Shown: positions 1 through 64,000 of the stretch, in pieces
Layout: the number at the start of each line of letters is the position of its first letter
Position numbering within the stretch: the stretch's first letter is position 1
DNA from: a virus
Length of the DNA: 64,000 bases
IMG/VR virus record: IMGVR_UViG_3300035053_000267
Coordinates: 32,001 to 96,000 of that record
Direction: 5' to 3' (one strand)
The notes under the pieces: generated by a model
What the model saw: the letters and a program-made list of their open reading frames with translations, nothing else
Database searches by the model: none
Told to the model about the DNA's origin: nothing
Made by a program: the position numbers and the translations under genes

Positions 1-241
1 ATGCTGTGCCTTTCTCTGGCTGTTTCGATCCGGTCAACTCTGCGTTGGGCATATGAGGCTCTATCAGCGTAATCGTGCATCCCTCGCTGACCGCCCATTC
101 TTTTTTTGTCTCCATGTCCTGAAAGTACCACGAGTCGCCCGTTGCCGAGGGCGTGTGTAGTACCTTGGCCCGACTGCAAAGCGTGTACTGTGCATTGTTG
201 AAGTTAACACATACAATGTCGCCTTCCTGAATTGATCTCAT
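1..241 (-). CDS. Cassette hypothetical protein (3' end off window)
   Basis: GGAAAGG RBS then ATG at 241; MRSIQEGDIVCV...HMPNAELTG, open to window edge. Confidence 0.65.
   Translation of the reverse strand, partial: MRSIQEGDIVCVNFNNAQYTLCSRAKVLHTPSATGDSWYFQDMETKKEWAVSEGCTITLIEPHMPNAELTGSKQPEKGTA
32..50 (+). repeat. attC-like site, right half (left half outside window)
   Basis: GGTCAAC-TCTGC-GTTGGGC; resembles right arm of site 4560-4664. Confidence 0.7.
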
Positions 242-268
242 GTTGTCCTTTCCGGCCTTGCGGTACGT

Positions 269-326
269 GCCCAACAAGGCCAATCGACGGTACGGCTATT
301 CGCCGCCCGTCATTGCTGCGTTGGAC
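269..326 (+). repeat. attC-like site
   Basis: GCCCAAC...CAAT(C)GACGG/CCGTCATTG...GTTGGAC. Confidence 0.85.
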
Positions 327-493
327 GTATCGTGTTTATCGAGAATCATGTTCACAGACCCAAGGCAGGATGTGAACGCGGCGCGTCCATCCGGACCAGC
401 CAGTTGACTGTTTTTCGCAACCTCAAGTTCGCGCTTCAAGTCGCGCAAATCGTCCAACAAAGAAGTGGACGCTACCTCATTTCGCTCGCTCAT
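296..493 (-). CDS. Cassette hypothetical protein
   Basis: ATGA overlap with upstream ORF inside attC loop; ends in next attC. Confidence 0.65.
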   Translation of the reverse strand: MSERNEVASTSLLDDLRDLKRELEVAKNSQLAGPDGRAAFTSCLGSVNMILDKHDTSNAAMTGGE

Positions 494-535
494 TCTTCGC
501 TCCCTTCATTCTGATCGTCACTTCCGGCGTTGGGC
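452..535 (+). repeat. attC-like site
   Basis: GTCCAAC...AGTG(G)ACG/CGTCACT...GTTGGGC. Confidence 0.85.
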
Positions 536-708
536 GTATAATCAGGGTTGTGCCAGACCGAAAACCCGTTCCGCTGCAAAACATCTGCGGCCACGCTGGT
601 CTGACAGAAGCCGTCCGACCCGTAATCCGTGTCCAGTTCCTTCGCCTTGCGAATGATGTCATTCGCGCTGGCCGGTTCGTCATCAATCATGTACTTTTTT
701 TCGTTCAT
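490..708 (-). CDS. Cassette hypothetical protein
   Basis: AAGGAG RBS; 72 aa; ends PNAGSDDQNEGSEE in attC. Confidence 0.7.
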   Translation of the reverse strand: MNEKKYMIDDEPASANDIIRKAKELDTDYGSDGFCQTSVAADVLQRNGFSVWHNPDYTPNAGSDDQNEGSEE

Positions 709-734
709 CGCTTTTCTCCTTTATGTTACGGAAC

Positions 735-793
735 GCCCAACAAGGCGCTCCAGCTTACTCCGCTTCGCTCCGAAGTTGAGCTAGTTATTGAGT
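735..793 (+). repeat. attC-like site (R' ATT variant)
   Basis: GCCCAAC-AAGGC-GCTCCAGC...GCTTCGC...GTTGAGC-TAGTT-ATTGAGT. Confidence 0.8.
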
Positions 794-1260
794 TTCCACG
801 CAATAACACGAGTTTTGCTTTCGTCAAGTTCGCTGTTATTGGAGAAGCAAAACCGAGGATCGGTCGGTTCCTCTAGTGTCATCTTATCCTCGGTTATTCG
901 ATCTGTGCGATAATGCAGAACCTTGCAAATCAAAGGTGCGCTGAATGGTGGGTGACTATCAGCGTGCCAGACATTAAAAGAAACCCAATGATCGCTTGGA
1001 ACAGACGCGGAAACCGCGCCGCTAAAGTGTGCGTTCGGCATACGTTCCCTTGCGGCATCCCACGCCTTTCGGACCATCGGATCGGCGTGACTTCCAATCC
1101 AATGTCCACCTTTCGTCCCGACCTCAACGACGTACCAGTGCCACCAATCGTATTCCGACTTCCAGCGCAGAACGCCGCCAGCCTGTTTCGTTGTCTCAAT
1201 CTCATCCGCCCACGCCCACGCAGACAGATGCCGAACAAGACGTTTAAATTTATCTTTCAC
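781..1260 (-). CDS. Hypothetical protein spanning two cassettes (reads through attC 983-1039)
   Basis: Likely GTG start at 1260 after AAGGAG (ORF track start 1302); no stop across internal attC. Confidence 0.55.
   Translation of the reverse strand: MKDKFKRLVRHLSAWAWADEIETTKQAGGVLRWKSEYDWWHWYVVEVGTKGGHWIGSHADPMVRKAWDAARERMPNAHFSGAVSASVPSDHWVSFNVWHADSHPPFSAPLICKVLHYRTDRITEDKMTLEEPTDPRFCFSNNSELDESKTRVIAWKLNN
983..1039 (+). repeat. attC-like site (degenerate R'')
   Basis: ACCCAAT...CGCGGAAACCGCG...GTTCGGC. Confidence 0.65.
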
Positions 1261-1301
1261 TCGCTTCGCTCCTTTCAGAAAACTCAATTTAGGCGTTGGC
1301 A
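1230..1301 (+). repeat. attC-like site
   Basis: GCCGAAC...GCTTCGC loop...GTTGGCA. Confidence 0.75.
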
Positions 1302-1603
1302 TCTACCCCCCACACGTCCCAAATGAACGCATGGACGTTCTCTTTGTCCCAAGCCTGCCGCGTCGCCCATCCGTCCTCTGATTCAGCAGGGATTCCGTGG
1401 CTGTCGAGCCACGTCCGGTACTCTCTCAAAAAATCGTGGTACTGACGCGGGGCCTGTGTTACCGCATGGATATACTCGGCAAGCGCAAGGTGGTCATCAA
1501 GGCATGTTCGGCACCTGTCAATCCAACAGTCAAAGTGATGCCGAACCGGAAATACCAACAAATCAGTAGAGGCCGTATCCATTCGATCGCTTTGTTCATT
1601 CAT
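1289..1603 (-). CDS. Cassette hypothetical protein
   Basis: Likely start MNEQ at 1603 (GGAGG RBS, ATGA overlap); N-terminus encodes an attC left arm at 1553. Confidence 0.65.
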   Translation of the reverse strand: MNEQSDRMDTASTDLLVFPVRHHFDCWIDRCRTCLDDHLALAEYIHAVTQAPRQYHDFLREYRTWLDSHGIPAESEDGWATRQAWDKENVHAFIWDVWGVDANA

Positions 1604-1749
1604 GCTAAAACCTCCCTTACCTCTGCACCATCCCATGTCGCCGCATACAACCATACACCGCGAACACACCACCGGCTGCACCTGACCGGACGGACGCGCG
1701 GGTTTGTCGATGTTTGCTGTGTGTTAGTTTGTGTATGTTTCTTATCCAT
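1600..1749 (-). CDS. Small hypothetical protein (49 aa)
   Basis: Starts inside degenerate attC loop; TGA overlaps ATG at 1603. Confidence 0.35.
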   Translation of the reverse strand: MDKKHTQTNTQQTSTNPRVRPVRCSRWCVRGVWLYAATWDGAEVREVLA

Positions 1750-1792
1750 TATTTACTTCCATTTCGCTCGTCAGGTGAATCGGGAGGTAACA
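1663..1792 (+). repeat. Degenerate attC-like site
   Basis: CACCTGAC/GTCAGGTG stem retained, core AAC/GTT triplets mutated. Confidence 0.5.
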
Positions 1793-2001
1793 GACAACCA
1801 TTGCGGATGTATCCCGCACCCGTCTACGCCGGGCAGCGCGACCTCGTAGTGGCAATCGTCGCCCTTATACGCAGTATAATCATGGGTAATTTCGCCTATC
1901 ATGCCGTCAATGGATTCCGGCCAGTCATTTATCCAGTAGCCGCGATCCTTCATCCAAGTAGACGCCCCACTTTTCACCTTTACGAATGTTCCAACCTTCA
2001 T
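1771..2001 (-). CDS. Cassette hypothetical protein
   Basis: AGGAG RBS; 76 aa, MKVGTFVKVK start. Confidence 0.7.
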   Translation of the reverse strand: MKVGTFVKVKSGASTWMKDRGYWINDWPESIDGMIGEITHDYTAYKGDDCHYEVALPGVDGCGIHPQWLSVTSRFT

Positions 2002-2012
2002 ATTATCTCCTG

Positions 2013-2072
2013 CGCCAACAAGGCGTTCCAGATTATTTCACTTTGCTCAAAATCTGAGATTTGTCGTTAACT
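2013..2072 (+). repeat. attC-like site
   Basis: CGCCAAC-AAGGC-GTTCCAGA...TCTGAGA...GTTAACT. Confidence 0.75.
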
Positions 2073-2323
2073 GACGCCGCTGGTCCCATACTTTGCTGGG
2101 CTGTGCGTAACATCCGTTTCGCTGTTTCGTGACGGGATTCGTCGGAGTACTTCATTTCGACCTGATGCAGCAACTCGCAGTACAGGCCGTTCAGGCGTTT
2201 GTTTTCCAGTTCAAACCGCAAGACCTCTTTATGCAGGGCTTCGTTCTCTTGCTCAAGGTCCGTTATATATGCCGCGCTGGTTTCCGGCAACTCGCCCCGT
2301 TCTATATCGCTTGGTTCTATCAT
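2033..2323 (-). CDS. Cassette coiled-coil hypothetical protein
   Basis: Likely start MIEPSD at 2323 after AAGGAG. Confidence 0.65.
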   Translation of the reverse strand: MIEPSDIERGELPETSAAYITDLEQENEALHKEVLRFELENKRLNGLYCELLHQVEMKYSDESRHETAKRMLRTAQQSMGPAASVNDKSQILSKVK

Positions 2324-2332
2324 TATATACTC

Positions 2333-2391
2333 CTTCAACAAGGCGCAGCAAGTGACTCCGCTTAGCTACGCGCTTGAGCTAGTTGTTGGGC
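2333..2391 (+). repeat. attC-like site
   Basis: CTTCAAC-AAGGC...CTTGAGC-TAGTT-GTTGGGC. Confidence 0.8.
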
Positions 2392-2392
2392 A

Positions 2393-2569
2393 TCACAACC
2401 GTACCCCGTCCCAGTTGACGCTGCTGAACCACACAGGCATGTGGTCAATGCTCTCGCGGTCTTCCTTGCGCCTCACGGCGTCTTCGAGGTCTTCCTCGGT
2501 CAGAACGCCGTGCGTGATCCGCGTTGTGTCCTTGTCCGTCTTCCAATATGCGTCATAATTGATTTCCAT
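2393..2569 (-). CDS. Cassette hypothetical protein
   Basis: Likely start MEINY at 2569 after GGAAAGG; stops just before R'. Confidence 0.65.
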   Translation of the reverse strand: MEINYDAYWKTDKDTTRITHGVLTEEDLEDAVRRKEDRESIDHMPVWFSSVNWDGVRL

Positions 2570-2596
2570 CGTTCCCTTTCCGGCCTTGCGGGACAT

Positions 2597-2654
2597 GCCC
2601 AACAAGGCCAATAGAGCGCACGTCTAACGCCGCCGCTCATTGCTGTCGTTGGGC
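2597..2654 (+). repeat. attC-like site
   Basis: GCCCAAC...CAAT(A)GAGCG/CGCTCATTG...GTTGGGC. Confidence 0.85.
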
Positions 2655-2785
2655 GTATACTTCTGTGTCCAGTCCGTCACTTGATGCTCTGCTGGCATCT
2701 TGTCTCCGCACTTTGGACACTTAGCCATGTCCTTCCGTTTTGGTACATTCACTGTTCCGCACCACTGACAATGCATCTGTTCCAT
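2624..2785 (-). CDS. Cassette zinc-ribbon protein
   Basis: CQWCG...CPKCG; GGAGG RBS before ATG 2785. Confidence 0.65.
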   Translation of the reverse strand: MEQMHCQWCGTVNVPKRKDMAKCPKCGDKMPAEHQVTDWTQKYTPNDSNERRR

Positions 2786-2797
2786 GGTCGTCCTCCC

Positions 2798-2857
2798 GCC
2801 CAACAAAGGGCTGCAATCTACCTCTCTTCGCTCGGAGCTTGAGCCCTGGCGTTCGGT
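2798..2857 (+). repeat. attC-like site
   Basis: GCCCAAC-AAAGG-GCTGCAAT...CTTGAGC...GTTCGGT. Confidence 0.8.
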
Positions 2858-2928
2858 GCCAATTCATTGCACCGCCAGCACTCCATGTCGTAATCGTTGT
2901 TCAGTTGCCCACAGTGATCGCATGTTCA
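2818..2928 (-). pseudogene. RanBP2-type zinc-finger mini-cassette, TGA at the Trp position
   Basis: *TCDHCGQLNNDYDMECWRCNELAPN...; no own start upstream of the finger. Confidence 0.5.
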
Positions 2929-2935
2929 CGTCGGC

Positions 2936-3017
2936 ACCGAACAAAACGCTGGAAAACTATCTCCGCTTCGCTCCGAAGTCTCCGCTTCGCTCCGAAGTCT
3001 CAGCTTCTGCATTGGCT
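2936..3017 (+). repeat. attC-like site with 19-bp tandem duplication in loop
   Basis: ACCGAAC...TCTCCGCTTCGCTCCGAAG x2 (2960-2978, 2979-2997)...ATTGGCT. Confidence 0.8.
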
Positions 3018-3199
3018 GCAAGGTCGCGCAATACCTTAGCCGCCCACTCACAGCGTGCCCGAATGTTCTCCCGCTCGCTCATCATGGCCAAGCTGACGCG
3101 CTCGTGTCGCATGAACCATTCCTGGTGCTTGCGGAAGATGTCGTCAAAAACGTCGGCAGCAGCCAACAAGGCGCTGGAGTCTATCGTCTGTCCGCTCAT
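2957..3199 (-). CDS. Cassette hypothetical protein
   Basis: ATGA overlap in attC loop. Confidence 0.65.
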   Translation of the reverse strand: MSGQTIDSSALLAAADVFDDIFRKHQEWFMRHERVSLAMMSERENIRARCEWAAKVLRDLAANAEAETSERSGDFGAKRR

Positions 3200-3238
3200 T
3201 CTTCGCTCCCTTCTTGACCGTCAAGACGGTCGTTCGGT
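3161..3238 (+). repeat. attC-like site
   Basis: AGCCAAC-AAGGC-GCTGGAG...GTTCGGT; loop shares a 20-mer with site 452-535. Confidence 0.75.
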
Positions 3239-3399
3239 TTCCAAAGCCCAAACGTGAACAGCCGTCCCCAGTCTATGAGTAGTGACTTCCAAAGAGGAAC
3301 TCGCATGTCTGGCATAAATGATGGCGTATCAAGCCGATTGAAAAACCGAACAAGGCACTTCAGCGCACCAATGAAGCCGCGCCAACCTTTCTGTTTCAT
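3196..3399 (-). CDS. Cassette hypothetical protein
   Basis: Likely start MKQKG at 3399 (GGAG RBS, ATGA overlap). Confidence 0.6.
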   Translation of the reverse strand: MKQKGWRGFIGALKCLVRFFNRLDTPSFMPDMRVPLWKSLLIDWGRLFTFGLWKPNDRLDGQEGSEE

Positions 3400-3450
3400 T
3401 CTCCACGTCCTTCCTGCGGCTTCATTGGCCGCTGAGTTTCGGCGTTCGGC
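3345..3450 (+). repeat. attC-like site
   Basis: ACCGAAC...CCAATGAAGCCGC/GCGGCTTCATTGG long stem...GTTCGGC. Confidence 0.85.
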
Positions 3451-3674
3451 TCGTATCCACAAGCGCGGCATGGGTATGGCCGTGAGCCAGAAATTTCTGC
3501 GCCGCATGATACGCAGTGATACGAGGCTGTCTGATTACGGGCATGGTGAGCCGCTAAAGCGGCGCCGGTCAGCCGCGTGCCCGCAAGGTCGATGAACGGC
3601 TCAGCCGAACCACTGGATGCAGGCTGACCGCCTGCGGTTTCTGTGGTTGCGGTGTTCGTAGATTCATCTTTCAT
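3396..3674 (-). CDS. Cassette zinc-ribbon protein
   Basis: CVSCG...CRACG. Confidence 0.65.
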   Translation of the reverse strand: MKDESTNTATTETAGGQPASSGSAEPFIDLAGTRLTGAALAAHHARNQTASYHCVSCGAEISGSRPYPCRACGYEPNAETQRPMKPQEGRGE

Positions 3675-3733
3675 CGTCTGTGTCTCCTTCGGTTTCTGAT
3701 TGTTCCCGGCGGCAGCTGATCCTGCCGTTCGAC
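3604..3733 (+). repeat. attC-like site
   Basis: GCCGAAC...CCGCC/GGCGG...GTTCGAC. Confidence 0.75.
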
Positions 3734-3930
3734 ACCATACACCGTATGCTGGAATAGAATCCGGTCAAGTGTCGCCTCCACTTCATCGGCCTGTGCTCAA
3801 ATGTGTGAGGCTTACACTTTCCGTCCGGCTTCATCAGCCCATCCCATCGGCATTTCCATGTTTCAGGGTGCTGATGCGGGCAGGGTGTCGAACCAGGCGC
3901 TGGAGAACTATCGTCAATCCGCTCGTTCAT
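3664..3930 (-). CDS. Cassette hypothetical protein
   Basis: Start in attC loop after AAGGAG; overlaps next start. Confidence 0.55.
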   Translation of the reverse strand: MNERIDDSSPAPGSTPCPHQHPETWKCRWDGLMKPDGKCKPHTFEHRPMKWRRHLTGFYSSIRCMVSNGRISCRREQSETEGDTDDER

Positions 3931-3973
3931 TCTTCACTCACTCCTTTCCGAAGTCTCAGCTTCGACGTTGGCC
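3887..3973 (+). repeat. attC-like site
   Basis: GTCGAAC...GCTG(G)AGA/TCTCAGC...GTTGGCC. Confidence 0.85.
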
Positions 3974-4221
3974 TCAAAGACGTGGAACACGAGCCCGCCG
4001 CCGTGAAGCTGAAACGTGCCGATGTAGTCACCGGGATCAGTAGCGCAGCAATGGCCGGTGCCGTACACGCGGAACGTCCGACGTTCCTGCGGGGCGTTCG
4101 AGTCCACCAGCGCCCACAGTTGCGGTTCGCCGTGCTGTTCTTGCACTGTCAGGATCTTCGCGCCTTGCGGCATGTCCAACGTGCATTCGGTGGTCAGTGT
4201 CCATTTCCAGATTGTTCTCAT
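3934..4221 (-). CDS. Conserved small phage protein (IWK...LWALVD...GTGH...YIGT...VFHVFE family)
   Basis: Recognisable motif pattern of a widespread uncharacterised phage family; GAAAGG RBS. Confidence 0.75.
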   Translation of the reverse strand: MRTIWKWTLTTECTLDMPQGAKILTVQEQHGEPQLWALVDSNAPQERRTFRVYGTGHCCATDPGDYIGTFQLHGGGLVFHVFEANVEAETSERSE

Positions 4222-4249
4222 GCTGTCCTTTCTGCTCGGTCAACCGTGA

Positions 4250-4307
4250 GGCCAACCAGGCGTTGGAGAATACGGCTTACAGCCGATTCTCAACTTTATC
4301 GTTCGGT
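4250..4307 (+). repeat. attC-like site
   Basis: GGCCAAC...GTTG(G)AGAAT/ATTCTCAAC...GTTCGGT. Confidence 0.88.
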
Positions 4308-4894
4308 TGAACTTCCGCAGGCCAGCGCCACTTGCCACGATCAAGGCATTCCACAATGGCGAGCGCCACGGCGGCTACCTGCACGGCTTCCTCTCGGATG
4401 TGCTCGGCGGCTGGCCCTCCAAACCGATCATGGAGTGCGCACTGGCACAGCTCGCCGTATTCCTCGCCGAGCACTGTTAGGTAGGCAAACGGGTCATGGT
4501 TTTGCTCGCCCCACTTCTCATCCTGCCGCCGCCGTTCTTCGAGCACGTCAACCAGTGCAACCGAACAAGGCGCTTCACTCGTACCGACAAAGGCCGGTTT
4601 TGCGTTGTCTGTCATGTCATTTCCTTTCTCCGGCTTTTGCTGGCCGGTCAGCTTGTCGTTGGGCTCCTCTGGTCCAAGGCCACAGCAGCCCTCCTCGGGG
4701 TACTCATGGAACCACGCCACGTGATCGTAGAAACGGCGCGTCTTCCCGTCGTCGTCGAGAACACCCTGCTCTGGTCCGTCAGCAATCTGGATTTCAGACT
4801 CTTCTTCTTCAGGGTCGTCCTTCGGGCCAAGAGGCGCGACGATCAACCCACAGAACTCAGCCAGCGTCCGAATCTCCTTGATCGTCAGTATCAT
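4277..4894 (-). CDS. Two-cassette fusion; C-terminal part (own start at 4615) is a MazG-like NTP pyrophosphohydrolase
   Basis: EERRRQDEKWG...EEYGEL...EEAVQVAAVA MazG-like pattern; frame open across attC 4560-4664. Confidence 0.7.
   Translation of the reverse strand: MILTIKEIRTLAEFCGLIVAPLGPKDDPEEEESEIQIADGPEQGVLDDDGKTRRFYDHVAWFHEYPEEGCCGLGPEEPNDKLTGQQKPEKGNDMTDNAKPAFVGTSEAPCSVALVDVLEERRRQDEKWGEQNHDPFAYLTVLGEEYGELCQCALHDRFGGPAAEHIREEAVQVAAVALAIVECLDRGKWRWPAEVQPNDKVENRL
4560..4664 (+). repeat. attC-like site
   Basis: ACCGAAC-AAGGC...GGTCAGC-TTGTC-GTTGGGC. Confidence 0.75.
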
Positions 4895-4920
4895 TGCTTT
4901 CCTTTCTGCTGGCCGGGTAA

Positions 4921-4978
4921 GCCCAACCAGCATTTCGAGCGTACCGGCTACCGCCGTCCGCTCAAATCGTTGTTGGCA
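4921..4978 (+). repeat. attC-like site
   Basis: GCCCAAC...ATTT(C)GAGCG/CGCTCAAAT...GTTGGCA. Confidence 0.88.
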
Positions 4979-4981
4979 TCT

Positions 4982-5155
4982 TCAATGATGGTCGATCTCG
5001 ATCCAATTGGCGTCCATGTCACAATCCGCAAGCGGGTTTCCTGCGCTAATGTCGTGACGGTAGCCAGTCTTGTACTCGATCCATTCTTCAATTTCGCGTT
5101 CTGTTGCCCCCGTCTCGGGCACTTCAATGACGAGCGACACATTGTATTGCTTCAT
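4982..5155 (-). CDS. Hypothetical protein (57 aa, not in ORF track)
   Basis: AAGGA RBS, MKQYNVSLVIEVPE...IEIDHH. Confidence 0.55.
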   Translation of the reverse strand: MKQYNVSLVIEVPETGATEREIEEWIEYKTGYRHDISAGNPLADCDMDANWIEIDHH

Positions 5156-5396
5156 CTCGTTCCTTATTATTTATAAGATTTATCAGCTCCTCTGGTAAAT
5201 CATCTGTCCAGAAGTCGTTTTCTTCACACTCAAAACCATATTTAAGACCCCAAAATTCTCTTATTGCTCCATGGCCCAGAACATCGTTGTCACGCCACCC
5301 TGAGAGTTTTTCTCTGCCATGGGCAGAGAATACCTCTTTATCAGTTAAGTAAAATAGTTTGTTATCTTTTTCAATCCAGCTTATAAAATTGCACAT
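5124..5396 (-). CDS. Short paralog of the N-terminal domain of 5463-6347
   Basis: Near-identical first ~50 aa (MCNFISWIEKDNKLFYLTD...). Confidence 0.6.
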   Translation of the reverse strand: MCNFISWIEKDNKLFYLTDKEVFSAHGREKLSGWRDNDVLGHGAIREFWGLKYGFECEENDFWTDDLPEELINLINNKERDEAIQCVARH

Positions 5397-5403
5397 GTTT
5401 ACT

Positions 5404-5468
5404 CCTTAATTGTTTGAAATGCAGCCGACAGGATGCAGCTCCCTGTCGGCTGTACGCTGTTATTATGT
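5404..5468 (+). repeat. Degenerate attC-like hairpin at array edge
   Basis: CAGCCGACAGG/CCTGTCGGCTG stem with AAT/ATT cores. Confidence 0.4.
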
Positions 5469-6347
5469 TTCAAGCTTAGAAAGCAACTTTTGTGCTTCTT
5501 TTTTATACTTGCTGGGAGCGCGGCACACAATATATTGCAAATCCTCCTCAATGGGTTTCTGCTTAAGTAATTGTTGCCACGCTTCTTCTCTCCACTTATC
5601 GGGAGCGCGGCACACGGCATATCGCAGATCCTCCCTAGTGTGTTTCTGCTTGAGTAATTGTTGCCATGCTTCTTCTCTCCACTTGTCGGGAGCATAACAC
5701 ACAATATATTGCAAATCTGCATTAGTAGGCTTTTGCTCAAGTAATCGTTGCCATGCTTTTTCTTTCCACTTACAGAGAACGTGGCACACAGCATATCGCA
5801 GATCTTCATTAGTGGGGCTCTGCTCAAGTAGCTGTTTCCATGCCTTTTCTGCCCGCTTACTGGGAGCGAAGCGCATGATATATCGCAGATCCATATTAGT
5901 GGGCCTCTGTTTGAGTAATTGCTGCCACGCTTCTTCTGCCCGTTTGTCAGTAGAACGACATATAATCAGTCGCAGATCGTTATTAGTGGGTCCCTGCGCA
6001 AGCAGCTGCTGCCATGCTTTTTCTGCCCACTTACTGGGAGCGAAACGCACAATACGTCGCAGATCATCATTTTGAGAATGGCCGTTTCTCCACATTTTAC
6101 CAAAGTTTGCATCAAAATCTTTTATGAGATTCTTTAACTCCTTTGGCAACTCCTCTGCCCAAAAGTCACGTCTCTCATACTCAGTGCCACCTTTAACGCC
6201 CCAGAATTCTCTTATTGCTCCGTGGCCCAGAACATCGTTGTCACGGCATCCTGAGAGTTTTTCTCTGCCATGGGCAGAGAATACCTCTTTATCCGTCAGA
6301 TAAAATAATTTATTGTCCTTTTCAATCCAACTAATAAAATTACACAT
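5463..6347 (-). CDS. Helical repeat protein (7 x 29-aa repeats)
   Basis: Repeats NxDLRYIVxxAPxKWxEEAWQQLLKQxPT, 87-bp period. Confidence 0.8.
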   Translation of the reverse strand: MCNFISWIEKDNKLFYLTDKEVFSAHGREKLSGCRDNDVLGHGAIREFWGVKGGTEYERRDFWAEELPKELKNLIKDFDANFGKMWRNGHSQNDDLRRIVRFAPSKWAEKAWQQLLAQGPTNNDLRLIICRSTDKRAEEAWQQLLKQRPTNMDLRYIMRFAPSKRAEKAWKQLLEQSPTNEDLRYAVCHVLCKWKEKAWQRLLEQKPTNADLQYIVCYAPDKWREEAWQQLLKQKHTREDLRYAVCRAPDKWREEAWQQLLKQKPIEEDLQYIVCRAPSKYKKEAQKLLSKLET

Positions 6348-6363
6348 TTATTCCTCCTTAGTT

Positions 6364-6645
6364 TTATCTTTCAAAAATCAGAGAATCAGCACTTACAGTG
6401 TGCCACCCACACATATCAGCGGCCATTCTCCTTACTTCTCGATTAATTCTATCTTGTGCGTCGCTATAAGTTAGATAGTCAACCCGAGGCAGTGAAAATA
6501 ACTTTTTAGGAAAAGGCACCCACTTTAACTTACGCCACCATAAGTACCCACACCATTCACGATGCTCAATGCGAAATATTATTCCATTAGTAATGACGCG
6601 AAACTCTTTAGCGAGCTCTTTAGCTATCTCATCTATTTCTGGCAT
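6364..6645 (-). CDS. Hypothetical protein
   Basis: AGGAG RBS, operon packing. Confidence 0.6.
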   Translation of the reverse strand: MPEIDEIAKELAKEFRVITNGIIFRIEHREWCGYLWWRKLKWVPFPKKLFSLPRVDYLTYSDAQDRINREVRRMAADMCGWHTVSADSLIFER

Positions 6646-7097
6646 ATGCTGTTTGCTCCTTTATTTTTCTGATTCCGAAGATGCCAACGCCACCAGGTCT
6701 TAGCTCGTCTGTCTGAGCGACCATCGTTCTCCCATACAGCAGGGATCAGCACATCCACCTGCCCGGCCTCCACCGACAGCAAACCGACCTGAGCCTGCTT
6801 AAACTTATCCAATGTTCTTAAACGCATCTTATCACAGCGCTCCCGGGGCATTGCAGCAAAACTGGCATTGACAAATGCACGATTACCTTGCGCCTGCATT
6901 ATTACCTGCCTGACATTGGACATCTTCAATTCAACAGCTACTGCACAATCCAGTGGCGGCACCGACCTCCCTGTGCGAGGATGGAACCGAAAGCCAATAA
7001 CATCACAGTAGCCGCTCAACAGGCATTCATGGGCATCCTCCAGACCATCGGCTGCCAGCCAGTCAACAATTGGCTTCCTCATATCGTTCTCAACCAT
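6633..7097 (-). CDS. PD-(D/E)xK nuclease-fold protein
   Basis: E...CDVIG...AVELK motif. Confidence 0.55.
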   Translation of the reverse strand: MVENDMRKPIVDWLAADGLEDAHECLLSGYCDVIGFRFHPRTGRSVPPLDCAVAVELKMSNVRQVIMQAQGNRAFVNASFAAMPRERCDKMRLRTLDKFKQAQVGLLSVEAGQVDVLIPAVWENDGRSDRRAKTWWRWHLRNQKNKGANSICQK

Positions 7098-7137
7098 TAT
7101 CCGCTCCCTTTTAGAGGATTATTATATTTTCTACAAT

Positions 7138-7395
7138 CTACCAGCATTTAAATTGAGGCAGAAACCCGCTGCCCCCGCACGCGCAGCAGGTTTCCATGCT
7201 ATCAGCCTCTTTGCCCGAACCATGACATTCAGGGCATGCCTCTACATCTCCTGAACCTAAACATACTGGACAGACCTCTGTACAGGCAATATCTCCAGCC
7301 AGGTCGGCTGCTTTATCATTAGGATAAACCTGTATATTAGTTTGTGAGTACAGAACATCTACAGTTCCATCCCCTTCGCATTTAGGGCAGATCAC
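7138..7395 (-). CDS. DnaJ-type Cys-rich zinc-finger protein
   Basis: Four CxxCxGxG motifs. Confidence 0.7.
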   Translation of the reverse strand: MICPKCEGDGTVDVLYSQTNIQVYPNDKAADLAGDIACTEVCPVCLGSGDVEACPECHGSGKEADSMETCCACGGSGFLPQFKCW

Positions 7396-7572
7396 AGCTT
7401 CTCAACCCCTTTACGAATCAGATCAATAAGATTAAGAGCCTTATTCTTACAGCCACACACATTAGACGTTCCTACATCTTCGCCTCTATTTTCTTTAAAA
7501 GGACAATTAACCGATGTACATCCCAATGTAATAACTACAAGCTTTGCAGCGTATCTAACCAGTCTCAATCCA

Positions 7573-8541
7573 CTAGCCACCGAAAACCTCCTTAAAAGCT
7601 CTAAGCTGATTTGGAGCAAAGTTCTCATTAAACAAAGCCCATTCCCAGAATGAAAATATGACATTGATGTTCTTGTTCACAGCCTTTTTAAGAAAATCAA
7701 CGTATCTGTAGTACGCGGCCTCTCCTCCCAGCATTCCATCCACTTTTTCCTCATTCATAATAGGAACAGTATATCCACTGTAGTTCAGATTGTTGTGAAT
7801 ATGCATATAGTCAGCTTTAAAAGGAAGCTTATCATACAGAGAAACTTTAAAACCCTTATCACTGAAATACTTATAAAACTCCTTGCACCACCTTACAGAG
7901 GGGCCTCCATCTACAGTATATTCATTAGCACCGATAATAATCCAGTCTTCCATTCCCGCACACCTCTCCACTATGCTGTCAAAATAATACAGCAATGAGG
8001 AATTCATAGATGTCACATCCAAAGGTGACAAATGTGTGGTATTAAAGTCCAGGACATCGAGAAGCAAAGTCAATTTAAGATCTTTACACTCACCTATAAA
8101 ATACTCGAAATAATTCCACCATTTACGAGGCTGATTCCAAGGCTGAAATTCAGATCGCTTAAACAGGCGTCCAGCCTTATCAGTAAAATCAGAGCATGTC
8201 GTCAGTCTAAGCTGAGTAGCATTGATAGTATTGGTGTTTTCTATAGTATCAAACACCTCGGCCAGTCTGCCAGCTATAAGGGAACAGGACCCTCCAGTGT
8301 ACCATGTCAGGATAAACGGGTCTCCAATGCCGTTAAAACACCCTATACTAGGTGGCGTAGGCTCTTCTATAGAATAGTCACTGATTATTCTATAAAGATC
8401 CATTCCAGCTGCCTGCATCTCAAAAAACCTGGACAAAAGACGATTATCATCAATTCCGCTAATATGTCGGTACAGATGAGAGCCATATCTGTACATTTCA
8501 TTTAAAATACTTAACATTTCATTTTTAGTGTGCAAATCCAT
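7573..8541 (-). CDS. Hypothetical protein, possibly glycoside hydrolase-like TIM barrel
   Basis: GGAGG RBS before MDLHTK; IIIGANE and DYMHIH motifs reminiscent of clan GH-A. Confidence 0.45.
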   Translation of the reverse strand: MDLHTKNEMLSILNEMYRYGSHLYRHISGIDDNRLLSRFFEMQAAGMDLYRIISDYSIEEPTPPSIGCFNGIGDPFILTWYTGGSCSLIAGRLAEVFDTIENTNTINATQLRLTTCSDFTDKAGRLFKRSEFQPWNQPRKWWNYFEYFIGECKDLKLTLLLDVLDFNTTHLSPLDVTSMNSSLLYYFDSIVERCAGMEDWIIIGANEYTVDGGPSVRWCKEFYKYFSDKGFKVSLYDKLPFKADYMHIHNNLNYSGYTVPIMNEEKVDGMLGGEAAYYRYVDFLKKAVNKNINVIFSFWEWALFNENFAPNQLRAFKEVFGG

Positions 8542-8594
8542 ATCGTTCCTCCAATAAATTACATCATTTTTAATGTATACCTCTTCCAATTATT

Positions 8595-9173
8595 TCAATT
8601 AAGCAGTGTCTTAAAATCTTCATTTTTTCCGATAAAATCACTATTAGCTCTATAAACGTTTTCCCAGTTAGTATCGTCGACTATAATAATGCATTTATCC
8701 GACAGGTAAGGAAGCATACATGTAAGCCCATTAAGCTGACTTTCATATGAATGGTTCCCGTCATAAAAATAAACATCTACAGAGTCTTTAAGATTACGTA
8801 TCACAGAGCGAAAATCTTTTTCAAAATTGGCGTCTATGATTTCGCACTTCCACTCCTGATTAAATGCTTTTATATTTTTAAACGCAATATCCTTGTTTGT
8901 TGTATTTCTATTAAACTGAGAAAAATTATCAACACCCAGGCCGTAAACGTCATTAAATAGAACAGCACTTAATAAGCTGCAGCCACAATATACTCCTACT
9001 TCAAAATATGTACCTCCTTTAGCATACACTGCCACTAATTCATTTATAAGAAAGCGTATATTCTCCGTACTCATGCCTCTGACACCATTGTCTCTAAGAC
9101 ACTTCATTCTCCTGTTTAAAGGATGTGGGTCCTTCTCAACGTCTTTCCAGTTATCTAAAATATCATCAAACAT
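8595..9173 (-). CDS. Class I SAM-dependent methyltransferase (Methyltransf_24-like)
   Basis: YFEVGVYCGCS, YFYDGNHSY, IIVDD motifs. Confidence 0.8.
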   Translation of the reverse strand: MFDDILDNWKDVEKDPHPLNRRMKCLRDNGVRGMSTENIRFLINELVAVYAKGGTYFEVGVYCGCSLLSAVLFNDVYGLGVDNFSQFNRNTTNKDIAFKNIKAFNQEWKCEIIDANFEKDFRSVIRNLKDSVDVYFYDGNHSYESQLNGLTCMLPYLSDKCIIIVDDTNWENVYRANSDFIGKNEDFKTLLN

Positions 9174-9456
9174 TTTACCTCCAATCAGATGTAAAAAAAG
9201 CAAACGCAGTTCATTATATTATTCCATTTTATAAAGATGTAATGAAGCAATATATAAAAAAAAAGCACACCACCACTGCCATCAGCACCAACCATTCGGC
9301 CGTCTTCGCGAATCGCGAATCGCATATATATATATTGTTCCATATTGTAATGCAGAAGAGTCTCGCTAAGGAGGTCGGACAGGGGTTGCCCTATGAAAAA
9401 ACGAGAACTCTTCTGCTGCAAATAGTACACTGTTCAGGACCTATTGCTCCTTAAAC

Positions 9457-9705
9457 TTATTCTTGAATATCACATACCGGCCTTATCTTTTGCCAGCAGA
9501 CCGCACCTGATCCGGGCAATGTGACTTCTTCATACCCGTTTTCAGCCATTGTCTTTCTGTGATAACACACACCCGCAGTGACGATAGCTGCCACCAATAC
9601 AATCACCATCGCCACAAGAGTCCAGAATGTGATCCAGTACCTTTCGTCAGACGATAACGCACACATCGAGTCCATTATATTTCCTTTCTTCATTGGAACC
9701 GGCAA
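9457..9705 (-). CDS. Small membrane protein
   Basis: One strong hydrophobic segment. Confidence 0.55.
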   Translation of the reverse strand: MPVPMKKGNIMDSMCALSSDERYWITFWTLVAMVIVLVAAIVTAGVCYHRKTMAENGYEEVTLPGSGAVCWQKIRPVCDIQE

Positions 9706-9856
9706 TCAGTTTACCGTCTCTCTATGTTCTTTTCGGCAATATTCACAATAAAAGGAATATCCACTGTCCTGAGCCAGGAGATTTTAACACCTAACCTGGC
9801 TCTTGCCAGACGTACCTCCTCTCCTTATTACAGCTGTTTAAGCCTATTCCGCCAGT

Positions 9857-10231
9857 CTACCTGGCCGGCCTTTGTTTTTTACGCAGTACCGTGCCTTTAC
9901 CCTTACATACCGGACACGACTCATTACTGTTAACAACAACATGAGCACCTAAATTCTTAAACTCATTTTCGATGCTCCTTGTATTACCGGCTCCTCCACA
10001 CACAGGACAAGTAAAAAACACAGGCTTCTCATCCACACACGTGTCTTTAACAACGTAATAGGACTTTGAATTTCCACACACTGTAAACAAGAGTGAACTG
10101 GAAATTGTAGTCTTCATATCAGACACAATAGCGTCGGGGACCCCCAGAGTATTAGTCCCAACAATCTGAGCACCATAATTAACTAATGAAGAGAAAACCT
10201 GTTTGTTTCTAGCAACCACCTTTATCATCAC
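9857..10231 (-). CDS. Protein with DnaJ-type zinc finger
   Basis: CPVCGGAG...CPVCKGKG. Confidence 0.65.
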   Translation of the reverse strand: MMIKVVARNKQVFSSLVNYGAQIVGTNTLGVPDAIVSDMKTTISSSLLFTVCGNSKSYYVVKDTCVDEKPVFFTCPVCGGAGNTRSIENEFKNLGAHVVVNSNESCPVCKGKGTVLRKKQRPAR

Positions 10232-10268
10232 ACCACCTGACTAGTTTGAACACAATAGTTTACACGAT

Positions 10269-10300
10269 AAAAAAGAGCGCAGCTTTTAAACTGCGCTCTT
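10269..10300 (-). terminator. Intrinsic terminator
   Basis: AAGAGCGCAG/CTGCGCTCTT stem then T-run on minus, just after the 10307 stop. Confidence 0.7.
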
Positions 10301-10306
10301 ATTGAT

Positions 10307-11026
10307 TTACTTCTTCTTGAATTTTCTCTTTATTTTCTGCCAATATTCACTTATTGTGTTCTTGACAGTCTCCTCCTCCTCGTCCAGTTCTTCCGGTGTT
10401 TCGGTTAGATCGGCCCCACAGCCTGGACACCATTTCCACGCCCCACTGCAAAGATACCCACACTCGGGACACGGTATAGTTGCATAGAGCGGCTCATACG
10501 GGAGCTGAATAGTCCTTTCCATGTCGCCGACTTTAAGAACCAGAACTCCTTTCGACGTAAAGTCAATTTCTCCGGAATTCTTGGTTTCGCAGACTAGCGT
10601 CATGCCTGCGTTCTTACCCGTTATGAGAGACTTGGTGATAAGGGCCATAACCGACTCAGATTCCACCAGCTCAACACGCTTACCGTTATACGTCAAGCTG
10701 ATCTCTGGGATGTACTCAACTTCTCTGAGTACATCCTGGCAGCTCACAACCACCAGAACTTTTCCCTGCAATTCATCATCGGAAATGAGCTCCTCTACAT
10801 CTCCTGGATCCACTTCCGGATCATTGCTTATAAAGCGCAGGGCTTCTTCGGGAAGAAGCAACGTAGTCGTCGCTTTAAATTCCCCTGCTTTGACATTCAG
10901 AGCTTTCTCAATAAAGCCCCCAAACGTCTGGTCGGGTTGCCCCGCATATGCCAGGGCCATTACGACCATCATAACCAGTGTTGTAATTATTGCCAGTGCT
11001 CTCATGTATTCCTCCTTATTTTGCAC
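10307..11026 (-). CDS. Secreted/membrane-anchored protein with C-terminal zinc ribbon
   Basis: Signal-like MRALAIITTLV...; CPECG...CPGCG. Confidence 0.7.
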   Translation of the reverse strand: MQNKEEYMRALAIITTLVMMVVMALAYAGQPDQTFGGFIEKALNVKAGEFKATTTLLLPEEALRFISNDPEVDPGDVEELISDDELQGKVLVVVSCQDVLREVEYIPEISLTYNGKRVELVESESVMALITKSLITGKNAGMTLVCETKNSGEIDFTSKGVLVLKVGDMERTIQLPYEPLYATIPCPECGYLCSGAWKWCPGCGADLTETPEELDEEEETVKNTISEYWQKIKRKFKKK

Positions 11027-11128
11027 TAACTGAATAAAAAAGCTACGACACTTGCCGTAGCTTTTTCACTATAATTCCTCAGCACCTGCCAAAGAATATA
11101 AAGCATATTTATATAATGCTTTACATCA

Positions 11129-11158
11129 TATTATGCCACTCGTTATGCCCAATTTAAG
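11129..11158 (-). promoter_or_regulatory. Putative promoter CTTAAA-N17-CATAAT
   Basis: Motif recurs at 17922-17952 and 45229-45259. Confidence 0.5.
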
Positions 11159-11268
11159 CTCAACACCAAAAGCGGTTCAGCCTCGCATATTAAACCGCTC
11201 GGACAATACTGGATAAGCTCTTACAACAACAAGCTAGAAAGCACACGGCTTAAGCCGTGGGTCACTAA

Positions 11269-13116
11269 CTAGTACTCACCTTTTGTGTATAGTTTTTTTC
11301 CAAAATCCTTACCCTGAACCAGAGAAGGAATATATGATTCGCTGTGAATCTTAGACTCTCTGCCTCTATGGGCGGCTTCAAGAAGATTATCTTTTAAATA
11401 AAAACCACCAAGTCTGGCCTGCCAGTCTGGAGTTTTAGCAAGATTTTCCAAAGCTCTAAGCATAAAAGAATTGAACGGCGGTGGATCGTCATGGGCTTCC
11501 ACATATTTAACATTATGTTTTTTAAGTTTATCCAATACAGGTTTAGTAATGCGAGTACCTATAGAGTAGTGCAATACAGGCTTTTCAAGATACTTATTAG
11601 AGGCCGTACTTACAGGCAAGTGTCTGGTACCATACCTGGGCTTATATTTTCTCTCTACCGACGAGTATTCCAATATGTCGCCAGGTAAACCCGGAACTCC
11701 ATCAATATCATTTACATGAACATGATTAACCAGACCCCTGGCTACCAGCTCTACATTGCGCCTGTTTATGTTAATGCCCTGATCTGTATACGCTTTTTTA
11801 AATAAACGTATAAATTCCCTTCTGCCTTCACCAAGCCCCTTGTACTTAACAAGATCCGACGGATTAGGAATGCCGGTTGACAGAACATCTCCGGAGTAAA
11901 CCCTGTCACCTTCTTTTACCACAGGATCAAAACCCTGATTAATATGGTGCTTTTGACCGCTTACATAAATATACTTGCCCCCCTGAGGAGAATCTTCAAT
12001 TTTAGTCACTGTACCGTCTTTTGATGAGACAGCAGCAGCTCCCCTGAAAGATTTAGGAACCTGTATAAGCTGATTAACAAGCTCAAATCCACTTGGCTCG
12101 TCCCCTTTTTTCTCCTTATCTATGCGTCCACCCTGGTGCTTAACATTAAGAGCCATCTGAGTCGTGGGCTCAGCAACTGCCTGTGCAGCTGACATACCTA
12201 CGTTCTCACCGATATCAGGAAATCCTCCTTTTTCCCGTATTCCGGCACACCTGGAACAGACTCCTGCGGCTGCATTGCATGTCACAGGGGATCTTACGAC
12301 TATCTCATCATCCTCTATACTGTCCAACACTTCAGGAGTTATAACAGTACCGGCAGGATAGTCGCCATATTGTTTAGCAAGAAGAGCTCCTAAATTGTCT
12401 TTGTCCTCTCTATCGACCACCATACCCCTGTCGGTCTTACAGTCGTTCTCAGTGACAACCAGTCTATGTGCAGCCTGCTTTAACTGTTTTCCATAAAATC
12501 CTGTATCAGCTGTTGCTATTTTTGTAGATAGAAGTCCTTTTCTGGCTCCATACGCCCCGGCCCAGTACTCAGCAGGATCCAGACCCTCGCTATAACTCCT
12601 CAACATAGGTATAGGCACTACCCTGTCTTTATTGTCAGCCACTAAAAGATTTCCAACAATAATGCTCCGCATATCAGAAAGCTTTCCCCTTGCTTTAGAC
12701 ATGACCTGCTCGGCAAAAGAGTTACCACTGGCTGCTGACTCGTCAAACATGGTTTTCTGAATGGCATCCTGGTTCTTAAGAATGAGACCGACAATGGCTT
12801 TATTTTTTTGATCGTCAGTCAGCCTGGGAGACTCTGACACTTTTTTAATATCTCTTTTGAGCCTGTCTATCAGCATCCTGGTTTTAGGGGGCTTGGCCAG
12901 ATCGTCTATAGACAGACTGACACCTGTCTCGTACGCTACCTTTGCACCTAGACGATGAAGGTCCTTGGTGGCCTTACGGTACGCGTCCTGACTCATTTCT
13001 CTTTCCATACGGTCGAGAACATCTTTTAAATCATCTGAAGTAAGAGAAGTATAGTCTCTGTACTCAGAGGGTAAGGCCTGATTGAATATAACTTTTCCAA
13101 CAGTAGTTTTAATCAT
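11269..13116 (-). CDS. rpoC: Multisubunit RNA polymerase beta-prime C-terminal half
   Basis: GARKGL...TADTGF bridge helix, RSPVTC...CxxC, GENVG..AAQAVAEPTTQMAL..KHQGG trigger loop; likely start MIKTTVG. Confidence 0.9.
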   Translation of the reverse strand: MIKTTVGKVIFNQALPSEYRDYTSLTSDDLKDVLDRMEREMSQDAYRKATKDLHRLGAKVAYETGVSLSIDDLAKPPKTRMLIDRLKRDIKKVSESPRLTDDQKNKAIVGLILKNQDAIQKTMFDESAASGNSFAEQVMSKARGKLSDMRSIIVGNLLVADNKDRVVPIPMLRSYSEGLDPAEYWAGAYGARKGLLSTKIATADTGFYGKQLKQAAHRLVVTENDCKTDRGMVVDREDKDNLGALLAKQYGDYPAGTVITPEVLDSIEDDEIVVRSPVTCNAAAGVCSRCAGIREKGGFPDIGENVGMSAAQAVAEPTTQMALNVKHQGGRIDKEKKGDEPSGFELVNQLIQVPKSFRGAAAVSSKDGTVTKIEDSPQGGKYIYVSGQKHHINQGFDPVVKEGDRVYSGDVLSTGIPNPSDLVKYKGLGEGRREFIRLFKKAYTDQGININRRNVELVARGLVNHVHVNDIDGVPGLPGDILEYSSVERKYKPRYGTRHLPVSTASNKYLEKPVLHYSIGTRITKPVLDKLKKHNVKYVEAHDDPPPFNSFMLRALENLAKTPDWQARLGGFYLKDNLLEAAHRGRESKIHSESYIPSLVQGKDFGKKLYTKGEY

Positions 13117-13807
13117 GCTGTTCAGCCCCCAGGGTTCCCAGAATCCCACCGCTGATAGCACTGTACAAAAGCTCAGGCCACATATATGTGTGTTTGGCTC
13201 TATTAAGAGTTTTTCTGTACTTTACTCTATCTTTAGGCGGCAGATTCATTTTACGAAGTTTATCAATAGCTATTTGAGTAGCTTGACTTTCATTTATGTA
13301 TCCCGGAGTATTAACCAGAGCCTGTACGGCAACGGAAGCAAGAGGTCCGGTCCAAGGCTTGCCGGTAATCCTGCCGGCCGCATAGCCGGCAATAGGACTA
13401 AGACCCGTTAATAGCGAAAAAAAAGGCTTAAGTTTTTTCTGATTAAACCTGGATAAGCCTGGAGTTTTCTCTATAGACTGATGCCCAAGCTCATGAGCAA
13501 TAACGCCTAAATTACGAAAGGAAGGATCATAGGCCACTATGCCGCTATTATGATAGTTTTCAGGCAGCCCAATCTGTTTGGCGCGATTAGGAGCAACATA
13601 CATGGCATTATTCAGGCCGGGAATAGAGACAGCCTCCATCCCCGACCCTTCCATCAATTTGTCAATATCTTTTAAACTGGCTTTAGGCAAATCCCTCATC
13701 GCTGAGTCTACATACGCTTTAGACGCAGTATTAATGCCGTATCCAGCAGCCATAAGAGCAGCAAGAGTTCCGACATCTTTCAGAGTGATTTTAGCCTTTT
13801 TACGCAT
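13109..13807 (-). CDS. Zinc metallopeptidase-like membrane/virion protein
   Basis: HELGH plus downstream E; hydrophobic Gly-rich helices. Confidence 0.6.
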   Translation of the reverse strand: MRKKAKITLKDVGTLAALMAAGYGINTASKAYVDSAMRDLPKASLKDIDKLMEGSGMEAVSIPGLNNAMYVAPNRAKQIGLPENYHNSGIVAYDPSFRNLGVIAHELGHQSIEKTPGLSRFNQKKLKPFFSLLTGLSPIAGYAAGRITGKPWTGPLASVAVQALVNTPGYINESQATQIAIDKLRKMNLPPKDRVKYRKTLNRAKHTYMWPELLYSAISGGILGTLGAEQHD

Positions 13808-13808
13808 T

Positions 13809-14084
13809 TTATTTTCCTAGAATGACGTCAGCAAGATCCACTTTAAGCTTAACAATTTTACGATCAATCTCTGAAAGTATATTATCACACTTATCAGCTT
13901 CATTAAGATACCTGACCTGAACATCTAGAACATTGCTCTTGCGCTCTAATAGATTATTGATCTCAACATAATAATAGGTTAAATCTTTAACATCGTTGCA
14001 CTGTGCTGGTTCTTTGTCTTTACGCCCACAGGTCTTTTCAATTTCCAGCAACGTTTGCTCTAATTCGTCTAGGTTTAAAAACAC
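13809..14084 (-). CDS. Hypothetical protein
   Basis: GAGGAG RBS, operon packing. Confidence 0.5.
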   Translation of the reverse strand: MFLNLDELEQTLLEIEKTCGRKDKEPAQCNDVKDLTYYYVEINNLLERKSNVLDVQVRYLNEADKCDNILSEIDRKIVKLKVDLADVILGK

Positions 14085-14098
14085 TGTAATCTGCTCCT

Positions 14099-14746
14099 CT
14101 AATTTAGTTGTTTTTTTAACTTGTTCTGAATCTTCTTCGTCTCTTTTTGAAACCTGGAAAGCATATTGCTTCCTGTCTCTGTACCTTTATAGTGATTATA
14201 CCATTTCATAAACTTGCCAGGTTCTTTTCCTCCATTTATATTTAAAGCATGCTGTTTAAATACCGGCTCAGCTCCTTCGGCATACTGTCTGACCCTATTA
14301 ACATAGTTTAACGTCTCATCAGGCAGTTTTCTGTATTCAGGACTTGTCTTAAAGGCCTTTTGAAAAGGACCGTAATTATACTTTTGCAAGGCTACTTCAG
14401 ACGTATTCTGTTTATCTATGTTAAAAGGAGACTCAGCAGTAAGCCCTCTAAGCCTGTCCACGTACTGAAGTGCTGCTCTGGCCGTCGTAGCGGCATCCCT
14501 GTTATTAGTGACACCATACTGATTTAAAAGCGGATTGCTCATTTGAAACATACCATACCGATTACCTGCTTCATTTAAAGCATTAGTATTCCAGCTACTC
14601 TCAGCTCCACCCATGCCGCCAGCAATAAGTTTAATATCGGAAACAGGGGCATTAGACAGGCCGCGTATCGCGTTATTAATGGCAGCGGTCTGCCCAAGAG
14701 TACGCGGCGTATACTTACTAGAGCCTCTGAATATATTAGTCGGCAT
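14099..14746 (-). CDS. Lytic transglycosylase (SLT)
   Basis: ESS, GMFQ, YNxG, ETLNYV motifs. Confidence 0.85.
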   Translation of the reverse strand: MPTNIFRGSSKYTPRTLGQTAAINNAIRGLSNAPVSDIKLIAGGMGGAESSWNTNALNEAGNRYGMFQMSNPLLNQYGVTNNRDAATTARAALQYVDRLRGLTAESPFNIDKQNTSEVALQKYNYGPFQKAFKTSPEYRKLPDETLNYVNRVRQYAEGAEPVFKQHALNINGGKEPGKFMKWYNHYKGTETGSNMLSRFQKETKKIQNKLKKQLN

Positions 14747-15111
14747 TATTTATTGAAAAGTTTATTAGCACCGGCCGCCCCTAAAAAAGCACCAAGACTT
14801 GCCGGAGCCCAACCATATCTGACTGGAACAGCCGCACCAAGACCGGCACCGGCAACCGCCCCTAAAAGCGGAGCTACTTTATTATCAGGTTTTTCCTCTA
14901 CCTCTTTTTCCCTGGCATCCATAAGAGCCTTAGCCGCCAGCAACCTGCTGATGCCAGCCGGCTCATGGGGCTCATCAATATACCTACCATAAGGAACAGT
15001 TCTGTTGGAGTCGGTATAACCAGTTACGCGAGGGTACCCATATGAAAAATTTATAACGGGCTGAGGGTGGGCCGTGCCTATATTATTCTGTATGTACGCT
15101 TTCTTATTCAT
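14746..15111 (-). CDS. Glycine-zipper membrane/virion protein
   Basis: GAVAGAGLGA, GAFLGAAG. Confidence 0.6.
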   Translation of the reverse strand: MNKKAYIQNNIGTAHPQPVINFSYGYPRVTGYTDSNRTVPYGRYIDEPHEPAGISRLLAAKALMDAREKEVEEKPDNKVAPLLGAVAGAGLGAAVPVRYGWAPASLGAFLGAAGANKLFNK

Positions 15112-15135
15112 AATTAACCTTTTACCTTATTCCTA

Positions 15136-16497
15136 TTATTCTTCATGCAGCGATATAAAAGACGGAGCTCTCAGCGCCCCGCTGTTAAACACATCCTGAT
15201 AATTAACTCTGGCCTTTCTTCCAATATATGCACTAGGATCGTTGGTCATCATTTCTCTGTCTTCATCAGAAAATCCAGTTCCAACTATGCCCTTTACGGG
15301 TCCTCCCGGCTGAGTACTGTACGCAAATCTGCTGTTCATATCCTTAAATTTACCACTTCCAGTAAGAAGATCTTTTATATATACGTCCATCTCCGGACGG
15401 ATCTTTACCTTAATGGGTTTACCTCCTGAAAAAGGATAAGATATCACACCTTCTCTAGTTCGTAAATTACTTTTATCCAGTATCTTATTCCACAAATTAC
15501 GTTTTTCTTCCCGAGTATATGCATATTCAGGCTCATGTAGCTGATTCCCCATGCCTATGGCTTTAATAAAGTCCTGTATAATGGCTCTGCGCTTATTAAC
15601 CGGCATATCATACCATTTATCGGTATTGGTTATTTCCCCGAAAAGAGCCATGTGAGGCTTTATGCTCTCGACAGCCATTCTTTTTCGTGCGTTTTCCGGC
15701 GTAGAGTTCAGCAAGGCAGATAAAGTACTATGAGGTACAGCTTTATTGTTCTTTGAGGCCCATAATTCACCTACAAACTGTCTGTTCCTGTATTCCGCAG
15801 GAACAGTATCCGGCTGTTTAAACCTGAGACGATCCGTATGAACTATAGGTTTTCCTGACTTATCAGTTCTATAACTCATAATTCTTACACTATCGTTCAT
15901 AACGGATAGAAGAGCCTGTGCTCCATCTATTTTTTCACTTAAAACCGAGTCATTATTAAACAGTTTGTCTATTTCAGCGGCAGAAACCTGTTTATATTTA
16001 GGTTTTTTATAGTCCACGGGCTTATTAGGAGTCGTGTTAACTACAAGCCACGATCCCCCTTGAGTCTGTTTGTCCCTTTTTGACCCACTACCGGCCGTAT
16101 CTTTCATTCTCAGCATAATAAAATACTCGGGGTTCTTTTTATCAGCTGTAAGAAACCTTATATAGTTATTACTGGCATCAGTAATGATAATCTTGCCATC
16201 ACGCTCTTTTTTTACTGTACCTTTACCGTATCCGGACGGTATTTTGCCTTCAAAGTCCTTATACGAATACCCGTGGACTGGTTGCTGATACCAGACTCTT
16301 TTGTCTCCCGGTGCAGGTATCTCCTTCTTTGTAGCGAAGGAATACAGCCCTGTACTTGGCGTACCGAACCTTACATCTCTGTGTTTACCGGCTCGCTGGG
16401 CATCATGTTGCTGCACAACGAAATCAACAGGATTACCTGTAGGTAAATCAGAAAATCTTCCAAACCGTCTATAATTATAAGAAGTCTTAGAAAGCAT
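15136..16497 (-). CDS. LigD-type 3'-phosphoesterase fused to ATP-dependent DNA ligase
   Basis: FVVQQHDA..HRDVRFG..SFA PE motifs; EKIDG adenylation motif; VGTGFSD, LRAP OB domain. Confidence 0.85.
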   Translation of the reverse strand: MLSKTSYNYRRFGRFSDLPTGNPVDFVVQQHDAQRAGKHRDVRFGTPSTGLYSFATKKEIPAPGDKRVWYQQPVHGYSYKDFEGKIPSGYGKGTVKKERDGKIIITDASNNYIRFLTADKKNPEYFIMLRMKDTAGSGSKRDKQTQGGSWLVVNTTPNKPVDYKKPKYKQVSAAEIDKLFNNDSVLSEKIDGAQALLSVMNDSVRIMSYRTDKSGKPIVHTDRLRFKQPDTVPAEYRNRQFVGELWASKNNKAVPHSTLSALLNSTPENARKRMAVESIKPHMALFGEITNTDKWYDMPVNKRRAIIQDFIKAIGMGNQLHEPEYAYTREEKRNLWNKILDKSNLRTREGVISYPFSGGKPIKVKIRPEMDVYIKDLLTGSGKFKDMNSRFAYSTQPGGPVKGIVGTGFSDEDREMMTNDPSAYIGRKARVNYQDVFNSGALRAPSFISLHEE

Positions 16498-16553
16498 AAA
16501 AAACCTAGATTTATGCTTTATTATACGTCACCACCGGGATTAAATAAAGGATA

Positions 16554-16769
16554 TTATTTCCTGGATTTTTTTAACTCCTTCTTTAATCTGCATTTAATCA
16601 CCTCAGTAAGAGAAAAACGGCTTTGCATCCATTGATTCCACGTTATCTCTAAAGAAAGGCGCTCATCTGTATCTAAAAAATCAGCGAAGACACATATAAC
16701 CTCGCCTACCAGGCTGACACCTATATTAGATGCACCTAAATCATGTTTTAATTTAAATAGATCTTCCAT
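16554..16769 (-). CDS. Hypothetical protein
   Basis: Overlapping operon packing. Confidence 0.5.
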   Translation of the reverse strand: MEDLFKLKHDLGASNIGVSLVGEVICVFADFLDTDERLSLEITWNQWMQSRFSLTEVIKCRLKKELKKSRK

Positions 16770-17076
16770 GTCTAAACAAGTGTCTCGATTTGAAAAACGA
16801 TATCCATTGGTTGCGTGACAAGCAGGCCGTTAATAGAGCTCCATTTTTGTACACTCTACAGACTGCTTCTCCATAAACAGTATCGCGCTCTTTCATAATA
16901 TAATAGATATTGCCAAACGGATCAGCCCACATCCCATGCTGCTCAACATTAGTGCCTCTAGAAAACAGATGAGCCACATGACCTGCACATATATTAAAAA
17001 AATTCACAACCATAAAAGAACAACATAAGCCTATCATAACAAGACAGGGAACACACAGCAAATAATACATATTCAT
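16753..17076 (-). CDS. Hypothetical membrane protein
   Basis: N-terminal hydrophobic segment. Confidence 0.5.
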   Translation of the reverse strand: MNMYYLLCVPCLVMIGLCCSFMVVNFFNICAGHVAHLFSRGTNVEQHGMWADPFGNIYYIMKERDTVYGEAVCRVYKNGALLTACLSRNQWISFFKSRHLFRHGRSI

Positions 17077-17086
17077 TACAATCTCG

Positions 17087-17464
17087 TTAAAGCATTATAG
17101 TTGACTTCTTCTTTTTAGAGTATTTTTTTCTAGATGCTTTTTTTCTTAAAACCTTGTCGGCTGCTTTTACTGACTTAGTACTCTCTTTATCTTTAGTGTT
17201 CTCAGTTTTTACAGGCTTACTCTTTTTAACTTTAAACTTAATGGCCGCTCCATCGCCGTACACTATATCCTTTTTCAAAAGGGAATACCTGAGATCCCCT
17301 CTCCTGTCATAGGGCTTAACATTAGCTCTTATAGGCATCCCATTGCGTACAGCAATATCAGCTTCAATATCTTTAAGAAGTTCACCAAACTGATAGGCAA
17401 CATCGCAGTCTGTAAAAGGACACGTTGGGTTCATTTCAATTACTAAATTCAAAAAATGTTTCAT
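17087..17464 (-). CDS. Hypothetical protein with Lys-rich tail
   Basis: ATGA overlap; basic C-terminus. Confidence 0.6.
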   Translation of the reverse strand: MKHFLNLVIEMNPTCPFTDCDVAYQFGELLKDIEADIAVRNGMPIRANVKPYDRRGDLRYSLLKKDIVYGDGAAIKFKVKKSKPVKTENTKDKESTKSVKAADKVLRKKASRKKYSKKKKSTIML

Positions 17465-17715
17465 AGGTCAAACTCATAAATCCTTTCAGAATTAAGCAGT
17501 AAACTTTTAACTCCATCTTCCGTAATATTATTAAAATAAAAAACCGTAGTCTTCCTGGATATGTTAGTAGTGGAAAGAACATCATACAGTTTGTCTATTT
17601 TTTCATTCTGTTTTTTTATGTGATCCATTATATACAGGGTACTGACCGATGCGCTTGGCGTAGTACACCCGAAACATAAAATAAAAATCAATACTATAAA
17701 GTTTTTGATATGCAT
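17461..17715 (-). CDS. Putative lipoprotein
   Basis: AAGGAG RBS; hydrophobic stretch ending CFGC. Confidence 0.5.
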   Translation of the reverse strand: MHIKNFIVLIFILCFGCTTPSASVSTLYIMDHIKKQNEKIDKLYDVLSTTNISRKTTVFYFNNITEDGVKSLLLNSERIYEFDL

Positions 17716-17736
17716 ATCAAACTCCTTTTTTAAGTG

Positions 17737-17813
17737 TGGTCGGAGAGGCAGGATTTGAACCTGCGACTTCGTGGTCCCAAACCACGCGTACTGCCAAACT
17801 GTACTACTCTCCG
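17737..17813 (-). tRNA. tRNA-Pro(TGG)
   Basis: CGGAGAG acceptor stem, TTTGGGA anticodon loop, GGTTCAAATCC T-arm, encoded CCA. Confidence 0.93.
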
Positions 17814-17821
17814 ATTCATAG

Positions 17822-17895
17822 TGGGCCCGGCAGGATTTGAACCTGCGACCAGAGAATTATGAGTTCCCTGCTCTAACCAGCTGAGCTACAGGCCC
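17822..17895 (-). tRNA. tRNA with CAT anticodon (Ile2 or Met)
   Basis: GGGCCTGTAGCTCAG...CTCATAA...GGTTCAAATCC...GGGCCCA; followed by CTA not CCA. Confidence 0.88.
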
Positions 17896-17921
17896 GAACA
17901 AATAACAAACTGAGTTCATTA

Positions 17922-17952
17922 TATTATGCCACTAGCATCCTTTTGGTTTAAG
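17922..17952 (-). promoter_or_regulatory. Putative promoter CTTAAA-N18-CATAAT upstream of the tRNAs
   Basis: Same motif as 11129 and 45229. Confidence 0.5.
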
Positions 17953-18739
17953 ATTAACCTTTTTTTCCATCCTGGAAAGATCAGGACGCATACCAATAAA
18001 ACGACCAATATACTCTAAACACCTGGCATCTGTCAACTCAGCAAAAGCTACTTCTAATGTATTATCAGGATAAAGCTTTTTGAATCTCTCCCACTGGCTT
18101 CTGGTTTCCTCCCAATAAAACTCCAGAAAAAATCTAAGTTTATCGAAATCCGGTCTGCCATCAGTGTACAATGAAAAACCATCTATATTTATTCTATTCA
18201 AAACACACCGATCAGTAGGATCAAAAAATGACCGCTGACGCAGCCCTTTTAAAAAAAGACCTGAAATGCTTTGATCCCCTTCTTTTAAGACGGAGCCTGT
18301 GCCTTTTAAGAAAAGAATTAACTGTATCTTCTTTAGGCCTTTCTATATAAATCACTTTATAATCCATATCAGACATTTTAGGCAGAGCCCAGCATGTCCA
18401 CTTCATTTTAAGATCAGTTACAAAAACCCTACCAGCCTCTCCAACTCTAGATACAATCGAGTTAACAGTACGTCTCTGTAAATCAAAAGCCTCATTAGAA
18501 TCAAGATCATTAAGTTTTTTCAGCTTAGAAATATAAAACAGTTTAGACCTCATATTCTCGTGAAAAGTGACCCCATCTTCTGTTTTAAATACTCTGGTTT
18601 TACTCCACGCGCCGTGACCAAAACAGGACGACAGAAACGCAGTCCCCGTTCTTCCAGTTGTGAACAAACAATTAATCTGCATAAAACACCTCACATATAG
18701 TTTAAAGCACCACAAAAAAAAAGAGCAAGGACGCTTCAT
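17932..18739 (-). pseudogene. Sulfotransferase-like P-loop protein split by a frameshift
   Basis: TTGRTGT and VIYIERP motifs in 18221-18739; second frame continues to 17932; T7 run near 18251-18257. Confidence 0.5.
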
Positions 18740-18807
18740 CCCTACTCTTTAATGCCAATAGCTTGTCTGCCTACAGCCAACGAGCAGACAGCAAAAAGCG
18801 AAATTTA

Positions 18808-19479
18808 TTAAATACGAGGCCCGTACTCAGGCTGAGGAGCGCCCAGATTTGACCTCCGTCTCCCAACGGGACCAACAGGAGCCGTACGAACCCCATACTC
18901 ACGCTGCGGGTTAATCAAGTTTGCCGCCCGACTCCCAATAGTCTCGAAAAGAGGATCATTAAGATAATTATGCCAAAAGCTCGTAGGCAAACCGGGCTCG
19001 TCCGACCTCCAATCTATTCTTTTAAACAGATTAGCAGCAGAATACGGATTAAGCTTTGGATCGTTCACAATCTGTGAGAACGCAGATACATCATTGTTAT
19101 CTTTTTTAACTGGAGTGTCATCTTTTTTAACTGGAGTGCCATACTCATTAAAACCATAACCAGCTATAGCTCCAAGAGCGGCCCCAGGCCCAACTCCTTC
19201 ACTAAATCTACCCTTAAGCAGTCCCTGATTAAACAGACCTCCGCCTACACCCCCTATGCCGGCACCAACAGTCGTAGAGAGTAGCTTTCTTTGAACTTCA
19301 GGATCACTAAAATACTCTTTAATAGACTGAACTATACTTTTAGTACTCTCTTTAATGCCATCTGCATTCTCAGCTACACCAGCAGCTTTAAACATATCTA
19401 CAATATCATTAGAAGCGGATTTAGACAGTCCAGCTTCTTTACAGTACCCTATTAATCCTTGTTCAAATGGTGTGCTCAT
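18808..19479 (-). CDS. Glycine-zipper virion-type protein
   Basis: FEQG..YCKEAG..FKAA leader; paralog of 19486-19971. Confidence 0.65.
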   Translation of the reverse strand: MSTPFEQGLIGYCKEAGLSKSASNDIVDMFKAAGVAENADGIKESTKSIVQSIKEYFSDPEVQRKLLSTTVGAGIGGVGGGLFNQGLLKGRFSEGVGPGAALGAIAGYGFNEYGTPVKKDDTPVKKDNNDVSAFSQIVNDPKLNPYSAANLFKRIDWRSDEPGLPTSFWHNYLNDPLFETIGSRAANLINPQREYGVRTAPVGPVGRRRSNLGAPQPEYGPRI

Positions 19480-19485
19480 GACTAT

Positions 19486-19971
19486 TTAATTCCAATCTAT
19501 TCTATTATACAAATTTTCAGAAGAATACGGATAGTAAGGAATCCATGGATTAGATTTAGCCGCACTTTGATAAGTCGGCACTTTAGGGCGGCTATACGTA
19601 TCCAATATCTCTTCCTGACGATCAATATTTTCTACTCTATCTTTTGACCCAGTGCTTTTTCCAGCCTGCATTATTTTCGGCCAGTAATAACCACCAAGAC
19701 CACCAAGGCCTCCACCTAAAGCTGCGCCACGCCAGAAAGAGCCACCACGTAGCATATTAGCTAAACCCATTCCACCGCCACCTAAGGCTACACCTGTAAG
19801 TGTTCTGGAAAGCATTTTCTGATTCTCTGGATCGTTAAGATAATTCGATACAGAGTTTAAAAACCCACCTTCTTCAGCTTGTTTTACTAATTGAACGACT
19901 AGCTCAGAGTCTTGTTCGTTTAAATTAGCTTCTTTACAAAACTCTCTAGCACCTTTTTCAATAGCATTCAT
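19486..19971 (-). CDS. Glycine-zipper virion-type protein
   Basis: IEKG..FCKEA..VKQA leader; YLNDPE shared with neighbour. Confidence 0.65.
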   Translation of the reverse strand: MNAIEKGAREFCKEANLNEQDSELVVQLVKQAEEGGFLNSVSNYLNDPENQKMLSRTLTGVALGGGGMGLANMLRGGSFWRGAALGGGLGGLGGYYWPKIMQAGKSTGSKDRVENIDRQEEILDTYSRPKVPTYQSAAKSNPWIPYYPYSSENLYNRIDWN

Positions 19972-20001
19972 TGGATCGCCTTTTTTACATGTACTGTACT
20001 G

Positions 20002-20220
20002 CTACAGTTTAATACTTTGAACTTCAGGAATTTTATTATACCCTAAAATGTTTAAAATGTCATTAAATCCTTTTTCTCCAGCAGTTTTAAACCAGACGGC
20101 GTCATTTACTTTCATTCCAACCGCAATAGGTTCTCCACTATCTAGTGCCACTATCACATTATTAGCTCCACTTAAAACTACAGGCTCCTTATTACCGCTA
20201 GTTTGAGAAAAAATAATCAT
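20002..20220 (-). CDS. Hypothetical protein
   Basis: ATGA overlap. Confidence 0.55.
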   Translation of the reverse strand: MIIFSQTSGNKEPVVLSGANNVIVALDSGEPIAVGMKVNDAVWFKTAGEKGFNDILNILGYNKIPEVQSIKL

Positions 20221-20885
20221 TGTGACAGCTTCTTAAGAGCATTCGCCAGTTTATATGCCGCAGGCTTTATATTCTGACCTTGCGAAGCTCCATAAATAGC
20301 CTGATTGGCCCCTGGACCAAGCGGGCCGGCAGTTGCCGGCATCCCCGCAGAGGGGTCTCCAACTGAACCAGCACCCATGCCAAACCCCTGAGCGGCACCA
20401 GGCACTGCGCCAGCCTGTTCGGAAGGAGAAGGAGTCATCTCAGTCAACAAAGCTTCAAACATACCAGCGATATCAGATACAGCCTGCTCAAGAGACTGCA
20501 GTCTCTGTTCAATCTGTTTATCACCTTCAGATCCTGAAGAATTATTCTGTTTTTTGTCTTCATCCTTGTTTCCGGACTCGGACATAACTTCACGCACCGC
20601 ACTGACAACATCATCATATGTCAACGCAGAAGAGGGAGGCTCCGGAGAGGGACCAGGCCCCGGAGGCAAGGGCTCGGCAGAGGGGGTGGAGCCTCCCATA
20701 GCACCAAAAGAATCAACAGGCATTGCAGCAGGATCAGCAGACATCATAGCAGCCTCCGGTGGGACGGGGCCAGCAGGTGACGCCATAGGCGGCGCTCCCT
20801 GAGCTTCTGGAAGCATAGGTACAAAAGAATGCTTATCCATACCTTGCAAAGAATCAATAACTAAATCAAAAAGTTGTTTATTCAT
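20217..20885 (-). CDS. Pro/Gly-rich low-complexity protein
   Basis: 222 aa with short coiled coil. Confidence 0.65.
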   Translation of the reverse strand: MNKQLFDLVIDSLQGMDKHSFVPMLPEAQGAPPMASPAGPVPPEAAMMSADPAAMPVDSFGAMGGSTPSAEPLPPGPGPSPEPPSSALTYDDVVSAVREVMSESGNKDEDKKQNNSSGSEGDKQIEQRLQSLEQAVSDIAGMFEALLTEMTPSPSEQAGAVPGAAQGFGMGAGSVGDPSAGMPATAGPLGPGANQAIYGASQGQNIKPAAYKLANALKKLSQ

Positions 20886-20922
20886 ACCATTTATTTTACG
20901 AAAATCGAACGGGCTCCTCTCT

Positions 20923-21324
20923 TTAACCCAGTGAGTTGGCCAACTTGTTAAAGGCCTTAACTGCTTTCTTTTTTAATACAAACTTTGTAATGAGTTTATC
21001 AGCAACAGCCTTCTTATCGACACTGTTTTCCTCCTGATCGCCGTCATCTTCTTCATCAGATTCTTTAGACTGAGCCTGATCACACTCAGCTTTCTTTTCT
21101 ACATCCTCATCATCAGTTGATTGGGTGTCCGGATCGCTGCGCTCTTCTTCCTTGGGGGTCTCAGTATTTTCAACGCTGCCTTCAGAGTTTTCAACGGTTT
21201 TGTCAATTTTAATGCCCTCATCTTCAGCAGCCTGTATTACCTCTTTTTTCAGGTCATCACCTTCAGCTGCCGACTTATGGACAGTATCATTACTAGGATT
21301 CTCATACACATAAATAGAAGTCAT
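20923..21324 (-). CDS. Acidic protein with repeated KxA motifs
   Basis: HKSA, EKKA, DKKA, KKKA. Confidence 0.6.
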   Translation of the reverse strand: MTSIYVYENPSNDTVHKSAAEGDDLKKEVIQAAEDEGIKIDKTVENSEGSVENTETPKEEERSDPDTQSTDDEDVEKKAECDQAQSKESDEEDDGDQEENSVDKKAVADKLITKFVLKKKAVKAFNKLANSLG

Positions 21325-21409
21325 AACATGATCCGTTAGCTAGAGTTAGATTCAAATTATGGTAATAATTATCACACATTAGAAGGGCGTAGTCAACCAC
21401 TAAAACATA

Positions 21410-21438
21410 AAAAGAGGGCCAATTTACGCCCTCTTTTT
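21410..21438 (-). terminator. Intrinsic terminator (bidirectional-type)
   Basis: AAAAGAGGGC/GCCCTCTTTT. Confidence 0.6.
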
Positions 21439-21443
21439 AACGT

Positions 21444-22328
21444 TCACTGAATTACTGCTTTATTTATAAGGTCCATAATGTCAGACTCTTTGAGCATTTT
21501 AGTAGTTTTGGCCAAAGATCCATCATCGGACACCCAACTTACAGCGTCTTGTTGCCTCACTTGTGTAAAGTTTAAAACATCTGTTCCGTCGTTAAAGTCT
21601 ACACAAAACAAACTTAAACCAGAACCACGCGGATCAGGTGCCACCGTTATGGCAACGCTCGGATGGTTATAACAGTACACCCTCAGGCCCCGCTCTACGC
21701 GGTTAGCCATTGTAATGACTGCTTTAAACTTACCAGACGGAGTGTCAAACGTCCGCAGACTGGAGAACTCCTCGACTTCATTCGATTCCACGCCAGCCTG
21801 CACTATAGTCTTAACAATAGTGCCCCCTATTTCTTTCATAAGTTCCAATAAAGGAACCTTGGAGGTACCTAAAGTCGCGTCAGTCCGTATACTTGTAAGC
21901 TCCCCAAACCTGTGTATTAAGGCCTCCGCTATGGGGTCACTATAAACCAGGTGCCTGGGAATCCCCAGATATTCAGATCCGGACCATACTCCTTTATTGT
22001 CCAAAACAGCACAAAATTTTACCCAGTTGAACGCCGCCTTAGCTGTACCCAGTAAGTGATAATAATTCAGAACCAGAGAAAATGCAGAGATCTCAGGGCT
22101 ATTCAGCTGGTGATGATCAAAATTATGAGTCAGCGGGCAATGTACGCCCCCAACATCGACAACCCATTTGTCTCTGTCATCAAGCATATGAGTAGTTACT
22201 CCATTGGAAGAAACTCTCTGTACCTGTTCAACATTCTCCTGAGATGCTATAATGCAGCATGCCAGAAACTCGTCAAAATGCGCACCACCAGTGTGTGTTA
22301 TAATTTTCATAATAAGTATTTTTTGCAA
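21444..22328 (-). CDS. MYG1-family metal-dependent exonuclease
   Basis: THxGxxHxDE, VDVGG, FDHHQ motifs. Confidence 0.8.
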   Translation of the reverse strand: MQKILIMKIITHTGGAHFDEFLACCIIASQENVEQVQRVSSNGVTTHMLDDRDKWVVDVGGVHCPLTHNFDHHQLNSPEISAFSLVLNYYHLLGTAKAAFNWVKFCAVLDNKGVWSGSEYLGIPRHLVYSDPIAEALIHRFGELTSIRTDATLGTSKVPLLELMKEIGGTIVKTIVQAGVESNEVEEFSSLRTFDTPSGKFKAVITMANRVERGLRVYCYNHPSVAITVAPDPRGSGLSLFCVDFNDGTDVLNFTQVRQQDAVSWVSDDGSLAKTTKMLKESDIMDLINKAVIQ

Positions 22329-22444
22329 TCTTTATAAACTGCAAGGACGCCTCTCTTCGCCCGTTTAGTGCCGACCTTCCTCTTAACAAAAAACAGCAAA
22401 CCGCAGCTGAATAAAATTAAGAGCGTACAATATATTATTCCTAT

Positions 22445-23101
22445 TTACTGGAAATAATGAAGCTTAAATATATCGTATTTTCTGGTAAGATACGGCACTC
22501 CATCACTATTAGAATACAGCCATGCCAGAACAATCTGTTTAGACTTCTTACCAACACACAATGAATCTGTGTACTCCCCGACAGACCTTATCTTAAAATC
22601 TGAAGCAACGTCCGCAGACGTAAACTCATTAAACACAGCCATGACCTCTTTGATAAATAAAGGCCGGCCCAATAAAGACATGTAATACCTATTTACACTT
22701 CCATCTCCGTCCATATATCCTAGAATAAACTTTTTACAGGGATCGGCGTAGGTCCTTATGTGCTCAGGAAAAGTATAATTATACGTTTTTCTAGGAATTA
22801 TATTAAATTTTCTTAAATCCTTAGAGATCTGATAAGAAGTAAATCTCAATCGGCATACATGGCACTCAGTGCCTTTAACTGTACGACAATAATCCTCCAC
22901 CTCATTTTCAGCCTGCACAAAATCTCTGAATTTAAGAAGATGATCAAAATCAGCATAAGCCAGCTCAAGACCGATCCTGGACTTTTTGGATACAGTCCCG
23001 TCGGCCGCTAAAAACCCGGCCCAATATAACGCCTCTTCAGTATAAGGATAACTGAAGACGTTTTCTTTTACGTAACCTCTTTTTGACATTCTTTGATGCA
23101 A
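22445..23101 (-). CDS. Free-standing double LAGLIDADG homing endonuclease
   Basis: YWAGFLAADG and FILGYMDGDG. Confidence 0.85.
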   Translation of the reverse strand: MHQRMSKRGYVKENVFSYPYTEEALYWAGFLAADGTVSKKSRIGLELAYADFDHLLKFRDFVQAENEVEDYCRTVKGTECHVCRLRFTSYQISKDLRKFNIIPRKTYNYTFPEHIRTYADPCKKFILGYMDGDGSVNRYYMSLLGRPLFIKEVMAVFNEFTSADVASDFKIRSVGEYTDSLCVGKKSKQIVLAWLYSNSDGVPYLTRKYDIFKLHYFQ

Positions 23102-23298
23102 TCCATGAGGTTTCTAGCCAGACGTTGCTGCTGCGTAACATGCTCCTCTATGGCTTTGATAAACAGAGAAGACCTGGAATCCAAATTAACATCATGATCA
23201 TGAATAATATCAGCCATATGACGAAGCATATAAGCCACATTAAACATATCTACATATATGGTTACCAGGTCGCGATAGTTACAAGCCATAATCCACAC
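23068..23298 (-). CDS. Hypothetical protein
   Basis: Overlaps LAGLIDADG start. Confidence 0.4.
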   Translation of the reverse strand: MWIMACNYRDLVTIYVDMFNVAYMLRHMADIIHDHDVNLDSRSSLFIKAIEEHVTQQQRLARNLMDCIKECQKEVT

Positions 23299-23310
23299 CT
23301 ATTAGTTGAC

Positions 23311-24477
23311 TTATTATTCATAGTTGCATATTATATAAAAATGATTAGAACGGTGTCAATAACGGTTCCTGTAAAAGCAGAGGAGTACTTACCTCTGCTT
23401 AAAGAGGCGTCTGCTATTTTCAATCAACACGTTGAGTGGGCGTTCACTGAAGGAACATATAATAAAAACAAAGCCCACCATGCACTGTACCGTACTATTC
23501 GTGAAGAGTATCCTGAGTTCCCGTCAGCACTAATTCAGTGCGTGCGCGACACCGCAATGGAGGCGATTAAACGAGACAAGTTCAGACACAGACCCTCAAA
23601 GAAGGAAACTTCCGGTATCCGACTCAATAAACTCCTAATTTCAGTTAAAGGGGCTTGGGTATCTTTAGTACATCCAGGAAAGCGTTTTAGGTTTAAAGCC
23701 TCATTTCCTGATTTCTTCAGAGAAGTAATTGAGAATGGAGAGTTCAGGTCCGCTACGCTATGTTACTTGAAGAAAGGTAACAGGATTGTTTTAAATCTAT
23801 CTTACCAGTTAAACAACCCTGAATCCTCTAAAGGCTCCAAGGTATTGGGAGTAGACCGTGGAATTTACAACTTAGCTTCTACTTCAGATGGAAAACACTA
23901 TTCTGGATCTGAGGTAAGAGCACAGCAACGAAAGCACTTATACAAGAAGAGACAGCTCCAAGCAAAAGGTACGAAGTCTGCAAAGAGAAAACTTAAGAAG
24001 ATCTCTGGTAGATACGCACGGTTCAGCAAGGACGTCAACCACTGTATAAGCAAGAGCATTGTATCCGAAGAAGGTCTAAAGACGATAGTTCTAGAGGATC
24101 TAAAAGGGATACGGTCTCAGAGAAGAGGCAAGAAGTTAAACAAGTGGTTGAGCTCGTGGAGCTTTTACCAACTTCAAACCTTTCTTAAGTACAAAGCAGA
24201 GGCCCTAGGAATCAGCGTGGATTACGTAGACGCCAGGTACACCTCTCAAAAATGTAGCTCTTGTGGTTACACAAGCAAGGACAACAGAAATAAACACTCG
24301 TTTACCTGTATATCCTGTGGCCACTCTGAAAATGCCGATACGAATGCTGCTAAAAACATTAAACAGAATTATCTTATCTCCTTACTTGATAAGGAGCAGG
24401 CTGCTGTCAATCAGCCAAATGTCTCACAGGATCTCCTGTAGGGACAAGCTCACCAGCTTGTCTAGTGAGCAGTTGAC
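23311..24477 (+). mobile_element. IS200/IS605-family TnpB-only element (IS1341-like)
   Basis: tnpB on opposite strand to neighbours, AGTTGAC at both ends, hairpins at 3' end. Confidence 0.7.
23341..24441 (+). CDS. tnpB: RNA-guided endonuclease TnpB
   Basis: GVDRG, LEDL, TSQKCSSCG..CISCG, NADTNAA RuvC/Zn motifs; likely start MIRTV. Confidence 0.92.
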   Translation: MIRTVSITVPVKAEEYLPLLKEASAIFNQHVEWAFTEGTYNKNKAHHALYRTIREEYPEFPSALIQCVRDTAMEAIKRDKFRHRPSKKETSGIRLNKLLISVKGAWVSLVHPGKRFRFKASFPDFFREVIENGEFRSATLCYLKKGNRIVLNLSYQLNNPESSKGSKVLGVDRGIYNLASTSDGKHYSGSEVRAQQRKHLYKKRQLQAKGTKSAKRKLKKISGRYARFSKDVNHCISKSIVSEEGLKTIVLEDLKGIRSQRRGKKLNKWLSSWSFYQLQTFLKYKAEALGISVDYVDARYTSQKCSSCGYTSKDNRNKHSFTCISCGHSENADTNAAKNIKQNYLISLLDKEQAAVNQPNVSQDLL

Positions 24478-24769
24478 TGTATCATTCATAAAACCAAGGT
24501 CAAGCCAATAGCTAAAAAGAAGCAGCCTAGCAGGCGAATCTATTCAGCTGCTTCTTAGTGTCTACAGGGTGCACTGTAAAACAAACGGGCAGGAGAGAAT
24601 TCCATAGTGGATGCCTCACTCCCCTGCCCGTCAAAGCGCCTGTGTGTATTGTCCTCATGGATATAGGGGCGCATATTATTATTCCACTCCAACACACCTG
24701 ATTTAACCTCAATTATAATTCTTTCGCTCTTAAATCAGCACATTATTATTCCACTTAACTGCGGCATAA

Positions 24770-25045
24770 TTAATCAGGAGGCTTGACACATCGCCACCCA
24801 TTTCTCCACAAAAAACGAGCTACATCGTATGTGGTATAGTCCCCGTTTTTATTATGAATGAACGTATCAGGCACCCCTATACCGTGTAACGCTTCATGTA
24901 GCTGAGAATGAAGAGCTTTTATAGAATTACCTTTAAGAACCAGCATGTTTACAGGCTCATCGCTTGTTCTATCGTCAGTGAGCCCTTCTATGGGCTCCAC
25001 AAAACATATATTATACTTAACCCCATTAAATGTGTGCGTCTTCAT
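24770..25045 (-). CDS. Small HExxH protein
   Basis: LHEALH. Confidence 0.55.
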   Translation of the reverse strand: MKTHTFNGVKYNICFVEPIEGLTDDRTSDEPVNMLVLKGNSIKALHSQLHEALHGIGVPDTFIHNKNGDYTTYDVARFLWRNGWRCVKPPD

Positions 25046-25358
25046 AGCCTGCTCTTAAAGTGACAGGAAGATAATGCAGTAAAAACAACCTGACCGAAGC
25101 TTCACCTATTTTTTCAGTTAAACGCTTTAAAATAGCTTTTATAGGTGCAGTATTCATAAATACTTCTTCAACTTCTTCAGTCCATGCAAAATCGGACGCA
25201 CGTATATTCTTCTTATTTTCCGGAAGATCAAACTGATCCCATACGGCCCGGTTAAGCATGGAAAAGAGCTGGTCTGTACTTTTATTCCTGACGGACCTGC
25301 GATCAGGCAGTTTAGACAGGTCCACTGTATCAATAACTTGAGAAAATCTACTGCTCAT
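25026..25358 (-). CDS. Hypothetical protein
   Basis: Overlapping operon packing. Confidence 0.55.
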   Translation of the reverse strand: MSSRFSQVIDTVDLSKLPDRRSVRNKSTDQLFSMLNRAVWDQFDLPENKKNIRASDFAWTEEVEEVFMNTAPIKAILKRLTEKIGEASVRLFLLHYLPVTLRAGYEDAHI

Positions 25359-25639
25359 AAATGCATCCCCTTTGTAGTAAAATCATCTTTATGAACCAGT
25401 TTAAACCCGGAAAACTGCGCACTGTCATTATACACAGGAACCAACAGAATCTCAGCCCCACTCCTGTCTTCCAAATGACCAGTAAGAGAGGAATTATAAT
25501 CTGTTAAGAACACACTGGCATGTTTATCATACTCTATATCGCAAACGCTTTTAAGATTTATCACACGATATATTTTAAAAATAAATATCTCCGGCGGAAA
25601 CGGAGAATACACTTTGCCACATTCCGCAATAATACTCAT
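25355..25639 (-). CDS. Hypothetical protein
   Basis: ATGA overlap. Confidence 0.5.
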   Translation of the reverse strand: MSIIAECGKVYSPFPPEIFIFKIYRVINLKSVCDIEYDKHASVFLTDYNSSLTGHLEDRSGAEILLVPVYNDSAQFSGFKLVHKDDFTTKGMHL

Positions 25640-25647
25640 GATGCCCT

Positions 25648-27045
25648 CTAAATTTTTACACTGGGAACAGCAAATCCATCAGAAGATATGAAAGTATCAG
25701 CCCCCTCCACAGATAAACCATATCCACACTCCGTTTTACCCGAACTCTCAACAGAATATACTTCAGACCAAAAAATCCTATCATTCATAACTATATCTTT
25801 CCACCACGATAAGACAATACCTTTGTGCTTATTTATGTGCTTTATAATTTTAACAGCAGAGTCCCTGTTAATGAGACCGCTATAGCTGTTTAAAAGAACA
25901 ATACGATAAAGATCACTGTAACCCTTTTCATGCATGGACCCCGTTGCAGCTTCAAGAACTTCAAAAGGCAGCGGAACGCTGTCGTGTTTAACAGCTGTGT
26001 TTGCATAACTACAGGACCCGAAAGCATAGTCAGACTGTAAAAAACCTTTATTAACACATATGTCGCACTTATTTATTGCTATACGCCATCCTGACCGTCT
26101 GGACCCGGCCTCAACGTAAAACATATTGTTTTTAATACCAAGGTGGTCCAGAAAAGTACGAAAAGATCTGGCGAATCTAAAGTGACGGGTAAACATAATA
26201 AAATTATCTGTATTCAGCTTATGAGAATCCATCATTCCTGAAACGAATCCCCACTTAAAGTCTGAACCGGCCGTTACGGCAATGCTGGGTATACTTCTTT
26301 TAGCAAAAGAACTTTTAATCTTATCCAGAATCCAACGTATAAACTCTCCTTCAGAAACAGATATGCCGCGTCGTTTGAGATAGGTTTCACATTTATAATT
26401 AAGGATACTGGTGTTTATTTTAGTTGAGTCTATGTTATTATCGACATACCCTGAAAGAAACCCAAAGATATATCCAAGCTCAGAATCCAAATCAAGATTA
26501 GTTCCTACATACAGCATATCACAGTAAATATGAGTATTAACCGGCTCTGCTACATGTCCAACTATAGGAACATAAAGACCAACTGCCTTGTCTGGAGACA
26601 CAGTACAGAAATTGGCCGCATCAGAGTTAAACCCATAAACAGCTTTACTATTGTCTGTTGTAAGTATTTGGTGACCGGTAGACAGATTCACCAGAAAAAC
26701 ATTCTGCTCAGAATACCTTCTGAAATAAGACACTTTATGAAGGCTTAAACCAGAAGCCCCGGAGTATGAACCGACATACAACTCAGGACAGGCACTATAT
26801 GCCTCTACATTTCTTAAAACTCTACAATCATCTTTTGCTCTGGGAAAATCAGCTAGATCAATTATAAACTTCCTATATGCAGGAACGTCGGACACACACT
26901 CACGCAGTTTCCAATGATCCTCATCCCCCCACCAATACTGGCTCCACTTACTGTTATTAAAATAGTGCCCGACAAGATCAGCAGGCTTTACATACACTGC
27001 TGCATCTGAAAAGTGGCAACCATAAGCTTTATCTTTGTTTGTCAT
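25648..27045 (-). CDS. Stand-alone intein-like protein (HINT plus degenerate LAGLIDADG)
   Basis: LSTGHQILTT block B-like, LGYIFGFLSG and GFVSGMMDS endonuclease remnants, GYGLSVEGADTFISSDG block F-like; no terminal Asn. Confidence 0.6.
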   Translation of the reverse strand: MTNKDKAYGCHFSDAAVYVKPADLVGHYFNNSKWSQYWWGDEDHWKLRECVSDVPAYRKFIIDLADFPRAKDDCRVLRNVEAYSACPELYVGSYSGASGLSLHKVSYFRRYSEQNVFLVNLSTGHQILTTDNSKAVYGFNSDAANFCTVSPDKAVGLYVPIVGHVAEPVNTHIYCDMLYVGTNLDLDSELGYIFGFLSGYVDNNIDSTKINTSILNYKCETYLKRRGISVSEGEFIRWILDKIKSSFAKRSIPSIAVTAGSDFKWGFVSGMMDSHKLNTDNFIMFTRHFRFARSFRTFLDHLGIKNNMFYVEAGSRRSGWRIAINKCDICVNKGFLQSDYAFGSCSYANTAVKHDSVPLPFEVLEAATGSMHEKGYSDLYRIVLLNSYSGLINRDSAVKIIKHINKHKGIVLSWWKDIVMNDRIFWSEVYSVESSGKTECGYGLSVEGADTFISSDGFAVPSVKI

Positions 27046-30000
27046 TTAATTATAACAGGCTGGTCTACTTCAACTTCGCCTCTGTTATACGCATTAACGG
27101 CTTGCTGAACTGTATCAAACACTATAGGTTTCTTAGTTAAATCTTCTTTATGCGTGGCCCTGTGAAGACCTATGAGAAATTCGTGACTTGGAGCGTATTG
27201 TACTTGAAAATCAGACATTTTACGTATGTTCTTAGATGGAAGCATTTTTTCCTTTGCTTCCTCAATAGCCTCATCAGACACTGTAACATGAAAATTCATG
27301 GTATCCCCATCAAAATCGGCGTTCATGCCTTTGCATATCTGCGGGGGGACCTTGAATGAGTGACCGCGAGTCAATACGGGCTTGGCGGCCAATATGCTGT
27401 ACTTATGAAGAGCTGGAGCCCTGGAATACAGTAAAGGCCTATGTTCCATTTCTTTTAAAAGAGCCCTCTCGGCCTCAGGGGTTTTATTCATATACATTCT
27501 GATTGCATCGGCTTTAGATCCTTTACTGCCTATATCACGAATAAGACGCCGTATAACAAAAGGCTTGTACAGCTCCCACGCTTTTTCCTCCGGAAGCCCA
27601 ACCTCGTCTATGTCGAGATTAGGATCAGGGGAGATCACAGCTCTACCGGATAAATCCGTAGTAGTCGATATAAGTGTACGTTGAAACGTACCGGACTTGG
27701 GAGACGCTCCGAACACTTCTTTTAAAAGACCTTTAATACCTTGCGCTTTTCTTTCTTTTTTAACCGGGGTTCCGAGCCCTGTCACAGCTTTAAAGTTATC
27801 ATATACATTAAGAGCAGCTTCTCCTCTCATATCCGGAGTCAGCTTATCCTTCATCTCAGAGTAGTTCTGATTGGCATGCATTAAATCTTTATACAGAAGA
27901 TTCGAACCAGCTACCATCTCAAACTTGTTAGTAGCTGTAATAGGTCTGTATACAGGAGGAAGAACAGCCACTTTAGATACAACCAAGTCTTCCGGCTGTA
28001 CGCCCATTCTCCTTAAACCATCTAGATATTTCATTTTTTTAGCTGCAAGATTTTTGGCAGTTTTACTGCTGGTTGTATTAAACAGATGCTCCTGCGCCCT
28101 ATACATTTTATCAATATCTATATGTGACAAAGCTTTTTTAATCGCAGCAGATCCAGTGCCGACATCAGGAATAGACTCCTTCTCGGCAATAACATTTCTA
28201 TACTGCTTTTGAGTCAGTCCCAGAAGGTACCGTATAGGGTCTTCAAATACCGGCTGGGGCATAGGCACACTCAAAGTTATGTGCCCAAACCTGTTTCCTC
28301 CGTGGCCCCCGGTAATGCCCCTGTCAAATAGACCGCCTTTTACCGGCTCCATGGACTGCTCACCCATAAGGCCTTTAGCGTAATTCTGCTTCCACTTTAC
28401 TGTTTCAGGACTCTTTATTTCTCCGCTGCTTATAGCCTCCACATCTCTATCTGTCATGGCAGCCAAGTGAAGATTATTACCTTCTCCCTTTACATTTATT
28501 CCGGAAGCCTGAAGAGTTGCTATAAACTTTTTATACGTTCCCGGTACCTTGGGGGGAGGAGGATTTATGCCCAGCATTACAGCATTCCAATAATCCTGAT
28601 TCTGCTGTCCTTTTATGTTGCGTATATCTTTAATGTTTTTAACAGCCCCGTGAGCGAGCAGGGCCTCCATCTCAAGCATACCAATTCTTTTTGGATTATC
28701 CTCGTCTATCCCTTTAGATGGAGACCCTTCTGATGTGTAAGAACCAAACGCCCTTCCAGACTCTTTCGATTCTGAAGTATGTTGAAGTTTGAGCATATAA
28801 GGAAACCCAACAAAAACATCTTTAATATTCTTATCTGTAGCCGGATCATATATCGTTTCTTTATCTTTAACACCGTGCTTACTCATTTCACTCTTAACAA
28901 AGTCTATGAGACTGTCGTCATTAAAGCCGCGTACATAATAGGGCTTGCCTCTTTTTCGAGCTATTTTAGCCAAAACAGCTTCATACAGCTGGGCAGGATT
29001 GTGCCTTGATATCACACCAAGAGGATTAAGGAGCATCTCCAATGTTTCACCGGACTCATCCTTAGGCATCTGATCATCCGGTATTATTTTACTCACGGTA
29101 CCTTTATTGCCAAAAAATCCACTAAACTTATCACCAACCTGAACCGGCATATATGTCTTAACAGAGATTTTAGTGCCGCCATCATCATTCCAGGTATCAG
29201 TGACAATGCCGGGAGTGTCGTGTTCCCATTCCACTGAAGAATCAGAGAAATCTCTACTCTTACCCCTATACAGCATGCCAGATCCTTTGGACGTCTTCTG
29301 CTTCACAGCCAGAATGAGAGGATCACCTTTCTCAACTACGGAACCAGGCGCAACAACTCCTGATTTATCTATTTTATCCAGCTGCTTTTTTGAATAGACA
29401 CTGGGGAAAACAGACATATGCTTAAGCTTGCTTTGAGTAGTAAACTTATCCCTGTCCAGTTTATCTGTGTACATGTGCTCAGAAGCAAATTTCTTAGCAA
29501 GTCCCTCCGATATGACTATACCATCTTCGTATGAATAGCCTTTATAAGGCAAATACCCGGCACGAACATGAGCTCCAAGAGCAAGATCACCAGACTTGTC
29601 CGTATAGTTACTCGATGCAATAATCTGCCCCGGCTTAAGAACATCCCCCGGCTGAACTAAAGGCTCATTACTTATATAGGATTTTCTGTTGTACGGCATG
29701 TTATTGTACAGCTCAATGGTTTTAGTTTTACCATCAGAAGTCTGTATGACCACTTCATCGTCAGTTACCGACCTGACAACCCCTTCAGTATCCGACCTAA
29801 CCACTCCTGCGTATTTTCCAGAAAAATTAAAGAAATCAACCCCATCTTCGTCAACAGGTCTCACCAGTGGTGCTTCTCTGTTTTTAACAGAAAGAGCCTG
29901 ATTAATGTATTTACTCCCCATAAGCAGTCGACCGCCTTCAATAGCTGAAAGCATGGGAACAAGGTTTGAATTAAGATTGAATTGTCCAGAGGCACTGTAC

Positions 30001-31454
30001 AGCTCGTATGGTACTTTTTCCGGATCCATCATCTTCATTTGACCATTACTTATGCATTTTACTTTTTTGCCAGTTTTAGCTGCCTTTTCGTGTTCGCCCG
30101 GAAAAGCAATAGGCATGCGGGAGACTACCTGGGGCGGCAAATAAATGCTCTTTCCGCTTTTAGAGTCTTTCAACCTGGTGTAAAGCTCACGATCTACGCC
30201 TTTATACGTGTTCCAGGCGATACGCCCATCTACCCCGGGATTAGAGGACTCAGGAGACCTTATAGGGTCTATAAACCCAAAATGCGACGGCTGCAAAGCT
30301 CTGGCCTCATCAGGAACCGCTTCAGCACTGGGCAGGCCTCCGACTCCCATTCTGGTTATCCTAAGGTTTTGATCAATGGCATCCATAGGATTAATCTCTT
30401 CCAGTGGAGAGGCAACTCCGGAAAGATAAAACACACTGTCAACATGAGAATCCAGAGCGCTGGGAGAGATTTTTTTCAAACTTTTATTCAGAGTAGCCTT
30501 CCACAGCAACTTCCGGGCAAGCATGCCACTGTCTTTAGATATTCTCTCTGCAAAAAAATCCTCTGGTCCCCATGTCTCCTGAAAAGCCAGAGAGTCCCTA
30601 TCATCGGTGTCTGCTTTACCTTTGGATATATTGACAAGTTTTTCAGACGTCTTGAGAAGAACTTCAGGAGTCACATTAGTATACGGACTGCCGAGAGTTA
30701 CCCCGACAACCTCAGGATCCAGTTTAAGCTTAGAAAAAACTTCCAACCAGTCCTTATCCGTAACGTCCTCCCCAACAGACTTCTTAGCTCTGGACTGAGT
30801 AAATTTGTTCCACGCTTTATTTAGAGTTTTTACATCCTCATTCTCAACAAGATTTACCCTTAAAAGCTCAGGACCCCAGTGTTTCTCCATATCCCTGTCT
30901 TTAATACCCATCGCTTTAAGTATCGGGTAAGCTTTTAAATTCGCCTGACCCACTTTTAGTTTAAATACACCGCTTGAAGGCTCCATAAACATTCTAAAGG
31001 ACGGTCCGCCTGACAGGATATTGAAATGAGCCTCTATATCCCCGTTATTTTTCTTACGAGTGAATATACCAGAACGAAGTCGCATCTGATTGGCTATGGT
31101 ATACTCATTGCCTCCTACTATGTAAGTGCCTCTCTGGGTAAGATATGGGACGTTTATAACTGTGGTTCTTTTCTGGTCTATAGGTTTATTGGTAGCCTTA
31201 TCCACCAGGGTCCAGGTCCCTTTAAGAGGCCTGTGAAGAGAAGACCTGTTAAACAGTGCCTTCTTCTGCTCCTTTAAAGAAAAATCACGAGTATTACCAT
31301 ACTCTAAATCATTAAGCTCCAGCCTGTATTTGGAATTCTCAAGAGGAAACCTCTCCTTCAATGCCTGTAGAGTGCCACCATACACGGCCTTTCTAGTAGT
31401 GTCAAAATCCAGAAAATCCCTGACACCGACTGGTAAGTTAACTCCACCACGCAT
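27042..31454 (-). CDS. Multisubunit RNA polymerase beta subunit fused to beta-prime N-terminal half
   Basis: GYSYEDG, GDKFSG..GNKG, LNPLGVISR, YMLKLQH beta motifs; SGRAVI, RAPALH, NADFDGD catalytic motif. Confidence 0.93.
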   Translation of the reverse strand: MRGGVNLPVGVRDFLDFDTTRKAVYGGTLQALKERFPLENSKYRLELNDLEYGNTRDFSLKEQKKALFNRSSLHRPLKGTWTLVDKATNKPIDQKRTTVINVPYLTQRGTYIVGGNEYTIANQMRLRSGIFTRKKNNGDIEAHFNILSGGPSFRMFMEPSSGVFKLKVGQANLKAYPILKAMGIKDRDMEKHWGPELLRVNLVENEDVKTLNKAWNKFTQSRAKKSVGEDVTDKDWLEVFSKLKLDPEVVGVTLGSPYTNVTPEVLLKTSEKLVNISKGKADTDDRDSLAFQETWGPEDFFAERISKDSGMLARKLLWKATLNKSLKKISPSALDSHVDSVFYLSGVASPLEEINPMDAIDQNLRITRMGVGGLPSAEAVPDEARALQPSHFGFIDPIRSPESSNPGVDGRIAWNTYKGVDRELYTRLKDSKSGKSIYLPPQVVSRMPIAFPGEHEKAAKTGKKVKCISNGQMKMMDPEKVPYELYSASGQFNLNSNLVPMLSAIEGGRLLMGSKYINQALSVKNREAPLVRPVDEDGVDFFNFSGKYAGVVRSDTEGVVRSVTDDEVVIQTSDGKTKTIELYNNMPYNRKSYISNEPLVQPGDVLKPGQIIASSNYTDKSGDLALGAHVRAGYLPYKGYSYEDGIVISEGLAKKFASEHMYTDKLDRDKFTTQSKLKHMSVFPSVYSKKQLDKIDKSGVVAPGSVVEKGDPLILAVKQKTSKGSGMLYRGKSRDFSDSSVEWEHDTPGIVTDTWNDDGGTKISVKTYMPVQVGDKFSGFFGNKGTVSKIIPDDQMPKDESGETLEMLLNPLGVISRHNPAQLYEAVLAKIARKRGKPYYVRGFNDDSLIDFVKSEMSKHGVKDKETIYDPATDKNIKDVFVGFPYMLKLQHTSESKESGRAFGSYTSEGSPSKGIDEDNPKRIGMLEMEALLAHGAVKNIKDIRNIKGQQNQDYWNAVMLGINPPPPKVPGTYKKFIATLQASGINVKGEGNNLHLAAMTDRDVEAISSGEIKSPETVKWKQNYAKGLMGEQSMEPVKGGLFDRGITGGHGGNRFGHITLSVPMPQPVFEDPIRYLLGLTQKQYRNVIAEKESIPDVGTGSAAIKKALSHIDIDKMYRAQEHLFNTTSSKTAKNLAAKKMKYLDGLRRMGVQPEDLVVSKVAVLPPVYRPITATNKFEMVAGSNLLYKDLMHANQNYSEMKDKLTPDMRGEAALNVYDNFKAVTGLGTPVKKERKAQGIKGLLKEVFGASPKSGTFQRTLISTTTDLSGRAVISPDPNLDIDEVGLPEEKAWELYKPFVIRRLIRDIGSKGSKADAIRMYMNKTPEAERALLKEMEHRPLLYSRAPALHKYSILAAKPVLTRGHSFKVPPQICKGMNADFDGDTMNFHVTVSDEAIEEAKEKMLPSKNIRKMSDFQVQYAPSHEFLIGLHRATHKEDLTKKPIVFDTVQQAVNAYNRGEVEVDQPVIIK

Positions 31455-31462
31455 ACTGCCCC

Positions 31463-33220
31463 CTATTTATAACCAGAAGATTGCGGCTTTACATTTCCAA
31501 CAGTATCGCGCTCAAGCTTATTGAGATAGCCATTTTGATTTTTAATGCCACCCAGACTGCCCTTAAAAGCAGACCCCAAATAGCCACCCAATTGCCCAAA
31601 ATTAGAAAAGACACTTTTACCAATATCTAAAAGACCAGAACCAATACCTTTAAACTTATCGAAAGTACTGAATATCTCTTCCATTTTTTTAACCTTCTGA
31701 GGAAGAGTACGCACCGTGTTGGATATGGCCCCCCAATCGGCGTTATCATTGAACTCTGAATTAAGTGCCTTTAAATTACGCAAAGTTTTACCAAATTCCG
31801 GGTCAGACAACAGGGACTTAACTTCTTTTACGTTATTAGAAAAGTTACCAGACGGGTTCTTAATATTTGCATACCACTCGCCGGGTGCCCCCAAAGTGTT
31901 AAATACTTTACGACCTACACCGCTGTCATCCCAACCTCCTGAAGCTCCCCCCGCACTTTTAATTCCACCTAATTTAGCTATATCCAGTGTTTTAGGCTGT
32001 ATTTGTTTGCTATTGCGGGCGCTGTCTGTTCCGTAGATGACACTCCTAGGAAGAACAGCAGAAGAGCCATCGAGCTTTATAGACTTGGCATCATCGTCAA
32101 TATCAAAAGCTGTATTTGAATTGGACAGTCTTTTACGTAAAGCAAGCTGTTTCTTAAGAGCCTTATGCCTTACATTGCCTTTACTGGTAGAGTACCCAAA
32201 CCGGGCACCCAGTCCGCCGCCAGCCAAAGCGAGCAAACCGGCCGATAACAAAAATAAGTTAAGAGCAGATGCTGTAACATTATTATTTTTATCCTCTGGA
32301 GTGCCCTCTGTTTCACCATTAGCTAACTTAGCAAAGGTGTCAAATCTCTGAGCCATTGCTGTTTTCGGTATGTTAGAAAGAACTTCAGTAAACTCTTTTT
32401 CCAATCGCTTACGATCTCTCTTTTTACGCGCCGCCAACGCTGAGTCAGTCAGTTTGTCCCCCAGTTTATATCCACCCATGCCAGTGCCTATAGCTGCCAG
32501 CGCCAATAAAGGCCCATACATATTAGCAGGCAGACCTAAAATAGGAGCATTTCCAATATCAAACCCTTTATCAGAGTCCTTCCATGGAAGCCCCTCCCAC
32601 CATTTCTCATATTTACTGACATCGGCCTGCTTTAAATGACCTTCTTTACGGTACTTATTCCTCTCTTTATCCAGATCTTTTTTAAGACCTTTAGCCCCTG
32701 GATACGGTTCATCCGACATTTTTTTATCAGAAAAATAAGTAGCCCCTCCAAGAGTCAAACCTAAAAGACCCATAGTCTTAGCAACATTAACCATATTCTG
32801 GCCTTGAGCCTTATTGGCCCTGTATTTCTGAAGCAGATACACCCTTTTAAGCAAGTCATTCTTAGTCTTATCCCCCATATTTTCAATGTACTTGGGAAAA
32901 TCCTTAACTTTAAGCCGACGCTTAAGAGGGTCTAAAACATCTTTAAAGTACTTTTTATTTTTAACCACAAAATCCGCAGCATACTCAGGAAGTATTTTAC
33001 CTATGAAGTTGTCCGCCTCATCGCCAAGAATAAACCTTCTAAAACCATATGGTGGATTGTCTGTATTCAGATCTCCAGAAGGTGTAAAATAACGCTTAGT
33101 TATCACTTTATCTACAAACTTGTTAGGAGCATCCCATATAGTGGATACTACATTTTTAGCACTCCCTAAAAAGTCGTCGATACCCTTTGCATGCTTGGTA
33201 TGTTGTGATGCAGTTCTCAC
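31463..33220 (-). CDS. Large membrane/virion protein with KxA-delimited segments
   Basis: Several Gly-rich TM helices; KHA, KQA, KTA, KLA, KSA. Confidence 0.65.
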   Translation of the reverse strand: MRTASQHTKHAKGIDDFLGSAKNVVSTIWDAPNKFVDKVITKRYFTPSGDLNTDNPPYGFRRFILGDEADNFIGKILPEYAADFVVKNKKYFKDVLDPLKRRLKVKDFPKYIENMGDKTKNDLLKRVYLLQKYRANKAQGQNMVNVAKTMGLLGLTLGGATYFSDKKMSDEPYPGAKGLKKDLDKERNKYRKEGHLKQADVSKYEKWWEGLPWKDSDKGFDIGNAPILGLPANMYGPLLALAAIGTGMGGYKLGDKLTDSALAARKKRDRKRLEKEFTEVLSNIPKTAMAQRFDTFAKLANGETEGTPEDKNNNVTASALNLFLLSAGLLALAGGGLGARFGYSTSKGNVRHKALKKQLALRKRLSNSNTAFDIDDDAKSIKLDGSSAVLPRSVIYGTDSARNSKQIQPKTLDIAKLGGIKSAGGASGGWDDSGVGRKVFNTLGAPGEWYANIKNPSGNFSNNVKEVKSLLSDPEFGKTLRNLKALNSEFNDNADWGAISNTVRTLPQKVKKMEEIFSTFDKFKGIGSGLLDIGKSVFSNFGQLGGYLGSAFKGSLGGIKNQNGYLNKLERDTVGNVKPQSSGYK

Positions 33221-33573
33221 TTAATAGTCCTAGTTTTAGATTTAATTACTTCAGTTACATTGGGTTTATCGCTTAGCCTGTAAAACGGTCTTAAAAACCT
33301 GATAAAAACTTTATAATTGTCAGATCTGTCACTCCAGTGCCTCTCCTCGCATGAAATATACAGGTGCTTGTCAGCAACTTCCTGAATTCTTTTATTATAT
33401 TTAATCAAATCTTCAGATACGCTGAAATCAAAAATCTCAGCGAAACTTTCATACTTTTTGGCCAAATAAATAGACGGATCCGGGCCTTTTGTATTCGGAG
33501 GAGTTTCCCCGGAAAAAAGCCTGAAAGGCGCATCTAAATTAGATGTTTCAAACTGTTCAAACTGGTTCATCAT
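33217..33573 (-). CDS. Hypothetical protein
   Basis: ATGA overlap. Confidence 0.6.
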   Translation of the reverse strand: MMNQFEQFETSNLDAPFRLFSGETPPNTKGPDPSIYLAKKYESFAEIFDFSVSEDLIKYNKRIQEVADKHLYISCEERHWSDRSDNYKVFIRFLRPFYRLSDKPNVTEVIKSKTRTIK

Positions 33574-33956
33574 ATGTAAGGTTTCTCGCCTGCTCTCGCT
33601 GCTCGATCACGTTTATAAGCTTTAATAAGAGCTTCTCTATATTCGTTATTTTTTACTTCATCAATAAGAGCCTTGTTATCTTCCTTGCTTGGAGCCAGGG
33701 ACCTTCCAATCATTATACCCGCAGGCACCGACGCCATTGTAGGAAGAATAAAGGTCCATTTTCCAGCTTCAAGCAAACCTTTACCGAGACCCAAGGTGCC
33801 TTTGCCAATAGCCTTAAAGCTACCAAAAATCTTCGCCATAGTTGCTGGATCCATAGCTTTTTTAACTATAACAGAATCCAGATCAGATGGCGTCATACCA
33901 TTTTCTGCAAGATACTCGCACATACCTAATTTAAACATATATGTGTCTACTTCCAT
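33570..33956 (-). CDS. Virion-type protein
   Basis: FKLG..YLAENG..VKKA leader, TM helix. Confidence 0.6.
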   Translation of the reverse strand: MEVDTYMFKLGMCEYLAENGMTPSDLDSVIVKKAMDPATMAKIFGSFKAIGKGTLGLGKGLLEAGKWTFILPTMASVPAGIMIGRSLAPSKEDNKALIDEVKNNEYREALIKAYKRDRAARAGEKPYI

Positions 33957-34633
33957 ATCCCTGTACTCCTAAGAAGACCAGCCACTACGCCGGCTCTAAC
34001 TAAATTTTTATTTGCAGACGGAGTAAGTTTACCAAATACCCCGCCAATAACACCGCTGAACGCTTTACCGGCGGCATAACCTGTTCCTGCTCCCACAGCT
34101 GCCCTGTATATGTCCGATGTACTTATAAGACCTCTTTTTGAATTTGAAGCATCGCCCAGTATTGCCAGAGACTTTGCCTTTTCGTATGGGGATAGGTGTG
34201 GGTCCGACGCCAGCTGATACTGTGTGTATCCTGATGGAACGAACACCGACGGAGGGTCAAAACTCTCAGAAGGACCAAAAGCACCTGCCCCGGAATAAGC
34301 GCCGCTTACTACTTTTTTGCCATGAGCTGGATTCCAGTTAATTCCTCTGGTTTTATCAGAAATATTAGCTAAGAGTTCTGGAGAGTGTACAGCCCACGGC
34401 ACTGCGCCGGCCGCTAATCCAGTCATTAAACCTATTCTTTTAGGATTCAATCTGGGATTAAATCTTGAAAGATATTTAGCACCATAATATGTAGGAATAC
34501 CAAGAGCTAAAGACTGTAGCGCAACTCCAGTTACAGGTCCTTGCCAGGGCTTATCTCCAAACCCACCAGAGGCTATATTAATTTTAGCTAACGCGTCGTA
34601 AAGGCCGTTAACTGTGAATTTTTTGCTTTTCAT
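33947..34633 (-). CDS. Glycine-zipper membrane/virion protein
   Basis: GAGTGYAAG etc. Confidence 0.6.
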   Translation of the reverse strand: MKSKKFTVNGLYDALAKINIASGGFGDKPWQGPVTGVALQSLALGIPTYYGAKYLSRFNPRLNPKRIGLMTGLAAGAVPWAVHSPELLANISDKTRGINWNPAHGKKVVSGAYSGAGAFGPSESFDPPSVFVPSGYTQYQLASDPHLSPYEKAKSLAILGDASNSKRGLISTSDIYRAAVGAGTGYAAGKAFSGVIGGVFGKLTPSANKNLVRAGVVAGLLRSTGIWK

Positions 34634-34668
34634 ATCAAAAACTTAAGTACATTATTTGAATAATTATA

Positions 34669-36432
34669 TTACATTCCACCCTGTAGAGCAAGCTTACCCT
34701 GCAGTTCGGCGTCTCCTCTGATCTGCTCCATATTGGCTTTTACCAAAGCATGCAGTGTCTGATTGGTATTTTTAATGTTCTGCATCTCACTTCGTCTGGC
34801 GGAATAAGGCATGGTAACCAGTTGCTGCGCTATTTCCTGAGCCTGCCCTTGAAGATCCTGAGGTGTCATGGCCGCAGACGGCATAGCGGCTCCGGCACCC
34901 ATAGGTCCAGCTCCAGCCGGCATTGCACCTGGCGGCATATTTCCAGAAACCTGATCAGAAAGCATCTGCTTCTGCATCATATCTTCTTGAACTTCCTGCA
35001 TGAGCTTTGAAGACTCTACCTGCTCCTTTAAAGCCCTTTCAGTCTCTTCCTTGGCGTCAATATTCCAAGGAGAAAATGCCGTCTGTTTGCTTATCATATT
35101 TGCGGAAGCAAGCTGTAACCAGACTTGACGCATTTCTATGTCGTCAGCCATCGTAACAGGTTTGAGCTTTACTTTTTCAGGCCTCGGCCAGTTCATGTAA
35201 TTGCATATAACAGTAGTAGAAAACTCAATAAAATCATTAAAAGCCCCAATAAGTTGCGGCCAAGTCTGCTGAAACAATCTCAATGCAGTAGGAGCAGCCT
35301 GAAATTGAAGGGTACCTTTATACAGTTCAGCAGGAATTCCAATGGAATTTAGCAGCTCATCCATACCCTGATTTAAGAGTTCCGGTGTGGTCAAATCTTT
35401 AGCCTCTCCACTGAGCGCCTGATAATCCACAGGAAAAGGTAGAACATGCCAGGATGCAGGATCCTGCCTGTGCTCTCTCACAATCTGACTGAACTTATTC
35501 TTAAACTCACCCATACCGACCCTTAAGAGAGGATCTTCAAGCCTCCCCCTAGCGGGAGTAACCAGACGGAAAGGAACAGAATAATCCAAAGCAAGAGCTT
35601 CATTATACCTCTTAAGAATTTGAACATACCAACCCTGTGCAAAATTAGACAACAGTCTGGAAACCCCCCAACCACCCGAGTCTACTCCACATACAGTGTC
35701 TTCCCGCATGTGGTGAATAATGCCATCAAAAAATTTAAAAGGCTTTCTCTGTTTAACACATTCCAATATCTCGACAGGTGTACTTTTAACAAAAAACTGG
35801 TTACCGGACGATATTTCGTTAATGAACTTTGTTGGAATATTCCAGTAATACTCCCTGTCCTGACTTATTCTATGATACTTTATTTTTATTTCATTAAGAG
35901 GCCACCTTATAAGAGCTATCTTATCCCTCTCTGTAGATTTTTTGTCTATTCTATCGTGTTTAAGGTTCGCTTTACACGCCGGACACCGAGCAAAGAACTC
36001 AAACTCTTTATACGACCATTCACCTATATTATCAATAAGACGCTCTAAACCGCATTTACTGCATTTTAAAAACCGCCTAAAAGGAGTATATACAGATGAA
36101 ATCGAATTACCATAGCATAGAAAATCATCCCCGAGTAGCATCAGCTTTTCATTAATATTAAATCGACGTTTATAAAAGTCTACAAAATTATCATCAACGT
36201 CACTGGGAGTGTCTATATCGGTTATAAAATACCTTACAATGCGCCCGGCCGCCATCCGATAGACGCCATTCTTAAGCCACATCGCTTCGCATAAATCTAA
36301 TACATTTTTAAGCGAAGAAGGCATCATCAGTGAAGCCATGTCTAAAAATGGATCAGGAAAATCTCCTGTAGAGGAACTAAGCTGATTAAATTTAGAGCTG
36401 AAGTTCCCTGGAAAAGATCTTGAATAACTCAC
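34669..36432 (-). CDS. Putative portal protein
   Basis: 587 aa; DFLCYGNS, GWGVSRL, IGIPAEL portal-like elements with CxxC..CxxC insert; heads the structural module. Confidence 0.55.
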   Translation of the reverse strand: MSYSRSFPGNFSSKFNQLSSSTGDFPDPFLDMASLMMPSSLKNVLDLCEAMWLKNGVYRMAAGRIVRYFITDIDTPSDVDDNFVDFYKRRFNINEKLMLLGDDFLCYGNSISSVYTPFRRFLKCSKCGLERLIDNIGEWSYKEFEFFARCPACKANLKHDRIDKKSTERDKIALIRWPLNEIKIKYHRISQDREYYWNIPTKFINEISSGNQFFVKSTPVEILECVKQRKPFKFFDGIIHHMREDTVCGVDSGGWGVSRLLSNFAQGWYVQILKRYNEALALDYSVPFRLVTPARGRLEDPLLRVGMGEFKNKFSQIVREHRQDPASWHVLPFPVDYQALSGEAKDLTTPELLNQGMDELLNSIGIPAELYKGTLQFQAAPTALRLFQQTWPQLIGAFNDFIEFSTTVICNYMNWPRPEKVKLKPVTMADDIEMRQVWLQLASANMISKQTAFSPWNIDAKEETERALKEQVESSKLMQEVQEDMMQKQMLSDQVSGNMPPGAMPAGAGPMGAGAAMPSAAMTPQDLQGQAQEIAQQLVTMPYSARRSEMQNIKNTNQTLHALVKANMEQIRGDAELQGKLALQGGM

Positions 36433-36433
36433 A

Positions 36434-36601
36434 TTACACCTTTATTGCGCTGTCTTGCAGCCGCACAGCATTAGCTTTTTTGCTGATACTTCTGCTATGT
36501 GCCTCACACAAAGCCAAACCGTCCTTGACTATAACAGAATCTTTACTGCCACAGATTGAACAGGGAGTAAGTCGACTTTTAACTACGCCAGTCTTTTTCA
36601 T
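36434..36601 (-). CDS. Small zinc-finger protein (55 aa, not in ORF track)
   Basis: MKKTG...CSICG...LCEAH...KKA. Confidence 0.45.
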   Translation of the reverse strand: MKKTGVVKSRLTPCSICGSKDSVIVKDGLALCEAHSRSISKKANAVRLQDSAIKV

Positions 36602-36725
36602 TTAATTAGTCCTAACGCTTAAATATACAAAAGAATTGTCTACAAATGTAGCAAAAAAAGACATACAAGTCAATAAACGAGAAAAAATAGCTAAAAAAAA
36701 TAGTTCCCAAAGTAATAGTATTTCA

Positions 36726-37775
36726 TCACACTGGGGATAAAGCAGGGCGACTATAAACTGCCCTGTTGCGGATGTTGATTGCGGCATTAAAATCCGCATC
36801 CAACATGGCTCCACAAGACACACAATCAAAGAGCTTGCCTTTGCGGCTAGATTTGTCTGTATGTCCACATTTGCTACAGGTTTGCGAGGTATAAGCAGGA
36901 TTGACTTTTGTAAAGGCAATGCCTGCCTCCTCGCAAACAGATGCCAGTTTATGCAAAACCTTTACATAACTCCAGCGCTGCAGCTTGTTATTAAACTTCT
37001 TGCTGATTTTCCCCTTGGATTTGTATTTTACATTCTTAAGGTCTTCGACCACAAGTTCCTTAACGTTTTCGAGATCGAGCCTGTTAACAGTCTGATTAAT
37101 CAACTGGTCGCGTTCGGTCAACGCACATTTAAAGGCTTTTGACCCCTGCCGCTTGCGAGAGATCTTCTCGTAAACCTGTTCGAGCTCCTGTCCGTGTTCC
37201 TGCCCTTCAGAGTCGGCCAGCAATGCTTTGTAGCCACAGTCATAACCAACCGTCTTTCCTGCTTTAACAGGCTCCGGTTTCGGTTTCTCTGCGTAAAGAT
37301 CTATAAAGTACTTGCCGCCATTACGCCGCAACCGGCATCCTTGTTTAAGAGAGTAGCCCCGACCTAAGAGACTTAACATATGCTTATGCCTCCGAGACGG
37401 AAGCTTGAGCATAATGCGGCCCCCTATAGATGATAACCCGAACCAAATATCATAGGAGTTCTGGTCAAACTCAATATCTATAAACCTGGAATCAAGGTTG
37501 ATAACTGGTCTGCGAAATGTAGGTTTTGTCTTATGTCGTTTCCTTCGCTGCGACTTAACAATCTCCAAAGCTTGCTTTCCAAGAGCCTGTTGAAGACGGG
37601 CAGAAAGCCAGGTGTTGACTTTAAATGTCACGAATTTGGATGAGAAGTTCTTCTCTTCCCATAAACGGGCAATAAACAGGTTCACAACACGGATAGACTC
37701 ATCAATAACACGGTCGAGCTCTTGTAGTTTGCCGGTGTTCGCCTCATTGATGCTGAACTGTATGCGTCTAATCAT
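36726..37775 (-). CDS. tnpB: TnpB
   Basis: GYDCG, VEDL, TSQTCSKCG, DADFNAA. Confidence 0.92.
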   Translation of the reverse strand: MIRRIQFSINEANTGKLQELDRVIDESIRVVNLFIARLWEEKNFSSKFVTFKVNTWLSARLQQALGKQALEIVKSQRRKRHKTKPTFRRPVINLDSRFIDIEFDQNSYDIWFGLSSIGGRIMLKLPSRRHKHMLSLLGRGYSLKQGCRLRRNGGKYFIDLYAEKPKPEPVKAGKTVGYDCGYKALLADSEGQEHGQELEQVYEKISRKRQGSKAFKCALTERDQLINQTVNRLDLENVKELVVEDLKNVKYKSKGKISKKFNNKLQRWSYVKVLHKLASVCEEAGIAFTKVNPAYTSQTCSKCGHTDKSSRKGKLFDCVSCGAMLDADFNAAINIRNRAVYSRPALSPV

Positions 37776-38337
37776 GTTGTAGTTCCCTGATCAATTGTTC
37801 CGTTTTTCTCCTGGTCCTTCGTAGGCCGTAAAGACGCGCACAGAATGATGTAACCAGAGACACGAAGTCCTGCATAAGGTCCTGTTTGTCGCCATCCACA
37901 TTATTGACAACAACAAGCTCAACTTTGTTCCGAAGTGCCAACAGTTCAATGTAAGCATAACCAAATCGTGTCAATCTGTCTTTGTGCTCAACCACAATAC
38001 GTGTTACCGAGGTATCCCCCAGTAGCTTTAAAAGCTTGGGCCGCCGGTCATTTAAACCAGACCCAACCTCTTTTACGACCACGTCAACAGACCAGCCACG
38101 GGCGTTTGCAAACTGTGTTAATCGTAGTGCTTGTCCTTCTAAATTATCTTTATTCTGAGAAGAGCTAACACGAGCATACACAGCGGTTTTTTCCGGGCGT
38201 CCAGGAGAGTCTTCTGGTATAAGAATTTTTCCAAACTCGTTCTTGGTCGCACGAGGAATTAAGTCCCGTTTGTAGCGGTTCCAAGCTGCACGATACTTAA
38301 TTCCATGTTGTTTTGCATAATCACTAAGTGTCAACAT
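37768..38337 (-). CDS. tnpA: IS607 TnpA serine recombinase
   Basis: N-terminal HTH, YARVSS, EVGSGLN, HKDRLTRFG, SFCARLYG. Confidence 0.93.
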   Translation of the reverse strand: MLTLSDYAKQHGIKYRAAWNRYKRDLIPRATKNEFGKILIPEDSPGRPEKTAVYARVSSSQNKDNLEGQALRLTQFANARGWSVDVVVKEVGSGLNDRRPKLLKLLGDTSVTRIVVEHKDRLTRFGYAYIELLALRNKVELVVVNNVDGDKQDLMQDFVSLVTSFCARLYGLRRTRRKTEQLIRELQHD

Positions 38338-38487
38338 ATACGTATACTATACTATTAAATTAAATTGTCAACATAATTTAGTTAAATACAGAGGAGGGCA
38401 AGATCATCAGAAACGCGCCGGAAAAACGCTATAAGACCAGAACTGAATCACCGCCCCTCCACTGTAAAATACCCGGCTCTCTTAAAA

Positions 38488-40254
38488 CTAGACAGCTACA
38501 GGCCACTTAATGACAAACTGCCCCGCCTCATCATGAATGTTTACAAACTGTAAAAACTGTAAAATAAGCATCACAGCTACATCGTACTGAAAGGTCGATA
38601 AAGCCTGGAATATGGGCTCTCTGGCAGTACCGAAACACGGCGATCCCTCCTCATGAAGAACATGAGGAGCATGTAGGCACCCAAAAGCCGGAACATCATC
38701 CCGTACTGGGTTGGTTAAATTTAATATGTTAACACTTGAAGTGTGCGCATTAAGTGAGGTTACATGAAGACTAGAACTAGACTCAGATGATATAATTATT
38801 CTAAACTCTCCCAAATTATATTTAGTACCCTCCTCATCAGTACACTTGATGAACTCAGTATCTACAACAACCGCTGCACAACCGGGGCCATACGACCAAG
38901 CACTCGCCTTTTTAACAAGAGGAGTACGATTCAGTGTCTCCAACTGCTCAGACATATTTATGCCACGCAAAGAAAGCGCGTTAACTATTGCAATTTTAGA
39001 CAGTATCTCACTGTACTTTGCTGTGTTCGCTCGCAGATCATTGGAAAGAGACTCTGATAACTCTTTAAACTTATCTGAGCCTAGGCGGTCCGCGACAGCA
39101 TCAGGATCAGAAACAACTATACCTTCAAAAGAGTCGCTGGGATTGAACGTATCCAAAAAAGTATCAACAACCCATGAAGGTACCTGGCTGTACTCCATCC
39201 AAAAAATAGTAGGCAAATATACTACAGCCCGTATAGTGTTCAACTCAGAATTATTCATAAAAACAGGTTTTTCAACAGAAAGAATATCATTACGTCCAGA
39301 CCCAAAAATGTCATAAGAATAAACAGAACACTCGGACTCATTAGAATCGAGACCAATAAAGCGATGAACTGACGCAGAACCTACAGTACCGTCGTTTGAA
39401 CTTACCAATACGCCAAACTTGCTTAATGCATGAGAATCATTAGGCATGAGTACAAGCTTTTTATTACATGAGATATGACCACGCGCAATTACTGTAGGAT
39501 CACAGTAAGTACCGTATATAACAGCGTATTTAATGCCACTAGTTCTGGCAGCCAGACTGGCTACAATGGGGAGATACAACACAAAATCAGAAACAGCGCC
39601 CTCAGAAAACCACACTTCATGTCCCATATACTCTATTTTCCGCAGATCACCAGATAGCACGTGTACTTTGTAGCTACTCAGGTCTACACGGGAATTACGA
39701 GTACCAACACCTAGATCTAAAATAAGAGGAATTACCGAAGGACACTCTACAGCCCTTGCAGAAGTATCCGGAGTACTTTGCTCCCAGATCCGGCGTAATT
39801 TCACCAAAAAATTACGAGAGCTTGAAATCCTTTCTGGCTGCTCGACCGGATTCTCTGGTCCTTGAGGGGGCAGCGGTGGAACAGGAGTCTCACGAACATC
39901 AATCCATGTATTATATGTACCCTCCGTTATAGGCGGCGACTCTCGCGTTTCTTGTACATCATTCGCAGCATGTGCCGCTATAAATCGATCAATAAAATTG
40001 CCAAAATCCGTTATTACTAGATCATTTGCTGCAACTATTAAAACGTCTGGAGAGCACATAACCGTACCCAGGCTATTTACCGACAACTCACGTGAAAAGA
40101 ACTCACTGGCTAAAGAGAGCTTAATAACAACAGACTCAAACCCGAGAACAGACTCAACCCGCACTAAATCAGGCCGAAAAAACCGTATCATCTTGTCCAA
40201 ATCCGCACTGCTTGGAGACTCTCCTGCAAGAGGAACAGCTAAAAACTTTCTCAT
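38488..40254 (-). CDS. Large protein with C-terminal prokaryotic E2-like domain
   Basis: LGEFRI...NLT...HAPHV..EGSPCFG; paralogous to C-terminus of 42270-43967. Confidence 0.65.
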   Translation of the reverse strand: MRKFLAVPLAGESPSSADLDKMIRFFRPDLVRVESVLGFESVVIKLSLASEFFSRELSVNSLGTVMCSPDVLIVAANDLVITDFGNFIDRFIAAHAANDVQETRESPPITEGTYNTWIDVRETPVPPLPPQGPENPVEQPERISSSRNFLVKLRRIWEQSTPDTSARAVECPSVIPLILDLGVGTRNSRVDLSSYKVHVLSGDLRKIEYMGHEVWFSEGAVSDFVLYLPIVASLAARTSGIKYAVIYGTYCDPTVIARGHISCNKKLVLMPNDSHALSKFGVLVSSNDGTVGSASVHRFIGLDSNESECSVYSYDIFGSGRNDILSVEKPVFMNNSELNTIRAVVYLPTIFWMEYSQVPSWVVDTFLDTFNPSDSFEGIVVSDPDAVADRLGSDKFKELSESLSNDLRANTAKYSEILSKIAIVNALSLRGINMSEQLETLNRTPLVKKASAWSYGPGCAAVVVDTEFIKCTDEEGTKYNLGEFRIIISSESSSSLHVTSLNAHTSSVNILNLTNPVRDDVPAFGCLHAPHVLHEEGSPCFGTAREPIFQALSTFQYDVAVMLILQFLQFVNIHDEAGQFVIKWPVAV

Positions 40255-40300
40255 ATTAAAACCTCAAAAATACAATGAAAAAATGAAAAATAAACAACAT

Positions 40301-40333
40301 AAAAAACAGGAGGAGCCATAAGGCTCCTCCTGT
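40301..40333 (-). terminator. Intrinsic terminator after the Ubl gene
   Basis: ACAGGAGGAGCC/GGCTCCTCCTGT then T-run. Confidence 0.7.
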
Positions 40334-40357
40334 CACATGCACAACAGTCAAACGACC

Positions 40358-40789
40358 TTAGTTGTTGCCTTTGACCTTGGCCGTAATAAGAACAGACGAG
40401 TCCTCTTCCAGAACACTTGCTGTGTTGGAAGTCGTAACACCATTTACGGAAAGACTGTCACATGAGGAATCAAACTGCACACCCGCTTCATCGAGCGCTC
40501 CAGCGACAGTGATGCCGCTTGTAACGGAGATCTGCGCCAGGCGGCCGGGAACCCGTCCAACCCTGACAACGATGGGGTGCTGGTTGCCCTTGATCCTCCG
40601 AGTCAGAATCACCGAATCGCCCTCATCCAGGGAGTCAGAGCTAGAAGCCGTACAACCATTAAGACGAATTTCATATCCTTCGTCACTGATACCGGACACG
40701 GAAAGTGCGTCTGAAACGGTAGCGTCGTCCTCAAGCGCGACGGACTGAATGGAACCGGGGAATTTACCAATATTTACTGTGATAGGCAT
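40358..40789 (-). CDS. Tandem ubiquitin-like (beta-grasp, ThiS/MoaD-like) protein
   Basis: Two ~70-aa repeats with TVxxAL, xNG, GDSV; each ends KGN. Confidence 0.8.
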   Translation of the reverse strand: MPITVNIGKFPGSIQSVALEDDATVSDALSVSGISDEGYEIRLNGCTASSSDSLDEGDSVILTRRIKGNQHPIVVRVGRVPGRLAQISVTSGITVAGALDEAGVQFDSSCDSLSVNGVTTSNTASVLEEDSSVLITAKVKGNN

Positions 40790-40814
40790 AGTTAATCCTT
40801 TCTTGCCTTGTAAG

Positions 40815-41504
40815 TTAAAACTTGTTGCATAAACACGAATAGGGCCTGAGCCCTACAATCAACTCATTCTCAACATCGTCATTATTGTCTTCATTGTGGT
40901 TGTATAATGCGTTCCAGCGTATGAAGTTCCACACGGCCGCAGCCGATACGGCGTCCGCCGTGGGGCCAACAGAAAAGGTGGAACCGCAGGCCGAAACTTC
41001 TGCCTCACTATCGTCATACAGCGTATTTTCCCACGCCTCAATATGGGTCACTGACGACGGATTAAATGCATAGACTCTAAACACATCCGTACCCATGCGA
41101 GTCTCTATAACCCAACGAACACTCAATTTAAACTTAAGACTACTCTCAAAAACCTCCTTTCTTGATTTCATTGTATCTGTGAGCAGAAACACAACTCCGG
41201 AGAAGTTTACGGGTTCTTCTCCAACCTTACAATCGTTAATTTTTATTTCTGTTCCTGTATACTCCTTGACTATGCTGTAAAGTGCTTCAGATTTTTTCAT
41301 GCCAACATGGCAATTGCCGTAAATCTGATTGGCAACATTATGCTCAGCCACTATATCGTCATCCCAGACGTTTATATGTTTTACACCGAGCTTGGCCAAA
41401 CTCATAACTATTTTTGATCCTGTAGCGCCCACTCCTATTATATTGACGTTATCATTAAAGCGCTCAGGGTTAAAAACATTCAAATGTCGTAATGGATCTA
41501 TCAT
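40815..41504 (-). CDS. E1/ThiF-family adenylyltransferase
   Basis: IIGVGATGS, WDDD.V..HN..NQ, TD...R, RMG, SACG. Confidence 0.9.
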   Translation of the reverse strand: MIDPLRHLNVFNPERFNDNVNIIGVGATGSKIVMSLAKLGVKHINVWDDDIVAEHNVANQIYGNCHVGMKKSEALYSIVKEYTGTEIKINDCKVGEEPVNFSGVVFLLTDTMKSRKEVFESSLKFKLSVRWVIETRMGTDVFRVYAFNPSSVTHIEAWENTLYDDSEAEVSACGSTFSVGPTADAVSAAAVWNFIRWNALYNHNEDNNDDVENELIVGLRPYSCLCNKF

Positions 41505-42286
41505 TGTGTATACCAGTATACTATCGGATCTATGTCGTTATCGGAATCTAAAGCGTCCGGAATATACCCTACTTCCGCCCTTCCTGTCGAACCATCCGGA
41601 TTTATGACCTCAAGGTGCTTTCTATACGCTTCCGGCAGCCTGCTGTCGAAATCCGAATCAAATCCGTAAACGCCGTAACTGTGACGCCTTCTGGATCCAA
41701 GACTATAGCCTTTATACGTGTAGTCCTTCACCTTGGCGTCCAGTTCACTTTTTACCTGTTCTTTAATGCTCGCGCTTATGGGCAGATGCAGTGACCACGG
41801 AATATCTTTAATTACCAGATCCCGGTTAAACAGAAAGAGATCGAATCTTATTTTGCCTTTTTTATTGGCAATAGCTCTTAAAAACCATTCTGACCCGTTC
41901 TTATTAAACTCTTCCATCTGAGTGTCATCCTGGCCTGATGGACCCACATCCATATTGACATGTGAGTGGCCCCACAGTTTAAGAGAGTTAATAAGATCGA
42001 GACTGTTCTCCTCCTTGGCCATCAGCTCACCGGCAAGTTTAGCTATAGACTCAGGGTCCAGCTCATTGGTTGCCATTGACGCTTCCTGTTCCAGAAGGAA
42101 AACATCAGTTACCAGAAAACTCATGTTGTCTCTGACAACTGTTCCAAGCCAGCCGACCTCTTTATTACATAGATCCACTATATGCCACATCTTAGCTAAA
42201 GCTTCAGGCTGGATATATACCGACGGAGTCCCCAGGGAGGACTCGTACCTTGTATTAAACTCATGACATCTAAAATATGGCATCAT
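41501..42286 (-). CDS. JAB/MPN+ metallopeptidase
   Basis: EVGWLG...HSH...PSGQD JAMM motif. Confidence 0.88.
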   Translation of the reverse strand: MMPYFRCHEFNTRYESSLGTPSVYIQPEALAKMWHIVDLCNKEVGWLGTVVRDNMSFLVTDVFLLEQEASMATNELDPESIAKLAGELMAKEENSLDLINSLKLWGHSHVNMDVGPSGQDDTQMEEFNKNGSEWFLRAIANKKGKIRFDLFLFNRDLVIKDIPWSLHLPISASIKEQVKSELDAKVKDYTYKGYSLGSRRRHSYGVYGFDSDFDSRLPEAYRKHLEVINPDGSTGRAEVGYIPDALDSDNDIDPIVYWYTQ

Positions 42287-43967
42287 ATCTCAAATTACCT
42301 TTTTTCCTTTCAGCAACCCTGTCGGCTGCACGCTTTTCAATAAGAGCATTTTCCTTAGCAGTTATTGTCGGCCAACGATCAATTTTACAGCCGGCAGCGT
42401 CATCTCTGTTGACAGTTTCAATAAACGATATACCGATAACCGCGATAGGTGTTATTTTACCTGCCTTAATAGCATCAACCATGGCATTTATTGCAGAGCC
42501 GAAACAGGCTTCGCCGTTAGAGAATATGTGCGGAGCTTGCATGCCCGCGTTGTACGCGTCCACCTTTCGGGTAAGATTATCAAAGCGTATGGCCCCAACA
42601 TTTATGTCGTTACTCTTACTGGTAAACACTCCCATGTCTACATCAATAATGAACTTACCTATGTCATACAGTTTCTCGTCATTAACAACAAGAGTATCCG
42701 TAAAAATGTGCAACCTGTTTTTCTTGTAAACAACCACATCCAGAACTTTTCTGGTACACATGGCCGCTCTGATATCGTTTTCTATATCCTGCGTTATTTT
42801 ACTCACGTCACCGGAGGATATAAAGTACTCAATACTCTGTATAACCTGGGACTCACTGCGAGCCGAACTGTACAGCCTTACAGCTTCTTTCATAGTTGCG
42901 TCAGCTCTTGACACTTTATCAGAATAAATGGCCTTGTAAGATGCCAGCTGCTCCTTTAAAGACCCTTTAACAGCATTAGCCATGTCGTCGGAAAAATTAA
43001 AAGAATAGATGGATCTGGCTTTACTCTCCATCACATCTTTACGCAGATCATCGTTCATATAGGTTTTAAGCACATAATCGATACACTTTTCAAGAATCTC
43101 CAGTTTTTTAGGAAACTGAAGTTTACGTTCAGCTGAGAGTCTCGGCTGGTTGATAAGAGTGGAATTAGCCATAACCAGACAATTATGATCACGAACTGCA
43201 AACATAACATCATCAGGATTGTGACTCGCCTCCAGATATTTGACAATATCATCATAGCTTACAGATATGTTCTCCTCCAACTCTCTGGCCGTAACGCCCA
43301 CAAACCTGTAGGCGTCCTCTTTAAAGCGGCCATACAGGCGACTACCACGAACAACCGCCATAAGCACAGTATTGAGAGCTCCCAGTGATGTAGCGTCGTC
43401 CACCAATCCTGACCTCATAGGTTGGGAAGCACCTGAATACGTCGTAGTCAGGATAAACGCCAGTTTATCAAAAGTCACGGACGGGTCATCCTCAGGCTCC
43501 ATAATGTCATTTAAATTCTGACTTGCCACGTACTTTGTCAGCATGGACACAGGCAGACATCTAAAATCAGCTAAAGGACCGTGACTATAAATACGCAAAC
43601 CATTCAATATACGGCTTGTAGTAGTCACAGTAACTATATTAGAAGACAGCATACCCGGCCTATACAGGGGCACTGCCGGAAACGCGCACAGGGCTGAACT
43701 GGCCCTGCCTATATAGCTACCTGTCAGCTCGGAGGGTATGGGTTTGGATATCCTTAGTATATTTTGATTATAGCCGTACAGAAAAGGAACCCGGGAAAAC
43801 ATCATAGGATAGTACGCATATCCCCCAATCGAGTCAAATCTGGCCGTCACGTCAGTGCCTTTATCCCACTCTGTAAACGTCAAATCACAATCGTCCGGGG
43901 GTCGTAATATTCTCTCAACTGCCGCTTTTTTTATCATTAACCTCATTGTAGTAGAAACTACCGACAT
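42270..43967 (-). CDS. Large coiled-coil protein with C-terminal prokaryotic E2-like domain
   Basis: IGKFII...NLT...APHIFSNGEACFG. Confidence 0.65.
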   Translation of the reverse strand: MSVVSTTMRLMIKKAAVERILRPPDDCDLTFTEWDKGTDVTARFDSIGGYAYYPMMFSRVPFLYGYNQNILRISKPIPSELTGSYIGRASSALCAFPAVPLYRPGMLSSNIVTVTTTSRILNGLRIYSHGPLADFRCLPVSMLTKYVASQNLNDIMEPEDDPSVTFDKLAFILTTTYSGASQPMRSGLVDDATSLGALNTVLMAVVRGSRLYGRFKEDAYRFVGVTARELEENISVSYDDIVKYLEASHNPDDVMFAVRDHNCLVMANSTLINQPRLSAERKLQFPKKLEILEKCIDYVLKTYMNDDLRKDVMESKARSIYSFNFSDDMANAVKGSLKEQLASYKAIYSDKVSRADATMKEAVRLYSSARSESQVIQSIEYFISSGDVSKITQDIENDIRAAMCTRKVLDVVVYKKNRLHIFTDTLVVNDEKLYDIGKFIIDVDMGVFTSKSNDINVGAIRFDNLTRKVDAYNAGMQAPHIFSNGEACFGSAINAMVDAIKAGKITPIAVIGISFIETVNRDDAAGCKIDRWPTITAKENALIEKRAADRVAERKKGNLRYDAIF

Positions 43968-44105
43968 AAAGCCTCCATAGTCTACACAGGCTTAAAACTC
44001 TTGACTTCGTACGCGCAAGTTGCCAGGCGCTCGCCATCGTAGGCGATTAAATCCCATGGCCTTGCATACACGCGTATAAGTCGACAGTTCTGACCTGTTA
44101 TTGTT

Positions 44106-44372
44106 TTAACGGCATTTCTTACAGCTGCCGCATTTTTTTTTTCTTTTGTACATAACACACGCTGATTTAACCTGCCGCAAAGGTCTTAAGGCTCTGTTTG
44201 TAGCCTCACGTGACTTTACGCAGTTCCAGCCTATATCAACGCTGTTATTTTCAAGATCCGTAAAAGTATCACCATTCTTCAGTACAGGTTTAAAACCTAA
44301 AATCAAATCATCAATATATTTTGATTCCCTGAACTTCCTCAGATCACAATTAGCCGTATTGACAACCAGCAT
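44106..44372 (-). CDS. Hypothetical protein
   Basis: GGAGG RBS. Confidence 0.45.
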   Translation of the reverse strand: MLVVNTANCDLRKFRESKYIDDLILGFKPVLKNGDTFTDLENNSVDIGWNCVKSREATNRALRPLRQVKSACVMYKRKKKCGSCKKCR

Positions 44373-44377
44373 GACGA

Positions 44378-45019
44378 TTAGCCTCCGCGTGCAATTTTAC
44401 AGAACTGAACGCAATAGTTGACCAGAGTAACAATATTGTCCTCTACGGCTTTGGCATGATCCAGCATTTGATCAACCTGAACCTCGGTTCCGTGTTTGCG
44501 TATGTGTTCGGCCGACAGCATGGCTGCACCAGCTTTATCCCGCATCTTGCGGACATAATCGGAAAAATACCGTGTAGTCCTGACACATTGACTGGTACGG
44601 CTGAGCTCACGCCTTACAGGCGATGAATGCGTGGGAGCGTGTTCAACAGCCTCTTCAAAAGTAACAACTCCATTGAAAACAAGCTGGGACAGTTGGCGCT
44701 TAACGTCTCTGGGCAACTTGGAATACCTCTGAGCAGACGCAACACTAACACGGCCTGACCCCGGCAACTCTCCCATTGAAGAAAGAGCTTTGCCAAATTT
44801 AACAGCTTCCCGTATATACTTCTGAGAAACACAACACCCGGTACCGGATATAATCGAATTGAAATCCCTTTGAACGACTTTTATTTTTATATTGTAATTG
44901 AAATCCGGCTCTATTTCTCCAATTTTCTTAAAATACTTATACAGATTCACACATTCGTCAATAATGAATATTCTGGACCCCAGATGAGCCCTGGCAGCCC
45001 TTGTAATAAAAACATGCAT
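44378..45019 (-). CDS. Hypothetical protein
   Basis: Likely start MHVF at 45019 after GGAG. Confidence 0.55.
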   Translation of the reverse strand: MHVFITRAARAHLGSRIFIIDECVNLYKYFKKIGEIEPDFNYNIKIKVVQRDFNSIISGTGCCVSQKYIREAVKFGKALSSMGELPGSGRVSVASAQRYSKLPRDVKRQLSQLVFNGVVTFEEAVEHAPTHSSPVRRELSRTSQCVRTTRYFSDYVRKMRDKAGAAMLSAEHIRKHGTEVQVDQMLDHAKAVEDNIVTLVNYCVQFCKIARGG

Positions 45020-45035
45020 ATGCTCTCCAAATAAT

Positions 45036-45059
45036 AAAAAAGCGGGAAAGTCCCGCTTT
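45036..45059 (-). terminator. Intrinsic terminator/attenuator hairpin
   Basis: AAAGCGGGA/TCCCGCTTT plus T-run, after a 43-aa basic ORF (45058-45189). Confidence 0.55.
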
Positions 45060-45228
45060 AATCGTCGTTCCACCAGCAGTCCCGTGGTGGATGTTTCTTT
45101 TTTGATCTTTTAGCTATGCGCTTGATTTTTTTCAAATACGCATCAGAAGGAACAGTTACCACTTTTTTTACTGAAGTTGACGGCCGCATATTCACCTCCT
45201 ATGACAAAACACCAAAACAACCTCAATA

Positions 45229-45259
45229 TATTATTCCAATCTAAACGGCACAATTTAAG
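45229..45259 (-). promoter_or_regulatory. Putative promoter CTTAAA-N18-AATAAT
   Basis: Same motif as 11129 and 17922. Confidence 0.5.
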
Positions 45260-45929
45260 AATCGCCACCTGCTTCTTCGTCAGCAGTGCGAATCATTATC
45301 ATAAAGTCATAATGCTCAAAATTAAACTCCACACCCACATACAACACTGAATACACCTCGTCAGTTCCGTCTTCAGAGCTGTGTACTCCTATGCGTATAG
45401 TAGGAATATTGTTACCGAGCAGAGAAGCTGACGGCGGCCTGAACCTGGCACCTATCTTGAACCTTGAGTCGTACACAAGAACAACTACTTCATCAGTAAC
45501 CAGCACCCTGTGATAGTGAGTCGACAGAACAGATCCGTCCTTCAGCCTGAAGGACACAGCCACTTCGGGAGCCTCTGCCGGCTCGACATAAGTTCCCTTG
45601 CTCATCTTCTTTGCCGGCATATCACAAGACAGTATCCTGTGCTTGCGTAATTTGGACGCTACAGGCTTAGGATCGGAAACAGGGGTACTCGGTAATCCGG
45701 GAGGGGTTTCGTCCGCTGAAGGCCCATTAGAGCGCTGTTTTGAGGGCATTGTGGGCAACTTGTGCTGCAATTTGCCAGCCTCTGGGTCGCCAGGTTCTAT
45801 TTCTATCTTGTTTTTACCGAGATTTTGACCCTTTTGTTTGCCGTATATTCCATCGTGTGGAGGAACCTGTACAGCATCTGATAAAACCTCGTGTGGCTTG
45901 TATACGTCTTCTGTGAGTGCTTCTGTCAT
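45255..45929 (-). CDS. Hypothetical protein
   Basis: AGGAG RBS, 224 aa. Confidence 0.65.
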   Translation of the reverse strand: MTEALTEDVYKPHEVLSDAVQVPPHDGIYGKQKGQNLGKNKIEIEPGDPEAGKLQHKLPTMPSKQRSNGPSADETPPGLPSTPVSDPKPVASKLRKHRILSCDMPAKKMSKGTYVEPAEAPEVAVSFRLKDGSVLSTHYHRVLVTDEVVVLVYDSRFKIGARFRPPSASLLGNNIPTIRIGVHSSEDGTDEVYSVLYVGVEFNFEHYDFMIMIRTADEEAGGDS

Positions 45930-46556
45930 AATAACTCCTGTAAATAAGTGTTTTCAATGAAAAGCAATCGCCCATCAAGTGTCTCTATCGTGTATAAATC
46001 ATGATACCGAACTGCATTGAATTTGTTTACGATGTATTGCTTCAGTTTGTTTAACAAAGCTATTCCCTTTCGATTTGTGGGGAGTGAACTGTTTGTTTGG
46101 GGCTACTTTATAACTTTGTATGTTGTTGTATTATTTTCTTCTTTTAAAAAAAGAGCGCCGTAAGGCGCGACTATATAGATGAGCGAAGCGAATCTACTTC
46201 ATCAGCGAATTTTATATGAGCTGATTTATTATATATTTTATATATATAATATCGAAACTATGATTTTTTTGGCGGTTATAAAGATATATATATAATATAT
46301 ATATATCTATATAAAAATTGCTAAATATTTTCTCATAAATGAGTAAGTTGTTGCGACTCAACATGTTAATGTTTGCGGAATTTTCCAAAAATTTTGAAAA
46401 TTTCCGCAAAGTTTTGAGCGACCTACGTGGGTATTTTTTGTGCATTTAATACATTAATTACACCAAAAAACAACCCTCAGTGAGTGGGCACAAAAATACT
46501 GTGCCTCTCCACTGAGGGCAAATCTATTCTGTTTCTATACTATCGCAAGGCGTGTA

Positions 46557-46805
46557 TTAAGCTCTTTTAAGAGCTTCTTCTATATTGCGCCTTGCCTGCC
46601 AGGCCGCTCGAATAAGGTCCTCTGACAGATCTTTAGCGTTTCTGTCGAGCATACTCGCTATTGCTTCAGCTCTGTACAGCGCTTCTCTAATGGTAATAAG
46701 CTTAGGGCCGTCGTCCGCAGTTTCTATGCGAATCATATTGCCTTGAGCTTCTATGCTTTTTATGGTCTTGTATTTACTCAATTTCAGCTGCCTCGCGTAG
46801 GTCAT
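46557..46805 (-). CDS. Hypothetical protein
   Basis: Operon packing. Confidence 0.55.
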   Translation of the reverse strand: MTYARQLKLSKYKTIKSIEAQGNMIRIETADDGPKLITIREALYRAEAIASMLDRNAKDLSEDLIRAAWQARRNIEEALKRA

Positions 46806-47475
46806 ACTTATCTTTGAGCGTTACTCCAAAGACAACATCAGCATTCTTTATTACCTGATGATCCGGAGTGTGCAAAGTGCACACTATTTTGTCTACAGTG
46901 AACGGGTCGAGTCCGATCTTACTCTTATTGCCTGTGGGCAGATATACGTCTACAACGGGCAATATAGGCGGCATGCTCGCTTTATTATCAACGGCTATAG
47001 GGTCAGGGATGGTTACTCCTTCAGAGTATATCTCCCAATATTCTTTGTTTTTAACCCTGTAGTACGTCTGTGTATGCATGTACCTTTTAAACTCTTCGTA
47101 CACTGTAGATGGAAGACCTTCTAAAACATTAGACCAGGTACCTATTACAGTTCCTGTCTTGTCTTTGACGTCCATATTGGCCACAATAACGTGATTAAAT
47201 CGAAAAAACAATCTGTGATCTGTATAAGATGATACTGTGGAAAATAACGATACTATATCTTCATTAACTCGTGAAAATATGTAAACTGGCGCTAACGTGA
47301 AAAAACGATAATTTGAAATGTCATTAAGGCAGGACGCTTTAGCAGACAGGCTTCTTACCTGCTCTCCTGTTACGTCCTCATAAGTATCAATGATTGTATG
47401 CTTCTCGCCGGTGAATTTTTTTCCTTTGGTCGAGAAGTATTTAATCTCTTCAAGTGTTATCTTATGCTCTGCCAT
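46774..47475 (-). CDS. Hypothetical protein
   Basis: 233 aa. Confidence 0.6.
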   Translation of the reverse strand: MAEHKITLEEIKYFSTKGKKFTGEKHTIIDTYEDVTGEQVRSLSAKASCLNDISNYRFFTLAPVYIFSRVNEDIVSLFSTVSSYTDHRLFFRFNHVIVANMDVKDKTGTVIGTWSNVLEGLPSTVYEEFKRYMHTQTYYRVKNKEYWEIYSEGVTIPDPIAVDNKASMPPILPVVDVYLPTGNKSKIGLDPFTVDKIVCTLHTPDHQVIKNADVVFGVTLKDKYDLREAAEIE

Positions 47476-47659
47476 TGAGGGTATAGTACTCCTATTCTGC
47501 TGGGAGTTTCAACTATTTTTTTTAAGATTTATTCTTATAGTGCCTATTTAGTTGGCACGCAGCGCTTTACGTTATGCTGCGTGCTTAGTGGAGTGCCCCA
47601 GCCGGCTATACTTTTTGATATGCATATCAAAAATATCCTGAATATGCCGTATCCTTAAC

Positions 47660-48295
47660 CTACTTATCGCTTTTAGGAGGAGCTTCTTTTGCCATCTGGT
47701 TCTCGGCCTCTTTGCTGAGCTTTTTGAGTGAACCGCCTATTTCTTCTATGCAGCTTTCAACTGTGGCATTAGCGTCCCCTTTCCACTCTTTCACCAGGAA
47801 TCCCATATACTCGTATATAGCTAAGAGCATGTTGAATACAGTGAACTGCCTGGGATTGCCGGCATCATCAAACAACGTTTCTCTTTTGGCAACGGTTATT
47901 ACGGCGTTTATGTGGGACTCGTTGAGACCTATGGATTTCAGTTTGCTTATCATCAGGGACTGGATCTGGGACGACAGCAGTACAGGCAGTACAATTGCTT
48001 CATGGTCGTAATGCTTTAATACAAAGTCAATCAGCTTCTGCATGGACTCCTGGTCTGTCACATCCGGTGGAACTGCCAGGCCCTCGACTTTTTCTGTTTC
48101 CTGGTTGGGACCGGGAAACGGTAAAACTTTGCCGTCGTCTGAGCTCTCCGGAGTCTGGACTTGTTCGGAAGCCTTTTTTTCCAGCTGTTTCTCTAAAAAT
48201 GTTTTGTTTTCTTCTGTCACTTTTTCTCCTTGAGGTTTAAGTAAAAATATAAGTCCGGGGTTTCCAGACCACATCTTTTTGAAAATTTGTTCCAT
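47660..48295 (-). CDS. Hypothetical protein
   Basis: 211 aa. Confidence 0.6.
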   Translation of the reverse strand: MEQIFKKMWSGNPGLIFLLKPQGEKVTEENKTFLEKQLEKKASEQVQTPESSDDGKVLPFPGPNQETEKVEGLAVPPDVTDQESMQKLIDFVLKHYDHEAIVLPVLLSSQIQSLMISKLKSIGLNESHINAVITVAKRETLFDDAGNPRQFTVFNMLLAIYEYMGFLVKEWKGDANATVESCIEEIGGSLKKLSKEAENQMAKEAPPKSDK

Positions 48296-48777
48296 GGCAC
48301 CATAGTGCCTATCTGTATAGCGACATCTCTGCCTATTTTTTTAATAGTTCCGTCTATCACTCCATTCCAGAATTTGTTTTCTTTAACCGGTATGGCCACT
48401 GTAAGCTCATCGTCCTGTTTAGTTTTAAGTTTTCTGTAATTGAAGTGTATAAGTATAAACGTTTCCACGCCATATTCCGATCTTTTCATTAAGTGACCGA
48501 ACTGTCTGGCTCTAAACGATTTAGCTGTGTTACCTGTTAGTTGAAACGACGCTTGACTGCACACTTTCGCATCAAATATGAATTGTCTGCCTCCAGGAAG
48601 GACCCCTTCAAAATCAGGCAACGACGGTATAGGCCTCCAGCTGCCATTGATCAAGGTTGTAATAGTTCCGTATCTGGATAGAGTGTATCGCCCGCGACGT
48701 TCATCTTTTTTTGCCCTGTTCAGTATCAGGGCTTCAAATTCATGTCCGTTTATTCGGTGTATCAACGTTAGAGTCAC
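48217..48777 (-). CDS. RecU-like Holliday junction resolvase
   Basis: G..FE...PDFEG....FDAK...Q..HL. Confidence 0.75.
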   Translation of the reverse strand: MTLTLIHRINGHEFEALILNRAKKDERRGRYTLSRYGTITTLINGSWRPIPSLPDFEGVLPGGRQFIFDAKVCSQASFQLTGNTAKSFRARQFGHLMKRSEYGVETFILIHFNYRKLKTKQDDELTVAIPVKENKFWNGVIDGTIKKIGRDVAIQIGTMVPWNKFSKRCGLETPDLYFYLNLKEKK

Positions 48778-48940
48778 CTTTTGCGAAATAAAACGCGAAT
48801 GCCATTATTATTACCTGCAATGCATCTTTGGGATCTATCTGACCGGTTATAACCATGTATAAAAAAGCCACCCCAGCAAAGGCAGACAGAAGCCACCTTC
48901 CGGACATGACTTTGTACACTATATACTCTGTTTTAGTCAT
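48740..48940 (-). CDS. Small two-TM protein (holin-like)
   Basis: SGRWLL, two TM helices, AFYF. Confidence 0.45.
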   Translation of the reverse strand: MTKTEYIVYKVMSGRWLLSAFAGVAFLYMVITGQIDPKDALQVIIMAFAFYFAKGDSNVDTPNKRT

Positions 48941-48982
48941 AGTCCCTATTATACTGCTTGTGAGCAGACATTCAACGTAAAT

Positions 48983-49738
48983 CTACTCAGATGCCAACGA
49001 AACCAGCTCTTCTATAAGCTTTTCAGTTACCAGACAGTCGAATAAGGCATCATGAGAGCTGCCACAGATATTATACTTATCTACCAGGTTGAATTCAGGA
49101 ATACAGTACTTATCCAGAGCGTAGTAAACTCCTTTGGCTCTTATGTTCGCAACATTTGTGTAGAACAGTTTATTTGATTCGGATGCCAGCTTACGACGCT
49201 TCATTATTGCACTCTTTACAAGCATGCCCGTATCAATAAGATTTCTATCAGGAAATACAAAATTGTGGCCGAATTGAACAAATTTACGATTAAGAAACGG
49301 TATATCGAATCTTATGAAGTTATGCCCCGCAAACCAGTACCCGCTGTGACATGCTCCCTGACACAGCGATCCTACTATGTTTATGGCCTCGTCCTGGCTT
49401 ATTCCTGTACTTATCTGGTTAAGATAACTTTCAATAGCCATAACAGAAGCATCTTCAGCAGAAAAACCTTCTGTTGCTATAATCTCTTTTGCTCGTCTGT
49501 TAAGCTCAAAAGTGTTGGCCAGTGCTGCCTCTTCCCCTATGTTTATAGTTATGTCCAGTTCTTTTCTGTTGACTCCGTTTACTATACAGCCTACTTGCCA
49601 TACATCATTGTCCACCGGGTTAAACCCCGTAGTCTCAATATCAATTACTATATAGTTGTCAGGAAGTGTTAAAGAGGTTCCTAGCAGGCCCTTAAGGTTA
49701 TGTCTAAGCGTATCAGGATCCGGTTTCATCGCCGACAC
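48983..49738 (-). CDS. DEDDh 3'-5' exonuclease (DnaQ-like)
   Basis: DIETTG, GHN..FD, HDALFD. Confidence 0.88.
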   Translation of the reverse strand: MSAMKPDPDTLRHNLKGLLGTSLTLPDNYIVIDIETTGFNPVDNDVWQVGCIVNGVNRKELDITINIGEEAALANTFELNRRAKEIIATEGFSAEDASVMAIESYLNQISTGISQDEAINIVGSLCQGACHSGYWFAGHNFIRFDIPFLNRKFVQFGHNFVFPDRNLIDTGMLVKSAIMKRRKLASESNKLFYTNVANIRAKGVYYALDKYCIPEFNLVDKYNICGSSHDALFDCLVTEKLIEELVSLASE

Positions 49739-50150
49739 TGTCCACTGCTTTATTGAACTCGTCTAAGCCTACCGGGGTCTCTCCCGGGTGAGTTGCCTCT
49801 TTTACGGCTGTAAAGTAATAGGAAAGAAGCGTTCTCAGCAATGCTTTTCCAAAAATATGCTGTGCGCTCTGCGGCGCGTCCAGTAGTCCGGATTCTTTAA
49901 ACGCTTCAGTAAGATCAGTGAATTTATTGTCTCCGGTAAGCCTGTTGACAAACTCAACCATGCTTTTGGCTACGGCCTTAAGTTCTTCGGTAATATCGTC
50001 TTTACGGGGGTGGCTGGCAATGCTGTCCTCAGCTACACGAAAAGCTTTGCTTAGTATAAAAGGAGTGATATGTGCCATGTCTCGTAAGGGACTTACCCAT
50101 ATGCTGCCCCGTTCAGGTATCTGATAACACGGTACTTTCTGTTGAAACAT
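49713..50150 (-). CDS. Hypothetical protein
   Basis: Operon packing. Confidence 0.6.
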   Translation of the reverse strand: MFQQKVPCYQIPERGSIWVSPLRDMAHITPFILSKAFRVAEDSIASHPRKDDITEELKAVAKSMVEFVNRLTGDNKFTDLTEAFKESGLLDAPQSAQHIFGKALLRTLLSYYFTAVKEATHPGETPVGLDEFNKAVDSVGDETGS

Positions 50151-50190
50151 TAGTGATTACCTTTCTTTACTCATTCGAGTTGTTTTTGCC

Positions 50191-50577
50191 TTATTTTTTT
50201 ATAGTTCTGGATCCTAGAAGTGAAAAAACATACTCAAAAGTCGACTTGCACTCAGGGCACTCGTACTGTATGCTGATCCTGTTGCTTATCTGGTCAAATA
50301 CCAGTGTGGCTTCTTTTTCATCTACACAGGTATAGCACTCTGGACATGTTGATTTAAAAGCGAACGTATCGTTTATGTCCTCATAGTTAGTAAATATCTT
50401 AAGCCCGTATGTTGAGCCCTCAAACTCCACTATGCCACTGTGTGAAAAGTCCTCATAGTCCTCTGTAAGGACTTGAACCTCGTATCCGGGGGGCGCGTTT
50501 ATGACTCTTTCAGGGCCGAAATGCTTATCCATAATCAGTATAATGGGCAAGTTGTTATTTTTCTTTTTTATAGTCAT
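50191..50577 (-). CDS. Zinc-ribbon protein
   Basis: CPEC...CPEC. Confidence 0.6.
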   Translation of the reverse strand: MTIKKKNNNLPIILIMDKHFGPERVINAPPGYEVQVLTEDYEDFSHSGIVEFEGSTYGLKIFTNYEDINDTFAFKSTCPECYTCVDEKEATLVFDQISNRISIQYECPECKSTFEYVFSLLGSRTIKK

Positions 50578-50644
50578 TTCTTTCTCTTTTTAGTTGATTT
50601 TTGCTCTTTTGTAGTCTACTATAGGTACAACTGGTCTACTATAG

Positions 50645-50995
50645 TTGGGCCATGCTGACTATAGTTACAACATATTAAGTAGAGGAATCACTATGTTCAG
50701 CGGTAAATACAGTTTTGATACGGATACCGGAGCCTATTCAATAAGTTTTACAGGTCCCCCATCCCATCAGAAAATAGGTACTTTGTACGTTTCATTTGAA
50801 TCTGAGCAGACGGGGTCTATAACTGTCACCATTACAAAAAATGAAAAACTATTTAACGTTTTATATGAAGAGATTGCCGATTTAACTTATTTTACATGGT
50901 CTCCTCAGGCAATATGGCTGAGCAATGGCGATACTCTGTCTATAGCTCTGGACGGTACGGATGATGCAAGATGCGAGCTGTATCTTGAAGAATAA
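50645..50995 (+). CDS. Hypothetical protein
   Basis: Plus-strand ORF; GAGG before ATG 50693. Confidence 0.55.
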   Translation: MGHADYSYNILSRGITMFSGKYSFDTDTGAYSISFTGPPSHQKIGTLYVSFESEQTGSITVTITKNEKLFNVLYEEIADLTYFTWSPQAIWLSNGDTLSIALDGTDDARCELYLEE

Positions 50996-51485
50996 AGGGC
51001 ACTATTTAAACCGTTTTCTTCTTAACATAACATCCCTGTCTCCCTCGGAACAGTATAAGTGCCATAAAGCTAAAAAAGCATACAAAAAGACCCATAATGA
51101 GTGTGCTGTATGTGGCTGTTTAAAGTGGTTGGAAGTTCATCATGTTCTCCCTATTCATGTTCAGCCTGCTTTAGCTGACGACCCCACCAATTTTATAACT
51201 CTGTGTGATCCAAAAAACAATGGATGCCACCGTCTTCTTGCTCATTTTGGAAATTTCTCCAAAAAATGGAACATCTACATTAGAGAATACGCTCTTATAA
51301 GCAGAATGCATATAGAATATATGGATCCTGTACATTCTTTTCAAGTGCCAACACCTGTTTTATTCGAAGAATTCGCCAAAGCCGGCAAATACACTCATAA
51401 AGAGTACACCAAATTCATTCAGGAACTGTCCAGCAGGTTTGTTAATCATAAACTGCCACACATACAGAACTGTCTTACGGCCTAA
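50961..51485 (+). CDS. HNH endonuclease
   Basis: CAVCG...EVHH...N..TLC...CH...H. Confidence 0.8.
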   Translation: MMQDASCILKNKGHYLNRFLLNITSLSPSEQYKCHKAKKAYKKTHNECAVCGCLKWLEVHHVLPIHVQPALADDPTNFITLCDPKNNGCHRLLAHFGNFSKKWNIYIREYALISRMHIEYMDPVHSFQVPTPVLFEEFAKAGKYTHKEYTKFIQELSSRFVNHKLPHIQNCLTA

Positions 51486-51557
51486 AAGGACTAAACGGGC
51501 GGGCATAGGAGGGAGAGATGTTTCGTAAGGAAGCGCCCGCCCGTTATAGTCAACTTT

Positions 51558-54008
51558 CTACTGGCACTCAGTCCAGCCACATTGTGTGCACATTTTGCAT
51601 CCATCCTGACGTATTACTGTATCAGTCATACCGTGATTAATACATCGTGGGCATGACTCTCCACTGACTTTTGTGCCGTCCGGTATATACTTCTTAATCG
51701 CTCTTGCCAGTGACCTTGAAAACGTAAACAAATCTCCTTTGACCTTTTCAAGCTGATGCACAATAAAGTGCATAGAGGCTCCGTGCCTTAACGATGTAGA
51801 AACGAGTCTGGTAATAGCCTCCTGCTCATCAGACAGGTAATCTGTAATGTTATCCAGATCAGATCCATCATCAAATTCAGCGGTGTAGTATCCTCTTTTC
51901 TTTTTAGATATTACACCTTTTTTAACGGCTCTGTTTATACAGTTGTTTTTGCCGGCAAAAACTTCAAACGGCTCTCCATCCAGTATGCCTACCAGTACAA
52001 AATAGTGCTCATTTTTGACCTTTATATGGTATACATCACATGGAAGATTCTTAGGCCTTTTTATGGCATCTGTTTTAGGTATTTTCGATTTTGGTGTGTT
52101 CTTTATCAGTACACCGTCACGGCAGCCGTCTCTGTATACTGTTATTCCTTTACAGCCTAAGGCCCATGCTTTTTCATAAATGGCCTTTACAGTGTCTACA
52201 GATGCATCATTAGGCAAATTAATAGTAGAGGATATGTTATGGTCAATATGTTCATTTATTTTAGCCTGAAGAACCACACGCTTAATCCAGTCTATAGCGT
52301 ATGCAGTTGAACCATGCCACGGAGATTTACTTATGTCCGTCTCTCCGGTAACCTCCATCCAGTCTTTTACTTTAGGATGGTAAACTTCATAGTTTTTCCA
52401 TTTATCTCCAGTCTTGTCTATGAAGTCTGGTTTAACTTTGTCGTCTGAATCAGTTAGCTTTCGACGTCGAATACATGATACCTCATACAAAGGCTCAATC
52501 CCGCTGGTGGTTTGAGTCAGTATACTCACCGAACCTGTAGGAGCTATTGTTAAAAGACCTATATTACGCCTTCCATACTTCATCATCTTATTGTAAAGCT
52601 TACGATTTTCGTTCTTCAGTTTAGTATTAAATTTACAGTGGCGCTCAGCTGCAGCACTGAATCCTTTAAATGGTCCCAGCTCTTTTGCCATATCTACAGA
52701 TGACTCTATGGCGCTGTGTTTAAACAACATAAAAAGTCTATCTGCAAAATGTATGGAATCGGCTGATCCGTATTTAAGACCTAAAGCTGCGAACATATCT
52801 CCAAGAGCCGTTATGCCTGTTCCTGTTCTTCTGGCGTCTCTGCATTTATTCAAAACTTTCGTCCAGAAGGCCACCATTCTGGATTTTACATTAAAATCTT
52901 CCGGCCCATTTATGGTCTTGAGTATTATTTTCTCAATACGCTCTGTTTCAAGATCTACTATATCGTCCATTATTCTCTGAGCTTTTTTAACTACCTCAGA
53001 AAATTTATCAAAATTAAATTCAGCCTTGTCTGTAAAGGGATTATCGACAAAACTGAATAAATTGATAGCCAGTAGCCTGCATGCAGATCCTTCGTCAAGC
53101 CCCAGTTCGCTGCACGGATTTGTAGATACTGTTTTATACCCAAGGTGTTCATAGCAATCTGATAAACCGCCTTTTATAATCGTATCCCAAAAAAGGATTC
53201 CGGGCTCTGCGGTCGCATGGGCCTGTGTAACGACAGTGTTCCATAGATCTTCAGCATTTATTTCTTTGGTGACGGAAGGCGTGTCAGAATCTACGGGCCA
53301 TTGAAGAACAAAGTTACTTTTCTGTATAGCCGCCTTCATAAACCGATCATACAGCTTTATTGACGTATTTGCACCGGTTATCTCGGTTAGATCGGCTTTA
53401 GCTTTGATAAAATTTTCAGATTCCGGATGCTGTATATCTATAGTCAGCATGCCGGCTCCGCGTCTATTCTGTTGCCCTACTTCCCGTATTGAATTAGAGT
53501 ATCTGCGCATGAACGATACAACTCCAGAACTGGATTTGGCAGCATTGTTAGTCGGTGTTCCAACTGGGCGGAGATTAGACAGGTCCGTACCGACTCCACC
53601 TCTTACTTTACAGACGTTTACAATTTGTTCATCTGTAGCACATATTGAAGAGTATGAGTCTAAGGGACAGTCAATAACATAGCAGTTGGACGTTGACACT
53701 ATCTTATAAGGATTACCTATAGCATACATTGGAGATCCTTGAGGTATTATATACTTAAAGTCTTTAAATAACTCGTAGATCTCGTCCTCGCTCATTGGTT
53801 CCTTAAACTTGGCTTTCTCTACACGATGAATCTCAGGCGCGAGTCTGTTTCTGTGCATTTCGTCGGGAGTGGCTTCCAGTATATTATCGTCGTTGTCCCT
53901 CAGGGCATATTTATCGACGAACACACTGGCAGCGAGCTCATTACCGTTGAAATACTCTGTACTTTTTTCAATCGCCTCATTGTGAGAAAAAACCTGTTTG
54001 TTTGGCAT
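51558..54008 (-). CDS. nrdJ: Adenosylcobalamin-dependent ribonucleotide reductase (class II)
   Basis: SNCY, TNPCSE, IAPTGS, ISSTIN, KGITVYRDG, C-terminal TSCPD-like/Zn domain. Confidence 0.9.
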   Translation of the reverse strand: MPNKQVFSHNEAIEKSTEYFNGNELAASVFVDKYALRDNDDNILEATPDEMHRNRLAPEIHRVEKAKFKEPMSEDEIYELFKDFKYIIPQGSPMYAIGNPYKIVSTSNCYVIDCPLDSYSSICATDEQIVNVCKVRGGVGTDLSNLRPVGTPTNNAAKSSSGVVSFMRRYSNSIREVGQQNRRGAGMLTIDIQHPESENFIKAKADLTEITGANTSIKLYDRFMKAAIQKSNFVLQWPVDSDTPSVTKEINAEDLWNTVVTQAHATAEPGILFWDTIIKGGLSDCYEHLGYKTVSTNPCSELGLDEGSACRLLAINLFSFVDNPFTDKAEFNFDKFSEVVKKAQRIMDDIVDLETERIEKIILKTINGPEDFNVKSRMVAFWTKVLNKCRDARRTGTGITALGDMFAALGLKYGSADSIHFADRLFMLFKHSAIESSVDMAKELGPFKGFSAAAERHCKFNTKLKNENRKLYNKMMKYGRRNIGLLTIAPTGSVSILTQTTSGIEPLYEVSCIRRRKLTDSDDKVKPDFIDKTGDKWKNYEVYHPKVKDWMEVTGETDISKSPWHGSTAYAIDWIKRVVLQAKINEHIDHNISSTINLPNDASVDTVKAIYEKAWALGCKGITVYRDGCRDGVLIKNTPKSKIPKTDAIKRPKNLPCDVYHIKVKNEHYFVLVGILDGEPFEVFAGKNNCINRAVKKGVISKKKRGYYTAEFDDGSDLDNITDYLSDEQEAITRLVSTSLRHGASMHFIVHQLEKVKGDLFTFSRSLARAIKKYIPDGTKVSGESCPRCINHGMTDTVIRQDGCKMCTQCGWTECQ

Positions 54009-54157
54009 AATTACTCCTGATTATTAGTGTGAGCATTAAAGGTCTATTCTACTACCTGCTCTGTGATTTTTGCAAACATTATCGGTTATTTGCTCTGTTG
54101 CACACTGTTATGTGTTAGCAATATTTGTCTTGTAGGGTGGGTTTGAAAATTTATCCG

Positions 54158-54628
54158 TCAGCGACCCGTGCTGCCCAGTCCATCAGTGCCTCTACGGGTT
54201 GTTCCAGGTGGTTGGTCCGCTATCCTTACTTCGTCAATTGGGGCCATATCTCCTGCACATATCTGACACAGCCTGGTCAATGCGTGTATGGTGTACGGTT
54301 TATCGTGGTCACAGTTATCTAGCAAAAGTTTTAAAGTTCCGTTATATCCTTTATCTATGACGCCAATAGAGTTAGCCAGTCGAATAGGTGTGGTGCCGGT
54401 ACTTGATCTTGGAACAACAATAAACGGCAATCTGGTATCGCCACTGTACGTTACCACGATTTTAGTGTCCACAACTGCGCCGTAGTGTCCAGGCGGTATG
54501 GTTAATTCTGAAGGCACAACCAGATCGAATCCAGAATCCTCCAGACCTTTTTTATTAAATTGACCGACCATTGAGCTATAAACACTTAAAAGATGCGGAT
54601 CTTCGGTGTAAATTGTGAAAATTCCCAT
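54158..54628 (-). CDS. dut: dUTPase
   Basis: SGFDL, PRSS, GVIDKGYNG, RGTDGLGSTG. Confidence 0.93.
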   Translation of the reverse strand: MGIFTIYTEDPHLLSVYSSMVGQFNKKGLEDSGFDLVVPSELTIPPGHYGAVVDTKIVVTYSGDTRLPFIVVPRSSTGTTPIRLANSIGVIDKGYNGTLKLLLDNCDHDKPYTIHALTRLCQICAGDMAPIDEVRIADQPPGTTRRGTDGLGSTGR

Positions 54629-55533
54629 TATGTTTCCTCTCTTATATAAAACACTTTTCCACTATTCCAAGCTGCGTACTCACAAATAAGACAAGGAGAC
54701 TCCGGTGAGTTCTCGTTACACGGGTTTACTTTGTGACATAAAGTGCATTCTTTATGGATATAGCAGTATGTATGTGTAGCGTTAGGGCATTTATCTAATG
54801 ACGCTGCACACATGTAACAAGGTAGAGCCGTCTTACCATAGGGGCAATTACGTTTATCAATGTTCCTGGATCTTTTAAGTTTTAAATTCCTGTTATTCAG
54901 TGTTTTGTGACTTCTGAATCGATGCACTTTTGTTTTTTCGTCACTGTCTAGAGTGAGATCCAATAGAGTCTGCATGCCGAAAAACTCTCTATAATGTGGA
55001 GTATCGTTGCTGTATCTGCCCCTTAATTTCAGTTCTTTAGCCATAAAAAGCAGCATTTTCTCAGGAAAAAATGACTGTATTATTTCTCCTGCCGGCGCCC
55101 CAGACAGTATTTCAAAATAAAAAACAACTCCAGGTATGCTTTTATATGCTGATATTTTTGGTTGTGCACCTATTATTTTTGAAATTACCAGTTCATTCTC
55201 AGGTATACCTGTATAGAGCGGTACGAATATTCCTTCCTGTATTTTCTCGTAATTTCCGGCCAGTCTTTTGCTGATATAGTCTGGACCATGCCCGGAATAA
55301 AAATGCATTGATATTGTCTTTTTTATGACATTTTTAACTGTTTTTTGATTGTTGTTTGATTTTAAATCTATGTTTACGCTGAATTTATTGTGATCTATTA
55401 TACAGGAGTAAACCATATTTACAGCGTCTTGTCCGTTTATAAGCGCTTTATATATTTTTTTTTGTTTTTTTAGTACAGATCGGACGTATGCAGAAGGTAT
55501 GGACCTCCTGTCTTTATGTTCTTGGTCTCTCAT
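54628..55533 (-). CDS. Hypothetical protein with Cys-rich C-terminus
   Basis: 301 aa, multiple CxxC. Confidence 0.6.
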   Translation of the reverse strand: MRDQEHKDRRSIPSAYVRSVLKKQKKIYKALINGQDAVNMVYSCIIDHNKFSVNIDLKSNNNQKTVKNVIKKTISMHFYSGHGPDYISKRLAGNYEKIQEGIFVPLYTGIPENELVISKIIGAQPKISAYKSIPGVVFYFEILSGAPAGEIIQSFFPEKMLLFMAKELKLRGRYSNDTPHYREFFGMQTLLDLTLDSDEKTKVHRFRSHKTLNNRNLKLKRSRNIDKRNCPYGKTALPCYMCAASLDKCPNATHTYCYIHKECTLCHKVNPCNENSPESPCLICEYAAWNSGKVFYIREET

Positions 55534-55547
55534 TTGCTCCCCTAAAA

Positions 55548-55823
55548 CTAGTCTATTTCGCGGATAATAAACTTTTTCAAAGTTCCGTTGTCATCAAACA
55601 GCGGCACTATATTCCGTGGCTCGTTGAACATTGAGTTCATCAGCTCTACAGGCCCCATAAGCGGTACGTGGTAGTTGTTTTTATTGCTGGATGTTCTGTA
55701 TTTGGGATTCTTTTTAGCATGATAGCACGCTGCTATTTTTGAATTAATTAGTTTGTGTGTGAGATCTGGATCAAATTTAAGTAACTGATTAAGAAAATTA
55801 GCAGCGTCTGTAAGTGCTATCAT
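55548..55823 (-). CDS. Hypothetical protein
   Basis: Operon packing. Confidence 0.5.
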   Translation of the reverse strand: MIALTDAANFLNQLLKFDPDLTHKLINSKIAACYHAKKNPKYRTSSNKNNYHVPLMGPVELMNSMFNEPRNIVPLFDDNGTLKKFIIREID

Positions 55824-55837
55824 GCTGAAACCTGTGG

Positions 55838-56464
55838 TTATATGATGCCTTTGAAAGGATCAACGGGTGGCTGGTTTATTTGAAAGTCACTGAACGCCTC
55901 TGACGGAGTGTCCACTGGAGTTGGCGTAATATGGTCATCTTCTTTTTTTACTGTACGTTTTTTTGTTGAGGCTTTTTTACGCGAAGATGTTTTTTTAGTG
56001 GCCTTTTTTCTAGTGGCTTTTTTCTTTGTAGACTTTTTCTTGGTTGTTTTTTTCACGGATGCGGATTTTTTACGTGATTTTTTACCTGGGTCAATAGAAG
56101 GCTCAGTGTCCGGCTGTACTTTTTCTGCACTGGATTCCCGGGGACTCTCAGATACTTCATTCTCATGGACCTCAGCTGATCCATCGACAGCAGAAGTCGG
56201 ATCTGGTTCCTCTTTTTTAATCTCCGGAACAGCAGGAGTAGGAGCTGGTTTCTCTTTTTTAATCTTCGGTTGAGTCTCCTTCACGCTCGGACTACTATGA
56301 GACTTCCGTAGCTTTTTACCTATGGCCATTACTGAATGTTCGGATATTCTCCTGTGCCTAAATGGAATAAGCTTTATCGTTGCTTCTCCCCTGGATTTAG
56401 ACACCGTTTTTCCCCTTTTCAGGGTGTTGATATCCATTTTAGTCAGTGTTACTTCTACTTCCAT
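55838..56464 (-). CDS. Histone H1-like Lys-rich protein
   Basis: KKTTKKKSTKKKATRKK repeats. Confidence 0.6.
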   Translation of the reverse strand: MEVEVTLTKMDINTLKRGKTVSKSRGEATIKLIPFRHRRISEHSVMAIGKKLRKSHSSPSVKETQPKIKKEKPAPTPAVPEIKKEEPDPTSAVDGSAEVHENEVSESPRESSAEKVQPDTEPSIDPGKKSRKKSASVKKTTKKKSTKKKATRKKATKKTSSRKKASTKKRTVKKEDDHITPTPVDTPSEAFSDFQINQPPVDPFKGII

Positions 56465-56817
56465 ATCGTACTGTTCCTTTCAAGTATTGCTGATATACCC
56501 AGTCCGAATACCCATACTCCTACTAAATTCAGTATGGACGGATAGCATACTATTGTGCACATTATAAGTGATGCCCAGGCATATGTACAGAGAGAACAGC
56601 TTAAAAGTTCACCAAAAAACTCGGATTTAAGATGGATAAATTCAACCAAATCCTCGTGTGTTTTTATGTTTTTTCTATCAGCCCACCCATGGAATATGTT
56701 GGCATAGTGCACTAGCGTATTGTGTGTTTTGATAGAGTTTATAATAGACATAAACGTAATGGACACCAGTCCGCCAGCGACCATCCAGTTTAAAAATTGA
56801 ATTGTTATGTCATTCAT
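56455..56817 (-). CDS. Membrane protein with CxxC
   Basis: TM helices, ELLSCSLC..AW. Confidence 0.55.
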   Translation of the reverse strand: MNDITIQFLNWMVAGGLVSITFMSIINSIKTHNTLVHYANIFHGWADRKNIKTHEDLVEFIHLKSEFFGELLSCSLCTYAWASLIMCTIVCYPSILNLVGVWVFGLGISAILERNSTIWK

Positions 56818-57416
56818 TTGTATGCCAGTATCTTATCTATTTGTTCATCCAGTTCTTGTAGATTCGCATTTCTTTTAACAAAAACAGAGTCAATAAAGTT
56901 CTTTCTCTTCCCATTAGACTCTTTCTTTGTAAAATACTGAATAGTGTATTTGCAGTCCGTAATCTCACCTACACAGTACGCCCCGTCTATTTCGGGTATT
57001 GATGTTCCGTCTGTTACAAAATTCATACAACGAGACCCTGATGGCTCTTTGTCCAGATCTACATTAATAACACGGAAACTTGCGGGCTCTTCATCTTTTA
57101 ATTTTTTGAGCCTGTTTATAGATACGTTATGTTTTCTTAGAACTCGTTTTACCGGATCCTTTTCTTCTTCCGGGGTTATCAATCTATGTCCGTAGCTGGG
57201 TCCTAGTTTATATGTATATCCTGGTTTTAACTGTACTGTATACAGATAATCATTATCTTTACTGAATTTACATATATGCAGACCACATGATGGCGTGTTT
57301 CTAAGCTGCCATTTACTTCCATCTTCTGAAAAGATAAATTGATCTATTGTTATTTTTTCATTATTTTTAACTCTTACTGAGTCTTCATCTGCCTTGATTT
57401 CAATCCATTGCCTCAT
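56814..57416 (-). CDS. Hypothetical protein
   Basis: Overlap packing. Confidence 0.55.
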   Translation of the reverse strand: MRQWIEIKADEDSVRVKNNEKITIDQFIFSEDGSKWQLRNTPSCGLHICKFSKDNDYLYTVQLKPGYTYKLGPSYGHRLITPEEEKDPVKRVLRKHNVSINRLKKLKDEEPASFRVINVDLDKEPSGSRCMNFVTDGTSIPEIDGAYCVGEITDCKYTIQYFTKKESNGKRKNFIDSVFVKRNANLQELDEQIDKILAYK

Positions 57417-58101
57417 AATTGATCACGAAGCCTGACGTGTCGTATTTGGCTTTTCCTTTCGCTAGTAATCCCACAACAACAGATTTTTCCTCGATAAACC
57501 TTAAATCGTTAATGTCTCCGTCTATGACCTTATACCCGTTCCATGTAATAGTGTTTAGAGGCTTTATAGTGCTGAATACGGCGGCTACATTATGTCCTTT
57601 ACTCAGTACTGCCAGGCAGTCTTCAGTATTGGTTTCCGATTTGCTCAATATAAGTGTGTAATTGGCGGTCTGATCCAGTACCCTTTTCATGCTTTTAGTG
57701 TAGTCATAAAAGGGTATATCGGGGAATCTGGTGTGTATCTGTCCAAATTGTTTTGTTTCCCATGGTAAATCGCTGGTTCCATTAAGGCGTATAGCCAGTT
57801 TCATACCTTTGCGATCTGCCACTTTTTTTAATTGGTTTATGTCTAAAATAAGCTGGTCAATAAAAGATTCTCTATCTCTTATTAGCCATTTAGTTTTTTT
57901 TATGCGTGCATGTTGAATGCTTTGCATTCTTCCGCGCCCGGCTGTGTATAAACATGCCTTTCGGCATCCTGGTGTGGACCAGGGGCAGACGTTGAAATTA
58001 GGGTCTGCCGTAGTATGTGGGGCCAGATACAGAATTCCTGTAATCCAGCCGTGTTTTTCACCTTTTACAGTCTTAGCATTCTTAACGGTTATAAGCCTCA
58101 A
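57400..58101 (-). CDS. GP88-like phage protein (radical-SAM-related fold)
   Basis: CP..TPGC...CL..AGRG, RLNGTSD, FYDYTK, DGD..DLRF, GL.AKG. Confidence 0.8.
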   Translation of the reverse strand: MRLITVKNAKTVKGEKHGWITGILYLAPHTTADPNFNVCPWSTPGCRKACLYTAGRGRMQSIQHARIKKTKWLIRDRESFIDQLILDINQLKKVADRKGMKLAIRLNGTSDLPWETKQFGQIHTRFPDIPFYDYTKSMKRVLDQTANYTLILSKSETNTEDCLAVLSKGHNVAAVFSTIKPLNTITWNGYKVIDGDINDLRFIEEKSVVVGLLAKGKAKYDTSGFVINYEAMD

Positions 58102-58132
58102 AAGGCTTCTCCGTTATGACATATGGTTTCAT

Positions 58133-58372
58133 TTACATTAAGTCATCTAAAATATCCGCAATAGTGCGAACCATTGCCCCCAAGTCTGTGTCATCTTCTA
58201 TTCTGTCGCTATTAAACGCCTCTAAAGGTATGTTATCCATACCTTCTTCTTTAAGCCGTATGTATATTTCCATCATTGTTTGTTCCAGTGTCATAAATGG
58301 TGCCTTATCTATTTTTGTTATAAATGATGAAATACTGCTGGCCTCGCTTAATTGTTCTGTTTCCTTTTTCAT
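58133..58372 (-). CDS. Hypothetical protein
   Basis: Operon packing. Confidence 0.45.
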   Translation of the reverse strand: MKKETEQLSEASSISSFITKIDKAPFMTLEQTMMEIYIRLKEEGMDNIPLEAFNSDRIEDDTDLGAMVRTIADILDDLM

Positions 58373-58375
58373 ATA

Positions 58376-59149
58376 TCAGGCCGGTTTTAATACTTCTTCT
58401 ACTTTCTTGAATGAGGCTGTACAGTTCTTTACTGTAGCTGCCCACATTTTGTTAAAGCTCTCAACAGTGGACACGGCTTCGTCGAACGCCACAAATGCGA
58501 GTTTCATATCTTCAGGAGAGTCTCCGTCACATATTATTTTTATCTGATCGGCGTATCCTTTAAGTTTATGCTCCATATTGCACACCATTTCCGGTGTATT
58601 CTTTACAAGTTTTAAAGGACTGACTCTGGCTCCCCCTCGCTTTTCTTTTCTCTCTTTTGGTTTGGCTTCGGCTATTTTGCTTTCAACCTCTTCATCTGAC
58701 ACTCCCCCGTCAGCGATATCTTTAATCAGTTTGTCTCGTTTATCCTGCGGTATATCCTTCGGAGCTATGGATAATAGCCTGCTGACGGTTATTCCTGCGT
58801 TCTGTGCCTGTATAATGTTATCATCAGTAAATCTTGTAGCGAACACTAGACAGCTTCTTAAAGCATTAACCGGTAAAAAGTCTATTTTTCCGTTTGTTGC
58901 TTTCTGAATGTCTTCAGCAACCTCGCGTAAAGACAGCTCATTCTTCTCTTTGTAGGTTTTTAAGACTTTGCCAATGTCATAATACATTCCAACAAGAGTT
59001 CCGGAGCCTCTCTGACCCAGAAGGCAGATTGTTTTAATAGCATTATTGTATGCTTTATTCTCGCTTATATCCTGTACGCTAATAGGTTGAATGCTGCGAG
59101 TAAGCATGTGCTCAAGAGCTTCACTTCGTTTTTGTTTAGATGTCGCCAT
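58376..59149 (-). CDS. Hypothetical helical protein
   Basis: 257 aa. Confidence 0.6.
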   Translation of the reverse strand: MATSKQKRSEALEHMLTRSIQPISVQDISENKAYNNAIKTICLLGQRGSGTLVGMYYDIGKVLKTYKEKNELSLREVAEDIQKATNGKIDFLPVNALRSCLVFATRFTDDNIIQAQNAGITVSRLLSIAPKDIPQDKRDKLIKDIADGGVSDEEVESKIAEAKPKERKEKRGGARVSPLKLVKNTPEMVCNMEHKLKGYADQIKIICDGDSPEDMKLAFVAFDEAVSTVESFNKMWAATVKNCTASFKKVEEVLKPA

Positions 59150-59621
59150 AGAAATTTGTCTCCAGTGATTCCAGGTATGTTTGGAAAAATACAGTAAACT
59201 GCTCAGTAAACTGTTTAAATGACTGTACCCATGCTTCTGTTTTTGGAAGCCATACGTGCCAGTTGCCTGTATTCAGAAACTCGTCTGGCAATGTATGTAC
59301 TACTAAACTATCCGCATAGAAAGCTGAACCAAAGCCTTTAAATATCAGACAGTGACTGGCTACTGTAGAGTAATTACTTTGAATTTCGCTGAATTTATTG
59401 AATATTGTATTAGACTTATTGTCAGTCTTTATTAGCCCGCCTATGCCATATGTTGCTTTTATTTTAAAAGCGTCAATACCGCAATTAATAGCTTCTGACA
59501 GGTCGTTAAGCGTGTACTCATTTTTATCAATGAACACTCTTAGAGCGGATTTATTTCTAAATCCTGGCTTTAATAAAGCTTTTAACACATCTTCACGATA
59601 TTTATTATTCTGAGTTGTCAT
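59136..59621 (-). CDS. Hypothetical protein
   Basis: Overlap packing. Confidence 0.55.
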   Translation of the reverse strand: MTTQNNKYREDVLKALLKPGFRNKSALRVFIDKNEYTLNDLSEAINCGIDAFKIKATYGIGGLIKTDNKSNTIFNKFSEIQSNYSTVASHCLIFKGFGSAFYADSLVVHTLPDEFLNTGNWHVWLPKTEAWVQSFKQFTEQFTVFFQTYLESLETNFYGDI

Positions 59622-60810
59622 AATCGGGGCAAGTATGCTTTTCTATATGAAGTAATTCTTGAAATTTAGTCATTAACTGTTCGTTTGTCTCTATATAGTT
59701 CCCAAATTCAGAAGCCGGCAGTGCATCGCTTTCTGCAATTTCCAATTCTTTACACCAGCAGACAACTCCAACGCCATGCTTTCTTTTACTTTCTATATTA
59801 AAATCAGATTTAATATCTCTAGCATTATTCAGCAAAACCATTGCAGTAGTTGACTCCCAGTCCCACCAGGAAACCTGTTCAATGGTGTCTGTATCCTCAT
59901 TTTTAATAAACTTCCATAAAAAGGGAACAACTATTTCTCTGTTATCCGGCCCCATTGAAGATTTTCTTATTTTAATCTTAATGTTTCTTCCTTCCATTTT
60001 GGCCGTTTTTATGTCAGTAACAGGAGATTTAGTATACGCTGTAACCCCGCCTCGAAGAAACCGTAAATCTATGGTAGCATAAAAATCAGGAGCTTTACCG
60101 CCGGATCTGGACTGGCCTCGACCCTGAAGTGAAGGCTTTTCATGATGCACGGCATGAAGTGTTACATTCCATCCTAACATCTTACTGGTCAGAGCTTTAA
60201 GATAGTTCGATATGAGGATAGGGGCATCAGAATATCCTCGACCCTGGGCTTGTCCGTCCGAGTCTACAGTTTCAAGAGCTTCTTCAGATGGAACGCCCAT
60301 TAAAGAGTCCACTGTCCATAAAACAGGAAAAGGTATCTCACCGTTAGGAAAGTGCTTCTCAATAAGTTTTAACTGGTCTGTCAGCATTTTTTGCCATTCG
60401 TTAATACTCCTGGCTTTAGTGTACTGAAAATTCGAGCTTCTTGGGTTGTCTTCATCGAAATACTTCGGAGTAATTATAGACCGCATAAGCGACGGCGATG
60501 TTTTATTCTCCGTATCTACATGAAAACAAAACCCCCCTGCGTCCAAATACCACTTTATTAGCTGAAACATAAAAGAAGATTTTTGTGTTCCAAAGTCGCC
60601 ACCCGATTGAGTGTACCTCTGCAGGGGCCATCCATTAGAGTTTATAAGCCACTGTAAAGACAAGTGCTTAATCGGGATAACATTTACGTATTTGTTATGT
60701 TTAGCTGCTATATAGCAGTTATGTTTTCCTACTCTTTTTTCTGCTGCCGCCAAAGCTTCAGCAAAAAATCCAGCAGTTTCAGTTTTACTCTCTGCTTTTT
60801 TTCTAGGCAT
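59605..60810 (-). CDS. RecA/UvsX-like recombinase
   Basis: GDFGTQKS Walker A variant, VDTENK, VDSL, SGGKAPDFYA. Confidence 0.8.
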   Translation of the reverse strand: MPRKKAESKTETAGFFAEALAAAEKRVGKHNCYIAAKHNKYVNVIPIKHLSLQWLINSNGWPLQRYTQSGGDFGTQKSSFMFQLIKWYLDAGGFCFHVDTENKTSPSLMRSIITPKYFDEDNPRSSNFQYTKARSINEWQKMLTDQLKLIEKHFPNGEIPFPVLWTVDSLMGVPSEEALETVDSDGQAQGRGYSDAPILISNYLKALTSKMLGWNVTLHAVHHEKPSLQGRGQSRSGGKAPDFYATIDLRFLRGGVTAYTKSPVTDIKTAKMEGRNIKIKIRKSSMGPDNREIVVPFLWKFIKNEDTDTIEQVSWWDWESTTAMVLLNNARDIKSDFNIESKRKHGVGVVCWCKELEIAESDALPASEFGNYIETNEQLMTKFQELLHIEKHTCPDYDNSE

Positions 60811-60857
60811 AGATATAAATGCGCGGCAGTGTTTCTGCCGCGCACCTTATATTCTTA

Positions 60858-62153
60858 TTAGCTCTTTTTCTTTTTATTCGCTGCTTCTTTTTTGAGTTTC
60901 TCAAGCTGAGCCAGAGCCTGTTTCATAGCTTCATCCGAATTATAATCGTCATCCGTGTTATCAGGTGTGTCTTTAGACTCGCTGCCATCACACGCTTCCG
61001 ATTCTTCACTGGCGTTCTCCCAGTCGGGGCTGCCTGTGTCACCGTCATCGTCGTCTTCTTCCGGGCTCCAGTCTTCTGATTCTTCACTGGTGTTTTGACT
61101 GTCTTTTTTCGGAGCGCCAGAGACGTTGTCGTCATTATTGGGTGGCATAGTTACAGTTTTAGTGTTTTTAAGGACTACGTTGGGAAGCCAGTCTTCATGG
61201 TCTTTAAATATCGCCATAAAGGCATCTTTTCCTATATCCTCGTAACAGCTGTACAGTGCCTCTGTCATTTCAGGCTCTGTAAAGTAGTTTATTACTGAGT
61301 TCCACGGGAACCACACCTGCCTCTTAAAGTCTATTTCTCCGTTCTTATTCCTGGGGAGTTTAGGCGACTTACGCAGTTCGCACTTATAATAAGCCAGCAG
61401 CAAAGAACTGTCACTCCCACCCTCCTGACTGCTGTTCCAGTCGACATTATCATCAGGAGACTTATTAGGATCGCGAGCCCTTGCATTATAAAATACAAAC
61501 ATCTTTCCATGGTCTGGATCCAGAATGTTCCCACATTTAAACATATTGTCAACATCGTCCAAATCACCGTTGAATTCCGGATCTTTTTCGTCCAGAGCCT
61601 TTTCAAGCGATTCTCTGGCGGATTGAGACAGCACAATGAGAGCAGGTACAGCCGGCCTTTTATACTTGTCAGTAGCTCCTATTTTGAACACAATGCCCTG
61701 AATCAGCGCATGAGTGCGTATCCTCTTTAAAGGAGCTCCACGTCCGGGTACTTTCTCAAAAAGACGCTTAAGCTCAGCCCATTTTTCAGTGCTGGCCATC
61801 CTCCGAACTTCACGATAGAAAACATGCGCAGGAGTGGGGTAGATCGTATTATTGATTTTATTGCCGTCTTCATCTACTGTTGCCGCAATAAAAGTAATGG
61901 TCCGTATCGTCCCCCCAATAAAAACATCCTCTGCTGCGATCCAATCGGAGAAGTTTTTGCTGGATGCGTCTATTCTCCATGGCAAAAAATTCTTACGATC
62001 TTTTGTCATTGGCCCGAGTGGACGGATATGGTTTTCCAGCTTTATTTCAGAGTCCCACTTCAGCTTCCATACATTGCCGGGATACGATGCTTTTTTAATA
62101 AGCATACCGTCAAGACCCTGCTGGGCTTTATTTGCTCGATCTCTATACGACAT
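60858..62153 (-). CDS. Putative single-stranded DNA-binding protein
   Basis: Between polymerase and RecA; long acidic C-terminal tail; positional inference. Confidence 0.4.
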   Translation of the reverse strand: MSYRDRANKAQQGLDGMLIKKASYPGNVWKLKWDSEIKLENHIRPLGPMTKDRKNFLPWRIDASSKNFSDWIAAEDVFIGGTIRTITFIAATVDEDGNKINNTIYPTPAHVFYREVRRMASTEKWAELKRLFEKVPGRGAPLKRIRTHALIQGIVFKIGATDKYKRPAVPALIVLSQSARESLEKALDEKDPEFNGDLDDVDNMFKCGNILDPDHGKMFVFYNARARDPNKSPDDNVDWNSSQEGGSDSSLLLAYYKCELRKSPKLPRNKNGEIDFKRQVWFPWNSVINYFTEPEMTEALYSCYEDIGKDAFMAIFKDHEDWLPNVVLKNTKTVTMPPNNDDNVSGAPKKDSQNTSEESEDWSPEEDDDDGDTGSPDWENASEESEACDGSESKDTPDNTDDDYNSDEAMKQALAQLEKLKKEAANKKKKS

Positions 62154-62155
62154 AG

Positions 62156-64000
62156 CTATCCTTCCATAAACTTTTTAATTTGATTTTCCTGGTCCGGTGT
62201 AAGCTCCATCATCCATTCATACATTATGTCTATATCTATGTCCAGTTTTAACCCGTTAGCATTAGGTATCTCTACCATCTTCGACATGCATAAGGGCAGT
62301 ACATGTTCTGTAACCTCTTTTAACTCATTTAGAGGAACGTATAGAAACATAGCATCATGAAAAGGAATAGCAAGCTTAAATTTAAGACGCTTGGTAGTGT
62401 CTCTGTGTCTAATTATGTTTATGAAAGATTTTGTAAGCGCTTCTGCTACAGTGTTTTGTATTGGGAAGTTTACTGCTTCGCGCTTTTGTTTTGCTCTGAT
62501 TCCCCGGTCAGGGGTCATAAAAAAATACCTTCTACGTCCGAATGGCGCCTCTACAAACCCTGGATTGAATACTCTTTTACGCTGTGTCTCCATCCATTCC
62601 ATAGCGTCAGGAAACTCTTCATTGATAGTTGCCACCAATTTCTTTACATCATTCAGTTCCAGTTCAATTCCGAAGGACATTAATTGCCGCTGCAAAGCTT
62701 CAGCACCGCCGCCGTACGTTATTCTGAAGTTTGCTATTTTTGCTGCCATTCTAAAAGACTTATACATTTTTTTAACTTCTTTAATTGCGCAATCGAGAGT
62801 AAAGGCTTTTATAGCCATCTCTGAATGCATATCTCTGCCTGGATCGGTAGTGGCCGCCATCATATTGGCGTCGCCAGAGATATATGCCAAACTCTTAAGT
62901 TCAGCCTGTTTGTAATCAGCCTCCACAATAACCCATCCATCAGGAGCGTGTACTGCACTCCTAATAGGATAATAATCTGGGTGTAGAAGTCGCCTTTTTT
63001 TCAGCTCCTCTATACTTAAAGCCTCCCAGTTATCGGTTTGCTTGAGGCGACTAATATCCGGACAGAATATCTGTATCAGCTCTACTTCCTGTTTTTTAGG
63101 CCAATTATTTACATTCGGATTGGACGATTTAAACCGACCGGTGTCTGTAGTGGGAATAAAAGTACTTCTAATGCGGCCATCTGGATCAACACAACCTATA
63201 ATGCCTTCGTCGTATATCAGCTTTGTTTCCCCGTCGACACACACTTCTTTAGGCTCTCTGAGAAAGTTTTTTCTGATCTGATCGGCTATTTTAAGCTGTT
63301 TCAATAAAAGTACTTCCGGGTGTTCATTACTGATAATGGAAACCGTTTCCATGTCTGTAGCAGGGCTTACTTTATTACGTTGTATCTCGTCTTTAGGAAC
63401 AGAATCCCAGTTTCTTGGAGGTTTTTCTGTAGTCTTTATGGGCTTTAAATACAAAGTATCAGCTTCATCGGGCCTTATCCTGCCTTTTGCTTCCTGCACT
63501 CCGAATAAATACTCCCGCACCTGATCGACTGACCTGAAATTGAAATTGGGCCAGTTGATACTGTTCTCAAACTCAGACTTCATTTCTTGTATTCTAGTCA
63601 TGAACAGGTGCGTCAGTTTTTTAAGACGATCTACATTAATCGGGAGTCCGGTTTCTTCCATTTCTTCTACGGCGGCACTACTGGGTTCTAATATATTTAT
63701 GTACAGATCATACAAAGAAGTATACTCAATCCCGTCCAATGTATATGGTTTTTCCAACAGTTTAGATTTTAACCCCTCTGTAATGGCGGGCTCCGATTTA
63801 GCTACTACAGCAGCGTCTTTAAGAGCATAAGGTATTAAAATTTCATCCGGAATAAAAGCATATCCAGTTTTGTTGACATTAATTGATTCGGACTTAATGT
63901 ACATATTTAATGGAAGGTCGTACCTTCCATATGTTGTGTACTCTAAAGCAACTGATTCGTTTAATCTGAACGAGTCAGCATATGGCTTCAGTAAATGATA
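62156..64000 (-). CDS. polA: DNA polymerase family A (5' part off window)
   Basis: TGRFKSSNPN, ADYKQAE, R.AAK..NF..YG, NFPIQ, FHDA; frame open to position 64000. Confidence 0.93.
   Translation of the reverse strand, partial: YHLLKPYADSFRLNESVALEYTTYGRYDLPLNMYIKSESINVNKTGYAFIPDEILIPYALKDAAVVAKSEPAITEGLKSKLLEKPYTLDGIEYTSLYDLYINILEPSSAAVEEMEETGLPINVDRLKKLTHLFMTRIQEMKSEFENSINWPNFNFRSVDQVREYLFGVQEAKGRIRPDEADTLYLKPIKTTEKPPRNWDSVPKDEIQRNKVSPATDMETVSIISNEHPEVLLLKQLKIADQIRKNFLREPKEVCVDGETKLIYDEGIIGCVDPDGRIRSTFIPTTDTGRFKSSNPNVNNWPKKQEVELIQIFCPDISRLKQTDNWEALSIEELKKRRLLHPDYYPIRSAVHAPDGWVIVEADYKQAELKSLAYISGDANMMAATTDPGRDMHSEMAIKAFTLDCAIKEVKKMYKSFRMAAKIANFRITYGGGAEALQRQLMSFGIELELNDVKKLVATINEEFPDAMEWMETQRKRVFNPGFVEAPFGRRRYFFMTPDRGIRAKQKREAVNFPIQNTVAEALTKSFINIIRHRDTTKRLKFKLAIPFHDAMFLYVPLNELKEVTEHVLPLCMSKMVEIPNANGLKLDIDIDIMYEWMMELTPDQENQIKKFMEG

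Follow-up and report, generated by a model that had tools for sequence, protein, structure and literature searches.

The window, 64,000 nucleotides of the IMG/VR virus record IMGVR_UViG_3300035053_000267 (positions 32,001 to 96,000), opens in the middle of an array of attC-type sites separated by small open reading frames (ORFs). The whole array measures 11,486 bases (3493-14978 of the 111.7-kb contig, here L001; window -6507 to 4978) and contains about 34 sites and what we read as about 30 integron gene cassettes over 11.5 kb. A preliminary description placed about 20 sites at 1-5470. The array was real and the count fair, with 17 well-formed sites (15 by covariance model at E ≤ 0.022; 2 curated, the window-start site and 3604-3733) and degenerate ones at 979-1039 and 1553-1600, but the array extends 6.5 kb further upstream. 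Its window part covers 1-4978 (+), with the following sites.

1-50 (L001 9948-10050), + strand: 3' part of an attC across the window start; R' GTT at 44-46; 5' part 18.9 bits
269-326, + strand: attC, 58 nt, 48.8 bits; bottom strand a classic R box/spacer/L box hairpin, z -3.1
452-535, + strand: attC, 84 nt, 45.5 bits; ribosome site and ATG of ORF 296-493 (-) in loop
735-793, + strand: attC, 59 nt, 63.2 bits; R' starts ATT; in a family with L001 7119-7178 and three sites of viral contig L065
979-1039, + strand: degenerate site, no model match; R'' ending in AAT, cognate to the preceding R' (ATTGAGTTT versus ATTGGGTTT); R' GTT at 1033
1230-1301, + strand: attC, 72 nt, 42% GC, 22.4 bits
1553-1600, + strand: weak or degenerate site, 5 bits, E 3.2; R'' cognate to R' at 1295
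2013-2072, + strand: attC, 60 nt, 40% GC, 57.7 bits
2333-2391, + strand: attC, 59 nt, 59.2 bits; in a family with L001 5713-5771 and 8532-8588
2597-2654, + strand: attC, 58 nt, 50.8 bits; bottom-strand hairpin z -2.7
2798-2857, + strand: attC, 60 nt, 66.8 bits; in a family with L001 6554-6613 and 9263-9322
2936-3017, + strand: attC, 82 nt, 22.8 bits; 19-nt tandem duplication in loop; R' starts ATT; no gene in the interval ahead of it (2858-2935)
3161-3238, + strand: attC, 78 nt, 20.8 bits; ribosome site and ATG of ORF 2957-3199 (-) in loop
3345-3450, + strand: attC, 106 nt, 33.4 bits; 13-bp inner stem, z -3.7; start of ORF 3196-3399 (-) in loop
3604-3733, + strand: attC, 130 nt, curated, no model match; arms pair, three extra bases on AAC arm, R boxes cognate to both neighbours; start of ORF 3396-3674 (-) in loop
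3887-3973, + strand: attC, 87 nt, 28.3 bits; start of ORF 3664-3930 (-) in loop
4250-4307, + strand: attC, 58 nt, 57.7 bits; two extra bases on AAC arm; hairpin z -3.9
4560-4664, + strand: attC, 105 nt, 19.8 bits; start of ORF 4277-4615 (-) in loop; frame 4277-4933 open through it, no stop
4921-4978, + strand: attC, 58 nt, last of array, 40 bits; hairpin z -3.5

The ORFs between them are as follows.

2-241, - strand: cassette ORF, 80 aa; ATG 34 nt past R'' of site 269-326
296-493, - strand: cassette ORF, 65 aa; start inside attC 452-535
490-708, - strand: cassette ORF, 72 aa; leader (ribosome site and R'' flank) conserved with L065 cassettes
781-1260, - strand: cassette ORF(s), 159 aa; GTG start in attC 1230-1301; frame crosses degenerate site 979-1039
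1289-1603, - strand: cassette ORF, 104 aa
1771-2001, - strand: cassette ORF, 76 aa
2033-2323, - strand: cassette ORF, 96 aa
2393-2569, - strand: cassette ORF, 58 aa
2624-2785, - strand: cassette ORF, 53 aa; weak zinc-ribbon matches under Pfam cut-offs
2957-3199, - strand: cassette ORF, 80 aa; start inside attC 3161-3238
3196-3399, - strand: cassette ORF, 67 aa; start inside attC 3345-3450
3396-3674, - strand: cassette ORF, 92 aa; weak zinc-ribbon match; start inside attC 3604-3733
3664-3930, - strand: cassette ORF, 88 aa; start inside attC 3887-3973
3934-4221, - strand: cassette ORF, 95 aa; DUF7352 (Pfam, 5.9e-27) and phrog_3848 (1e-20); final 7 residues and stop within the neighbouring attC
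4277-4615, - strand: cassette ORF, 112 aa; phrog_24212 (5.6e-23) and phrog_2831, both phage families of unknown function
4665-4894, - strand: cassette ORF without its own stop; frame open across attC 4560-4664 and on into the following ORF
4982-5155, - strand: last higher-GC ORF, 57 aa; no attC to its right

The last of these is either a cassette stripped of its attC or a native phage gene. The cargo had been described as zinc ribbons and MazG-like proteins; the former has weak Pfam matches only, and the MazG-like assignment (ORF 4277-4615) found no support in Pfam or in a PDB sequence search.

The site anatomy is that first proposed, with an R'' ending in AAC, an unpaired spacer of 4-6 nt, an L'' with one or more extra bases, a variable loop, an L', and an R' starting with GTT. 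As also claimed, no R'' of the array carries a TAA stop (TAAC occurs in none). The strict boxes RYYYAAC/GTTRRRY are not enriched, because about a third of the sites have GAAC/GTTC. The outer R' bases match the R'' of the next site at a mean of 5.46 of 7 positions, versus 2.89 for the site's own R'' and 2.88 across the remaining pairs; in 20,000 permutations the observed neighbour sum was never reached. Each R'/next-R'' pair listed in the preliminary description was reproduced. This pattern is what remains after crossovers inside the conserved AAC/GTT triplet, the point of IntI cleavage (G|TT).

We aligned 15 sites over 13 named base pairs. Paired cells made up 70.8% (50.8% in shuffles), and the covariation score was 0.519, compared with 0.146 in shuffles (reached by none of 500) and 0.054-0.174 in slid controls; RNAalifold found compensatory changes at 5 of 6 predicted pairs. 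A covariance model (R1) trained on 15 sites of this very array, and not IntegronFinder's curated attC model, matched 29 distinct sites, all on the + strand and all inside the island, and nothing in the other ~100 kb of the contig on either strand. Of 12 bottom strands folded, only about half clearly exceeded their shuffles in stability (z -2.1 to -3.9), and the others had z near 0. All sites are intergenic and in one orientation, and several bear expression signals, as would hairpin repeats of the phage's own (terminators, REP-like elements, or T4-type promoter/stem-loop cassettes) that resemble attC without being related to integrons. We regard this as extremely improbable: such repeats do not explain the cassette-specific cognate R boxes, the unpaired spacer with one-sided extra bases, the lack of T-runs after the hairpins, the confinement to the island, or the matches of the model to attCs adjoining true IntI genes.

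Several lines of evidence show which strand is top. Extra bases lie mostly on the AAC arm (55 versus 12 on the GTT arm; biased in 23 of 28 sites), which marks the top strand by the rule of Nivina et al. 2016 (PMC5027507). CTTCGC occurs on the + strand in 15 of 34 sites and on the - strand in none, so that the bottom strand carries the purine GAA loop described in the same study. R1 matches adjoining true IntI genes (TIGR02249, 419 and 502 bits) lie on the strand running away from intI, and in IntI-bearing viral contigs 40 of 43 R1 matches are on the strand opposite intI. The site motif shared with a Verrucomicrobia chromosomal integron, described below, speaks for the same polarity. The array sites thus have full attC anatomy and attC polarity, + is the top strand, and the phage coding (-) strand is the recombinogenic bottom strand. 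If the - strand were instead the functional top strand, the order would be the textbook gene-then-hairpin, with most stops in the following hairpin, and by our own derivation R-box complementarity alone fits both strand models. We nevertheless consider it improbable, since in integrons of both bacteria and viruses the model, used in this same orientation, matches attCs that lead away from intI, about 34 bacterial loci have the identical R''-spacer-L'' motif on their gene-sense strand, the extra bases and GAA loop obey the published rule, and a crossover at that end would sever 11-13 start codons from their ORFs.

Nearly all cassette genes lie on the bottom strand. An ORF was counted if it had a ribosome site and covered 60% or more of its inter-site interval; on this basis 20 intervals were bottom strand only, 1 top only, and 7 neither. 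These assignments draw on ribosome sites and on matches to four families, and for most cassette ORFs no relatives are known. Bacterial arrays scored likewise gave 8 top only and 0 bottom only. The family-matched genes (DUF7352, phrog_3848, phrog_24212, and an RNA ligase, phrog_14301, 1.2e-67) are all on the - strand. That every gene is antisense and co-oriented with phage transcription, as had been reported, is correct inside the window; the sole textbook-oriented cassette (L001 6654-7163, +) lies upstream of it. With the attC top strand on + and the genes on the bottom strand, each cassette mirrors the textbook one, its attC lying 5' of the gene. In long sites (72-130 nt) the ribosome site and start codon are in the loop, and the first residues are thus encoded by the L''/R'' arm, while beyond short sites (57-62 nt) the ribosome site and ATG come within 16-35 nt; 11-13 start codons lie inside attC loops in total. 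Stop codons fall mostly within the next attC.

The array sits within the genome of a large phage. The contig encodes split RNA polymerase beta-like proteins, ligase, ribonucleotide reductase, and DNA polymerase; 'jumbo' size is an extrapolation from its CheckV completeness of ~57%. GC content is 53.3% in the island and 42.6% in each 10-kb flank, falling at ~5160, right of the array. This sharp step, in a metagenome-derived contig, would fit a piece of a bacterial chromosomal integron joined in by the assembler. Such a chimera is very improbable: two false joins would be needed because phage DNA (42-43% GC) borders the island left and right, all flanking phage genes run on the same strand as the cassette genes, the GC of some cassettes and sites is phage-like, four of the cassette genes have Pfam or PHROG matches (in three cases to phage families), and the mirrored layout occurs in viral contigs but not in the bacterial arrays examined.

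No integron integrase or other tyrosine recombinase was found on the 111.7-kb contig, which leaves ~43% of the genome unsequenced, and neither a cassette promoter nor attI was recognised on it. The earlier proposal of integron-type recombination used by the phage therefore stands for attC cassettes in a large phage but not for the phage's own use of them. We think it likely that this is a genuine integron-type cassette array, a CALIN (attC cluster lacking integrase), inside a large phage genome. An inactive relic, acquired wholly or mostly in a single illegitimate or homologous recombination event with another phage or element and now a mere accessory-gene block with no integron recombination in the phage life cycle, is a less likely but tangible possibility. 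It would agree with the lack of IntI on the contig, the limited amelioration of GC (53% versus 42%), the ORF passing through an attC without a stop, the rightmost higher-GC ORF without attC, and the decay of several sites (ATT or AAT as the triplet, fusion at L001 9263-9335, weak scores of 7-12 bits at the left end). However, more than 20 sites still have R and L boxes that pair, extra bases, and R boxes cognate to their neighbours'; three site families recur inside the array; sources look mixed because GC varies among cassettes (0.46-0.64) and sites (0.35-0.62); and 43% of the genome is unseen. We found no close relatives in which to compare cassette order.

The textbook sedentary chromosomal integron is the Vibrio cholerae superintegron. 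In such integrons the top strand carries the genes, which end immediately ahead of R'', and a divergent intI stands at one end, whereas the present array has bottom-strand genes and a phage as its replicon, and neither intI nor attI was seen. A Verrucomicrobia integron of this kind (L134/L051; IntI 418 bits, >25 cassettes) resembles the array in its long one-way arrangement, small and mostly unknown genes, near-identical attC families, cognate R boxes, gene-less cassettes, and the R''-AAGGC-GCT(G/C)CAGC motif (shared as R''-AAGGC-GCTGCAGCC), with stop codons there just before R''. Inverted cassettes of Vibrio chromosomal integrons likewise have the gene antisense to attC polarity, but they are a scattered minority, mostly toxin-antitoxin with their own promoters, while in the present array inversion affects at least 20 of the 21 cassettes that could be scored, with the translation signals coming from attC.

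For promoter/stem-loop cassettes of T4-type phages, the proposed means of movement is homologous recombination between their repeats. Such mobile cassettes are said to have been reported by Arbiol and colleagues in 2010 from hyperplastic regions. They too are small accessory genes of large phages, thought shuffled as modules, with repeated stem-loops between them, but the anatomy of the present sites and their R-box scars argue for a site-specific process acting on folded single strands.

Phage attC clusters are already published. Qi, Rajabal, Ghaly, Tetu & Gillings 2023 (Front Microbiol, PMC9892861) described 17 CALINs, each with at least two sites, in isolated phages of ~40-130 kb, virulent ones included, with attC and cassettes and no intI, and IntI1 recombined phage attC into attI1, with more success for the bottom than for the top strand. 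The array here is likewise without intI but counts ~34 sites, spread over 11.5 kb, and the fragment that holds it belongs to an uncultured phage of much larger size. That study does not mention genes antisense to attC, and in its phage TJE1 we found one R1 site (244-293, +) after orf1 on the same strand, the ordinary orientation; we found no published description of the mirrored layout.

The mirrored layout is also present in viral contigs L065 (8 sites), L080 (11), L250 (9), L223, and L135/L137. IntI relatives are encoded by 140 IMG/VR viral contigs; L151 and L155 combine the mirrored layout with their own IntI, with intI on the strand of the cassette genes; L155 carries baseplate and tail genes, and L151 has a PAPS-reductase-like gene on the intI strand between the last attC and intI. 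As in the array, the genes of these phage-encoded integrons are on the attC bottom strand, with attC polarity away from their intI, but their arrays are short and the present one is far longer and has no IntI found. The array may be expressed by read-through of phage transcription, as every flanking gene is on the same strand, and its cassettes would be gained, lost, and reordered by IntI acting in trans, possibly from the host, a co-resident phage or element, or the unsequenced part of this genome. The same site families and layout turn up in further viral contigs, among them two that encode an IntI themselves, and suggest that the cassettes may come from a pool of mirror-image cassettes circulating among phages.

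The IMG/VR virus record, of which the window is bases 32001-96000, is linear, with 111,747 bases and a CheckV completeness of about 57%. Its GC profile has a single island, with 50 to 58% GC, between about 25.5 and 37.1 kb; elsewhere, GC is about 42%. The preliminary description had placed an attC array at positions 1 to 5470 of the window; the array is present there, but this range takes in just the rightmost 5 kb of the feature, whose full length is 11.5 kb. We curated 28 complete and several partial sites by a search for cognate R boxes; automatic, energy-based choice of R' often took the wrong partner. Searches of the whole genome for AAC...GTT hairpins were too noisy, both with folding energy and with the arm alignment forced from the triplet. 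The unit read from the sequence consists of an outer arm (R'', xxxxAAC), a spacer (e.g., AAGGC), an inner arm (L''), a loop, the complementary arm (L'), a spacer, and the second outer arm (R', GTTxxxx). R'' ends in AAC in 29 of 34 sites and R' starts with GTT in 27 of 34, and these columns are invariant in A1, an alignment of 15 sites of the array. The spacer between R and L boxes is unpaired and 4 to 6 nt long. Sites measure 46 to 130 nt, mostly 57 to 62 or 72 to 106 nt; attC sites are defined by a variable terminal structure and a total of about 57 to 141 nt. Position 4 deviates from RYYYAAC in about one-third of the sites (GAAC), as it does in a bacterial integron (L134). The strict words RYYYAAC and GTTRRRY, by which the sites had first been described, show no enrichment when counted, because many sites have GAAC/GTTC.

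Several sites are decayed. One at window −737 to −665 (+; 9263-9335 in L001, which is bases 22001-40000 of the record, window coordinates being L001 coordinates minus 10000) is fused or damaged: its attC body, otherwise normal, ends in GGTGAGC, not GTT, and a second R'-like end (ATTGGGCAT), 12 nt further on, is cognate to the next R''. Its structure suggests that two sites were joined by a deletion. Another site, attC 2936-3017, has a 19-nt unit (CTCCGCTTCGCTCCGAAGT) twice in tandem in its loop (2958-2995, +). The 78-nt interval before that site (2858-2935) has no ORF, and the cassette is therefore gene-less. At the left border, the sites fade into low-GC, low-scoring copies. At the right border, a 57-amino-acid ORF of about 50% GC comes after the last site; this ORF has no attC, and GC falls at about 5160.

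The 15 short sites of A1 align well, and RNAalifold predicts for them an inner stem in which 5 of 6 pairs show compensatory changes. In the named attC-style structure, the two L helices are 76% and 89% paired, with changes on both sides in 8 of 10 pairs. For these two helices only, 70.8% of alignment cells are paired versus 50.8% in shuffled alignments, and the covariation score is 0.519 versus 0.146, a value reached by none of 500 shuffles; slid partners score 0.054 to 0.174. R1, the covariance model built from A1, finds 29 distinct sites on the whole contig at an E value of ≤1, all on the + strand and all within L001 5713-14978 (9.3 kb), and has no matches on either strand of the remaining ~100 kb. 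Two more sites, both weak, are found to the left of these when the filters are switched off (L001 3493-3550 and 4336-4381). The same site scores 40 to 63 bits on + versus 3 to 10 bits on −. When bottom strands were folded, 7 of 12 beat their shuffles (z of −2.1 to −3.9), and 5 were indistinguishable from them. The seven stable folds, as single-stranded DNA, show an R box, an internal loop, an L box, and one-sided bulges. Two exact attC family patterns had no matches in viral contigs.

Taking the best upstream partner of the reverse complement of each R'', we recovered all the pairs of R' and next R'' listed earlier and added pairs upstream of them. R' of one site and R'' of the next share on average 5.46 of the 7 bases outside the triplet. 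The corresponding mean is 2.89 of 7 for the two ends of the same site and 2.88 of 7 for all other R'/R'' pairs, and none of 20,000 permutations reached the observed sum. Such a pattern is to be expected if each unit was once a circle closed within the conserved AAC/GTT triplet. Past integron-type recombination at the array is well supported; we infer that recombination may also be active in this phage at present.

The complementarity of R boxes is no guide to the top strand, since the same two ends are paired under either model. Three independent lines of evidence show that +, as first described, is the top strand as that term is applied to integrons in general: extra-helical bases, the strand of the motif in bacteria, and model matches beside true IntI genes. 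In attC sites, the extra-helical bases lie on the AAC-carrying arm of the top strand, with the opposite arrangement in the bottom strand, and many sites have a purine loop, GAA, in the bottom strand (Nivina et al. 2016, PMC5027507). Here, the + strand has 55 extra bases on the AAC arm versus 12 on the GTT arm, with 23 of 28 sites in agreement, and 15 sites have the loop motif CTTCGC on +, while no site has it on −. We scanned one genome per prokaryote species with a + strand pattern (R'' end, spacer, L'' start ... CTTCGCTC). In about 34 clear attC-array loci, an ORF on the strand of the pattern terminates directly ahead of R'', and in many cases its stop codon can be seen. One of these loci, on a Verrucomicrobia chromosome with a 418-bit IntI, has more than 25 sites, all on the strand running away from intI. 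R1, which was built from the phage + strand alone, also matches sites beside true IntI genes in two other bacterial genomes (IntI scores of 419 and 502 bits), again upstream of intI and on the opposite strand. Among 140 IMG/VR contigs encoding full-length integron integrase relatives, we kept 80, whose integrases are 40 to 55% identical to bacterial IntI; 40 of their 43 R1 matches are on the strand opposite intI, and the arrays inspected (e.g., L154) are upstream of it.

Almost all the genes of the array are on the other strand. The longest-ORF comparison is unreliable at this GC, and a ribosome-site criterion was used instead.

Strand of the gene in intervals between attC sites (ATG or GTG with a Shine-Dalgarno core and a frame filling ≥60% of the interval)
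This phage's array: bottom only, 20; top only, 1; both, 0; neither, 7
Ten bacterial arrays, same scoring: bottom only, 0; top only, 8; both, 0; neither, 17

Features of the array and the island (window coordinates)
3934-4221, −, ORF matching DUF7352 (5.9e-27) and phrog_3848
4277-4615, −, ORF matching phrog_24212 and phrog_2831
−5323 to −4652 (L001 4677-5348), −, RNA ligase, phrog_14301 (1.2e-67)
−3346 to −2837 (L001 6654-7163), +, cassette in textbook orientation; 169-amino-acid ORF with a ribosome site, ending inside attC L001 7119-7178

All family matches in the array are on −. The claim that every gene is antisense holds for the range in which it was made and fails outside it for the one top-strand cassette, whose ORF has no Pfam or PHROG match. 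Of the cargo first proposed, zinc ribbons have only weak matches, on −, and a MazG-like protein found no Pfam match and no PDB sequence match. None of the R'' boxes of the array sites carries TAA, as had been noted. The layout of a canonical cassette, a top-strand ORF that ends at or before R'' with the gene 5' of its attC, is thus not that of this array. The RNA ligase gene is at the left of the island, in a poorly structured part with only weak attC-like sites and lone R'-like GTT words. At 4277-4933 (−), one open frame of 218 amino acids crosses attC 4560-4664 and connects a pair of cassette ORFs; the upstream member, which starts near 4894, lacks its own stop. No cassette protein is common to this array and 119 loci fetched from genomes.

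In short sites, the ATG follows 16 to 35 nt past R''. Long sites have the ribosome site and start codon in the loop, 24 to 64 nt inside (11 ATG and 2 GTG), and most stop codons fall within the neighboring attC. Since the hairpin holds the start of many ORFs, the gene stays attached to its site after a crossover at R', while a crossover at the other end would split them. The starts inside the hairpin thus fit the assigned polarity.

No match to PF00589 or TIGR02249 (tyrosine recombinase, intI) was found on the 111.7-kb contig (~57% complete), and no attI was recognized on it. A complete integron, with intI, attI, and a cassette promoter, is thus not present on this contig, and the array, an attC cluster on one strand with no intI on the contig, is a CALIN (attC cluster lacking an integrase). 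Given the completeness of about 57%, an intI may lie elsewhere in the genome. No HUH Y1 transposase was found on the contig, whose sole recombinase is a serine recombinase of the IS607 type with TnpB, far from the array.

IS607-type pair inside the phage genome (window coordinates)
36726-38337, −, whole pair
37768-38337, −, small serine recombinase, Resolvase (6.3e-18)
36726-37775, −, TnpB-like protein following the serine recombinase, Cas12f1-like TNB domain (6.6e-21)

The contig is part of a large phage genome. Long ORFs on both sides of the island are nearly all on −, and among the phage families matched in the window are those of split RNA polymerase beta-like proteins, ATP-dependent ligase, ribonucleotide reductase, and DNA polymerase. 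The label "jumbo" (>200 kb) is an extrapolation from the CheckV completeness estimate. An assembly chimera is an unlikely source of the island, because it would require two false joins, the island genes are on the same strand as those of both flanks and include phage-family genes, cassette GC varies from 0.46 to 0.64, and the layout is that of viral arrays, not bacterial ones. We found no close relatives of the phage. The flank proteins have no relatives among viral contigs, and the RNA polymerase subunit has only two metagenome relatives (29% identical), with attC in neither fetched locus. Right of the array, two neighboring ORFs (5124-5396 and 5463-6347, −) share a near-identical N-terminal region of about 60 amino acids; the longer one has at least five tandem repeats of about 40 amino acids (motif ...PTNxDLRY...EKAWQQLL...), and Pfam matches are only faint (PAZ_4 and TPR).

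The mirrored layout, with the cassette gene on the bottom strand of attC, is not peculiar to this contig. Two contigs, L065 and L080, are binned into bacterial genomes, yet have phage-type replication genes (helicase phrog_62 and exonuclease phrog_69 in L065, exonuclease phrog_298 in L080). They carry the same site family with a conserved leader (ribosome site, spacer, and R'') and genes on the bottom strand. Among IMG/VR contigs, the layout recurs in L135/L137 (one site), L223 (two sites), and L250, a 20.9-kb contig of 61% GC with at least nine sites at 4304-11244 (+), where a ribosome-site ORF filling ≥60% of the interval is on the bottom strand only in 6 of 8 intervals and on neither strand in 2. 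One L250 site has the same loop, with ribosome site and ATG, as window sites 452-535 and 3161-3238. No tyrosine recombinase was found on the L135/L137, L223, and L250 fragments. Two viral contigs with their own IntI, L151 and L155, fit this layout as well. L151 has sites with a polarity away from intI and a PAPS-reductase-like gene that separates the last attC from intI and is on the same strand as intI. In L155, baseplate and tail genes, DGR Avd, cassettes, IntI, and a serine integrase follow one another on one strand.

A scan of 10,705 phage genomes (Qi et al. 2023, PMC9892861) turned up 3 complete integrons along with an In0 element and 17 CALINs. In the assays of that study, IntI1 put 5 of the 6 phage attC sites tried into attI1, and recombination as a folded bottom strand was shown for phage sites. 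The paper makes no mention of genes antisense to attC, and a full-text search returned no further papers on the subject. In TJE1, a published virulent phage, site 244-293 comes after orf1 in ordinary orientation, whereas the present array is mirrored. The array is a real member of the published kind, the phage CALIN, exceptional in size. It is also a clear example of a mirror-image cassette design, of which we found no description in the literature.

Integrons are seen as bacterial devices, in which IntI strand selection points promoterless genes away from attI and cassette genes are read from the cassette promoter. We tentatively propose, with confidence just short of even, that phages keep and trade a mirror-image cassette class of their own, marked by a leader attC, an intI on the same strand, and a 34-site store served by an integrase in trans. 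The attC would act as a 5' leader and supply the ribosome site and, in many cases, the start codon as well. The bottom strand, which is the recombinogenic one, would be the coding, non-template strand and would therefore be exposed by transcription; lagging-strand synthesis would also expose it, if the genes run with replication. In phage integrons, intI would stand on the cassette strand instead of being divergent. The 34-site array of a large virulent-type phage would be a high-capacity cassette store, with the integrase supplied in trans.

An array of this size in a phage, with opposite gene polarity and built-in translation signals, would imply a second design of the integron machinery, one that would suit phage genomes with their transcription in one direction. 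Phage cassettes would be mis-assigned in integron surveys in which every attC is expected to have a gene upstream. Phages would have a site-specific route for swapping accessory genes, for which anti-defence genes are a plausible cargo, with none identified in this array. Phage cassettes entering a bacterial integron would arrive silent, which would both limit and shape the exchange between the two pools.
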